This document shows positions 1-64,000 of a stretch of 64,000 bases of DNA, one piece after another. The notes under the pieces are model-generated. The model saw nothing but the letters and a program-made list of their open reading frames with translations. It searched no databases and was not told the origin of the DNA. Made by a program: the position numbers and the translations under genes. Position 1 is the stretch's first letter. Each line of letters starts with the position of its first letter. This DNA comes from Piromyces finnis finn (lineage: Eukaryota; Fungi; Neocallimastigomycota), in NCBI GenBank assembly GCA_002104945.1, contig MCFH01000005.1:248001-312000 (forward strand). Direction: 5' to 3'.

Positions 1-1751
1 AACCATATTTCTTCATCACTTGCAATAATTAATGAAAATGAAGAAAGTTTTGAAAATGACAATGCTAATAAATATAGGAAAAATAAACATATTTTAAAAA
101 CGAGTTCAATTCAAAACTTAAAAATAGAGAATGAAGATAATCCAAAAGATGTTTCATGCCATCTTTCCAACTTATCGGATGATAAATTCTTTTGTAGTTT
201 CAAAAGTCAACAATTAATTAATTCTAATGAAAAAGTATTTAGACGATGTTATAGTTCTAGTTCAATGAAAACTAGTCATTCTGAGGTTGGTCCTAGTGAC
301 TTTGAAAAAATTAAACTTTTAGGTCGTGGTGACGTTGGAAAAGTTTATTTAGTGGTAAAAGAATATTATAATTTTATATATATTAAGAATAATATAATTT
401 TAAAATTTATTTATTAAACCTATTTTATCATATTACTTAAAAATAATAATTATTTTTTATTCATTACTATTTCTCGTTAATTTAAAAAAGAGAAAAAAAG
501 GTACAGATTCATATTATGCATTAAAAGGTAATATTTTAAAATTTATAAAATTTATTTTTATTTCTATATTAATTATATTATTATTATAATTATTACCATG
601 CTATTATTTTTTTTTATCTTTAGTGTTATCAAAAAATGAAATGATAAAAAGAAATAAAGTCAAAAGAGCTTTAACTGAACAAGAAATTTTAGCAAGCGCC
701 AATCACCCATTTATTATAACGTTGTATCATAGTTTTCAAAGTAAAAATAATATATACTTTTGTATGGAATTTTGTGCAGGAGGTGAATTTTTTAGAGCCC
801 TTCAAACTCATAAAGGTAAGTGCCTTTCAGAGAATGCAGCTAAATTCTATGCTGCGGAAGTCACTTGTGCTTTAGAATATCTTCATTTACTTGGGTATAT
901 TTATCGTGATCTTAAACCTGAAAATATATTATTACATGCAAGTGGTCATATAATGCTTACAGATTTTGATTTATCAAAACTCTCCTTTTCACCAGGAAAT
1001 CCTACAATTAAAAGAGCATCACATTTTTTCAATAGTGGTTCTCCAAAATCTCAAACTATTATTGATACTAAATCATGCACTGCCAATATTAGAACAAATT
1101 CTTTTGTTGGTACTGAGGAGTATATTGCACCAGAGGTAATTAAAGGTGATGGTCACACCAGTATGGTTGACTGGTGGACCCTAGGTATTTTAATTTACGA
1201 GATGATCTATAGTACAACTCCTTTTAAAGGAATTACTCGTAATGAAACTTTTAATAATATTCTTAATAAAGATGTTCAATTTCCTGAAACTAACCGGTAC
1301 TCTAAAATTTCTAGTCATGCAAAAAATCTCATGAAAAAATTATTGATTAAAGATGAATATAAACGACTTGGTGTAAAATCAGGTGCCTCAGATATTAAAT
1401 CACATAGTTTTTTTAAAGGTATTAATTGGGCACTTTTACGTAATATTAAACCACCAATTATTCCAAATATAAAAACATCATTTGATACTAGTAATTTCCG
1501 TAATATTACTGAAAATATTTCCTTTGATATAGAAAATGATAAATCATTAAGTGAAACGACTTTTGATGATCCATTTAAAGATTTTAATTCAGGTAAATAT
1601 TTTTATAAATAATACTCTTGTTAATATATAATTATTTAACCTAAATCCATGTTATTAATTAAATTATTATTTATTTTTATTTTTCTTTAAAAAAAATATA
1701 TAACTTTTTATTACATAATTTTTAGTTACTCTTCATTATGATAATAATTAA
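1..1751 (+). CDS. nrc-2: AGC-family Ser/Thr kinase, Nrc-2/Fpk1/Kin82 type; 5' part lies outside the window. Exons 1-354, 491-527, 624-1592, 1726-1751
   Basis: Frame 1 is open from base 1 to ...[28 protein letters not shown] introns 355-490, 528-623 and 1593-1725 join in frame ([19 protein letters not shown]...; [16 protein letters not shown]). Motifs include [13 protein letters not shown] (DFD in place of DFG, typical of this subfamily) and [14 protein letters not shown]. Confidence 0.9.
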
Positions 1752-1799
1752 AAAAAAAAATAAAAAAAAATAAATAGAGTATCAGATGAATTAACTTAG

Positions 1800-1902
1800 A
1801 GTTTTTATTGAATATAAATATACCTATTGAGAAATAACAAAAATAGATGAAATAACTTTACAGTTTTTATTGAATATAAATATACCTATTGAGAAATAAC
1901 AA
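1800..1902. repeat. 41-bp direct repeat (1800-1840 and 1862-1902)
   Basis: agtttttattgaatataaatatacctattgagaaataacaa occurs twice, 62 bp apart. Confidence 0.9.
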
Positions 1903-2581
1903 CAATCAATATTATTTATTAAAAATGCTAGTCATTTTATTATAGTAGTCATTACTCAACATATAAAATAAATATAATAATAATATTATTAATATTATTA
2001 TTTTTATTATTATTTTATTATTAAAATTGATGAAATCAAAAAAAAAAAAAAAAAATAACATATCATATATATAATTATTTTTCTTATTGTAAATAGTTTA
2101 TTACATATATTGAATGTTAGTATAAATAATCTATTAATTTATTAATGCTTTTAAAATTAAAATATATAAAGAACTTAATGAAAATAAAATAAAATAATTA
2201 TTATTATTTTAATAGGAACTAATTAAAACATAATACATATCAAAAAACGAATAAATAAAATAATAAAAGAGTTTCTTTAAAGATTAAAAAATTAAAATTT
2301 TTATTATTTGCATATATTCATGATAGTATAAAAAAAAAAAATTATATGGAAAGATGTTAAGATACACAAAGAAATTATAGAATATTGTGTAACTATATAA
2401 AAAAAAAAAAAACATATTTTTATATCCAAAAATATTCTCCCTTTTTTATTTATATATTTTATTTTATTTTTGTTAAGTAAAATGTATATTTCAATAATTT
2501 AGATCTATTATTTTGGAAATATACCTTTTTTTATATAAATAAATAATAAATATAAAAGCAAAATTTTCAATAACAGTATTG

Positions 2582-2616
<35 letters not shown>

Positions 2617-4448
2617 TAAAAAAACTAATGCTTTTTTTATTTTTATTGATGCACTGATGAATTTGATGAATAATATATATAATATATTAAAGTATATTAA
2701 TATATTTACATTTTTAATAAATTTTATCTTATCAAAAAAAAAAAAAGTAATTTCTTGATAAAAAAAAATATATATTAAAAATTTAAATAATGAATATAGT
2801 ATTAATTATAATATAAAAATATATTCCAATTTTTAAATGAAAGTAATGTAACTTTTGAGATTTATTATTTAGTTTTTATTTTTCTACATCTATAGAAATA
2901 AGTTTGAGTTATAATAGATTTTGTTTTTCTTTTCTAACATGAAATCTAAATAATAAAAAGAAAAAGTATGAATATATAATTTTTCACATTTTATATTGTT
3001 AATAATAAAAACAATATATTATAATATATTGTTAATAATACTCATGTATATATTCAAATTAATATGTTAATGGCAAAAGTTTTTAAATTTAATTATTTTA
3101 TGATAAAAATAAAAAATAAAACAATCTATATTTACCATTTATATTAAATCGTAAAATTTAGAATTGAAGAAAGCAAAAAAATTCATCAATAATGGTCGAT
3201 ATTTGCTTAAAATACAAAATTATACTATTTTTAAAAATACACTCATTTTTTTTTTAAAAGATTAAATAGTAATAAAATCATTTACTTTCCCTCTTTCTTT
3301 ATCACAATAAATGTATATAATGGAATATTTACTTATTTTTGATTTTCGTTACACAAATCTTTTTATAGATAATATTTATTATAAATTAAAGTTTTTAAAC
3401 ATTAAACATTTTAATGTGCAAAAAAATTCATATATAAATAAACTTCAAACATTTTCATAAAATAAGTTTCAGTGTAATAAATTAATATCATTAGCTTAAT
3501 TCTAAAAAAAAAAGTTTGTATTAATTATTAATAATTTTTTTTTTCTTTTTACTTTTAAAAAGGAATGAAAATGTTCATAATTTGGAAATATAAAATATTA
3601 TTAAATATAAAATTATTATTTAATATTCTAAATAAATGAATATAATATATAACATAACTTTTAAATATTAAAAAAAAGTTTATTCCATTACTTTATGTGA
3701 ATGTTTTTTATTATTAAAATTATTATTGATGATTACTATATATTTTAATTTATTCATATGATATATAAAATTTATTCAAGTTAAAATAAATTATGAATCA
3801 TTATTATTTCAATAAAAATTATAAAAATGATATATATGATATACTAATACTAATATACTTTTTAATTTAGTTATTTATGAAATATATATTATAAATAACC
3901 TCTCTTTTTAAATTTAATATATATTAATTGATTTATATTTGTGTAAGTTACACATTTTTAGATTCTTTTTTTTTATATAAACACATTTATTTTCTTATGG
4001 TAAATATATGTTTAATAAAATTTATTTTTATTTTATTATATTTTTAATTTAAATATATATATACACACACTATATATTGATATATTTTCTTTTATATATA
4101 ATCTCATATATCTTATATATCGAAAATAGAAGAAAAAGATATTAAGTGGATATTAACTAAAAAAAAAAAATGATTTATTGTAAAAGTTTAAAAGATAAAA
4201 ATAATATAAATATTAAAATTATTTCTTTTTATTAAATTTTTTACTAAAAATAAAAAAAAAAAATATAAAAAGGTAAAGAGAAAATTGAATAAAATTCTCA
4301 ATGTATTAAATATAATATTTTTAAACATATATAATATTATTTCATTACATAAAGAGTTAAATATGCTAATTTATTAATATTATTATTAATATATACTTTC
4401 ATAAATATTTTTTTAAACTTTTATTTCATAAAGAGAGGAATTATCAAA

Positions 4449-6281
4449 ATGAATGCATTATTATTATTAATAATATGTGTAATAATACTTGGATTAGGCT
4501 ATATCATTTATGGTAAATGGCTTGAAAAAACTTGGGGTGTTAGAGAAGGTGATGATGAAGAAACACCAGCAAATACAATGGAGGATGGTGTTGATTATGT
4601 TCCAGCCAAAGCTCCTGTTTTGATGGGACATCATTTCTCATCTATTGCTGGCGCTGGTCCAATTACTGGTCCAATTGGTGCTGCTATGTTTGGTTGGCTT
4701 CCTGTTACTCTTTGGATTCTTATCGGTGGTATTTTCTTTGGTGGCGTTCATGATTTTGGCGCTTTATATGCATCAATTTGTCATAAAGGTCAATCCATTG
4801 GTGAAATTATTTCTGCTAATATGAGTCGTCGCGCTAAGCGTTTATTTATCATTTTCTCATACTTAACTTTAGTTTTGGTTGTTGCAGCATTTTCTTCTAT
4901 TGTTGCTACTTCTTTTGGTGCAACCAAAATTAATGGGGTTATTGATAAAACTGCAAGTTCTACTAATGCTGCTGTTGCCATGGTTTCCATGCTTTTCATA
5001 TTAATCGCTGTTATTTATGGTTTCATTGTTCATAAGATCAATCCACCAATGATTATTGCTTCTATTTTGGGAGTTTTTGCTATTGTTGCCTGTTTAATTA
5101 TTGGTATGTGTTTCCATCCATTATACTTAACTGCTAATGCTTGGATGATTATTATTGGAATATATATTTTTATCGCTTCTGTTACACCAGTTTGGATTTT
5201 ACTTCAACCTCGTGACTATTTAAGTTCATTCCTTCTTTATTTCATGGTAATTGTTGCATTTATTGGCGTTTTTGGTGCTCATCCAAGTATGGACAAATTC
5301 CCAGCCTTTTCAGGTTTTTCTATTACTAATGACAATGGAACTCAATACATGTTTCCAATCCTTTTCACTACTGTTGCATGTGGTGCTATTTCAGGTTTCC
5401 ACTCTTTAGTTTCTTCTGGTACTACTTCTAAACAATTAAGCAAGAAAAAAGAAGCAAAACCAATTGCATATGGTGGTATGTTATTAGAATGTGTTATTGC
5501 CATTTTAACTCTTTGCGCTATTTCATATGCCTATCGCTGGAATATTGAAAACCCAACTGAGAAACTTACTGGAGCAACTGCTATTTTTGCAGGTGGTATT
5601 TCTAAGATGGTAGCAACTATTCCAGGTTTAAAAAGTTTAGAAAAAAGTTTATATACTTCATTGGTCGTTATTTATTCTGCTTTTTGTTTAACTTCATTAG
5701 ATACTGCTACTCGTTTAGCTAGATTCATGTTCCAAGAATTTTGGTTAGAACCTGGACAAACTACAAAAGATATTAAAGATGGATGGAAGAAGGTTATGGT
5801 AAATCCATACTTTGCTACCATTCTTTCCGTTGTTTTAGGTGTTACACTTGGAATTAATGGTTATGATAAAATTTGGGGTTTATTTGGTGCTGCTAACCAA
5901 TTACTTGCTGGTATTGGTCTTTTAGCTATCACTACCTGGCTTGGTAATGTTGGTAAGAACAATAAAATGTTATACATTCCAATGGCTTTCATGATGGTTG
6001 TTACAATTTGTTCTTTAATTTTAACTGTAAAGAATCAAATTATTATTATTTCTAATGGAAAAGCTGATTGGGGACCATATACTCAAACTATCTTTGGTAT
6101 TCTTTTAATTATACTTTCTCTTGTTCTTTTAATTGAAGGTCTTCAGACCTTATTCGGAAAGGAAAAAAAAGAAAAAATTCAAAAAGAAATAATTACCAAG
6201 GAAAAAATGGAAGAAATGAAAGTTAAAGAAGAAGGTACTGAAGATATTACTGATGTTAAAATTAGTAAAACTGAACCATAA
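4449..6281 (+). CDS. cstA: CstA-family (carbon starvation protein A) peptide/pyruvate transporter; intronless, bacterial type
   Basis: 610-aa multi-pass membrane ORF with CstA motifs DGVDYVP, GHHFSSIAGAGPITGP, GGVHDFGAL, LLQPRDYL, ACGAISGFHSLVSSGTTSKQ, TSLDTATRLARF and FGAANQLLA. Confidence 0.93.
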   Translation: MNALLLLIICVIILGLGYIIYGKWLEKTWGVREGDDEETPANTMEDGVDYVPAKAPVLMGHHFSSIAGAGPITGPIGAAMFGWLPVTLWILIGGIFFGGVHDFGALYASICHKGQSIGEIISANMSRRAKRLFIIFSYLTLVLVVAAFSSIVATSFGATKINGVIDKTASSTNAAVAMVSMLFILIAVIYGFIVHKINPPMIIASILGVFAIVACLIIGMCFHPLYLTANAWMIIIGIYIFIASVTPVWILLQPRDYLSSFLLYFMVIVAFIGVFGAHPSMDKFPAFSGFSITNDNGTQYMFPILFTTVACGAISGFHSLVSSGTTSKQLSKKKEAKPIAYGGMLLECVIAILTLCAISYAYRWNIENPTEKLTGATAIFAGGISKMVATIPGLKSLEKSLYTSLVVIYSAFCLTSLDTATRLARFMFQEFWLEPGQTTKDIKDGWKKVMVNPYFATILSVVLGVTLGINGYDKIWGLFGAANQLLAGIGLLAITTWLGNVGKNNKMLYIPMAFMMVVTICSLILTVKNQIIIISNGKADWGPYTQTIFGILLIILSLVLLIEGLQTLFGKEKKEKIQKEIITKEKMEEMKVKEEGTEDITDVKISKTEP

Positions 6282-6583
6282 GTACATAAAGTAAACTATT
6301 GATTATAGTTACAAGATAATCCAAAAATAAATAGAATTTTTTAATTCAATAATATAATATCCTAATGATGGATATTATATTTGTAAAATAGAAATAATTA
6401 ATAAATGAAATATTTAATTAAATTAATAATTAACCTCTCAAAAAAAAAAAAAAAGAAAGAAAAACAAAATTATTATAAACAATTTCTATTATAATATATT
6501 CATAAACTAATATATTATATATAGTATATAAATAAAAAAAATTAGTCTTAAATTCAAATATAGATAATAAAATTATATATATA

Positions 6584-6776
6584 CAAAATATAAATATATA
6601 GAATTTAAAAAAAAAGTCAAATGTAAAATTAAGTTATATAAAAAATAAAATAATAAATAAAAAAAAAATTATCAAAATATAAATATATAGAATTTAAAAA
6701 AAAAGTCAAATGTAAAATTAAGTTATATAAAAAATAAAATAATAAATAAAAAAAAAATTATCTAAAATATAAATAT
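6584..6776. repeat. 89-bp tandem duplication (about 2.2 copies) just upstream of LINE A
   Basis: The unit starting caaaatataaatatatagaattt begins at 6584 and 6673, with a partial copy at 6762. Confidence 0.85.
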
Positions 6777-6828
6777 TTCATCCATTATTCATTCTGTGTT
6801 AAATGTATAATATGTTAATAAATTAGAG

Positions 6829-6935
<107 letters not shown>

Positions 6936-7055
6936 CCTTGGGAACGCATCATGAAAATATTCCAGATCTACAGCAAACACAATTTCAATCTCTTGATAAC
7001 TATCGAGGTATATCACTTATCAATAATGGTATTAAGTTGATTTCCAAAATTGTCT

Positions 7056-7224
7056 CCCTCTTGGGAACGTGCCTTCATTTATTTAATAAATGTAGTTTCT
7101 CAAGGGGGTCTACTCATGCTCATGGTACTGAGAGAGTAGAAAGAATTAAATCCAAGCATTGCGCAATGGATGCTTGGTTAGTCTTCAAGGGAAAATTATT
7201 AGGACTAAGCTCATGGTACTGAGC
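7056..7224 (+). ncRNA. Structured 5' leader of LINE A (five hairpins); function unknown
   Basis: Stems: CCCTCTTGGGAA/TTTCTCAAGGGGG (7056-7108), TCTACTC/GAGTAGA (7109-7140) enclosing CTCA/TGAG, CCAAGCAT/ATGCTTGG (7152-7177), TTAGTCTT/AGGACTAA (7178-7208) and GCTCA/TGAGC (7209-7224). Near-identical copies occur at 12806 and 12930. Confidence 0.65.
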
Positions 7225-7826
7225 GATTAAAAAACATTTTATTCATCGAATTTAAGTATTTGATGAATAAGTTGAATGTTTGATATTCAGGTAAGTTTGT
7301 ATAGTATTTAATTAGAAGAGTAATACATTTTGTTGCTGTATTTTTTCTTTTATTCATGTATTCTTGTAGTACTACTCTTCTCTTGTAAGAATCCAATGTA
7401 GTCAACTTTAGCATTTGCATTGTACTTTTATATTCATGTAGCTATTGTTGTATTGTTTCTTGTAAGAGACTGATTCACTCTACATCATGTAAAAATACTA
7501 TTCACAAGCTTTCTGGTGTCGACATTCTTGATTCAAATTTTTTACCAATTTAAATATTTAATGAAAAGTAAAGTCAAACAAGTTTAGTGTCAAAAAGCGA
7601 ATCGAATTTACTAACAACAAACCAAAACTAGAATTTTTAAAAAAAGTTAACAACTAGAATTCAAAAAAAGAAACTTTAAACTTTAAACAAAGTATCGTAA
7701 CAATTTTTGTACTATCCAGTACTTTTAAGAAGAGAGAGAGAGACAGATTTTTTCCATATACGTTATATTTATAATTTTTATTAGTATTTATTTTATATTC
7801 AATTTTTTTAATTAGAATTAATTATC

Positions 7827-10800
7827 ATGTCAGTCCTTTATATTAAAGATAAGAATTATATCAGACGTGGTACCCGGTCTTATGGTATCCCCTTAGATGA
7901 TATTCGCTCCTTCTTTATCCGTGGTATTCGATCATGGTCAGTAAATATGCTATGGGAAAAACTCGAGGTTATTCTAGAAGATAAATTTAATTCAGTTATT
8001 AGTGTTAAATATTTTCAGACTTTCAATGATCACTTTTTCTTAGTCAAGGTTCATGGTTCATCGAAAGATTGTATTAAAATCTTACACATGTTAAAGAAGA
8101 AACTTTCAGTTACCTCAATTTCCTTTTCAGCTCGTAGTAGAAGGAATCACAAATACACTTTTTCCACTCTCAAACGTAAAATTTTAGTTTCTAATAAACA
8201 TCAACATTCTATTCAACAATCATTTCAACAATCAGTTCAACAATCTCATCAACAATCCGATCTTCAACTAGATCTTCAACAAGATCTTCAACAAGTTTCC
8301 AATCATGAAAATATTCCAGATCTACAGCAAACACAATTTCATTCTCAACATTCAACAATTAATTCTAATAGCTCTATCAACTCTGATAACAGTTCAATAG
8401 TTGATAGTTCTTCAGTTTCACAGCCATCTAGTAATAGTTCTACTTATTCCTCTGATGCATCATCCATTAATAACGATGACTTTAATAATAATAATAATAG
8501 CAACGATTCTTCCTCATCCAACAAGCCTGATAACTTTTCTTTTTGTCTTAGTTGGAACACCAATGGGTGGAATCACGAAAAGAGAGATAGTATTAGCTAT
8601 TTCACAGCTATTTTCAAACCATTATTTTTATGTTTCCAAGAAACTGGTAATGGTTCTGGATCGAATACAGATTATCCTTGTCGTGTTACTTTGCGAAACT
8701 ATAGACACTTTTTCAAGAAAGCTGACGAATCAGTTCCGGGAATGAGAGGTTTATATTTAGGTTTTCACAATTCATGTCAAGCCTCACTTGAAAACTTCTC
8801 TGGAAAGTATATTATTTCTATTTATACTTTTAGTCTCTGGAATAGATTCAAATGCTCGATTGGTAATGTTTATATGCCTCATAGTCATCACAACATCTAT
8901 GTTGATCATGCAAAGTTAGAAGTTCGCTTGTGGTTACAAACTCATTCATCCCATCCATCGATTCTTGTTGGTGATTTTAATATGTCTAAAGTAAAATTAT
9001 CCAACTGGTTATCAACTAATGGATTAGGAGATTGGGAAATTCTTCCGCTTAGAGGGTCTACTATCTCTTGGACTCGAGGTGATCAATCTTCCGACATTGA
9101 CCATGCTCTTATCAATTCGAAGATGAAAGATCTTATTCACTCAGGATCATTTATAAATAATTTTTATCCTGTATCAGACCATAAGCCACTTCTTATTAAT
9201 GGTAAAATTATTCCTATGGAAGATTTTTCTAATGACTTTAATGTTCCTAAGAAAATTCTGAAATGGAATAGATTAAAATGTATTGAGGAAAAGGAATCTA
9301 TTCTCAGTCATAATAAATTCCAAATACTTTCAGCAAAATCCAACGATCCTAATGTTTCTACAGATGAACTTTCCAAAGAGTTTACTTCAACTGCTTTCTC
9401 AATTGCAGACGAGCTCAGTATTACTTCAGCAAATAATGTTATAAAGTCTTCATTTCATATTTCACAACAAATTTTTAATCTCCAAAAAATCAAAATGAAG
9501 TTGTATAAGAGATTTAAAAAAGAAAGAATTTATGATATAGATGAATTTATTAAAAGAATTAAAATCTACCGTAAGCTCATTGATTACATCCACAAAAGAT
9601 GTAATGAATTTAGGAAGCAAGAATATCTTCATTGGATTAAAACAGGATGTGAGTATATGAAGAGTCATAATCCTAAGAAGGCCTGGAAATGGATCAAGAA
9701 AACTGCAAAAATTGGAAAAGATTCTTTCTTTATTGCTCAACCAATTAAAAATAAAAATGGAGAATTAGTTGTTGCTACGGAAGAACAACTAGAAGTGTGG
9801 CATGATCATTTCGAAAAGCTTGCATCAGACCCAAGTGGTGTAAGTCTTGATTTGGAGCATTGGTATGAAGAACCAATGAATAAACGTTTTTCACTTCCTA
9901 TGCTTGATGAGTGGGATATCAACCAAGATATTAGTATTGATGAAGTCAAGTCAGCTATCCTCACTACTCCAAATTATAAAGCATCAGGTCCGGATGGTAT
10001 TCCAATTGAATTTTACAAAGCATTAATTCCATCAAGTAATGATTCTAATAATGCTACAGATAATAATTCTTCTGGTAATACTACTTCAGATAATGATGCT
10101 CATGGTTTAAATTTTATTCTTAAATTATTCAACCGTATTTGGGATGGAGATTTCCCCAACTCATGGAATGAATCCAGTATTGTTTCTATTCCTAAGAAGG
10201 GAGATTTGACAGATTGTGATAACTATCGAGGTATATCACTTATCAATAATGGTATTAAGTTGATTTCCAAAATTGTCACCACTAGAATCTCAGAATATGG
10301 TCTAAAGAATAATTTCATTAGACCTGAACAATTTGGTTTTCGAAAAAAGGAAGAAAGTATTAGTCTTTTCATTTCAATCCAAGAAATATGCCGTAGACGT
10401 CAATTAGATAATAAAGAGACATATTTGGCCTTTTTAGATCTCAGGAAAGCATACGATTCAGTCCCAATCGGTAATATTCTCCATAAATTAGATTGTTTAG
10501 GAATCCGAGGTAAGAGTCTACAATTTATCAAAAATTTATATTTAACATCTAAGGCTAATGTCAAATTAGATGGACAATTCTCGAAATCTTTTGATGTGAA
10601 GAAAGGAGTCCGTCAAGGATGCCCTCTTTCTCCTATTCTCTTTAATCTCTTTATTAATGATATATTTAGAGAGTGCGAAGATCTCGGAGTCAGTTTAGGT
10701 GACACTCGATGCTGTGGTGGACTTTTTGCAGATGATATAGTTATTTGTGCTCCAACAAGAGGATGCTTAAAAAAGATGCTTAGAAGAGTTAATGAATGGG

Positions 10801-12350
10801 CACTGTATAATGAAATGGAATTTGGTATCCAGAAATGTTCAACGATGGTGATTCGTCCTGAATCAATAGAAAATCAGAACAAGAGAGATCCAACATTTTA
10901 CTTAGCAGGACAACCCATTCCAACTACTGATTGCTATACTTATCTTGGTGTTCCATTTGATAAGAATCTGTCCCTTAAACCAGTAATTAAAGCTCTTAAT
11001 AACAAGGTTTTGAAAGGACTTTTCTCAGTCAGTAAATTCTTAAGAAATCCTAATATTCCTATTCCTTTCAAAAAACTAGTACTTAACTCACAAGTAATCA
11101 GCAGAGTTTCATACTTTGCACCATTACTTGGATCCAACAAAGCTAGGTCTAGAATTGCTCAGAAGCATGTTAACAAAGGAATACGATGGGTTGCCGGAGT
11201 TCATAAAGCTGTATCGTTTATATCTTTATACTCTATCTCAAAAGATTTGAATATTCCTCCATTGTCAGCCAAATGTGCGTTAGCTCAGGTTAGATGTTTT
11301 AACAAATGGAAAAACTCAAATTGTATTATCTCACACCTTGTCAATTACATTCCTAAATTTAGAAAATACACGTGGTGCAAATCAAGTAGGACACTTGATA
11401 AAAAACTAAAGAAACATGGAGATGTTAAAGCAGTTAAAAACTTTTATTGGAAAGATCTCAAAGGGAATTCAATCAAAGCGCAATATTATGATGATAATAA
11501 ATTTATTGAAACTAAAGATTTTATTAAATTATGTTATGAGTACCCAGAGTTTGCCTATGGCTTCTACTGGCTATTGAAAGCAAGAAGCGGATACAAGTTG
11601 GATGCTAGAGTTGCCAAAGCTGCCAAATTTGTTGATCCAGTTTGTCCTAACTACTGTCCATGTTGCAAGTGTGGTGTTCAAAGTATTAAACATTGGTTAT
11701 TAGATTGTCCAACATTTAGAGATATCCGTATTAAACATTATGATTCCATAGTTCAGCTATTAAATTTTTTCAGTCAACGTAATTCCAATAGTCCTATCAA
11801 TAATAATGAAATTGATAATATCAGTAGAGATAGTAATAACATTAATAGTAATAGTAACAATAGTAGTAATAACAATAGTAATAGTAACAATAGTAATAGT
11901 AACAATAGTAATAATAACAATTATAGAAATAATAATATTAGTAATGATAGCAATAGTGAAGATAATAATTCTAATTTAGATAGTAATTTAGTTAATGTTA
12001 GTAATAGTTCTAATAATCCGGTGAATATTAATGTGTATGATTATTCTAGTGTGTACAGTAAAATATTTAAATTCCTTCTTGGGGGAAGAAGTTTTAACAA
12101 TATTAATTACAATTCAAGGGAATGGAAAGAACTTTGTAAGCGTCAGATTCAATCTGATACTAACGAAGGAACACCATTCTTGACGGTAACCGCGGAACTT
12201 CTAACCAAAATCATGCCTTTTGCTATTGGCCAGCAATGGTCAATGTTCAAAAGGTTTGAAGCAACATCCAAGAGCGTCAATGCTGAAGAAACAGTAAGAC
12301 AGGCCAGGAGGGCCAGCGCAACCAATGGAGATCATAATTTTGTTCCATGA
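7827..12350 (+). CDS. LINE A polyprotein: N-terminal RRM-like domain, Q/S/N linker, APE endonuclease, reverse transcriptase, CCHC zinc knuckle
   Basis: APE motifs SWNTNG, CFQET, LVGDFN, IDHAL, SDHKP; RT motifs GPDGIP, NYRGISL, QFGFR, FLDLRKAYDSV, GVRQGCPLSP, LFADD, YTYLG; C-terminal CPCCKC...HWLLDC. Uninterrupted 1507-aa ORF. Confidence 0.95.
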   Translation: MSVLYIKDKNYIRRGTRSYGIPLDDIRSFFIRGIRSWSVNMLWEKLEVILEDKFNSVISVKYFQTFNDHFFLVKVHGSSKDCIKILHMLKKKLSVTSISFSARSRRNHKYTFSTLKRKILVSNKHQHSIQQSFQQSVQQSHQQSDLQLDLQQDLQQVSNHENIPDLQQTQFHSQHSTINSNSSINSDNSSIVDSSSVSQPSSNSSTYSSDASSINNDDFNNNNNSNDSSSSNKPDNFSFCLSWNTNGWNHEKRDSISYFTAIFKPLFLCFQETGNGSGSNTDYPCRVTLRNYRHFFKKADESVPGMRGLYLGFHNSCQASLENFSGKYIISIYTFSLWNRFKCSIGNVYMPHSHHNIYVDHAKLEVRLWLQTHSSHPSILVGDFNMSKVKLSNWLSTNGLGDWEILPLRGSTISWTRGDQSSDIDHALINSKMKDLIHSGSFINNFYPVSDHKPLLINGKIIPMEDFSNDFNVPKKILKWNRLKCIEEKESILSHNKFQILSAKSNDPNVSTDELSKEFTSTAFSIADELSITSANNVIKSSFHISQQIFNLQKIKMKLYKRFKKERIYDIDEFIKRIKIYRKLIDYIHKRCNEFRKQEYLHWIKTGCEYMKSHNPKKAWKWIKKTAKIGKDSFFIAQPIKNKNGELVVATEEQLEVWHDHFEKLASDPSGVSLDLEHWYEEPMNKRFSLPMLDEWDINQDISIDEVKSAILTTPNYKASGPDGIPIEFYKALIPSSNDSNNATDNNSSGNTTSDNDAHGLNFILKLFNRIWDGDFPNSWNESSIVSIPKKGDLTDCDNYRGISLINNGIKLISKIVTTRISEYGLKNNFIRPEQFGFRKKEESISLFISIQEICRRRQLDNKETYLAFLDLRKAYDSVPIGNILHKLDCLGIRGKSLQFIKNLYLTSKANVKLDGQFSKSFDVKKGVRQGCPLSPILFNLFINDIFRECEDLGVSLGDTRCCGGLFADDIVICAPTRGCLKKMLRRVNEWALYNEMEFGIQKCSTMVIRPESIENQNKRDPTFYLAGQPIPTTDCYTYLGVPFDKNLSLKPVIKALNNKVLKGLFSVSKFLRNPNIPIPFKKLVLNSQVISRVSYFAPLLGSNKARSRIAQKHVNKGIRWVAGVHKAVSFISLYSISKDLNIPPLSAKCALAQVRCFNKWKNSNCIISHLVNYIPKFRKYTWCKSSRTLDKKLKKHGDVKAVKNFYWKDLKGNSIKAQYYDDNKFIETKDFIKLCYEYPEFAYGFYWLLKARSGYKLDARVAKAAKFVDPVCPNYCPCCKCGVQSIKHWLLDCPTFRDIRIKHYDSIVQLLNFFSQRNSNSPINNNEIDNISRDSNNINSNSNNSSNNNSNSNNSNSNNSNNNNYRNNNISNDSNSEDNNSNLDSNLVNVSNSSNNPVNINVYDYSSVYSKIFKFLLGGRSFNNINYNSREWKELCKRQIQSDTNEGTPFLTVTAELLTKIMPFAIGQQWSMFKRFEATSKSVNAEETVRQARRASATNGDHNFVP

Positions 12351-12585
12351 TAAAATTTTGATCTTTGGCTCGGTGTCCCATTGGAAGTCAAATACAATTA
12401 TTATACTTTAGTATGATAGTGGCTTTCTTACTTTAATTAAAATTACTAGAATACATTATACCCAATTTTTATTCATTTGTGTTTATTTAAACATATTTTT
12501 TTTATTTTTATTTATTTTTAATTTTTTATTACATGTATTATAATTTTAATTAAATTAATAATAAAGTGTAAAAATATTTGATGCC

Positions 12586-12647
<62 letters not shown>

Positions 12648-12682
12648 TAGAAATTAAAAATTACTTGTTGTAGTTAAAAAAA

Positions 12683-12745
<63 letters not shown>

Positions 12746-12799
12746 GTTTATTATTATTATTATTATTATGTTTATTATTATGTTTATTATTATTATTAT
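12683..12799. repeat. (TTA)n microsatellite between LINE A and LINE B
   Basis: Interrupted tta run directly visible; its end overlaps the upstream TSD of LINE B. Confidence 0.95.
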
Positions 12800-12805
12800 G
12801 AATAT

Positions 12806-12928
12806 CCCTCTTGGGAACGTGCCTTCATTTATTTAATAAATGTAGTTTCTCAAGGGGGTCTACTCATGCTCATGGTACTGAGAGAGTAGAAAGAATTAAA
12901 TCCAAGTATTGCGCAATGGATGCTTGGT
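12806..12928 (+). ncRNA. Extra truncated copy (123 nt) of the structured LINE leader, placed in front of LINE B
   Basis: Differs from 7056-7178 at one position (ccaagTatt) and ends just after hairpin 3. Confidence 0.7.
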
Positions 12929-12929
12929 G

Positions 12930-13100
12930 CCCTCTTGGGTACGTGCCTTCATTTATTTAATAAATGTAGTTTCTCAAGGGGGTCTACTCATGCTCATGGT
13001 ACTGAGAGAGTAGGAAGAATTAAATCCAAGTATTGCGCAATGGATACTTGGTTAGTCTTTATTTGGAAATATTATTAGGACTAAGCTCATGGTACTGAGC
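12930..13100 (+). ncRNA. Structured 5' leader of LINE B (complete five-hairpin module)
   Basis: Same stems as 7056-7224. Stem 3 reads CCAAGTAT/ATACTTGG (compensatory change), stem 2 ends GAGTAGG (wobble), and the loop of stem 4 differs while its stem is kept. Confidence 0.65.
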
Positions 13101-14333
13101 GAACAGAGTTGATAATTTGAGTGTTAGTTGTTATATCATATATCCCTTACACCTTCAACTTATTTTCTAGATAGTAGTTGCTTTAACAACTTTTATAACA
13201 TATTATTTTAAACTTAAAATTGTTTGATTCGGTAGTATTAAATACTGATTTTGAATATTTCTTGATTTCATTTTTATTTTAGCTTTCATCGATAATTTGT
13301 TATCCCAGTTTACTACTTATTCTCTTTGTTCTTTTATTCCTTTTTTATTCTTTATATGTTGATTAGTCAGATAGTTTTGTTTTTTCAGTTAGTTGGTTAT
13401 TCCTTTCATTTATTCTTGAGTTTCGTGTGGGGTGCAGCTTTCATTACTATAATCATATTTAATCTTTTATTTTTTCTATTTTTATTATTTTCGAGGGGCG
13501 CGGCTTTTTTATTTTTCCTTTATGATTTTATATGATTCTAGTAATATCTTTTTTTATTTCTTTTTTTTTTGTAACTCTAGATTTTCCAAGGAATCTCTTT
13601 TCTACTAACATTCTTTTGTATACTTTTTCTATCTCTTTTCTATATATATATATTTCTTATACTTTATATTATATGTATATTTATATATCTGTATAACTTA
13701 AGTAGGTTTATTATGGACTATTATGGTAAGTATTAACACCTTTTTTTCTTTAACATTTCTATTATCAAAGCTTCTATCCTGGAAAATCGAGTATTCTATT
13801 TTTATATTGTAAATACTACTCTTGTTTCAATTTTATCTTTAAATAAAAAAAAAAAAATTTTATTATGTTTACCCAAAATTCTTCAACTTATTTCCATTAT
13901 TTTTGATATAACAACTTTTCACTCTTATTATCTCTCTACCTTACAACATAAACAACCTATATGAATGTTCAATTTCAACAATCAGAATCAACACAATACA
14001 ATTATCATCCAATAAATTATACAATTCTTATTAATATAAAGAGCTTTCAAAATACAGTTATAATACAGAAATCCAAAGTGATAGATATTCAAAATTTATC
14101 TTTCCGTTTAAAGTCTTCAGTAGAGTTAGAACTAAGTTTGTCAACAACTTAGCCACTTTTCCAGTTATAAATTTAAAATATTGTTTGACAAATAATCCAC
14201 TTGCTATATATTATATCCGTCTTTACTATTATTATTTTTATTTTACTATATATTTTATTTCATTATCTTATTTATATCATTATATCAATACTTCAAACTA
14301 TTAATATCTATTGTCATAATAAGTTCTTTCAAA

Positions 14334-17300
14334 ATGAACAATACCAATTGTACTGTACCTACCTTACGACGTGGTCTTCGTTTCTTCGGATCTAACTCCA
14401 ATAAATCATATCTAATTTTTATCCATGATCTTAGTTCATGGTCAAAACAACGACTAATGGAATTTCTTTTAAAGGACATTCAACCTTTCAATGATATTCT
14501 TCAATCCCTCACCAAAAAATATTCACAATCACTCGGTATCTATTTCATTCTTAAAGTCAATGGAAAATGTCCGCTTAAAGCCATGTTACTTATACACTCA
14601 CTTTCTGAAAAACTCCCAATCTCTAGTAAAATATCTTGGAAATTCATTGATAAGCTCAAAAACAATAGATCATACAAAAACAAACGATCTATCAAATCTA
14701 CTACTGGTCCACTCTCTGACGATTTCTATTTTAGTCATCTAAGCTCTAATGCTTCCTTTTTCAACTTATGTACTTGTTGGAACATCAATGGTTGGAACCC
14801 GGAGAAAAAGGACGGTGTTTTATACTTCATCTCTGTTTTCAAACCTGTATGTGTCTGTCTTCAAGAAGTAGGTAACAGCCAATTCCTCTGTGGTAATGCA
14901 ATTTCCTCCCCATGCCTACCGAACTATAAACCAGTACACAGACGTGCTAATCCTAAAGTTCCAGGTATGAGAGGACTTTACATTGGTGTTCATAATTCTT
15001 GTTCCTTTACTCCTGAACCTCTTCTATATAAGTACATCATTTCAGTTACAATATTGTCATTTTGGAACCAGAGATGTACCATTGGTAATATTTACTTCCC
15101 GCAAACTAGATGGCCGGATGCTAGATTAATTGCCTTTGATGAACTTGATAAGTGGTTAACAACGCATAACAAATTCAACCACCCAGCTATCCTTGTAGGA
15201 GACTTTAATATGTCAGCTATTAAAATCAAATCTTATATATCACAACACTTCCCGGATTGGACTATGGCTGAGTTAACTGGTAATAATTTTACCTGGGAAA
15301 AAGGATCTAAATCTTCATGCATTGATCATATTATATACAACAAAGCTATGACAGAACACATAAACAAATCTTCAGTTTGTGAAGTTTTCCACGATGTTTC
15401 TGATCACAAACCGATCCTTGTGTCTTGTAAAAAAGACTCTTCGGATGGTTTCAAAAAGCCTAAGAAGACCTTTAAGTGGTCAAGTCATATCTGTAACACA
15501 AAGTGTTCTGACATTCTTACTAGTAATCGCTTTGCTGTTCTAGCTTCCGAGCTTGAAGCTAATTGTGATAGCCTTTCGGCTGACGATATGGTTTCAAGAT
15601 TTTTAGATACTTCCAAAACTATAGGTAAAGAAATAAAAGCCATTGTGCCCGCAGATTTAAAAGGTCCAGCATTCCATTGCCCTCAATACATCAAAAACTT
15701 ATCACATGAAAAACACCTGGCTTACAAAAATATTAAGCCCCTTTCAGATTGCGCTGACATGGAAAATTATCTTAACCAGTTCTCCATATACCAAAATCTA
15801 TGTAATACCATCAAAAAGGTTAAGAGCAAATTCAGATCCAATCTCTATAAAGCTAATATTGTTTCTATCGGTAAACATTTTATTGATAAAAGCTTTAGAC
15901 AAGGTTGGAAAGGCCTTAAAAAACTTGCCAAACCAAGTTATTCGTCCTCCCATGTTTCAACTATTAAGGACAAGAATGGCAAGGATTTATTTACTCCTCA
16001 AGAACAATTAAAACGTTGGGCTGAACATTATGAAAATCTTGCATCTGATGTTACAAATCACAGCTTAAATCGTGGTTACTGGGAAAGAGCCTTCCAATTC
16101 AACCATATCAACCAAATAGCATGAGATATAAATGGTCCCATTTCTATTGAGGAAATTAGAAATGTTGTTCTGTCAATGAAGAATAACAAGGCTCCAGGTC
16201 CCGATGGTATCCCAATTGAATTTTTCAAAGCTTTCTTTTGTAACGAAGAACTGGAGAAAGAACATAAGTCTGCTGGAAATTGTCTTAAATTAATTTTTAA
16301 TAAAATCTGGAATGGTTCCTTTCCTTTGAAATGGAACTCTGCTTCCATTGTTTCTATTCCAAAGAAAGGCGATCTCTCAGACTGTAATAATTATCGTGGT
16401 ATTTCTCTCATCAATGTAGGTCTTAAAATTATTTCAAAAATTGTAACTAATAGAATTTCAAAGTATGCTCTTTCTCATAATTTTATAGGACCTGAGCAAT
16501 TTGGTTTTTGCAATAAAGAAGAATGCATTATCTTATTTATTTCCATTAGAGAAATCTGTCAAAGAAGAAAATTTAAAGGAAAAGCCACTTATGTTGCCTT
16601 TCTAGACCTTAAAAAAGCATACGACTCAGTTCCTATTTTTAATATCCTTACAAAGTTATATAAATTAGGTATACGTGGTAAATGTTTTGATTTTCTCAAT
16701 AATCTCTACTCTACCTCTAAAGCTCGTGCACGTTTCTTGGATATGCTTTCCAATGGATTCCCTATAAACCGTGGTGTAAGACAAGGATGTCCTCTTTCTC
16801 CTATACTGTTTAACCTCTTTATCAATGATATTTTAAATAAATGTGAAAGGCTTGGAGTTAGCTTAGGTAATAAACGTTGTTGTGGTGGCCTTTTCGCTGA
16901 TGACATTGTTTTGATTGCTCCTAGTAAGAAGAACCTTCAAAAGATGCTCAATCTAGTCCTTGATTGGGCTAATTTAAATGAAATGTCTTTTGGAATAAAT
17001 AAATGTGCAACTATTGTTGTTAAACCTATCAACTTTAATAGATCCCCTAGTTATGTCGACCCAACATTTTACATCGGTATGTACTCGATTCCAAAGGTTT
17101 CTTGCTATACTTATCTTGGAATCCCATTCGACGAAGATCTTTCTTTGACTCCTATTCTGTCTAATATGTACAAAAAAGTTCAGAATTCTTTATTCTCTTT
17201 TAAGAACTTCCTCACCAACAATTGTGTTCCTATTGGCTTAAAAAACATAGTAATTCATTCTTATATTTTAAGCAAAGTATCTTATTATGCTCCTTTGCTT

Positions 17301-18631
17301 GGTTCCAACAAAAATAGAACTAGAAGAGTCCAATCTCTTATCAATACTGCTGTTTTATGGAGTGTCAATAGCTTTCACAATAAAAGTTTTAATAACAAAG
17401 ATTTTGTTTTTGAACGAAATTCATTTATTAGTCTGTATGCTCTTACAAGAGATATGAAGATTCCTACCCTTTCAGGTATTTGTGCTGCGCAACAAGTGAA
17501 ATGCTTTGTTAAATGGAGAAAATCAAATTGTATAATTAAAGATCTCGTCCGATCTATTCCTCCCATGTCTCATTACTCTTGGGCCAAAGAATCTTGTTCA
17601 CTACATAAGAAGCTTATGAAAATAAATATTAAAAGTACTAAAGATATTAGAGAATATTATTGGAATAATAGTAGCCTAAATAATGGAAGTAAAGCCCTCA
17701 GATATACTAACAACAAATTCCTTAATTCAAATCGCCTAATGCATATCGGTCTCAACAAACCTCACTTAAATTTAGGAATTACCTGGATTATTCGTATTCG
17801 ATGCGGTTATGAAAATACTACCCGAATTGCTATTGCCAGTAATAGAGTTACTCCTGACTGCCCTCGTGTCTGTCCATGTTGCGGATATGACGAACAATCT
17901 TTTTACCATTGGATATTAGAATGTTCTGCATTCTCTGAATACAGAGCTTCTTCACTTAGCTTTCTTGACGATCTTTTTACCCTTTTTTACAATAAATATA
18001 AGAACCAATTCATCACATACTTACTCCCCGAAACGGAAGTAAGAAAAATAATTTATAACTATTTTTTACGTTCCTTCTTGGTGGAACTTTAGCTTATGAT
18101 GAGCTACATATCGATAAGGCGGAACAAAGACATTTGAATGAACAGCTTTACAGTTCATCGGGGTCTCATGTTCCATATGTAGAGGGTCTCGCGGCTTTTC
18201 TTACTAAAACAATCCCTATCATTAGTAGCTCTATGAAGCTACTTTTTGATAGGTTTAGTAAGACACCTAACGTAATCAAGAGCGCCGACGTCGTACCGAT
18301 ATGGCAAAGGAACATTTCCAATGTTCCGTACACAGGGTTCAATGTTAGTATTTCCTCAAATTCGAATGAAAACATTATGAACTCATGGGAGAGTTTAGTG
18401 GACACCACACTATCATACCTGATGTTACTTCTTTTTTTTATTTCATTTAATTTATTAGGTAGGGACCAATCCCACACAGTACAAATTGCAGAGTTCATTG
18501 AACTTTTATGCAACTTAAATAATTATTTTATATTTTTTTATTTTTATATTTTTATTTATATATATTTTTTTATTTTTATTTATTATTTATTATATCATTA
18601 TCAATATGTATTATCACCTAATATTATGTAA
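14334..18631 (+). pseudogene. LINE B polyprotein (RRM-like, APE, RT, CCHC) broken by one nonsense codon and one frameshift
   Basis: ORFs 14334-16124 and 16176-18092 share a frame and are separated by TGA at 16122-16124, where LINE A has Trp (EWDIN). A 1-nt loss near 18070 shifts ...FLLGG into the frame of ORF 18134-18631, whose start aligns with the C-terminus of LINE A. Motifs include CWNING, CLQEV, VGDFN, SDHKP, GVRQGCPLSP, LFADD and CPCC...HWILEC. Confidence 0.88.
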
Positions 18632-18682
18632 TATCACTAATTAAGTAAGTAAATAAATAAAAGATGTGTATTCTCTTCCTAG

Positions 18683-18721
<39 letters not shown>

Positions 18722-19634
18722 ATTATGAATATTTTTATATACTAATTAATAAATTTTTTGATGATTTAATTAATTAAAAAAGGTATAACAAAAAATAAGC
18801 TTCAAAGAACAAATTATTGATTGTTATATTGTGGTTTATTTACAGTTATCTTCCATTAAAAAATTAAAAGAAAAATACAATAAAAAAATATTAATCTTTA
18901 ATATATAAATACTATTTAAATAAGAATATTTTTGAAGAGGTCTTTATTATAATAGTTATATATAATATCACTATTTATTTTCTTATTAATTCATATTTAA
19001 TTATAATAATTATAAAATATTAGAGTAAATAAAGTGTAAATAAAACAAAAAAATCAATTTAAATCGTTTTTTTTTTTTTTTTTTTTTTTTTTATTTATTA
19101 AATTTATAATATATGAAGTTTATTAATAACTTTTCACAATCATAATTATTTTTTTCCTTAAAATAAATATTAAATAATATAGCAATATTCATAATATTTC
19201 TTTTAGATATTATTAAACAAAATTTTTGTAATAATAGTAAGATACAATGTTTAAAAAATAAACTATTTATAAATTGGACTTAGTATTACAAAATGGAAAA
19301 ATGAAAAATATAATAATTTGAGTATAAATACTTAGAGTTAAAACCCTCAAATATATTAATTTAAAGAAAAGATATTTAGTATAATATAAGATAAGTAACA
19401 AATCAAAATTATTAATCAAACCTAATTCTCCTACAACTAATTAATCAGATATAACAGGAATTTTAATTTTACTATTACAAAACATCACTTACTAATAATT
19501 ATTATTATTTTAAAATTGCATTAAAATGATTTTATATACTATCCTTTATAAATTTATATGGCTATTAAAACACTTCTCTTATTTTATTGTATTTGAATAA
19601 ATAATAATTGAAATTAAGTGTATTAATTTTACTT

Positions 19635-19977
19635 AATTTTATAAATAAACATTCTTAAATTGTAAGAATATATAAATAATTCTAAATTTTATAAATAAAC
19701 ATTCTTAAATTGTAAGAATATATAAATAATTCTAATTTTTTAAAGTTTATTATTTTCAATAATTAAAAATTTTTAAAAATTTAAAGTACCAAAATAAATT
19801 ATACTAAATTTAATTCATAATTATAAAAATAATATAATTATTTATCTTAATAATTTTTTTATTTAATTATAAAACTACAAAACCTTTTTATTTCTTCTAA
19901 ATAAATAAACAACAATCTTTTTATTTAATTATAAAACTATAAAACCTTTTTATTTCTTCTAAATAAATAAACAACAA
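19635..19977. repeat. Two short local tandem duplications (about 50 bp at 19635-19735; about 57 bp at 19856-19977)
   Basis: ttttataaataaacattcttaaattgtaagaatatataaataattcta occurs twice; tttttatttaattataaaacta...aaataaataaacaacaa occurs twice. Confidence 0.8.
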
Positions 19978-22900
19978 GTATTAGTAGATTTTATAAAATA
20001 AAAAATCTTATATTAATATTTAGATATATAAAAAAAATGACAACTAAATAAAAGCTGTAAATCAATTTTTTTATTCCTTACCTAAATAATAATTTGTATT
20101 GCAATATATATAAAAGTTTTTTAATTGACTTTTAACTTTTAATATGATTGATTCATTTCATAGCCTAAATAACTTTAAAATTTATATTTTTAATCACACT
20201 AAATTTATTATAAATATATTTCTATATAGTTTAAATTATATTAATAAATTAGATACAATATATTACTAATATAATTTAGTATATTTTAATTAATTTATTT
20301 TAAAAGAAAATTATATAAAACTGAAGTATATAGTATATTATTAGTTTATTAAAATATATATCATGATAATATATATTTAAATTTTTTAATTTAATATTTC
20401 TTATTTCTAAAAAAAAGTATAAAAGGCATTTAAAATTCCAAAATTTTTGAAAGTTAGCAGCAATAAAACTTTTAAAAAATATTTAAGTAATAAATTAATT
20501 ATTAATTAAATATTTAGTTTACGCTGCTCGGTAAAATTGGATCTGAAGAAATTTTCTTAAGAATCATTATTCTATTAGGGATTAAAAGAAGAAATGAAAT
20601 TATCGAAGAAATAATATATATGAAAATGGAGAAAAAGAACTAAAATTTAATCTAATGGAAAAACGTAAAGAGAATTTCATTTGAAGTAGTAATAAGTGTA
20701 ATTATAAAATATAAAAATATAATTTATAATTATACTTATTTGGAAAGCTCATTTTAATTTGCGGCTATTGAAATAGTTACTTCTAAAATTATTCCTCACT
20801 TGAATTTACACTAATCTACGTACCGCAAAAATAATATGAGTATTTTACAAAATAAATATTTTTAAAATATTTATATTTAAATATAAATGATTAGATAAAA
20901 ATTCATGGATAAATTTACAGCTATAAGAACAGTTACTTCTATTTTCAAACAAATTATGGTTTTTTTTACTTTCTTACATACTGTAAAATAAAATATGAAT
21001 ATTTAGTGTTAATCATTAAAATATTTTTATTACAAATTAATATTTACATATATTATTAGTATTATATAAATATATAGCAAATGTAGTTATGTAATAGTAA
21101 TAATATTCTAAATATTTATCCAAAAATATAAAGGATAAAAAAATTGTCACAGCTATAGATTCAGTTACTTCTAATAAATAAATCATCGATTAGAGAAAAT
21201 TTTTACTAATCTAAATTCTGTGACTCAAAAAATAAGTAGTAGTATATTGTATTTATAAATGACAATGTAGTAATATTTATTATTCAAAAAAAAAAATAAA
21301 ATTTAAATTAAAAAATATATATATAATAGTTATGAATGTTTAAAATGTAATGTTTATTTGAAACATTAAATTTCATAAAATATTAAAAATTTAGTTAGTT
21401 TTGTAATTAAGGAGTTAATTATATAATTATTTATTTTGAAAAATAACAGAAAAAGAGTTATTTTATATTTCATTTTTTATAATAATTTAGATATTTGAAG
21501 AATTAGCAGAAATTGGTATATATTTCTTTAAAAATGAATGATAGTTATTTAGTTTTTATTCAAATTTTAAGTATTATAGTAAGATATTACTATTAAACCA
21601 ATGAATAAAGGTATAAAAAAAATTAATAAAAATACTTTTTTTTTAATTAAAAAATAAGTATTTCTAATTGGACAACAAAACTATACAATTAAGCTATAAA
21701 CTCTAAATATTTTTTAAAAATTTTATGATATATTAGTCATATTTATCTATAAAATAAACAAGCAACTCTATGATATCAATATATAATTAACAGCCTTATA
21801 TTTATCCTGCTCAATTATTTATATTATCAATATATACTATTGTAATTAACATTACTCTCAATATCATTCAAGGTATAATAAAAAAGTTAAGCTTTTGTTA
21901 TCAAAAGAAATATTTAACAAAATAAAAAAGGGCAAATATTTGTTATTTTGGCAAATTTATTTATAATTATTCAATTATATTAAAATGAAATAATTTAATT
22001 TTATAATTTTATACATATAAGAGTTATAATGTAATATTTTAGTGAAAGGTTTAAAAATAAATATTTTAATTTAACCAATGATTATTAGAATAATATTTTT
22101 GATAATTATTTATCCATATAAAAAGATGGTATTGTGAATTAAATAATCAAGATTGAATTATACTATTATTAAATGATATTTGTTATAATATTTAATATTC
22201 AATTATATTATTATTTAGAGTTATATTTCTATTTTATATTAATATAATTACATTTAATTTGGTAATCCAAATAACGTAGAGTAAAATATCTTTTATATTT
22301 CATATTATAGTCATACAAATAATCATAATTAAAATTTAAATGGTTGATCAAAAAAAAAAAATATTAATCCTAATAGTTAAATTAACCGCACTTATAGGTT
22401 TTAATAAATAATATTTTTACATATTTATAATAATTATTAAAATATCATTATATAATATTATATAATATATTAAAAAAATTTTTGAAACTTTTTAAATACA
22501 TTTTTATTTGTAATTATACAAATAAAAAAGAAAATAAAAATTTTAATTTATATATTAATTATTAATCTCATCATTACACAAAAATAAAGGTTTTATTATT
22601 ATTTAAAATATTAACGGTAAACAGATTATATTATAAAGTATAATAGCCATTCTCTAAAAATTGATGTTACCCAAATAATAAATAAAACTAATTTGAAATT
22701 GCCGTTTATTATCTATATTAAAAAGTTTCTATATTAAAAATTGAATTAATTTATATTAATTTCTTAGAAAAAAATGTGTTTTAGCATGAAAAATTAAAAC
22801 AAAAGTTTAAAATATAATAATTTTTATTAATTAAGAATAGTTTCACATTAATTTCTATAATAATTAAGTTAATGTTTTACCAATTAAAAATATAATTATT

Positions 22901-23530
22901 TTATGTAGTACATATAAAATTAGTATTAATATTTTTAAGAATTACATTTATACAATAAAAAAAGAATAATTTTTAATTTTCAATAAAATTCGTAAATTAA
23001 TTGGGATAAAAATAAAAAAATTGGAAAGATTATATAATGATTTTAGTTTATTATAAAAAAAAAATATTATTATTATTATTATTATAATATCATTAATGTT
23101 AAGAATAAATCTAATATTCTTTTAATTATTTGTTTGAGTATATATTAATATATTATTCAATATATTATTAAATTTAAATTATATATTATAATGTATATTT
23201 GAAACATTTTTTTCAATTAAAAAAAACTAATATTATTGATTATTAAAATTAATTCTTAATATTTTGCTTGGAGAAAAAAAAATGAAGATTTACATATTTT
23301 TATTAATACCATATTATTTTTAATATATTTTAATATAAAAACTTTCTGTTTTAATATATTATTATTTAAAAAAAAAAAAGTATAAAAGAAATATAATTAG
23401 TCCAAATTTATTTTTGTATTATTATTTTTTATTTATTATTATAATAAATTATTAAAGGTGAAAAAATAATTACTTTGTATAGTCAATATCAATATTTTTT
23501 TACTATTATTAAATATAACTATAAATAAAA

Positions 23531-25084
23531 ATGAAATTCATAACTGCTTTAACAGCTATAACTGCACTTGTAGCTAATGTTTCTGCTCAAAAAGAAGATT
23601 GTTTTTCTTTAAAACTTGGTTATAGATGTTGTGAAAGATCAAAGGTTGTTTATTCTGATGCTGATGGTTTATGGGGTGTTGAAAATGGTCAATGGTGTGG
23701 TATAGGTAAGGATCTTAAGAAACGTCAATGGTGGGGCAATTGGAATCCATGGGGACAAAACAACAACAACAACAACCAGCAATGGGCTGCTAATCCATGG
23801 GATCAAAACAATAATAATAACAACAACCAATGGAACCAATGGGGTCAAAATAATAATCAAGGAGGAAATCCATGGGACCAAAATAACAACAACAACAACC
23901 AATGGAACCAATGGGGTCAAAATAATAATCAAGGAGGAAATCCATGGGAACAAAACAATAACAACAATAACAATCAATGGGGTCAAAACTTTAACCAAGG
24001 TAACCCATGGGAACAAAATAACAATAACAACAATAACAACCAAGGAGGAAATCCATGGGAACAAAATAATAATAACAACAACAACAACCAAGGAGGAAAT
24101 CCATGGGAACAAAATAATAACAACAATAACAACCAAGGAGGAAATCCATGGGAACAAAATAATAACAACAATAACAACCAAGGAGGAAATTCATGGGAAC
24201 AAAACAACAATCAACAAAATAATATTCAACCAGATAATAACAATACTACTAATAATGCTCCAGCCCAAGGAGGTTCATCTTCATACCCATATCCATTAAA
24301 GAATTCACCAGTTCCATCTAAAGGTTGTGGAAAGAATCCAAGTCTTAATGGACAATTTGACTTTAAATGGTCTGGAGGTAGTCGTAAGGTTCTCATTGAT
24401 ATTCCAGAAAATTATGATAGCAGTAAGCCATACCGTTTAGTATTTGGTATGCAATGTATGGGTGGTTCAGCTGCTAATGTTCGTTCTGAAGGTTACTATG
24501 GATTAAAACCATTAGATACTGGTAAAACTACTATTTTCGTTGCTCCAGAAGGTAATGGACAACAATTACCATGGGGTGAAGCTGATTACAAATTATTTGA
24601 TGAACTTCTTGAAAAATTAAAGGGAGATCTTTGTATTGATGAATCTCGTGTCTTCTCTACTGGTTTCAGTTACGGTTCAATGTTCTCAAATGGTCTTTCA
24701 TGGAACCACCAAAAGGTTCTTCGTGGTGTTGCTGTTTATGAAACTGCTGAACGTAATATTTACCTTCCACAACATACTGGTGATGGTATTGGTTGGATGG
24801 GTGTTCTTGGTTTCGATGATGGTCTTTGTACTCCAGAAATGGGTCGTCATGCTCGTGATATTATTCTTGAACACAACTCTCAAGGTGGTAAGGCTGTTCA
24901 AGAAAAAGCTGAAGAAGCTCAACCAAATGGTCCACATAAATGTTATGATTATAAGACTGTTGATGAAAAGTTCCCAGTTCGTTGGTGTACTCAATCTGGT
25001 GGCCACATTTGGGATCACAAGGATCAAGGTTCTGGTCAATCATGGGTTCCACAAGCTACCTGGGAATTCATTAATAAGTTCTAG
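23531..25084 (+). CDS. Secreted dockerin-bearing carbohydrate esterase (CE1/feruloyl-esterase-like alpha/beta hydrolase) with an N/Q/W-rich linker; intronless
   Basis: Signal peptide [19 protein letters not shown]; fungal dockerin [11 protein letters not shown]...[10 protein letters not shown]; about 11 NPW/NQW-N/Q repeats; catalytic region with SKGCGK, IFVAPEG, nucleophile elbow GFSYG and C-terminal GGH. Confidence 0.85.
23700..24240 (+). repeat. Coding tandem repeat GGNPW(E/D)QNNNNNNNQ within the esterase linker
   Basis: aaccaaggaggaaatccatgggaacaaaataat recurs with a variable (aac/aat)n tract. Confidence 0.9.
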
Positions 25085-25578
25085 ATTAATAAAATAAAAT
25101 TAAATATTACTTATTAAATAATTATTATTATTACTATTTGATTACTATTTTATTTTAAACTATTATATACTATAAAAAATTTTTAATCGTTATAATATTT
25201 TTATTCGAAATAATTATTATGTAAATATAAAATTATATATAATAAAATAAAAATTTAAAAAAATATAATTTATATAAAAAAGTAGCAATTTATTTTGTTT
25301 TATTTTTGAAATTAATCTTTAATTTTCTTTTTCTTTCATTTAATAAACTACCTGACACATTAAAAATTAAATTAAAAGTATATTTAATTCATTTTAAAAA
25401 GATGATTTTCAATAAGTAAAAATTTATATTTACCAAATAACTTAATATTTTACAATATATACACTTACAATAAATTATTAAAATTGATATTCTATATAAT
25501 TAAATGAATATTCTAATAAACATTAATTATTAATCTTATAAATTATATTTTAATTTGTTTATAAAAAAAATTTCTATA

Positions 25579-26953
25579 TTATACTCTATCTCAAAAGATT
25601 TGAATATTCCTCCATTGTCAGCCAAATGTGCGTTAGCTCAGGTTAGATGTTTTAACAAATGGAAAAACTCAAATTGTATTATCTCATACCTTGTCAATTA
25701 CATTCCTAAATTTAGAAAATACACGTGGTGCAAATCAAGTAGGACACTTGATAAAAAACTAAAGAAGCATGGAGATGTTAAAGCAATCAAAAACTTTTAT
25801 TGGAAAGATCTCAAAGGGAATTCAATCAAAGCGCAATATTATGATGATAATAAATTTATTGAAACTAAAGATTTTATCAAATTATGTTATGAATACCCAG
25901 AGTTTGCCTATGGCTTCTACTGGCTATTGAAAGCAAGAAGCGGATATAAGTTGGATGCTAGAGTTGCCAAAGCTGCTAAATTTGTTGATCCAGTTTGTCC
26001 TAACTACTGTCCATATTGCAAGTGTGGTGTTCAAAGTATTAAACATTGGTTATTTGGTTATTAGATTGTCCAACATTTAGAGATATCCGTATTAAACATT
26101 ATGATTCCATAGTCCAGCTACTAAATTTTTTCAGTCAACGTAATTCCAACAGTCCTATCAATAATATTGAAAATGTTAATATCAATAGAGATAGTAATAA
26201 TGTTAATAGTAATAGTAACAATAGTAATGGTAACAATAGTAATAATAATAATAGTAGTAATAGAAATAATAATATTAGTAATGATAGCAATAGTGAAGAT
26301 AATAATTCTAATTTAGATAGTAATTTAGTTAATGATAGTAATAGTTCTAATAATCCAGTGAATATTAATGTGTATGATTATTCTAGTGTGTGTAGTAAAA
26401 TATTTAAATTCCTTCTTGGGGGAAGAAGTTTTAACAATATCAATTACAATTCAAGGGAATGAAAAGAACTTTGCAAGTGTCAGATTCAATCTGGCACTAA
26501 TGAAGGAACACCATTCTTGACGGTAACAGCGGAACTTCTAACCAAAATCATGCCTTTTAATATTGGCCAGCAATGGTCAATGTTCAAAAGGTTTGAAGCA
26601 ACATCCAAGAGCGTCAATGCTGAAGAAACAGTAAGACAGGCCAGGAAGGCCAGCGCAACCAATGGAGATCATAATTTTGTTCCATGACAAAATTTTGATC
26701 TTTGGCTCGGTGTCCCATTGGAAGTCAAATACAATTATTATACTTTAGTATAATAGTGGCTTTCTTACTTTAATTAAAATTACTAGAATATATTATACCC
26801 AATTTTTATTCATCTGTATTTATTTAAACATATTTTTTTATTTTTATTTTTAATTTTATTTTTTTATTACATGTATTACAATATTAATTAAATTAATAAT
26901 AAAGTTTAAAAATATTTGATGCCGTTAAAAAAAAAAAAGAAAAAAAAAAAAAT
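25579..26953 (+). mobile_element. 5'-truncated, decayed copy of LINE family A
   Basis: Colinear with 11226-12589 plus poly(A) at 26927-26953. An 8-bp duplication (ttggttat) near 26050 causes a frameshift, and TGG has become TGA at 26460-26462. No TSD found. Confidence 0.92.
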
Positions 26954-27540
26954 ACAATAAACTGAAGATTCTTTTGAAAGTGTACTATTGAAAATATATG
27001 CGCTTTTGAAGAAAATAAAGATTAGTAAAGAACTGAAGACTCTTATCAGGAATTCCTAAGTGTTGAATTTGGTGAGAATGTTGAAAATTAGAATCAAATC
27101 ATAAACTTTCTTAAGGTCAAGAAAAGCTAAATAAATATGCTTTTCTTTAAAGTTCTTTTCCGGAAGATATCTCTAATTAATATATATAAATTAATACTTT
27201 CCTTTCTAATGCGAAATCCTAATTATTCATGTCTAATGAAACCATGGGTAAAAACACGCTCTGAAATTCTATTTCTAATAGTTTTTGATAGTATCTTTAC
27301 TTCAACACTGGTTAATGAAATACCTTGATAATCATTACAATCCGAAAGATCACCTTTCTCTGGAATTAAGATAATAGATACCGAATTTCAACCCTATTCC
27401 AATTTTTATTGGGAGGGTATAAAAGACATTTTGTACCATAAACAGTTTTATATTCAGAGCTTATTTTAAAGAATTGAGATCGAAAAAGTACTTAAAGAAT
27501 TCAGTAAGAATACCATCCGACAAGGAGTTTATTATGGAAG
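26954..27540 (-). mobile_element. Decayed RT fragment of a further, related LINE family
   Basis: The minus strand reads (with stops and shifts) DGILTEFFK, IPEKGDLSDCNDY, GISLTSVEVKIL, LGFR, FLDLKKVYD, matching the RT order of LINEs A and B. Confidence 0.8.
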
Positions 27541-27553
27541 GACTATGTAATTG

Positions 27554-27790
27554 TAATGTTTAATATAGATATCTCTAAAAGTTAGACCAATGTTTAATAC
27601 TTTGATCTCCACTCTTGCAACATAGATAGTAGTTAGAACAAACTGGATCAACGAATTTAGCAGCTTTTGCAACTCTGGCATTCAACTTGTATCTGTTTTT
27701 TGCTTTCAATAGCCAGTAGAAACCATAGGCAAATGCTGGGTACTCATAATATAACTTAATAAAATTTATTGAAACTAAAAATTTTATTAA
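27554..27790 (-). mobile_element. Decayed inverted fragment of LINE family A (CCHC region) ending in a short fold-back
   Basis: The reverse complement of 27554-27765 matches about 11519-11740. Positions 27762-27790 match 11499-11527 on the plus strand. Confidence 0.8.
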
Positions 27791-28591
27791 CTGCTTTAAC
27801 TAATCTTCCAGAAAACTCCAAATAGGAAGCATATTCTTAAGAAGGATTTTAACATTTAATCATACACTACATAAAAAAATTAATATTTATCCTAGTTTTT
27901 TGAGGATTTAGCCAGAAATTTTAAACAGAATAAAATTTAATTCTACCAGACTTTTAATTAGTTTTAACCAGAGATTTTTAAAAAACTAGCCATAAAATAA
28001 GTGATATTAAAAATCACATTACAAAGGTGTTTTTCCTGACAGGTTTTTTAGACACCATTTGGCATTGACATTAATAATTAGGACAGTGAATTAAGTTATT
28101 ATTAAAATTTTAATAATATATAGATTCATATTTGTAACAAAAAAAAAAAAAAATAATTTAAAATTTAAATTTTTTTTTTTAATTTATAAATTATTAAGTT
28201 TATTAAATTGGGGATTAGGGTTATGAGAAAATACATAATCATTAATATTAAATACAAAAAAAAAAAAAAAAAAAATATTACATTTTTTAATTCAGTATTT
28301 TCAGTATTATTCTATTTTTATTAAAATATCTTGATTATAATAATAAAATAAAATATTAAAAAAAATTGTTTGTTGTTGTTCTTGCTGATATTTTTATTGT
28401 TTAACATTATCATTGATTTTATTGATCTTTTTGTTCATGTTATCAAAAGACCCTCCAAAAACCATATATCTTTACTAGAATTACATTTATTATTATTATA
28501 CATTTGGGTTGTAATTAAAAAAAAAAAAAAGTTGTTATTGACCTTGTTATTACTCTTGTTCTAGTTTATGGAATATATTGTTATTCTTTTT

Positions 28592-29326
28592 GTTCTTGTT
28601 AAATATTACATTTATTCTTATCGTTGTTGTTGTTGTTGTTGTTGTTCTTGTTAAATATTACATTTATTCTTATCGTTGTTGTTGTTGTTGTTGTTGTTCT
28701 TGTTAAATATTACATTTATTCTTATCGTTGTTGTTGTTGTTGTTGTTGTTCTTGTTAAATATTACATTTATTCTTATCGTTGTTGTTGTTGTTGTTGTTG
28801 TTGTTCTTGTTAAATATTACATTTATTCTTATCGTTGTTGTTGTTGTTGTTGTTGTTGTTGTTCTTGTTGTTCTTGTTAAATATTACATTTATTCTTATC
28901 GTTGTTGTTGTTGTTGTTGTTGTTCTTGTTAAATATTACATTTATTCTTATCGTTGTTGTTGTTGTTGTTGTTCTTGTTAAATATTACATTTATTCTTAT
29001 CGTTGTTGTTGTTGTTGTTGTTGTTCTTGTTAAATATTACATTTATTCTTATCGTTGTTGTTGTTGTTGTTGTTGTTCTTGTTAAATATTACATTTATTC
29101 TTATCGTTGTTGTTGTTGTTGTTGTTGTTCTTGTTAAATATTATATTTATTCTTATCGTTGTTGTTGTTGTTGTTGTTGTTCTTGTTAAATATTACATTT
29201 ATTCTTATCGTTGTTGTTGTTGTTGTTGTTGTTGTTGTTCTTGTTAAATATTACATTTATTCTTATCGTTGTTGTTGTTGTTGTTGTTGTTGTTGTTCTT
29301 GTTAAATATTACATTTATTCTTATCG

Positions 29327-29361
<35 letters not shown>
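28592..29361. repeat. Compound minisatellite: 14 units of cttgttaaatattacatttattcttatcg + (TTG)n + tt
   Basis: A constant 29-bp core alternates with variable-length TTG runs; unit length is 31+3n bp. Confidence 0.95.
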
Positions 29362-32300
29362 ACTTTTTATTTCAAATATATTTATTTTGTATTTTTTTAA
29401 ATTTATATTTTCTATTTAATTTTTTTTTTAATTTCAACTAGTTTTATTAATCTTTTTATTCAATTCTTATAATTTTACTATTTTTTTTTATATTGTATTT
29501 GCTAAAGAGAATGTTAAATTTCCTCATTTCTTCATTATAGCATTATTACATATTATCACATTTTCTTATATTTATAAAATTCACTTTAATATTATTACTT
29601 TTTTATCATTAATTTTTTTTCTTTATTAACAGTTTTTACCATTAAAGTCATTATTCATGATTATTCCACATATATTTTTAATAATTAATATTATTTTCTT
29701 CATTATTAAATTTTATCTTAGAATTAATGCTGAGCAAAAATAATAGAATATATATTTGAAAAGCTAGAATATATTCTATTATTTTTGTTTAGTATTGATT
29801 TTCTAATTATTTTCTGTAATTAATAAAAGGTTTAAAATATTATACATTTTTCATAACTATTTGTATTACTATCATTATTTGAATGGTACTGATAAATATT
29901 TATCAATAATACTATTAATCATTTTCAGAAATTAACTTTTTAATTTTATTATTTAATTCTTTCATAATATGTATTTTAAGAAAAATATTAATAACATTTC
30001 ATTCCTTTCTTTATTCATTCTTTAATCTTTCTTATTCTAATGTATTTCTTAAATTAGTTTATATAAGAGAAACATAATAAAAAAAAAATATTTCTTTCTT
30101 TTTTTTCAAATTTTCTTTTCAATGATTTTGTTAAATAATTATATATCCATAATTAGATCTAATATAACATTTTATTTTAATTAACATATTTTTATTGAAT
30201 TTATTAAACCTTTAATTAGCTAAAATAAATTTTAATTTAATAATAGACTACTCTAATAACTTTGTATAGTAAAACACTAAAAAAATTTGCAATATCTAAA
30301 TAGTCTATATATATATACAATTTTAATTATGTACTATTCCAATAATAATACTACTTTCAAAATTTTTCCATATACTTTCTAAATACAAGTCTTTCAATAA
30401 GTTTTCTTCTGATACAATGATATTTTCCTCTAGAGTCTTTCTTTAATAAATATAAAAATTTAAGAAAGGTATACATATCTGTAATTTCCAATTCAAAGAA
30501 ATTATCAGTAAAATTTATCAATTTTTTCTAAATAAATTCATATATAGAAATTTCCTCTATAATTTACTTTCTAGAGATACACAAATAATAATTCTTCATT
30601 TTCTGAACATTATAAAAAGATATATAATTCTTAAAATCATATAGATCTTATTATGTAAAAACTAAGCCTTTCAATTTTTTTCCTAATTATTTTTTTATAT
30701 AATAATATTTCATATAATAATTTCCATTTCTATAAACCTTCTCCTCTGTATATTTTTCTTCAATAACATTTTTTTAAAAACATATATTCTTCTTTTAATT
30801 CTTTATTATTTCATAATATATACACTTTTAACTATAATACATTCTTAGAATTTCACATCACCTAATTTTAACTATATATAAAAATAATAAATTACAATAA
30901 TATAATAATATATACTTACCTATATCATTTTAGATTAAATTAACTAAAGAAAAAATATTTATCTTTAATAAGATTCCTTTATAATCCTTCTTTCAATAAA
31001 TTAATCAATTTTCTTTTTTTTTTTTTTTTTTACTTCATAAATTCTTTAATATTTAATATTATCATTATATCATCTTTTATAATACTTTATATATTTAACT
31101 TTCCTTCAATTACCTTCCTAAATCAAATATATTTATACGTTTTATAATAATTAAAAACACAATATTTTTCTTGAGTTGTCTTTAATATTATCAAACATTC
31201 AAATTCTATTAGAATTGTTGTTTCTCTTTGTTTTTTGCTTTACTTTATTAATCAATCTCTTCATAGATTCTATCATTTTTCTCAATTAATACTCTAAAAT
31301 CTTATTTTTTAGTATTATTAAAACTTTATATTTTCAAAAGTTTTCTTCGTCAAAAAAAAAAAAAAAAAAAAACTTAAGGAATAAAAAATAAAGTACAATT
31401 TTCTAGATGTTTAATGTTTTCTTAAAGCATTTTGTACTCAAAATTATTACTAAGAATTTTCTTTATTTTTATAAATTAATTTAATAATATGTAATCAAGG
31501 CATCACTTGAATACCTTTTATTAATAGTATTGAGTTATAATATTTCAGTTAAATAATAATATTTTAGTTAAAATGCATGCTATATTTCGAACTCCTAATG
31601 ATCTTATTTTGAATCACAATTCATTATTTTAATGTAATAACATTGTCATTATTTTCACTGACTCAATTTATATTTTTTTAATAATAATTTAAAAAAATAT
31701 TTAATGGATTTTAGAACCACATTTTTTTATTTACTTATTATTTTAATTTATAAAATGTATTAAAAATTTAATTTTAACACATTAAATAATTAACTTAACC
31801 ATAATATTTCTTTTTTTAGAAAAAAATTAAGTTTTATTCAAATGATTTTAATTTTATTCGAAAATTTGATTTTCCAATAATTTAATTATAAAAATAAAGT
31901 TTATAATTAAATTCTTTGATTAATTTTATTAATTTTTAAATTTTTAAATTTTTTAAATCGCCAATTCTTTTAACATTCTTTGTGATTTAATTTTATTTCC
32001 TCAAATAATGTTTATTCACCTATTTACTAAGAAATCAAATTCAATTGTAAAACTTTTGCACCATTATATACTTCTAGAATTTCAAAGAGCTTTTAAGTAC
32101 AAATTATTTTTTCTTCTTCAAAATTAACTCTCATTTTTTAATTGAATATTTAAATAATACAATTCCTTTGAATTAATTCAATGTTTACTATTCTATTTTA
32201 TTTTATTTCATTTTATTTTATTATTTGAACCTAATCTATCCCACCACCAACCCCATTCAATAAATATTCTATTCATATTTATTATCTAAAAATGAATTTC

Positions 32301-32864
32301 TTTCTTTAACTATTTTCTACAATGAAAAATATATTAAATATATTTAATATTTAGTTTGGTTTACTTGTCCAATACATGAAGAGTGGTTTTAATTCTTTAG
32401 ATATTTTAGCGAAACAGAAAGGATTTTTTACATGCAAAAAATATATACATAAAAATATCATCAGATTCTTATTTTCAATTTTTTAAATTATACTCACCTA
32501 TATTAATATATATAAATAAATAAAATTTAAAAAAAAGGAGACTAGATATAAATTATAATTTTATAGTCTAATAAAAATAATAAATATTAGTATTATTATT
32601 TTTTTCTAATGTTTATTATTTATATTATTACTTACCTTTTATACACTCGAAATTCCACTTTTAAATTTTTAGAAATTTATGATTAAACAGACAAAACATC
32701 CTACATATACAATATAATAATATATATTACATATATTTTATAATATTCTTATTTTAACTTTCTCTTCCTTCATATTCGCATGTACTTTATTTTCGTTAAA
32801 GGACAATTACAGACTAGTTTTGGTTATCCAAACGGTTCCTATTTCTTTATTTTCCCAGAAATAT

Positions 32865-33335
32865 TCGGCTTTCTATTTTTATATTAAAAATCTACAACAT
32901 ATATTTCTCGGATTTTTTAATTTCAGTATTATATTTTATACTTAATCTTTATCGTTGTTTAAAGACTGTCGAGGAAGCAATATTTAATTAACAGATAATA
33001 TTGGACTAAAATCGCTCCATTAAATAAGCTTTCTTGAATTTTCTTGATTCTCGGCTTTCTATTTTTATGATTATAAATCTACAACACATATTTCACTGAT
33101 TTTTTAACTATATCAGTATTATATTTTATACTTAAACTTCTTTATCGTTGTTTAAAGACTGTCACGGAAGCAATATTTAATTTAACAGATAATATTGGAC
33201 TTAAATCGCTCCATTAGATAATTTTTCTTGAATTTCCTTGATACTCGGCTTTCTATTTTTATGATTATAAATCTATAACACATATTTCATGGATTTCAAA
33301 TTATAGCTATTTCAGTATTAAATTTTTATACTTAA
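32865..33335. repeat. Diverged tandem repeat of about 190 bp, about 2.5 copies
   Basis: tcggctttctattttt starts units at 32865, 33051 and 33245; internal blocks such as tttaaagactgtc...gaagcaatatttaat and aatcgctccatta are shared. Confidence 0.85.
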
Positions 33336-36300
33336 ATGTTCTCAGTGTTTTTGTAAGTTTACTACAGAAATATCTTTAATTTTGTAAATAACTCGGACAG
33401 TATCTATTTCTTTCAGCGATATAATTATTCATTTATTAAGAAAAACTAGATCTTTTGGCATCCATTATTTACTAATTATATAATATATATTTAATAATTT
33501 TAAAACCAATTCATTTACGCTTAATTTTATAAATTATAATTAAATGAATGATTGGAAATGATTGAATTGTTTGTTATTTTAACGCTCTTTTACGGCCTAT
33601 TTTCTTATTTTTAGGATTTTTAGAATTCATGGAGCAGTCTTTGGATTACAAAATTTCTAGATAATCAGGGGCAATTGGCAGCAAAAAAGTAAGTCCTACT
33701 TTATATAAAAGTATTTATTTTAAGATTTTTGGTCTACTTGTTTTTCTTATTTAACTTCATTACCTACAAATAAATTATATTTTTTCGTCTTTTAGCAGCT
33801 TTTTCTATTAGCAGATCCATCTTTTTACAGTAATACACTTTTTGTTTTACATTAAATAATACATTTTTCATTTTACATTTCATTTATATACATTTTCTTT
33901 CATAGTATATTCCTATAGTTAAATTATTTCATTAATATTAGTATTTTTTATATTTATAAAAGTATTAATTTATTTTATAATCAAAAATTACTTACTTTTT
34001 ATTTTTACTTAACTATATATTTTTTTTAAGTTTTTATTCTGAATAAAAATTCAGAAACTATATAGTTAACACTTTAAAGACACTCACACTCAAGTTTAGA
34101 AGATAAATTAACACACATTGTAAAACAATTATAAAAATTTGCCGAACTTCAAATATAATTAAATATTTTCATACATAATATTTTAAATTGCCAATAATTG
34201 AAAACAAATAATGATGTTTGAAACTTTTCTCTATTATTGATAGAAACGTCAATTAATTGCAAAAAAAAATATGAAATATTGAAAATATTTTATTCCCTAT
34301 TACTGAAAAATGCCACATAATTGAAAAAAAATAATGAAATCTTTGATCTATTTTATTCAATATTACTGATACAATGTCAATTAAACTGTAATAAATATTT
34401 ATAACTTGAGGATTTCTTCCTTTACTAAAATTACTAAGTTCATTATAGTACCCCTTCTACAGTGATATTATCCTTTTCATATTCTCCTTAATTTTTTTCT
34501 TAAATTACTCTTTTTTTTTTTTTATTGAAATATTTTTGTTTTTTTTTTTTTCTTATTATTATTTTATCATTTTATTATTTTTTTTTATTTTTCTCTTTTA
34601 TTATCATTTTTATTTTTTTATGAGAATAATTTATTATTAATATTATAAAAATATTATTTACTCAAAATAGAAGGAGTCTATAACTAAATTTATTCGCCAA
34701 ACACATTTCTATATATCCCATCTTTATTATTTATGTTTAAAACACCATTTTCACAGCATTACTTCAAATAAGATAATAACCTTCTTACAAATTAATTTTC
34801 TTCATTTTTATCTTATATATTATATATATTATTATCTTATATATTATTTCCTAAAAATAAGAAATTAAAACTACAAGGAATTCTTATGCTTTTATACTTT
34901 TTTTAAATTCTTCAAAATTAATTTATGATTTTTTATATTTAAGTTTTTAATTACAAAATAAAAATAGAATGACTATTATAAATAATTATAAATATCAATA
35001 AACTAATATATTAAAATATTAACCAATATATTAATAATTACTAATCATAAAAAACTTAAAAACTAATTTTATATAAAAGCTATCAAATGAATTGATAAGA
35101 TTCACATTAATTATATTATCATATATTACATATATTATTATATATTACTAGTATATTATAATTTATTATAGATCTTTCTACTATTGAGTAATAAATAATT
35201 GTATTTATTATAATTTTTTCTACGACAAATTTTAAAATTTAATATATATAAATATTAGTTAATTCATATGACTATTATTTACTTACTATCTCATTAATCA
35301 CATATATTATCTATATATAAATAATATATTAAGATAAATAATAATTATTGTGTTTTAGGTTTTAATATAGCTTGAAATTCCCACTGAATATATTATTAAT
35401 ATATATAAAATAAAAAATTAGAATATTCAATATAACACATTATCACATTATTAGCATGACTAAATGAATGACAATAATATGATAATATGTACTAAAACTT
35501 AAAAAAAAAATACAGAATACTATTAATCTATTAATATATTTTATATTTAAATATTTTTTAACATATCATTGAATATTATATATATAATTAAAAAAAGAAA
35601 AAAAGCTAAAAAACTATAGCTATTATTAATAATAAAATCATTAATAATTAATTTTATATAAAGGTTACAAATGACAAATGTTTGAATTTAATGTCTTTAC
35701 TAAATTTTATTCATGTGAGGATAATTAATATATATATATATAATATTTAATATATATTCATAAATTATTGGTTTTATAAAATATATGTGCCATCTTTAAA
35801 AAATGAAGTATTATTAAATAATTAAATAATAATTATTAATTGATTGATAATACAATAAAAAATCAACAACCAAAAAAAAAAAAAACTTTAAAAAAATTAG
35901 TTTTTAATATACACTGATAATTGATTTATACTACATTACCTTTTTTTTTTTTTCTAATTCAAATTTTAATTTTTCACTTTCAATTTCTATTATTATTTTA
36001 TAATATTACATATAATATATAATATGTTATAATGTAGTTAGAATAAAATTAATAATAATGAAATGTAATGTATTAAATTTATGTATGAAATAAATGTTTA
36101 TTAAAGTGTCAAGAAATAAAAATTTATTATATTATTTGAAATTTTATATATAAAAAAATAATAAAAATAAACATTTTAATTTTCTGTTGTTATGAATTTA
36201 TTAAAACACTTATAATTTAACATATATTTTTGATATTTATTTATTTTACAATAAATTTACTTTAAAATAAAAGAGTTAAAAGAATATATAATCCAAGTAA

Positions 36301-36353
36301 AAACTCTGGAGTACCACTAAACTATTAAACTAGTATTAAACTAGTCTGTTAAT

Positions 36354-36385
<32 letters not shown>

Positions 36386-37009
36386 GATATATTGAATTTT
36401 TATTTTTTCATTCAAAATTTAATATACTATTGATATTATTTATTTTAAGAATGTAATATAATAAGGAATTACGCTGAAATAATATATTCTAGATATTAAT
36501 AATTATGAGATGTATTTATATTAAATATTTATTATTTATTATTATTTTTATTATTATTATTTAAACAAAAGAATCATTTTATTATTATTAAATCTTTATT
36601 AAATACTAAGTATCTCAATAAAAAAATATTATTTTACTATATCTGAAGGGTGCTTTAAATTATTATTAATTATATTTTATATGCTTATTAAAATTATTAT
36701 TATCAATTTTTCATTAGCATAAACATTATGTGAATTGACCTTGAGTTTAGGCCAAAAGTCATATTTTCTATTCGTCACCTATCACTATTAACATATGATA
36801 ATTAATTCTTTTTATTTAAAATTTAATTATTGAAAAAAGTTTTAAAAATGCTAATTTCTATTACTATTATTTTCCGAAAAAGTATTTTTAATAATATTTA
36901 AGGTTCAAATTTTAAATTTTTTACACAATGATATATTATATTTTTTAATTTCCTTTTAATATTTTTTAAAGTTTTTATTTTAATTTGGTACTAATATTTT
37001 TTTCACATT

Positions 37010-39119
37010 ATGATATTTAATATAGTGAAATCCTTATTTATAATAACCCATTTAAGAAACGTCTGCTTTGGAAGAGTTAATAATGAGTTATATAATAATT
37101 ATTATTACTTAGATGATACAAAAAAAGCAATAAAAACTAATAAAGTTAATGGTGGTTTAACAATAAAAACTACAGTAACTAAAAGATGTCTTCCGTCTTG
37201 TGAAGATTATTTAGAATATACTCTCTATGAAAAAAAAACAAATTGTAATATGTGTAATAATTATTGCATAGATAAGAATAATCATATATATGGTATAAGT
37301 ATCGTAAATAAATGTCTAATAAATTTCCATGATATTCATTTATTTGAATTTAATAACAGCGATCAGAATAGAATGATAAATCTATACAACGATGAAATAA
37401 TTAATCCTTCAAATTTATGTATATATCAATGTGATGATCAATGCATACAAACTAGTGGATACGTTAAAATAGATAATCAATTGAGTAAAAATTCAATGTA
37501 CTATTATGTAAATCCTTACGAAAGTAAAATTATAAAGCCAACTAATATTACTGATATAACAGAATGTTCTTCTCATATTGGAGAATTAGTTAAGATTCAG
37601 AATAATGTTAATTATTATGAAATGTGTATTACTGATAATCTTTCCATTCCATTAGATTTTTATTATGGTGATATTATAACATCAGGAACAATGAGTTCAA
37701 AAAGTCCTTTTTTAAATAACAAAAATAATTCTAATGTTGTTATTACTTATGACTATAATTATATTATCGCTGAAACACATTTTAGTAAGAGTTATTTATG
37801 TTATATTATAAAAAAATATTCATTTATTCATTTATTAATTTATTTTATTATATTTTATTTTACTATTTATTAAAGATTTTTATAATGGATATTTATTAAT
37901 ATCAAGCAAAAATTATCTCCAATGTGATCAAGATGGATGTAATATTAAAACCAAATTTGTTGATTCATGTGATGATAAAAATAATACAGGAAAATTAGCA
38001 AAAATTGGGAAAGAAGGATTTGAAAAAATATATATATGTTCTAATCAATATGATGATAATAAAATTGAAATTCCTTTCGATAATTATTATAAAAATGATG
38101 ATTTAAATATGAAGTTATATGAAAGCTTTTATATTATAGAAAAAAATTTTCCTGGAACAATTGAAAATAGTAAAACATTTACAAGTATATGGTTTAATAA
38201 TATATATTGCAATATAGGTTTGTAATTAAAATAAGCAATTCATTTAAAATTATTTATCAATATAGTTATATAAGATTTTAAGGATATTTATTATAATAAA
38301 TAATTTTTATTCAATTTTTACAGGATTGAATTTAAATACAGAAATAGATGCAACAGGAAAAACATATATATCATCAATCATATATAAATGTTATATTAAT
38401 GAAGATAATATGTATATATGTGATGAAGAAAAAGCAATTCAAGGAGACTACTATTATGACCATAATACATATTTAATTTACAAAGTAGAATCAGAAAATA
38501 AAATGAAAGAAGAAAATTCATTAGATGGATTTTATGTCAACCAAAATGAATATTTTTTTTATAAAAATAATGAACCATGGTATAATATTGGTATTGATGA
38601 AATAGAAAAAGATTTTGATTGTAATGAAAATTCAGGTTACATATCATATATTATAATCCATTCCCAGTCCTTTGTCTTTTTAAATCAATTAAAATTGAAT
38701 TAAGTAATGAAAATTCAGGACAATACTTATTATATGTTCCAGTAACACATCCATATCCACAAGAAAATGATTCATACCGAGTTATAACTATTTCTCATAA
38801 TAAAGCAGTATTTAATATGCCAAATGAAGGTAATTTTATATAAATAAAGCTAATATATTATATATGGAAAAAAAATTAAATAAAAATTAATACATTTTTT
38901 ATATAAAAAAAATAAGCTGTTAGCTATTGTTTAGATAATAACTTTAAATTAACAGTTAAAGAAAATAGCTGCTATGGTAAAGAAACTAAATGTCAAGATG
39001 GGATTTGTACTAAACCAACAGATAGTATTGACATAATAAATAACGCATTAATATTACATATCTCACCATTCATTATTCTTATTTCAATATTGTTATCAAT
39101 AACAATATATTATATTTAA
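37010..39119 (+). CDS. Cysteine-rich secreted, C-terminally anchored protein, scaffoldin-like; about 580 aa. Exons 37010-37784, 37876-38217, 38324-38635, 38719-38829, 38917-39119
   Basis: Four GT-AG introns (all phase 1) join to 1743 nt with no internal stop. Hydrophobic N-terminus; motifs NGYLLISSKNYLQCDQDGC...CDDKNNTGKL, CSSHIGELV, DGFYVN; hydrophobic tail ISPFIILISILLSITIYYI*. The family assignment rests on remembered motif resemblance only. Confidence 0.65.
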
Positions 39120-39317
39120 CACAATGGCAATAATATTTTATTATTATAGAATAATATACAAAAAAAATAAAATATAAATACATTTTACCTAATTTATTAC
39201 TTTATAAAAAGTACATGAATAAATTTTTGATCTATTACAGATGCATATGCATAAATAAACATTAAAAAACAATAATACAAATTTTTATTAAATATAACTT
39301 TTTTTTGAAGAATTAAT

Positions 39318-39358
<41 letters not shown>

Positions 39359-40410
39359 GTACATAAATATACAATTATACAAAGTTTGTTATAAAATTCA
39401 ATTATTTAACTATTTATATATTTTTTTAATATACTTTATTTATTTTTATATATGATAGATTCTATTATTTATATTATTTATACTATTTTTAAAACTATTA
39501 TTTCTCCTATTATTTTGGAAAATTGCTTTTATCATATAAAATATATAATTTTATAAAAATATGACATATTAAAATAATAAGGGGTTCTTAACAATTTTCC
39601 CATTTTTAATAAATGATATATAGATACAAAGCATTAAAAAATATTGCTTATACCTAATTATTATTTATTTCTAACAATTCCTACATTTGTATAAAAAAGT
39701 TCCATATAAATATACCATATTTATTATTATTTAATTGCTTTACTAAGTATGAATTATATACATATATAGTATAATTAATTAATATAGTTATTTTATAATC
39801 CATATAGTAATTAAAATATTATTAGTTTCAATAACTTAAGTATAAAATGGAAGTACTATAGCCTAACTAAATGATAATCATTGAAAGTTCAATTTATTTA
39901 TCTCTTATAGTTATAAATTATTAAATTTACATCGAAAATATTTCAAGAAATATCCATTAAATTTATAGTTTACAAAATAAATACATTAATATTAAAATTC
40001 TAAATTTCTTTGACTAGAAATTTTAATTACTTTAAAAAATATTTTTATAACTGTAAACAGCTAAAAATAAATAATGAAATATAATTTTCAATGATATTAA
40101 TTTACTTTTTTTTTTAATAAACGATAATATAATGCATGTTCATATTTCATTTTTTGTTCATGTTTGATTTTTAATTTTTCTGTTCCTTTTTAAATAATTA
40201 TGCTAAATATCTAAATTATATATTTCCTAATTGTTAATATAAATATGTAGTAGGTCTAAAAGAAAAATGGCTTATGATAATTTTAAAAAATTTATATTTT
40301 CTATTTATAAAAATTATTCTATTTCAATTACAGATATTCTTTATATATATATAATACAAAATCATATATAGGAATTCTTTTTTTTTTTTTATTAAAAAGA
40401 TGTTTTGTTT

Positions 40411-40674
40411 AATGTATTTACATAATTAGTATTTAAAGATCTATTTATTCAAAACTAATTCTTCAGTGTCAACTATAAAAGATACTGATGAATTTTATAA
40501 TGTATTTACATAATTAGTATTTAAAGATCTATTTATTCAAAACTAATTCTTCAGTGTCAACTATAAAAGATACTGATGAATTTTATAATGTATTTACATA
40601 ATTAGTATTTAAAGATCTATTTATTCAAAACTAATTCTTCAGTGTCAACTATAAAAGATACTGATGAATTTTAC
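40411..40674. repeat. 88-bp tandem repeat, 3 near-identical copies
   Basis: The unit aatgtatttacataattag...gatactgatgaattttat starts at 40411, 40499 and 40587. Confidence 0.95.
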
Positions 40675-41627
40675 AATATTTCAGTATTAATATCAATTCA
40701 AAAATTAAAACCTAATATACAATATGAAATATAAAATTTTAAATAATGTAATTTTACTCTTCGTTTTTATTTATATAAATATGCAATATTTAATATTATT
40801 AATATTAACTATTATTTATCAACATTTTTAGTAGGTTTTTTACATATACTTTTATATAAATATAAAAACATCATTTTATCGCTAATAAATTTAAATTCTT
40901 ATTAAATGAGAATGAACATGTACTTATAATAATAGCTTCATATGGATTTTTTAATAAAAATTACATTTTATGATTATTAACAAATAGTAAAACATAATAG
41001 TATTTATTAACTTATTCTTGATTATTTTACAATTTTATAATTAACTGTTCTATCGATAATGTTACATCACCATAAAGTAATCTATTTTTACAAATGTTAT
41101 TTTTTATTATCAGCATTATTTATTATTACTTATTTTTCTAATAAATTTTTTATATTTAATTGAATTATTTGTTTTATTTAATTTTTTTTTTATCCTAGTG
41201 TTCTAACATTCTAAACAGGAACTCTAATAAATTTGATTCAATCATAAATAAAGTTGGTCTGTCTGTATCCTTAATATATGTAAACTTCTATCATATATGG
41301 CATAATCATATTCATTTTATTATTAATTATTAATTCTTTCTGAAAGTAGCAGCTTTATTATTTAATATAATATTCTAACGTGATGGCTTATAAAAAAAAT
41401 ATTCTTTATTTCTTACATAAATTTTATGATATGAGTACTTTTCAATTTTATATCATTGTTAATTAATATTGTATAGTATATATTATATATAATGATAAAA
41501 CTTTGATAACTAAGAAAATTTATATATAAGGATATATACTTTTTATAATTTTATGGTATGAATTTCTTTAAAGTTTAATGCTAATTACAAGATAAATGAT
41601 TATATTTTATTATAATTATAAAAATTA

Positions 41628-41728
41628 TTTTTTTTTTAAATTTAATAGATTCTTCTTAAAACAGTTAAAATCTTATATAATTTTTTTTTTAAATTTAATA
41701 GATTCTTCTTAAAACAGTTAAAATCTTA
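41628..41728. repeat. 53-bp tandem duplication
   Basis: tttttttttaaatttaatagattcttcttaaaacagttaaaatctta occurs twice. Confidence 0.85.
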
Positions 41729-42292
41729 AATAAAAAGATAAAAACATTATAATTTATATAATATTGATGTTTAATTTTATTAAATAATTCTAACCTTCTT
41801 ATTATATAAATATTTAACATAACCCTTAAATAATTTATAAAAAGTATAAGTATAAACACAAAAGCGTTGATTAGTTTTCGTATTATTTATTGATTAATAT
41901 TTTATTAATAATTAATATTAAATATAAATAAGCATATATTTATTTTTGAAGAATAATGTAAAAAGTTTGAACTTTTATTTATACTTAAAATGTTAGTATT
42001 AATAAATATAATGAAAATTTTTGGTAGTTTTTTAATAATTATTTATTGTAGTACAATATTTTTTATTATCAAAATCATTGGTTAAAAATGAATCGTTATA
42101 TTTTTAATTGAATGGTTAGATTATAAATAATAAAATATACTAAGATATTTATTAAAAAACTTTAATTTATAATATTTATAAAATATATTAAAATAAAAAA
42201 AGTTTTTAATGAGTTATTTTTAAGTAATTTATTTATATAAAAGATTTATATATTTTTATGTATAAATGTAAAAATAAATGTCTTAACATTCA

Positions 42293-42408
<116 letters not shown>

Positions 42409-45119
42409 TGTTCAATTAATAAATAATTTTTACAGAAATTTACATTATAAAATAAACATAAACATTTGGTAATTTAATATATCGTATATTAAAAAGGTTT
42501 TTTTTATTAAATAATTATAATAGTTAAAAAAGGCAATAAATAAATTAAATTACTAAGTATAAAATATAAACATTAATATTTATAAATTATTTATTATTAT
42601 TATTATTATTGATGCAATAAATGATATAATTTTAAATCTATTTTATTTTATTTTTTTCATATCAATTATTTTATATAGCTAGTTACATAAAGAAAAATAT
42701 TATTGATACAATAAATGATGTAATTTTAAATATATATTTTATTCTGGGTTGATTTTTAATAATATTATATAAATTCTTTATAAAAATTCCTACATTAAAA
42801 TTTAATATCTATTTTTTTATGGTTTAATTAAAGTAATTATGTTAAATATTAATTTTTTCCTTTTAATTCCAAATAAAGATAGTATAAAAAAGCCATAAAT
42901 TTAAATATAATTTATTTTTTAAGGGCTTAACTATTTTTATTAGTAATAAAAAAATTTATATTATTTATTAATAATTTATTTATTACAATTAATAATAAAA
43001 TAATAATAAGTTATAAAAAAGTTTTAATAAAAAAGATTTTATATTTGTAATGACTATTGACAAGCCATAAAAATTATTGATAACAGGTAAATTTTTTAAA
43101 TAATAGATAACTCAATTATTATTAATTAGTAATATTGTTATTTTTTTGTTCATTTAATTTTGTTTTATTTTACATATTTTACCTTTAAATATAATATTAT
43201 ATATAATAATTATATAATATAGAGTGGCGATAGAATTATTTATTATAAAATAAGATTATAGTTACACGAGGCCAAACATATTATAATTTATTATAATCAA
43301 TTTCATATTTAAACTTATAATATACTAAATATAAATTAAAATATATTTAAACTATATATTATTCCATTCATGTAATAAAAATTAATAAAAATAGTAAATT
43401 AATTGTAATTCATTATACATATATTAAATTATATTATAAACAAATAATTCGTATATAATTATAAAAACAATATATAATAAATAAAAGTTATATATTATAC
43501 CAATGTTATATATGTTTTTAATATATGCTTATTTAACTACTTTTTTATAAAAAAAATTATAATTTTTATTAATAATTAATATTATAATATTTTACATATC
43601 ATTAAATTTCGAATCAATTTTATAATATATTATGGATAAGCGAATAGTATTAAAATGTTAATGAACGAATAATATAAACGGATTAAATAAACAAATAATA
43701 TTAAAAGATATACTTTTGTTTAAATTTGAAATACTATTATTTAATTTAAGTTTACAAATAAAATTTATATAATAATTTTTATTTTTTTTTAATATTAACT
43801 TTTCCAAATTTTATTTATTAATAAAATGTCAATCATATATAAAAAATAAGAATTACTCAAAATTCCTTTTTTTTTCTTCTAGTATTCTTTGATTTAATTG
43901 TTTGTAAAGAAAGTTTTTTTGTTATTTTTTTTTTCCATTTTTATTTTAAAGGATAGGATTTTAGAGTTTTATAAAATTATATATGAATTATGTATTTTTA
44001 TAAAATTCTAATCTTTAAGTTATATTTTATTTTTTAGTTTATTTAATTTATTAATTAATTTAAAATATTTATTTTTAATTAATTAAATCTTATATATTTT
44101 AATTATTATTATAAAAAAATACTTAACATTTTTAGGATTAATAGGAAAGTCAATATTGAAAATAGATATATTTATTTATTTCAATGAATTGTAGATTACA
44201 CATATTACATATATAACAATATACAAACTTTAATTTATCAATATAGTATAAAATTAAATCTCACAATTTACAATTAAATCAAAAAATTATATTATTAGAA
44301 TAGTTTATTCAAACAATAATCGATAAAATATTTTTTTTTGACAATTAATTATTTATCAAGTTCAATTGTACAGATAAATCATTATAATAATAATATAGAT
44401 ATAGTTTTATTAATTAAATCTAGATATAGGATTTATTAACAAAGATACAGGGTTAGAAAATAATTTAAAATAAACTAGTTCTTTTTAATATTAGAAGGAA
44501 AAGCACCAAAATAAAATATATCAAAAATAATAACATAAAAATACTAATAAATATTTAGCAATAAATATTTATTTATAATATAGTAAAGATTCAAAAAAAA
44601 AAAAAAAAAACAAACAAATAGAGTATTATAATATTATAATAAATTATAATTTATAACATTTATAAATATTAAAAAATAGTATTAAAAAAGTGTAATTATA
44701 AGCTTATTATCAACAACTATTAATTAATAAGAAATAATATATACATTTTACTTTTTGCAGCACTTAAAATAATTAGAATATTAATTTTATTTTAATAAAA
44801 TATAAAAGGTTAAAATATAGATTTAACTTAATAGAAATAAAAACGCAATTATTAAAAACAATTATTATTATATAGAGAAAGTATAAAAGAAAATTAAGTT
44901 TTCTTTTATATTTTCAAGTTTAATTAATTAAAATAACGAAATATCAAATATTCATAAAGAGGCTGCGTTTATTAACAAAATTTGAAAAATTATAATTTTA
45001 ATAATTTAAGCAAGGCTTTCAAAACCATTCTTTACTATATTTAAACAAATAAAAATTTTATCAATCAATATTTAATTATAAAATAACTACATTTACATAA
45101 ATTATATATATACGTAAAA

Positions 45120-48100
45120 ATGGAAAATAATTATGATAAGTTAGAGAAAATATCTGCAGCGTCAGATACCTCAACAGTTTTATTAGATATTTCTAAATTA
45201 GAATTTAATTTGAAGAAACTTGAGGCCTTAGCAAATACTCCAGCATCTGATGATGAGAGTGATGTCGATTTTGAAATCAGTGATATTTCAGATGATGAAA
45301 ATATAGATCTTTTAAAAGACAATATTGTACCAAAAAGACCTGCAAAAAATTATCAAAATGATGAATATAAAACTAGAAGGTATTCTAGATTATTAGGGTA
45401 TGTAACCCCTTCTCCAGAACAAAATGAGGTCTTAGTTCAATCAAAAAGTATTTCAAGAGGTAAATTTATATACTCTTTATAATTATTATTATTGAAATTT
45501 GATATCATTTTATAAAAAATTTTGTAAAGTTATTACTTTTTTTTTTTTTTAAATAATATATATTATAAAGTTATAATTAAAAAAAAAGTATTTTAATTTT
45601 TAAATAAATATTGAAAATTGATTTTAATTTATTAATTAAAATATTCTTAGGAAATGAAAATAAGGCTCGTGGGGTCCATTTCGGTAATAATGAAAATGCA
45701 TTTAGTGAAATTTCAGCAAATCCAAGGGATATTAATGGAAATATTAATTCTAATTCAAAATCAAATCAACTTTTTAATAAGGAGAAATCATCTAATGAAG
45801 ATGTAAAACAGGAATTAGAAATTATGAAGCAAGAATGCATTAATAGGGAAAATGATCTTCAAAGATTAAAAGAAGAACTCGATACTCTAAAAAAAGATTA
45901 TATAATTAAAGATAATAAATTGAAAAAATTGGAAGTTGAAAAATCAAATTTACAATCAGATCTTGTTTTATATAAGGAAAAATCAAATACATTAGAAAGA
46001 AAATATAGTCATATATCTGATACAAGTTCTTTAAATGATGGTTCAAAAGGTGAGGTACTCACCATAAGAGATGAATTAAGAAATTTAGATAGCAAACTTA
46101 CTAAAGATATTCAACGTGCTCGTTATTTGGAAAGAGCTCGTGATCCAAATGCAAAAATATTTGCTGATCAACTTGAAAAATATCAAGCCAAATTTAGGGA
46201 ATTAAAGAAGGTAAATGATGAAGAAAAAAATAAATCAAGAGAATATAAAACAAGGTTTATTGAAATTAAGAAGCTAATTAATCAATTAGAAGAAAAACAA
46301 AAAAATGATAAAAAAGCTTATAAACTTTTAAAACAATCAAGCGAAGAAGAAATTACTAACTATAAAACACTACTTCAAACCGAACAAGAAAGATCAAAAG
46401 AATTAGAAGCTAAATTAAAAGAATTAAAGAATACTCAGACTATCTATGAAATTGAAAAGATCAAAGAAATTGAAAGATTAACAGTTCAAATAAAGCAAAT
46501 TGAAATCAAATCAAAAGAATATATTTCTTTAATTCAGAACGAAAAAGAAAAGGTCAATAAGTTAGAAGAACAATTGAAAAAGAAGGAAGAAAAATCAAGA
46601 AATAATGATAATGAGGAAATTGAAAAATTGAGAATAGAAATTAAGGAAACAAAATTAAAGGTAGTTGAATATGAAAAATTAATTTTGATTGAACGTGCTA
46701 AATCGAAACAGTTACTTATTCAGTTAAATGAACAAGAAGAACAAACAAAAATTTATAAAATAACAAAACAAACAGAAATTAAAAAGTTAATAACTCAAAT
46801 CAATACTATTACTGTAATATCAAAACAGTATGAAGAGAAAATAAAACATGAACAAAACAAAACAGAGGAACTTGAAAAACAAGTGAAACAATATGAAGAA
46901 AAGTCTAGAGATGTTGAAGTTGTAAAGAACAATGAAATTGAAGATTTAAAGAAGCAAATATCAATAATTCAATCCAAAATATTGGAGTATGAAATTATAA
47001 TTGAGAATGAAAAATTAAGATATAATGATTTAGAAGAAAGATCAAAAGGAATAGAATTAAGAAAGGATAAGGAAATTGAGAAACTTACTAAAGAAACTGG
47101 CTCATTAAAAATTCAATTAAATTCTAAAGAAATGAAATCTAAAGAAATTGAAAATAAGAAACAAAGTGAAATTGAAAACTTATTAGTACGCATTAACAGT
47201 ATTGAAAAAATGGCACAAGAAGAAAAGGAAAAAGCAAAAGCTTTTGAAAAGCAATTAAATGAAACAGAAATTAGATCTAAAAATATTGAAAAAGAAAAAG
47301 AAGAAGTAATAAAAGAATTAAATGGTCAAATTACGGAATCGAAGATAAAAATTGAAGAATATATTATTTTAATTGAAAATGAAAAGGAAAATGTAAAAAA
47401 TATAGAAGAAAAGCTTAATCAAAGAGATGAACATGCAAGAAATTTGGAAACTGAAAAGCAACATGAGATTCAAAAATTAAATGATCAAATTATCGAAGCT
47501 AGAATTAAAACTAATGAGTATCAAAACATAATAGATCAAGAAAGAAAGAAATATAATGATTTAGTTCAAATATTAAATGAAAAGGAAGTTAATAATAAGA
47601 ACAATGAAGTTTTGAAACAAAATGAAATTGAAAAATTGCTAATTCAAATTAGTGAAATTGAACGCATTAATCAACAAGAAAAGAAAAGAGCTACCCTTTT
47701 GCAAAATCAATTAATAGAACGAGAAGAACAATTAAAAGCAAAGGAAGAACAAACTAAGGTTTTTGAAAAAGAAAAGGAAATTGAAATTGAAAAATTGGTT
47801 GAAAAAATAACAATAATTGAAGAAATGATGAGGGCTGAAAAAGAAAAAGCAATTGAATTAGAGAAACTACTAGCTGAGAATGAAGAAAAAACTAGAAATC
47901 TTGAAGTTGAAAAGCAAAATAATATTAAGTCTTTACTTCCAGTAATTGTTCAAAGAATTGTTCAAAACGAAAAAGAAAAGAAAGATTTTATTGATAGTCA
48001 AATGAATGAAAGAGAGAGAATAAGAAAGGTGGAATCAGAAAGGCAACATGAAATTGAAAATTTGAAACTTCAGATTGAACAGGCAAATGCTAAAGCTAAA

Positions 48101-51100
48101 GATTCCAAAAAATTAATTAATGAAAAGAAGGAGAAAATTGAATTTTTGGAAAAGAGATTAATTGAGAATGAAGCTAGGACAAGAGAAGTTGATAATGAGA
48201 AGCAAAAGAAGCTTGATGAGTTAATTTTACAAATCACTGAAATTGAAGAGATAATTGAATTTGAAAGAGAAAAATCTAATGATTTAGAAGTGGCTGTTAA
48301 GGAAGAAAAGGAAAAGGCTGAAAAATTAGAGAAACAACTTGCCAATTATGAAATTAAGTCAAAAGATGATTCTACTAGAAAACAAGTTGAAATTGATGAT
48401 TTAAAGCAACAAATTTCAGAAGCAAAGATTAAGGCCAAGAACTATGAAAATACAATTCTTGATAAGAAAGAAAAGATTGAAAAGTTAGAAAAGAGATTAG
48501 TAGAAAACGAAGCTAAATCAAAAGAACTTGAACTTTCAAAAAAGGTAGAAATTGAACGTTTAAATGAAAAAATTACTATAATTGAAAAGGCTATTGAAGT
48601 TGAAAAAGTAAAATCTAGTGATTTAGAAAAAATTGTTAAAGAAGAAAAGGAAAAGGCACAATTATTAGAACAAAAACTTAGTGATAGTGAAGTTAAAATA
48701 AAGGATGCTACTAATGAAAAACAAGAAAAAATTGAAAACTTACTTTTAAAGCTTACAGAAATTCAAAATAATGTTGAACAAGAGAAAGAAAGAGCAAATG
48801 GTTTAGAAAAACTATTAATTGAAAATGAAGAAAGGACAAGAAAGCTTGAAGATGAAAAGAATAATCAATTAAGAGCTCTATTCCCAATTGTTATTGAAAA
48901 AATTGTAAAAAATGAAAAGCAAAGAAATGAGAATTTACAACTTCAAGTTATTGAAAAAGTAAAATTTTCAGAAAAGCAAAAAGAAATTGATGAATTAAAT
49001 CGTCAAATTGATGATGCTAAGACAAAAGCACAAAATTATGAAAAAGAAGTTAATGAAAATAAGAATAAAATCAGTATTTTGGAAAAACAACTTACTGATA
49101 ACGAAGTTAAATTAAGAGAAATTGAGGATACTAAACAAGGTGAAATTAATACCCTTCTTCAAAAAATTATTGTCATTGAAAAAATTATTGAACATGAAAA
49201 AAGTAAAGCAGATGAATTAGAAGAGCAATTAAATGATAATTTAGAAAAATCTAAAGTTATTGAAATTGATAAGCAAAATATTATTGAAGATCTAACTCAA
49301 GAAATTTCTAAAAATAAGATAAAATTACAAGAATATAAAAATATCATTAAAAAGAAGAAGGAGAAAATTTCTGGATTAGAAAAACAATTGGAAGATTCTG
49401 AATTTCAATCCAAGGAATTATATGATTCAAAACAAAAAGAAATTAATAATTTGAACATTAAACTTGCTGAAATTAAAGAGATTTATGAAATTGAAAAAGA
49501 TAAGGTAGGTGAGCTAGAACAAAAGTTAAATGTCCATGAAATTCAATCTAGGAAAATAACTTTTGCGAAGGATGATGAGATTGAAGGATTAAAGAATCAA
49601 ATCGGAGAAGCAAATCGTAAAACAGAAGATTATGAGATTATAATTAAGGAACATAAATGTATGATAAATGATTTACAAAATCAACTAAATGAAAATATAA
49701 TTAAGTATAAAGAAATTGGAATAAAAAAGCAAAATGAAATTGAAAAATTAATTGAAAAGATTATTATTATTGAACGTAATGTAGAAGAAGAAAAAGCAAA
49801 AGCAAATAATTTGAAAAAAGTTGTTGAAGAAGAAAAAGCTAAAGCAAGTGATTTAAAAGAACAATTAAAGAATAATAAAGAGAAGTTTGAAGAAGTTGAA
49901 AATGCCAAGCAAGGTGAAATAGAGGATTTAGTAAGTAAAGTTACTGAGATTCAAAAGGTTGTTGAAAAAGAAAAGGAGAAAGCTAATAAATTAGAAAAAC
50001 AACTAGCTGAAAATGAAGAAAAGACCAAACAGCTTGAAGATGATAAGAAAAAGCAATTGAAAACTTTAATTCCAATTATTATTAGTAAAATTGTTCAAAA
50101 TGAAAAAGACAAGAATGATTTTGTTAATCTTCAAAATCTTGAAATAGCTAAACAAAAGGAAAACGAAGGATTAACTAAGGATATAAACAAGGCTAAGGAA
50201 AAAATGCAAAATTATGAAAGAATGATTAAGGAATATAAGGGTGAAATTTCTAATTTGAAACAACAATTAGAAGATAATGAACAAATAGCTAAAAAAATGA
50301 ATGATTCAAAGCAAAATGAGATTCAACAATTAATTGAAAAAATTGCAATTGTTGAAAAAATCGTTGAGAATGAAAGAACAAAAACTAATGATTTAGAAGA
50401 AAGGTTAGTTGAAAATGCAGAAAAATTTAGAGTCATAGAAAATAACAAGCAGGATGAAGTTGAAAAACTAAATAAAGATATTAATAATGCAAATGATAAA
50501 GTCCAAAGTTATGAAAAAATGATTGAAGAAAATAAAAAAAGAATTGCTATATTGGAAAAGCAACTTGCTGACAGTGAAACAATTAATAAAAAGATTAGTA
50601 GTGATAAACAAAGAGAAATTAATAATTTAAATTCTAAACTCCTTGAGGTTGAGAGAATATTTGAAATGGAGAAGGAAAGAGCTAATAATTTAGAACAAGA
50701 ATTAATTAATTATGAAATTGAATCCAGGGAGGCTGTAAACGAAAAAGATAATAAAATTAACAAATTAATTCTTAAGATATCTGAAATTGAAAAAGTTGTT
50801 GAAAAAGAAAAAGAAAAATCAAATGATTTAGAGGTTCAATTAGCAGTCAATGAACAGAGAACAAGGGAGCTTGAAGTTGAAAAGAAGAATCAATTACAAT
50901 CATTAATTCCATTTATTATTCAAAAAATCGTTGCAAATGAAAAAAATAAAAATAATATAATAGAATATCAATGTAGTGAAAATAAGAGAATTAAAACTTT
51001 CCAATTAGAAAAACAAAATGAAATTAATAATTTAAATCTTCAGATAGAAAACTATGAAAAAATAATTGATAATCATAAGAATGAAATTTCTAATCTGAAG

Positions 51101-54100
51101 CAACAATTGCAAGATAATGAAGAAAAAGCTAAGGAAGAAAGTAATTCAAAACAAAATGAAATTCAACAACTAATTGAAAAGATAACTATCATTGAAAAAA
51201 TTGTTGAAAATGAAAAGTCCAAAGCTGATGATTTAGAAAATCAACTTGCTGATAAGGAAATTAAAACAAAAGATGTTGAAGATGCAAAACAAAATGAAAT
51301 TGATGCTTTAAATTTTAATATTTCTGACTTGAATCGTCAAATTGGTAATGCCAAAAATAAGATAGCCTCTTTAGAAAAGCAATTAATTGATAGTGAAATT
51401 AGAAATAAAAAAATTAATGATGCCAAACAAAATGAAATTGAACAATTAACTAAAAAGATCACAATTATTGAGAAAATTGTTGAAGAAGAAAGAGAGAAAG
51501 CCAATGAATTAGAAGACCAATTAGCTGATAATATGGAAAAATCTAGAGTTGTAGAAAATGACAAACAAGATGAAATTGATCGTTTAAATCGTGAAATTGC
51601 TGATGCTAATGCTAAAGCTCAAGATTATGAAAAAATGATAGATGATAATAAATCTAAGATAGCTACTTTAGAAAAACAACTTATTGATACCGAGGCCAAA
51701 TCCAAAGATATTAGTGAAGCTAAACAAAATGAAATTCAACAATTAATTGAAAAGATTGCTATTGTTGAAACTATTGTTAAACAAGAAAAAGAAAAGGCTA
51801 ATAATTTAGAAAAACAACTTAAAGATACTGAGTTGAAGACTAGAGATGTTGAAAACCTTAAGCAAAATGAAATTGATGCATTAAACAATAATATTAATGA
51901 TTTGAATGGTCAAGTTAGTAGTGCAAAAAATAAAATTAAGGCATTAGAAGAACAATTGCAAGATAATGAAGAAAAAGCTAAGGAAGAAAGTAGTTCAAAA
52001 CAAAATGAAATTCAACAACTAATTGAAAAGATAACTATCATTGAAAAAATTGTTGAAAATGAAAAGTCCAAAGCTGATGATTTAGAAAATCAACTTGCTG
52101 ATAAGGAAATTAAAACAAAAGATGTTGAAGATGCAAAACAAAATGAAATTGATGCTTTAAATTTTAATATTTCTGACTTGAATCGTCAAATTGGTAATGC
52201 CAAAAATAAGATAGCCTCTTTAGAAAAGCAATTAATTGATAGTGAAATTAGAAATAAAAAAATTAATGATGCCAAACAAAATGAAATTGAACAATTAACT
52301 AAAAAGATCACAATTATTGAGAAAATTGTTGAAGAAGAAAGAGAGAAAGCCAATGAATTAGAAGACCAATTAGCTGATAATATGGAAAAATCTAGAGTTG
52401 TAGAAAATGACAAACAAGATGAAATTGATCGTTTAAATCGTGAAATTGCTGATGCTAATGCTAAAGCTCAAGATTATGAAAAAATGATAGATGATAATAA
52501 ATCTAAGATAGCTACTTTAGAAAAACAACTTATTGATACCGAGGCCAAATCCAAAGATATTAGTGAAGCTAAACAAAATGAAATTCAACAATTAATTGAA
52601 AAGATTGTTATTATTGAAAAGATTGTTGAAGAAGAAAAAGCGAAGGCTATTAATTTAGAAGAACAATTAGAAGAAAATATGGAAAAATCAAGAGTCATTG
52701 AAAATGATAAGCAAGATGAAATTGATCGTTTAAATAATGAAATTGATAATGCTAATTGCAAGGTTCAAAATTACCAAAAAATGATTGATGATAACAAGAG
52801 CAAAATTTCAAAATTAGAGAGTCAATTAGTTGATAATGAAATCCAAACAAGAGAAATTTATGGCATAAAACAAAATGAAATTCAACAATTAACTGAAAAA
52901 ATTACAATTATAGAAAAAATTGTTGAAAATGAAAAAGCTAAAGCTAATGCCTTAGAAAAGCAACTTGCTGATACTGAAGTTAAGTCTAGAGAAGCTGATA
53001 CCGCCAAACAAGATGAAATAGATAAATTAAATAATAATGTTTATATATTAAATTATAATATTAATAATTTGAATCGTCAAATGGGTAATGCCAAGAATAA
53101 AATTGCATCTTTAGAAAAACAGTTAGCCGATAATCAAGTTAGAACTAAAGAAATTAAGAATGCTAAGCAGAGAGAAATTCAAGAACTAATTGAAAAGGTT
53201 AATATTACTGAAATAATTATTGAACAAGAAAAAGCTAAAGCAAATAGTTTAGAAAGTCAACTTATAGATGTTGAAATTAAGTCTAAAGACATTGAAAATG
53301 CTAAACAAGATGAAATTAATATGTTAAATCGTAATATTAAAGATTTAAATAGTCAAATTGATAGTGCAAAAGAAAAAATAAATAATTTGGAAAATCAACT
53401 TTTTGATAATGAAGAAAAGGCTAATAAAGATAATGATGCTAAACAAAAAGAAATTCTACAATTAATTGAAAAAATCGCAATTATTGAGAAAATTGTTGAA
53501 GATGAAAGAAAAAAAGCCAATGAATTAGAAGACCAATTAGCTGATAATATAGAAAAATCTAGAGTTGTAGAAAATGACAAACAAGATGAAATTGATCGTT
53601 TAAATCGTGAAATTGCTGATGCTAATGCTAAAGCTCAAGATTATGAAAAAATAGTTGAAGATAACAAGAAAAAGGTTATTGAATTAGAGAAACAGCTTGC
53701 TGATAATGAATTAAGAACCAGAGAACTTAATGATTCCAAGCAAAATGAGATTGAAAAGTTAATTGAAAAGATTACTATCATTGAGAAGATTGTTGAAAAT
53801 GAAAAAGAAAAGGCTTGTCAGTTAGAAAAACAATTAGTTGATTATGAAATTCAATCCCGAGAAGCTGATGAAGCTAAACAAGATATTATTGACTCTTTAA
53901 ACCATATCATTAATAATAAGCAAGATTCTATCGATTCTTTAAATTGTAAGATTGGTGATTTAAATAAGCAAGTTAAAGATGCAAGCACAAAGGCTCAAGA
54001 ATATGAAAAGATGATTAATGATGCCAAGGATAAGATTTCAAATTTAGAAAAACAACTATTGGAAAATGGAATTGAAGCTAGAAATATCAATGAGGCCAAG

Positions 54101-57100
54101 CAAAATGAAATTAAACAATTAATTAAAAAGATCACAATAATTGAAAAAATAATTAATGATGAAAGAGAAAAAGTTAATGAATTAGAAAATAAATTAGCTG
54201 TTTATTCTATAGAGGTTGATATTGCTAAACAAAATGAAATTGATGCCTTAAACTTTAATGTAGCTGATTTAAAGCGTCAAATGGGTAATGCTAAGAATAA
54301 AATTGCGTCATTACAAAAACAATTAACAGATAATAATGCTAAAACCAAAGAAATTAAAGATTCTAAACAAAATGAAATACAAAAATTAAATAAAAATATT
54401 ATTATAATTAAGAATATTGTAAACGATCAAAAAGTAATAATTAATAATTTAGAAAGGGAACTTTATGATGAAAAGAAAAAAATGTGTATTTTAGAAGAAC
54501 AATTATCAGAAAGTGAAAAGAAAAATAGAGAAGTAGATATTATTAAACAAAATAAAATTTATATATTAAATTGTAATATTGACGATTTGAATTGTAAAAT
54601 TGCTAATGCTAATGAAAAGATACTAGATTATAAAATGAAAATTGAAGAACATAAAAATCAAATCAGTATATTAGAAAAACAACTTATTGAAAATGATAAT
54701 AAATCTAGAGCATTGAATGATTCCAAACAGAATGAAATTCAAAAATTAATGGAAAAGATTACTACAATTGAAAAGGTTGTTGAAGATGAACGAAAAAAAG
54801 CTAATGAATTAGAAGATCAATTAAATGAAAACATGAAAAATGCTAGAGCTGTTGAAAATTATAAACAAAATGAAATTGATGTTTTAAATAATGAAATCAT
54901 GATCGCTAGGGAAAAGGCAAAGCAATATGAAAAAGAAGTTAAAATTGCTGAAGAAAAAATTTCAAGTTTAGAAAATCAACTTATTGAGAATGAGGAAAAG
55001 GCTAGAAAACTAAGCGACAATAAACAAAATGAAATTCAACAATTGCTTGAGAAAATATTTATAATTGAAAAAGTAGTAGAGCAAGAGAAGGAAAAAGCTG
55101 GTAATCTTGAAAATACTATTCAGCAAGAAAAGAAGAAAGTTAAGGATTTAGAAGAACAGTTATATGAAAGTGAAGTTAGATCTAAAGAAATTGACTTAAA
55201 AAAGCAAAGTAGAATTGATTCATTAAATCGTGAAATTTGTGATAAGGATGAAATAATTAATTCATTAAATGGACAAGTAGAAGATGCTAAGAATAAGATT
55301 TCTGAATTAGAAAAGCAACTTTCTAATAATGAAATCAAATCCAAAGAAGAGAATGAATCTAAGAAAAATGAAATTAATATGTTAGTCAAGAAGATTACAG
55401 TTATTGAAAGAATTGTGGAAAGTGAAAGAGAAAAGTCAAAAGAATTAGAAGAGCAATTGAATGAAAATATGGAAAGATCAATTTTAATTGAAAATGATAA
55501 ACAAGATGAGATTGAATTATTAAATAGAAATATTGAATTATTAAATGAACAAATTGGAGAAGCAAATAAGAAATCAGAAGAATATGAGAGAGAGATTGAA
55601 GATGCTAAAAGTAAGATTTCTGAATTAGAAAAGCAAATTGCTGATAATGAAGTTAAATTCAAAGAAGAAAATGAAGTTAAGCAGAATGAAATTCAACAGT
55701 TAATTGAAAAGATTGCTATTATTGAAAAGATTTTAGAAGAAGAAAAGTCAAAGAATGATGATTTAAATACCAAATTAAATGAAAATGAAGCTAAATTTAG
55801 AAATGTAGAAGAGGCTAAAGGTGCTAAAGAAAATGAGATTGAAAGTTTAAAATTTAATATTCATGATTTAAATCGTCAAATTGGTAATGCTAAAAACAAG
55901 ATAGCTTCATTAGAAAAACAATTAATTGATAGTGAGATTAGAGGTAAAAATCTTAAAGATTCTAAACAGAATGAAATTCAACAATTAACTGAAAAGATTA
56001 CTATTATTGAAAAGATTGTTTATAATGAAAGAGAAAAGTCAAAAGAATTAGAAGAGCAATTGAATGAAAATATGGAAAGATCAATTTTAATTGAAAATGA
56101 TAAACAAGATAAGATTGAGTTATTAAATAGAAATATTGAATTATTAAATGAACAAATTAGAGAAGCAAATAAGAAATCAGAAGAATATGAGAGAGAGATT
56201 GAAGATGCTAAAAGTAAGATTTCTGAATTAGAAAAGCAAATTGCTGATAATGAAGTTAAATTCAAAGAAGAAAATGAAGTTAAGCAGAATGAAATTCAAC
56301 AGTTAATTAATAAGATTATTATCGTTGAAAGAATAATGGAAAGTGAAAGAGAAAAGAACAACGATTTAGAAAACCAATTGAATGAAAATATTGAAAGATC
56401 AGTTTTAATTGAAAACGATAAGCAAGAAGAAATTGATTCATTAAATCGTGATATTAATGAAAAGAGTAGTGTTATTGATTCATTAAATGAACAAGTTGAA
56501 GATGCTAAGAATAAGATTTTCGAATTAGAAAAGCAAATTGCTGATAATGAAATCAAATCCAAGGAAGAAAAGGAAAATAAGCAAAATGAAATCAATACAT
56601 TAATTAATAAGATTACCATTATTGAAAAGATTTTAGAAGAAGAAAAGTCAAAGAATGACGATTTAAAGAACAAATTAAATGAAAATGAAGTTAAATTTAG
56701 AGATTTAGATGTAGCTAAACAAGATATTATCGATACATTGAATCATGATATTAATGATAAAGAAAAATTAATTATTAATTTAAATAATAAGATAAAAAGT
56801 AATGATAACGATTATAAAAATATTCTTAGTAATTTACAGAATAAACTTGAAAAAAGTGAAAATAAATATAAAGAATTTAGTAGTGAAAAACAAAATGAGA
56901 TAAAAAAATTAATAGAAAAAATCACAATAATTGAAAAAATTGTAGAAAATGAAAAACAAAAAGCAAATAATTTAGAGAAAATTATTGATCATGAAAAACA
57001 AAAGGCCGCGGAATTAGAGGATCAATTAAATGAAAATTTAGAAATATCTAAGAATTTAAATGATCAAATAAAATTTGACAAGAACAAAATTACTAATTTG

Positions 57101-60100
57101 GAAAAGTTAATTTTAGATAATGAAATCAAGTCAAAAGAAGAAAATGAAAATAAACAAAATGAAATTAATATGTTAGTAAATAAGATCACAGTAATTCAAA
57201 GAATTATGGATAATGAAAGAGAAAAGTCTAAAGAATTAGAAGATCAATTAAATGAGAGTTTTGAAAGATCAATTATAATTGAAAATGATAAGCAAGAAAA
57301 AATTGAATCATTAAATCGTGATATTAATGAAAAGAATGATGCTATTGATTCATTAAACCGTGATATTAATGAAAAGAATGATGCTATTGATTCATTAAAC
57401 CGTGATATTAATGAAAAGAATGATACAATTGATTCATTAAACCGTGATATTAATGAAAAGAATGATGCTATTGATTCATTAAACCGTGATATTAATGAAA
57501 AGAATGATGCTATTGATTCATTAAATGGACAAGTTGAAGATGCTAAGAATAAGATTTCCGAACTAGAAAAGCAAATTGCTGATAATGAGGTTAAAGCAAA
57601 TGAAGAAAATGAATCTAAGCAAAATGAAATCAATAAATTAATTAAGAAGATTACTATCATCGAAAGAATCATGGAAAGCGAAAGAGAAAAGAATAACGAA
57701 TTAGAAAACCAATTGAATGAAAATATCGAAAAATCTATTATAATTGAAAATGATAAGCAAGAAGAAATTGATTCATTAAACCGTGATATTAATGAAAAGA
57801 ATAATACTATTGATTCATTAAACCGTGATATTAATGAAAAGAATGATGCTATTGATTCATTAAATGGACAAGTTGAAGATGCCAAGAATAAGATTTCAGA
57901 ACTAGAAAAGCAAATTGCTGATAATGAGGTTAAAGCAAATGAAGAAAATGAATCTAAGCAAAATGAAATCAATAAATTAATTAAGAAGATTACTATCATC
58001 GAAAGAATCATGGAAAGCGAAAGAGAAAAGAATAACGAATTAGAAAACCAATTGAATGAAAATATCGAAAAATCTATTATAATTGAAAATGATAAGCAAG
58101 AAGAAATTGATTCATTAAACCGTGATATTAATGAAAAGAATAATACTATTGATTCATTAAACCGTGATATTAATGAAAAGAATGATGCTATTGATTCATT
58201 AAATGGACAAGTTGAAGATGCCAAGAATAAGATTTCAGAACTAGAAAAGCAAATTGCTGATAATGAGGTTAAAGCAAATGAAGAAAATGAATCTAAGCAA
58301 AATGAAATCAATAAATTAATTAAGAAGATTACTATCATCGAAAGAATCATGGAAAGCGAAAGAGAAAAGAATAACGAATTAGAAAACCAATTGAATGAAA
58401 ATATCGAAAAATCTATTATAATTGAAAATGATAAGCAAAAAGAAATTGATTCATTAAACCGTGAAATTAATGAAAAGAATGATGCAATTGATTCATTAAA
58501 CCGTGATATTAATGAAAAGAATGATGCTATTGATTCATTAAATGGACAAGTTGAAGATGCCAAGAATAAGATTTCAGAACTAGAAAAGCAAATTGCTGAT
58601 AATGAGGTTAAAGCAAATGAAGAAAATGAATCTAAGCAAAATGAAATTAATAAATTAATTAAGAAGATTACTATCATCGAAAGAATCATGGAAAGCGAAA
58701 GAGAAAAGAATAACGAATTAGAAAACCAATTGAATGAAAATATCGAAAAATCTATTATAATTGAAAATGATAAGCAAGAAGAAATTGATTCATTAAACCG
58801 TGATATTAATGAAAAGAATGATGCAATTGATTCATTAAACCGTGATATTAATGAAAAGAATGATGCTATTGATTCATTAAACCGTGATATTAATGAAAAG
58901 AATGATGCTATTGATTCATTAAACCGTGATATTAATGAAAAGAATGATGCTATTGATTCATTAAACCGTGATATTAATGAAAAGAATGATACAATTGATT
59001 CATTAAACCGTGATATTAATGAAAAGAATGATGCTATTGATTCATTAAACCGTGATATTAATGAAAAGAATGATGCTATTGATTCATTAAATGGACAAGT
59101 TGAAGATGCTAAGAATAAGATTTCTGAACTAGAAAAGCAAATTGCTGATAATGAGGTTAAAGCAAATGAAGAAAATGAATCTAAGCAAAATGAAATCAAT
59201 AAATTAATTAAGAAGATTACTATCATCGAAAGAATCATGGAAAGCGAAAGAGAAAAGAATAACGAATTAGAAAACCAATTGAATGAAAATATCGAAAAAT
59301 CTATTATAATTGAAAATGATAAGCAAGAAGAAATTGATTCATTAAACCGTGATATTAATGAAAAGAATGATGCAATTGATTCATTAAACCGTGATATTAA
59401 TGAAAAGAATGATGCTATTGATTCATTAAACCGTGATATTAATGAAAAGAATGATGCTATTGATTCATTAAACCGTGATATTAATGAAAAGAATGATGCT
59501 ATTGATTCATTAAACCGTGATATTAATGAAAAGAATGATGCTATTGATTCATTAAATGGACAAGTTGAAGATGCCAAGAATAAGATTTCAGAACTAGAAA
59601 AGCAAATTGCTGATAATGAGGTTAAAGCAAATGAAGAAAATGAATCTAAGCAAAATGAAATTAATAAATTAATTAAGAAGATTACTATCATCGAAAGAAT
59701 CATGGAAAGCGAAAGAGAAAAGAATAACGAATTAGAAAACCAATTGAATGAAAATATCGAAAAATCTATTATAATTGAAAATGATAAGCAAGAAGAAATT
59801 GATTCATTAAACCGTGATATTAATGAAAAGAATGATGCAATTGATTCATTAAACCGTGATATTAATGAAAAGAATGATGCTATTGATTCATTAAACCGTG
59901 ATATTAATGAAAAGAATGATGCTATTGATTCATTAAACCGTGATATTAATGAAAAGAATGATGCTATTGATTCATTAAACCGTGATATTAATGAAAAGAA
60001 TGATGCTATTGATTCATTAAATGGACAAGTTGAAGATGCCAAGAATAAGATTTCAGAACTAGAAAAGCAAATTGCTGATAATGAGGTTAAAGCAAATGAA

Positions 60101-63100
60101 GAAAATGAATCTAAGCAAAATGAAATCAATAAATTAATTAAGAAGATTACTATCATCGAAAGAATCATGGAAAGCGAAAGAGAAAAGAATAACGAATTAG
60201 AAAACCAATTGAATGAAAATATCGAAAAATCTATTATAATTGAAAATGATAAGCAAGAAGAAATTGATTCATTAAACCGTGATATTAATGAAAAGAATGA
60301 TGCAATTGATTCATTAAACCGTGATATTAATGAAAAGAATGATACTATTGATTCATTAAACCGTGATATTAATGAAAAGAATGATGCTATTGATTCATTA
60401 AATGGACAAGTTGAAGATGCCAAGAATAAGATTTCAGAACTAGAAAAGCAAATTGCTGATAATGAGGTTAAAGCAAATGAAGAAAATGAATCTAAGCAAA
60501 ATGAAATCAATAAATTAATTAAGAAGATTACTATCATCGAAAGAATCATGGAAAGCGAAAGAGAAAAGAATAACGAATTAGAAAACCAATTGAATGAAAA
60601 TATCGAAAAATCTATTATAATTGAAAATGATAAGCAAGAAGAAATTGATTCATTAAACCGTGATATTAATGAAAAGAATGATGCAATTGATTCATTAAAC
60701 CGTGATATTAATGAAAAGAATGATACTATTGATTCATTAAACCGTGATATTAATGAAAAGAATGATGCTATTGATTCATTAAATGGACAAGTTGAAGATG
60801 CCAAGAATAAGATTTCAGAACTAGAAAAGCAAATTGCTGATAATGAGGTTAAAGCAAATGAAGAAAATGAATCTAAGCAAAATGAAATCAATAAATTAAT
60901 TAAGAAGATTACTATCATCGAAAGAATCATGGAAAGCGAAAGAGAAAAGAATAACGAATTAGAAAACCAATTGAATGAAAATATCGAAAAATCTATTATA
61001 ATTGAAAATGATAAGCAAGAAGAAATTGATTCATTAAACCGTGATATTAATGAAAAGAATGATGCAATTGATTCATTAAACCGTGATATTAATGAAAAGA
61101 ATGATACTATTGATTCATTAAACCGTGATATTAATGAAAAGAATGATGCTATTGATTCATTAAATGGACAAGTTGAAGATGCCAAGAATAAGATTTCAGA
61201 ACTAGAAAAGCAAATTGCTGATAATGAGGTTAAAGCAAATGAAGAAAATGAATCTAAGCAAAATGAAATCAATAAATTAATTAAGAAGATTACTATCATC
61301 GAAAGAATCATGGAAAGCGAAAGAGAAAAGAATAACGAATTAGAAAACCAATTGAATGAAAATATCGAAAAATCTATTATAATTGAAAATGATAAGCAAG
61401 AAGAAATTGATTCATTAAACCGTGATATTAATGAAAAGAATGATGCAATTGATTCATTAAACCGTGATATTAATGAAAAGAATGATACTATTGATTCATT
61501 AAACCGTGATATTAATGAAAAGAATGATGCTATTGATTCATTAAATGGACAAGTTGAAGATGCCAAGAATAAGATTTCAGAACTAGAAAAGCAAATTGCT
61601 GATAATGAGGTTAAAGCAAATGAGGAAAATGAATCTAAGCAAAATGAAATCAATAAATTAATTAAGAAGATTACTATCATCGAAAGAATCATGGAAAGCG
61701 AAAGAGAAAAGAATAACGAATTAGAAAACCAATTGAATGAAAATATCGAAAAATCTATTATAATTGAAAATGATAAGCAAGAAGAAATTGATTCATTAAA
61801 CCGTGATATTAATGAAAAGAATGATGCAATTGATTCATTAAACCGTGATATTAATGAAAAGAATGATGCTATTGATTCATTAAACCGTGATATTAATGAA
61901 AAGAATGATGCTATTGATTCATTAAACCGTGATATTAATGAAAAGAATGATGCTATTGATTCATTAAACCGTGATATTAATGAAAAGAATGATGCTATTG
62001 ATTCATTAAATGGACAAGTTGAAGATGCCAAGAATAAGATTTCAGAACTAGAAAAGCAAATTGCTGATAATGAGGTTAAAGCAAATGAAGAAAATGAATC
62101 TAAGCAAAATGAAATCAATAAATTAATTAAGAAGATTACTATCATCGAAAGAATCATGGAAAGCGAAAGAGAAAAGAATAACGAATTAGAAAACCAATTG
62201 AATGAAAATATCGAAAAATCTATTATAATTGAAAATGATAAGCAAGAAGAAATTGATTCATTAAACCGTGATATTAATGAAAAGAATGATGCAATTGATT
62301 CATTAAACCGTGATATTAATGAAAAGAATGATACTATTGATTCATTAAACCGTGATATTAATGAAAAGAATGATGCTATTGATTCATTAAATGGACAAGT
62401 TGAAGATGCCAAGAATAAGATTTCAGAACTAGAAAAGCAAATTGCTGATAATGAGGTTAAAGCAAATGAAGAAAATGAATCTAAGCAAAATGAAATCAAT
62501 AAATTAATTAAGAAGATTACTATCATCGAAAGAATCATGGAAAGCGAAAGAGAAAAGAATAACGAATTAGAAAACCAATTGAATGAAAATATCGAAAAAT
62601 CTATTATAATTGAAAATGATAAGCAAAAAGAAATTGATTCATTAAACCGTGATATTAATGAAAAGAATGATGCTATTGATTCATTAAACCGTGATATTAA
62701 TGAAAAGAATGATACAATTGATTCATTAAACCGTGATATTAATAAAAAGAATGATGCTATTGATTCATTAAACCGTGATATTAATGAAAAGAATGATGCT
62801 ATTGATTCATTAAATGGACAAGTTGAAGATTCTAAGAATAAGATTTCTGAATTAGAAAAGCAAATTGCTGATAATGAGGTTAAAGCAAATGAAGAAAATG
62901 AATCTAAGCAAAATGAAATCAATAAATTAATTAAGAAGATTACTATCATCGAAAGAATCATGGAAAGCGAAAGAGAAAAGAATAACGAATTAGAAAACCA
63001 ATTGAATGAAAATATCGAAAAATCTATTATAATTGAAAATGATAAGCAAGAAGAAATTGATTCATTAAACCGTGATATTAATGAAAAGAATGATGCTATT

Positions 63101-64000
63101 GATTCATTAAACCGTGATATTAATGAAAAGAATGATGCAATTGATTCATTAAACCGTGATATTAATGAAAAGAATGATGCTATTGATTCATTAAATGGAC
63201 AAGTTGAAGATGCCAAGAATAAGATTTCAGAACTAGAAAAGCAAATTGCTGATAATGAGGTTAAAGCAAATGAAGAAAATGAATCTAAGCAAAATGAAAT
63301 CAATAAATTAATTAAGAAGATTACTATCATCGAAAGAATCATGGAAAGCGAAAGAGAAAAGAATAACGAATTAGAAAACCAATTGAATGAAAATATCGAA
63401 AAATCTATTATAATTGAAAATGATAAGCAAAAAGAAATTGATTCATTAAACCGTGATATTAATGAAAAGAATGATGCTATTGATTCATTAAACCGTGATA
63501 TTAATGAAAAGAATGATGCAATTGATTCATTAAACCGTGATATTAATGAAAAGAATGATGCTATTGATTCATTAAATGGACAAGTTGAAGATGCCAAGAA
63601 TAAGATTTCAGAACTAGAAAAGCAAATTGCTGATAATGAGGTTAAAGCAAATGAAGAAAATGAATCTAAGCAAAATGAAATCAATAAATTAATTAAGAAG
63701 ATTACTATCATCGAAAGAATCATGGAAAGCGAAAGAGAAAAGAATAACGAATTAGAAAACCAATTGAATGAAAATATCGAAAAATCTATTATAATTGAAA
63801 ATGATAAGCAAAAAGAAATTGATTCATTAAACCGTGATATTAATGAAAAGAATGATGCTATTGATTCATTAAACCGTGATATTAATGAAAAGAATGATGC
63901 AATTGATTCATTAAATGGACAAGTTGAAGATGCCAAGAATAAGATTTCAGAACTAGAAAAGCAAATTGCTGATAATGAGGTTAAAGCAAATGAAGAAAAT
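45120..64000 (+). CDS. Giant E/K/N/I-rich coiled-coil protein, at least 6,230 aa, running off the window. Exon 1 45120-45459, exon 2 45651 to beyond 64000
   Basis: A phase-1 GT-AG intron at 45460-45650 joins SISR-G-NENKARG. The codon register checked at 45653, 51002, 57002 and 63962 is identical. The ORF track lists no terminated + ORF here, consistent with no stop. Heptad-rich repeats such as KQNEIQQLIEKITIIEKIVE recur throughout. Confidence 0.88.
51101..52605 (+). repeat. Near-exact in-frame internal duplication of about 650 bp at an 849-bp (283-codon) offset
   Basis: gcaagataatgaagaaaaagctaaggaagaaag recurs 849 bp apart; identical antisense shadow ORFs lie at 51337 and 52186. Confidence 0.9.
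57300..64000 (+). repeat. Higher-order coding repeat: 255-bp (85-aa) unit plus 2-7 copies of a 42-bp (14-aa) unit
   Basis: The marker aatggacaag occurs 17 times (57524 to 63914) at intervals of 339, 381, 423, 465 or 549 bp, which equals 255 + 42n. The short unit is AIDSLNRDINEKND. Confidence 0.95.

Follow-up and report, generated by a model that had tools for sequence, protein, structure and literature searches.

Why do two LINE families whose proteins have clearly diverged begin with nearly the same RNA? The question is raised by a window of 64,000 nucleotides from the anaerobic gut fungus Piromyces finnis (contig MCFH01000005.1, positions 248,001 to 312,000), in which two LINE insertions, LINE A and LINE B, both on the plus strand, carry almost identical leaders. 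The leader of LINE A (7056-7224) and that of LINE B (12930-13100) align base for base from CCCTCTTGGG to ...GGTACTGAGC with 94.2% BLAST identity. Similarity ends two bases (GA) after the fifth hairpin, and the rest of the two 5′ UTRs does not align. In contrast, the proteins are 50% identical over the RT region and only 37% over the endonuclease region, so that LINE A and LINE B are two diverged families of one LINE clade. A third, partial copy at 12806-12928 equals leader bases 1–123 and is followed by one G, and the 14-mer CTCATGGTACTGAG occurs five times in the window against 0 expected.

Both leaders lie in insertions with recognizable ends. LINE A (6828-12638) consists of a 5′ chain of captured pieces, the leader, the 5′ UTR, an ORF with an RT domain (7827-12350), and a poly(A) (12589-12638), and is flanked by a 13-bp target-site duplication (TSD), TTAATAAATTAGA, at 6815-6827 and 12639-12651. 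Its 5′ junction chain (6828-7055) reads g, A103, ttt, a 12-mer resembling a leader start, a 108-nt LINE A RT-coding fragment, and then t. This chain lies inside the TSD and was thus made during insertion, consistent with serial template jumps. LINE B (12806-18719) has an ORF in two pieces, an endonuclease part (14334-16124) and an RT part (16176-18092), with Pfam Exo_endo_phos and RVT_1 domains, and a poly(A) at 18686-18719. It is flanked by the 13-bp TSD TTATTATGAATAT at 12793-12805 and 18720-18732, which directly abuts leader base 1. LINE B's own leader comprises a core (12930-13052) and a tail (13053-13100), and carries A11T, A85G, C102T, G117A, and a variant hairpin-4 loop. In front of it, but still inside the LINE B TSD, is the extra outer unit with its junction G (12806-12929); this unit is A-type with C102T and is 99.2% identical to the A leader, whereas the adjacent B leader is 94.2% identical.

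Is the leader a structured RNA? The fold is far better than chance (−55.5 kcal/mol, z −4.85, 0 of 200 shuffles). The sequence-only reading, which described a five-hairpin leader of about 170 nt with covariation, was correct about the individual pair changes: pair 102/117 is C-G in A, U.G in the extra unit, and U-A in B; pair 54/85 is U-A in A and U.G in B; and the loop of hairpin 4 varies while its stem does not. However, the three window copies by themselves carry too few changes to prove covariation, and the boundaries of the module require correction. The conserved unit is bases 1–123 (7056-7178 in LINE A; fold z −5.76), with hairpin H1 (bases 1–53, with an inner hairpin), H2 (54–85, loop UGGUAC), and H3 (97–122, loop GCGCAAUG). 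The tail containing hairpins 4 and 5 (7179-7224) is a decayed partial repeat of unit bases about 38–99 that runs about 20 nt into the A UTR. The local alignment score of this repeat is 47 against 20.3 +/- 3.7 for shuffles, with 0 of 2000 reaching it, and a covariance model of the leader, R1, also hits this stretch weakly.

The proof of covariation comes from diverged homologs. BLAST and nhmmer searches with the P. finnis leader against 80 metagenome LINE loci found only one locus, L107, but R1 found leaders at the LINE 5′ UTRs of L107 (59 bits) and of four further metagenome loci, L116, L100, L111, and L094. All helices are 100% canonical in four lineages with different letters, and stems of 7–14 bp change sequence completely between lineages yet stay fully paired, while the loops are conserved. 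MAFFT misaligned the diverged leaders, and no single clean joint alignment of the P. finnis, L116, and L100 types could be built; covariation was counted on one alignment (A10) and on hand-listed pairs checked by script. On A10, 91.7% of cells pair and 16 pairs changed on both sides, a result matched by 0 of 500 shuffles, and slid controls give 0–5. The sense strand is 4–11 kcal/mol more stable than the antisense strand in five lineages. A loop–loop contact between bases 14–18 and the H2 loop is present in four lineages, with one double change and a register shift, but it is not significant by shuffling (P 0.09–0.6 per lineage) and is only suggestive. Several LINE relatives with long upstream sequence (L091, L097, L117, and L122) gave no leader match. 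Rfam has no match either at E<=10 on window positions 6500-13600 or at E<=5 on the five metagenome loci.

Where does the unit occur? The genome holds at least 350 leader copies. In 98 sampled arrays, the leader is followed by the A UTR in 87 and by the B UTR in 10; the one remaining hit (L052) is a truncated fragment, bases 3–56, joined to another leader start, and none stands alone. The outermost unit starts at base 1 in 65 arrays and at base 2–3 in 11, with unrelated upstream flanks. Of 553 H3 3′ halves genome-wide, 310 run into the tail and 235 into G plus the next unit. A genome-wide scan with the covariance model scored only the best 150 candidates, all of them young copies, and so says nothing about diverged leader types in P. 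finnis. Arrays contain 1 to 8 units; all 45 outer units have G8-C46 and G10-C44 intact, whereas 49 of 56 internal modules carry G8A or G10A. The arrays whose internal module is intact through hairpin 1 (bases 1–53; arrays L007, L009, L026, and L028) are all singletons.

Leader type follows the host rather than the LINE family. Besides LINE A and LINE B, L094 (A family) and L100 (B family) share another leader type at 93.8% identity, while the rest is at most 68% identical. The broad inference of the sequence-only reading, that this is an undescribed functional RNA module both conserved and swapped between LINE families, is therefore supported, although nothing here shows self-cleavage or decides among the functions it listed, namely ribozyme, promoter, and RNP signal.

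The explanation that we favor, with moderate confidence, is that the first 123 nt are a conserved, structured, family-independent 5′-terminal leader RNA of a clade of endonuclease-type LINEs in anaerobic gut fungi, and that an intact unit defines where the retrotransposition template begins, the first base of the element being in the first base pair of hairpin 1. Most likely it works as a Pr77-like 5′ hallmark: its DNA would be, or overlap, the internal promoter that fixes initiation at base 1, and its RNA fold, with the loops UGGUAC and GCGCAAUG, would then shield and mark the 5′ end and dock a protein. Promoter activity is purely inferred here, without transcription-start or RNA-end data, and protein docking is likewise inferred. 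Base 1 is a C and is base-paired, which is unusual for a capped, scanned mRNA and fits a processed end at least as well. The N-terminal domain of the ORF has no Pfam hit, and although its predicted structure (pLDDT 82.6) has a ferredoxin/RRM-like topology, Foldseek gives only generic ferredoxin-like hits, so this is not evidence for leader binding. The near-identity between the A and B leaders is, in this view, not vertical conservation but the result of exchange, in which the reverse transcriptase, on reaching the 5′ end of one LINE RNA, would switch to the leader of another LINE RNA and add a fresh unit. That unit would become the working 5′ end, and the older internal unit would decay into UTR. 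The template-switch mechanism is an inference, but the A-type outer unit inside the LINE B TSD agrees with it, and junctions carry extra untemplated bases and pieces of other LINE RNA, as known for template-jumping non-LTR reverse transcriptases (PMC2104539; PMC8857657). However, all 100 listed 123-junctions carry the same G, so most arrays are inherited rather than made anew, and the rate of template switching is uncertain.

Among the alternatives, the most serious, although it remains tentative, is that the unit is a new class of self-cleaving ribozyme that cuts immediately 5′ of base 1 and, like the HDV-like ribozymes of R2, RTE, and L1Tc, would release the LINE RNA from read-through or tandem co-transcripts; the promoter could then lie anywhere upstream or overlap the unit. 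Ribozymes at LINE 5′ ends are well documented (PMC3185411; PMC4035085), and one function would explain together the nucleotide-exact 5′ end at the foot of a conserved compact fold, the invariant unpaired nucleotides (GGGA, UGGUAC, and GCGCAAUG), the base-paired, cap-unfriendly 5′ end, the fact that only arrays with a hairpin-1-mutated internal module are multi-copy, and the frequent head-to-tail LINE tandems that would be co-transcribed. Such a unit, possibly a new class of 5′-end-forming RNA unrelated in fold to HDV-like ribozymes, would behave as a selfish “cap” module, spreading between LINE families by template switching and replacing worn-out leaders. However, neither HDV-like nor hammerhead, twister, twister-sister, pistol, hatchet, or hairpin ribozymes were listed in the Rfam scans described above, and the topology is not HDV-like, because the inner hairpin of H1, the only P3 candidate, is absent in L100, L094, and L111, and its loop in P. 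finnis is 3 nt with no partner for P1.1. In addition, about 120 nt is large for a small ribozyme, and the sieve against intact internal modules is also expected for an internal promoter. It is much less likely that the fold stalls a 5′–3′ exonuclease in the manner of an xrRNA, by which heterogeneous upstream-initiated transcripts would be trimmed back to base 1. The exact 5′ end does lie at the first base pair of a stable, possibly pseudoknotted structure, but Rfam shows no similarity to known xrRNA folds, the pseudoknot is unproven, and no ring-like topology is evident.

The remaining readings also seem improbable. Tandem 5′ arrays with variable unit number recall the purely DNA-level promoter monomers of mouse L1Md (PMC6454616; PMC9022269), the antisense strand also folds better than shuffles, and ATTGCGCAAT is a perfect bZIP-type palindrome in P. 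finnis, so that the hairpins might be by-products of palindromic factor sites. Double-stranded factor sites, however, do not require that stems stay fully paired while their sequence changes completely, G.U pairs favor the sense strand, the palindrome is not kept elsewhere (UAUGCGCAAUG in L100, L116, and L111), and internal units are not kept intact. Although this reverse transcriptase clearly makes 5′ chimeras, capture of a host small RNA, as in U6-L1 chimeras or MINE in Magnaporthe (PMC2104539), is the least likely origin of the leader: no free-standing copy was found among the 98 arrays, 545 of 553 units are followed by the tail or by another unit, the junction to the LINE body is constant within each family (87 A and 10 B arrays), related LINEs in other organisms also have the leader at their 5′ ends, and Rfam has no match. 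Nested insertion of new copies into the leaders of older ones is also doubtful as the main source of tandem units. LINEs here often insert into one another and into poly(A) tails, but the extra unit in the window lies inside the TSD of LINE B, the common extra G is not predicted by nested insertion, the same array types recur at many loci with different flanks, and the two TSDs seen are AT-rich, unlike bases 111–123.

Among the closest known systems is the Pr77 hallmark/L1TcRz of trypanosomatid L1Tc/ingi-clade retroposons (PMC3383444; PMC4035085; PMC4748587), in which a short sequence at the exact 5′ end is likewise shared by different retroposon families of one host group, and there defines the RNA 5′ end and acts as both DNA (internal promoter) and RNA. 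Pr77, however, is 77 nt and folds as an HDV-like ribozyme, whereas the present unit is about 90–160 nt, has three hairpins, gives no HDV-like match, lacks a conserved P3/L3, and forms tandem arrays. Mouse L1Md also has head-to-tail repeats at the 5′ end that vary in number between copies, are exchanged between subfamilies, and are linked to the ORF by a non-repeated tail, but its monomers are about 200 bp, act as DNA promoters, and stay similar within an array, while the units here show RNA-level covariation and hairpin-1 mutations in most internal modules. R2 elements probably also carry structured RNA at the 5′ end of the transcript, HDV-like ribozymes and a protein-binding pseudoknot, that sets the 5′ end and/or is bound by the element's protein during integration (RNA binding by R2 protein, PMC4117753), but R2 appears to be site-specific and co-transcribed with rRNA, these LINEs are dispersed, and Rfam shows no sequence or fold match. 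As in template-switch chimeric retrocopies (PMC2104539; PMC8857657; PMC8594491), 5′ junctions are built from several RNA pieces joined with zero to a few extra bases; here, however, the acceptor is mostly the leader of another LINE RNA, so that the product is a leader array that can take over as the working 5′ end, not a dead chimera.

LINE 5′ ends are the least understood part of these elements. The leader offers a compact RNA domain, conserved through covariation, that sits exactly at the first base, has no Rfam family, appeared in no paper found in the literature searched, and occurs in a poorly studied fungal phylum. The genome preserves hundreds of young copies that act as a natural mutagenesis screen, with intact outer units against hairpin-1-mutated internal units, and also the intermediates of leader exchange between families. 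Together these make directly testable how a dispersed LINE fixes its 5′ end and how 5′ UTRs are replaced between lineages, and if the unit self-cleaves, it would be a new ribozyme class.

The window is very AT-rich and lies in a genome of 56.46 Mb in 232 contigs, which is probably that of Piromyces finnis. LINE A is a complete insertion at 6828-12638, flanked by the 13-bp target-site duplication (TSD) TTAATAAATTAGA at 6815 and 12639, and has one ORF at 7827-12350 and a poly(A) tail. LINE B is a complete insertion at 12806-18719, flanked by TTATTATGAATAT at 12793 and 18720, but its ORF is split into two pieces (14334-16124 and 16176-18092 on the forward strand), so this copy is not intact. The two proteins are 50% identical over the RT part and 37% over the endonuclease part. 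Both TSDs seen in the window are AT-rich 13-mers, and a (TTA)n microsatellite with interspersed ATG lies at 12680-12805, between the 3′-flank of LINE A and the insertion site of LINE B. The ORF at 4449-6281 (forward strand, 610 aa) is not a LINE but matches the bacterial-type carbon starvation protein CstA (Pfam PF02554, E 6e-143), and it may be a horizontally acquired gene in this fungal genome. A long stretch at 46000-64000 shows strong strand asymmetry (GC skew +0.26 to +0.41, AT skew +0.28 to +0.38), unlike the rest of the window.

The observation of the sequence-only reading, that the two LINEs share a near-identical leader of several hairpins whose differences preserve pairing, is confirmed. 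The segments 7056-7224 and 12930-13100 align from the same first base to the same last hairpin at about 94% identity, and 12806-12928 is a third copy of bases 1-123 followed by a G, whereas the rest of the two 5′-UTRs is unrelated. The pair changes named in that reading are there, and the sense RNA folds into five hairpins at -55.5 kcal/mol (z -4.85).

The 3′-end of the leader occurs 352 times in the genome with up to 2 mismatches, and 98 arrays were found in 90 loci collected from it. Of these, 87 arrays are followed by the same LINE A UTR and 10 by the LINE B UTR, and none stands alone; the remaining hit (locus L052) is a truncated fragment, bases 3-56, joined to another leader start. The outermost unit begins at base 1 in 65 arrays and at base 2-3 in 11, and the rest are 5′-truncated, often directly after the poly(A) of an upstream LINE A, while the upstream flanks are unrelated. 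Genome-wide, 553 copies of the 3′-half of hairpin 3 split into 310 that continue into the tail, 235 that are followed by G plus the start of another unit, and 8 others. Therefore, among the copies examined, the unit is never a free repeat or a host gene, but is the true 5′-end of the two LINE families. Head-to-tail tandems of LINE A about 5.5 kb apart, with the next element starting in the poly(A) of the previous one, are found at 1521770-1544300 of contig C1 and at many loci with tttgatgccgtt(a)n directly upstream of a leader; either the poly(A) is a preferred target or the RT jumps onto poly(A) tails.

Many elements carry 1-7 extra partial units upstream of the full leader. Most extra units are bases 1-123 plus G, and others end at 65-68, 80, 83, 89, 120 or 121. 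Independent unit-to-unit junctions in P. finnis (loci L007, L026, L028, L033, L035, L054, L070, L071, L076, L079 and L090) cluster at leader bases 65-68 (the 5′-edge of the UGGUAC loop), 89 and 123 (just 3′ of hairpin 3), with a, t, c, g or no extra base. At 866069-866604 of contig C156, four leader units lie at a 137-nt period, unlike the usual 124-nt period. All 45 outer units keep the pairs G8-C46 and G10-C44, whereas 49 of 56 internal full modules carry G8A or G10A, often with C13T, G40A, or A33del/T38G/C44A. These mutated arrays form multi-copy subfamilies with different flanks, while arrays whose internal module is intact through hairpin 1 (bases 1-53; L007, L009, L026 and L028) are all singletons. 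Thus, an intact hairpin 1 marks every working 5′-end, and an RNA that keeps an upstream unit has an inactivated internal one.

In the window, the extra unit on LINE B lies inside the TSD of the element, and it was therefore inserted with the element and is not an older leader that was hit by a new copy. This unit is of the A type, being 99.2% identical to A against 94.2% for B's own leader. Although the variable repeat number could be attributed mostly to new copies landing inside older leaders, the TSD around LINE B, the uniform junction G in all 100 listed junctions and the multi-locus array subfamilies argue against this as the main cause.

Bases 124-169, with about 20 nt of the A UTR, align to unit bases about 38-99 with a score of 47, against 20.3 +/- 3.7 for shuffles, and 0 of 2000 shuffles reached this score. 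The covariance model described below also hits this stretch weakly. Hairpins 4-5 are thus a decayed partial unit. The metagenome locus L111, and weakly L094, also carry a relic of hairpin 3 just downstream, which fits a picture in which units are added at the 5′-end and older ones decay into UTR.

A protein search found relatives at 40-74% identity in metagenome and NCBI contigs, and 80 related loci were collected. A covariance model built only from P. finnis bases 1-125 found leaders in five of them, namely L107 at 49-167 (59 bits, E 3e-14), L116 at 2819-2981 and, with filters off, L100 at 153-244, L111 at 171-264 and L094 at 360-453. All lie on the sense strand upstream of the LINE ORF, and in L116 the leader heads an A-type UTR that is homologous to the P. 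finnis one. Four other LINE relatives from metagenomes (L091, L097, L117 and L122) have 800-1800 nt upstream of the ORF start but gave no leader match even with filters off; either they have another leader type or the contigs lack the 5′-end. Homology stops at about base 123, and the upstream flanks diverge at the run of C that starts hairpin 1.

Every lineage folds into the same order of hairpins 1, 2 and 3 (H1-H2-H3), and all listed pairs, checked by script, are canonical in P. finnis A, L107, L116 and L100, although the stems differ in sequence. For example, the 5′-arm of hairpin 3 is CCAAGCAUU in P. finnis A, CCAAACAUU in L107 and AACAUUAU in L100, whereas the loops GCGCAAUG and (U/C)(G/A)GUAC and the 5′-motif CCCUC...GGGA are kept. 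In an alignment made with the covariance model (L107, L100, L111 and L094), 91.7% of cells pair and 16 pairs changed on both sides; no shuffle out of 500 reaches these values, and slid controls give 0-5 such pairs. Because that alignment is fitted to the model and holds few lineages, this is strong support rather than a formal R-scape test. The sense strand is 4-11 kcal/mol more stable than the antisense in five lineages because of G.U pairs, which points to an RNA-level, sense-strand structure. In addition, bases 14-18 can pair with the H2 loop in four lineages (GUGCC:GGUAC, GUAUC:GGUAC, GUACU:AGUAC and CCGUA:UACGG), but 5-bp matches are common in shuffles (P 0.09-0.6 per lineage), and this tertiary contact is only suggestive.

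While the conserved sense-strand fold at the exact 5′-end, the need for an intact hairpin 1 at working ends and the absence of free copies among those examined are established, the function of the leader can only be inferred. About as likely as not, it is a Pr77-like hallmark, in which an internal promoter fixes initiation at base 1 and the RNA fold shields or marks the end and docks a protein. A new self-cleaving ribozyme is less likely but possible. The ribozyme reading is the most economical, since one function would explain the exact end, the invariant loops, the paired first base and the sieve on internal modules, but it has no positive evidence; no Rfam ribozyme matches, and the topology is not HDV-like. 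Exonuclease stalling and DNA-only promoter monomers both seem very unlikely. As for a protein partner, the N-terminal ~110 aa of the LINE ORF (7827-8156 on the forward strand in the window) are conserved among homologues (RRGxRCYG...SW...) and predicted as a beta-alpha-beta-beta-alpha-beta domain (pLDDT 82.6). However, Foldseek gives only generic ferredoxin-like matches, with no specific PDB match, and Pfam gives nothing, so that such a partner is plausible but unsupported.

The closest known system in role is the Pr77 hallmark/L1TcRz of trypanosomatid retroposons (PMC3383444, PMC4035085, PMC4748587), and the closest in architecture are the monomeric 5′-UTRs of mouse L1 (PMC6454616, PMC9022269). 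The present leader differs from both in fold, in RNA-level covariation and in the decay of internal units. Nothing on this element was found in the literature searched for non-LTR retrotransposons of Neocallimastigomycota.

The type of leader follows the host and not the LINE family. L094 is an A-family element (60% aa identity to A) and L100 is a B-family element (70% and 60% to the two B pieces), and their DNA is at most 68% alike except for the leader, which is 93.8% identical over 112 nt. This is a second, independent case of an A-family and a B-family LINE sharing one leader type, and that type differs greatly from the P. finnis one. Exchange between families is thus evident, and 5′-junctions made of several RNA pieces with extra bases are also observed. 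At 6828-7055 in the window, inside the TSD of LINE A, the junction is a chain of g, 103 A, ttt, a 12-nt leader-start-like piece, a 108-nt LINE A RT-coding fragment (NYRGISLINNGIKLISKIV) and t, which looks like serial template jumps, and the loci L019, L004, L011 and L012 also have LINE coding fragments directly upstream of base 1. It is inferred that the reverse transcriptase switches template at the RNA 5′-end onto the leader of another LINE RNA, as non-LTR reverse transcriptases are known to do (PMC2104539, PMC8857657), and that this switch adds a fresh unit that takes over as the 5′-end. Older B copies in P. finnis (L171, L172 and L082) have leaders about 90% identical to the A type, and therefore LINE B has carried this leader for some time and keeps being refreshed.
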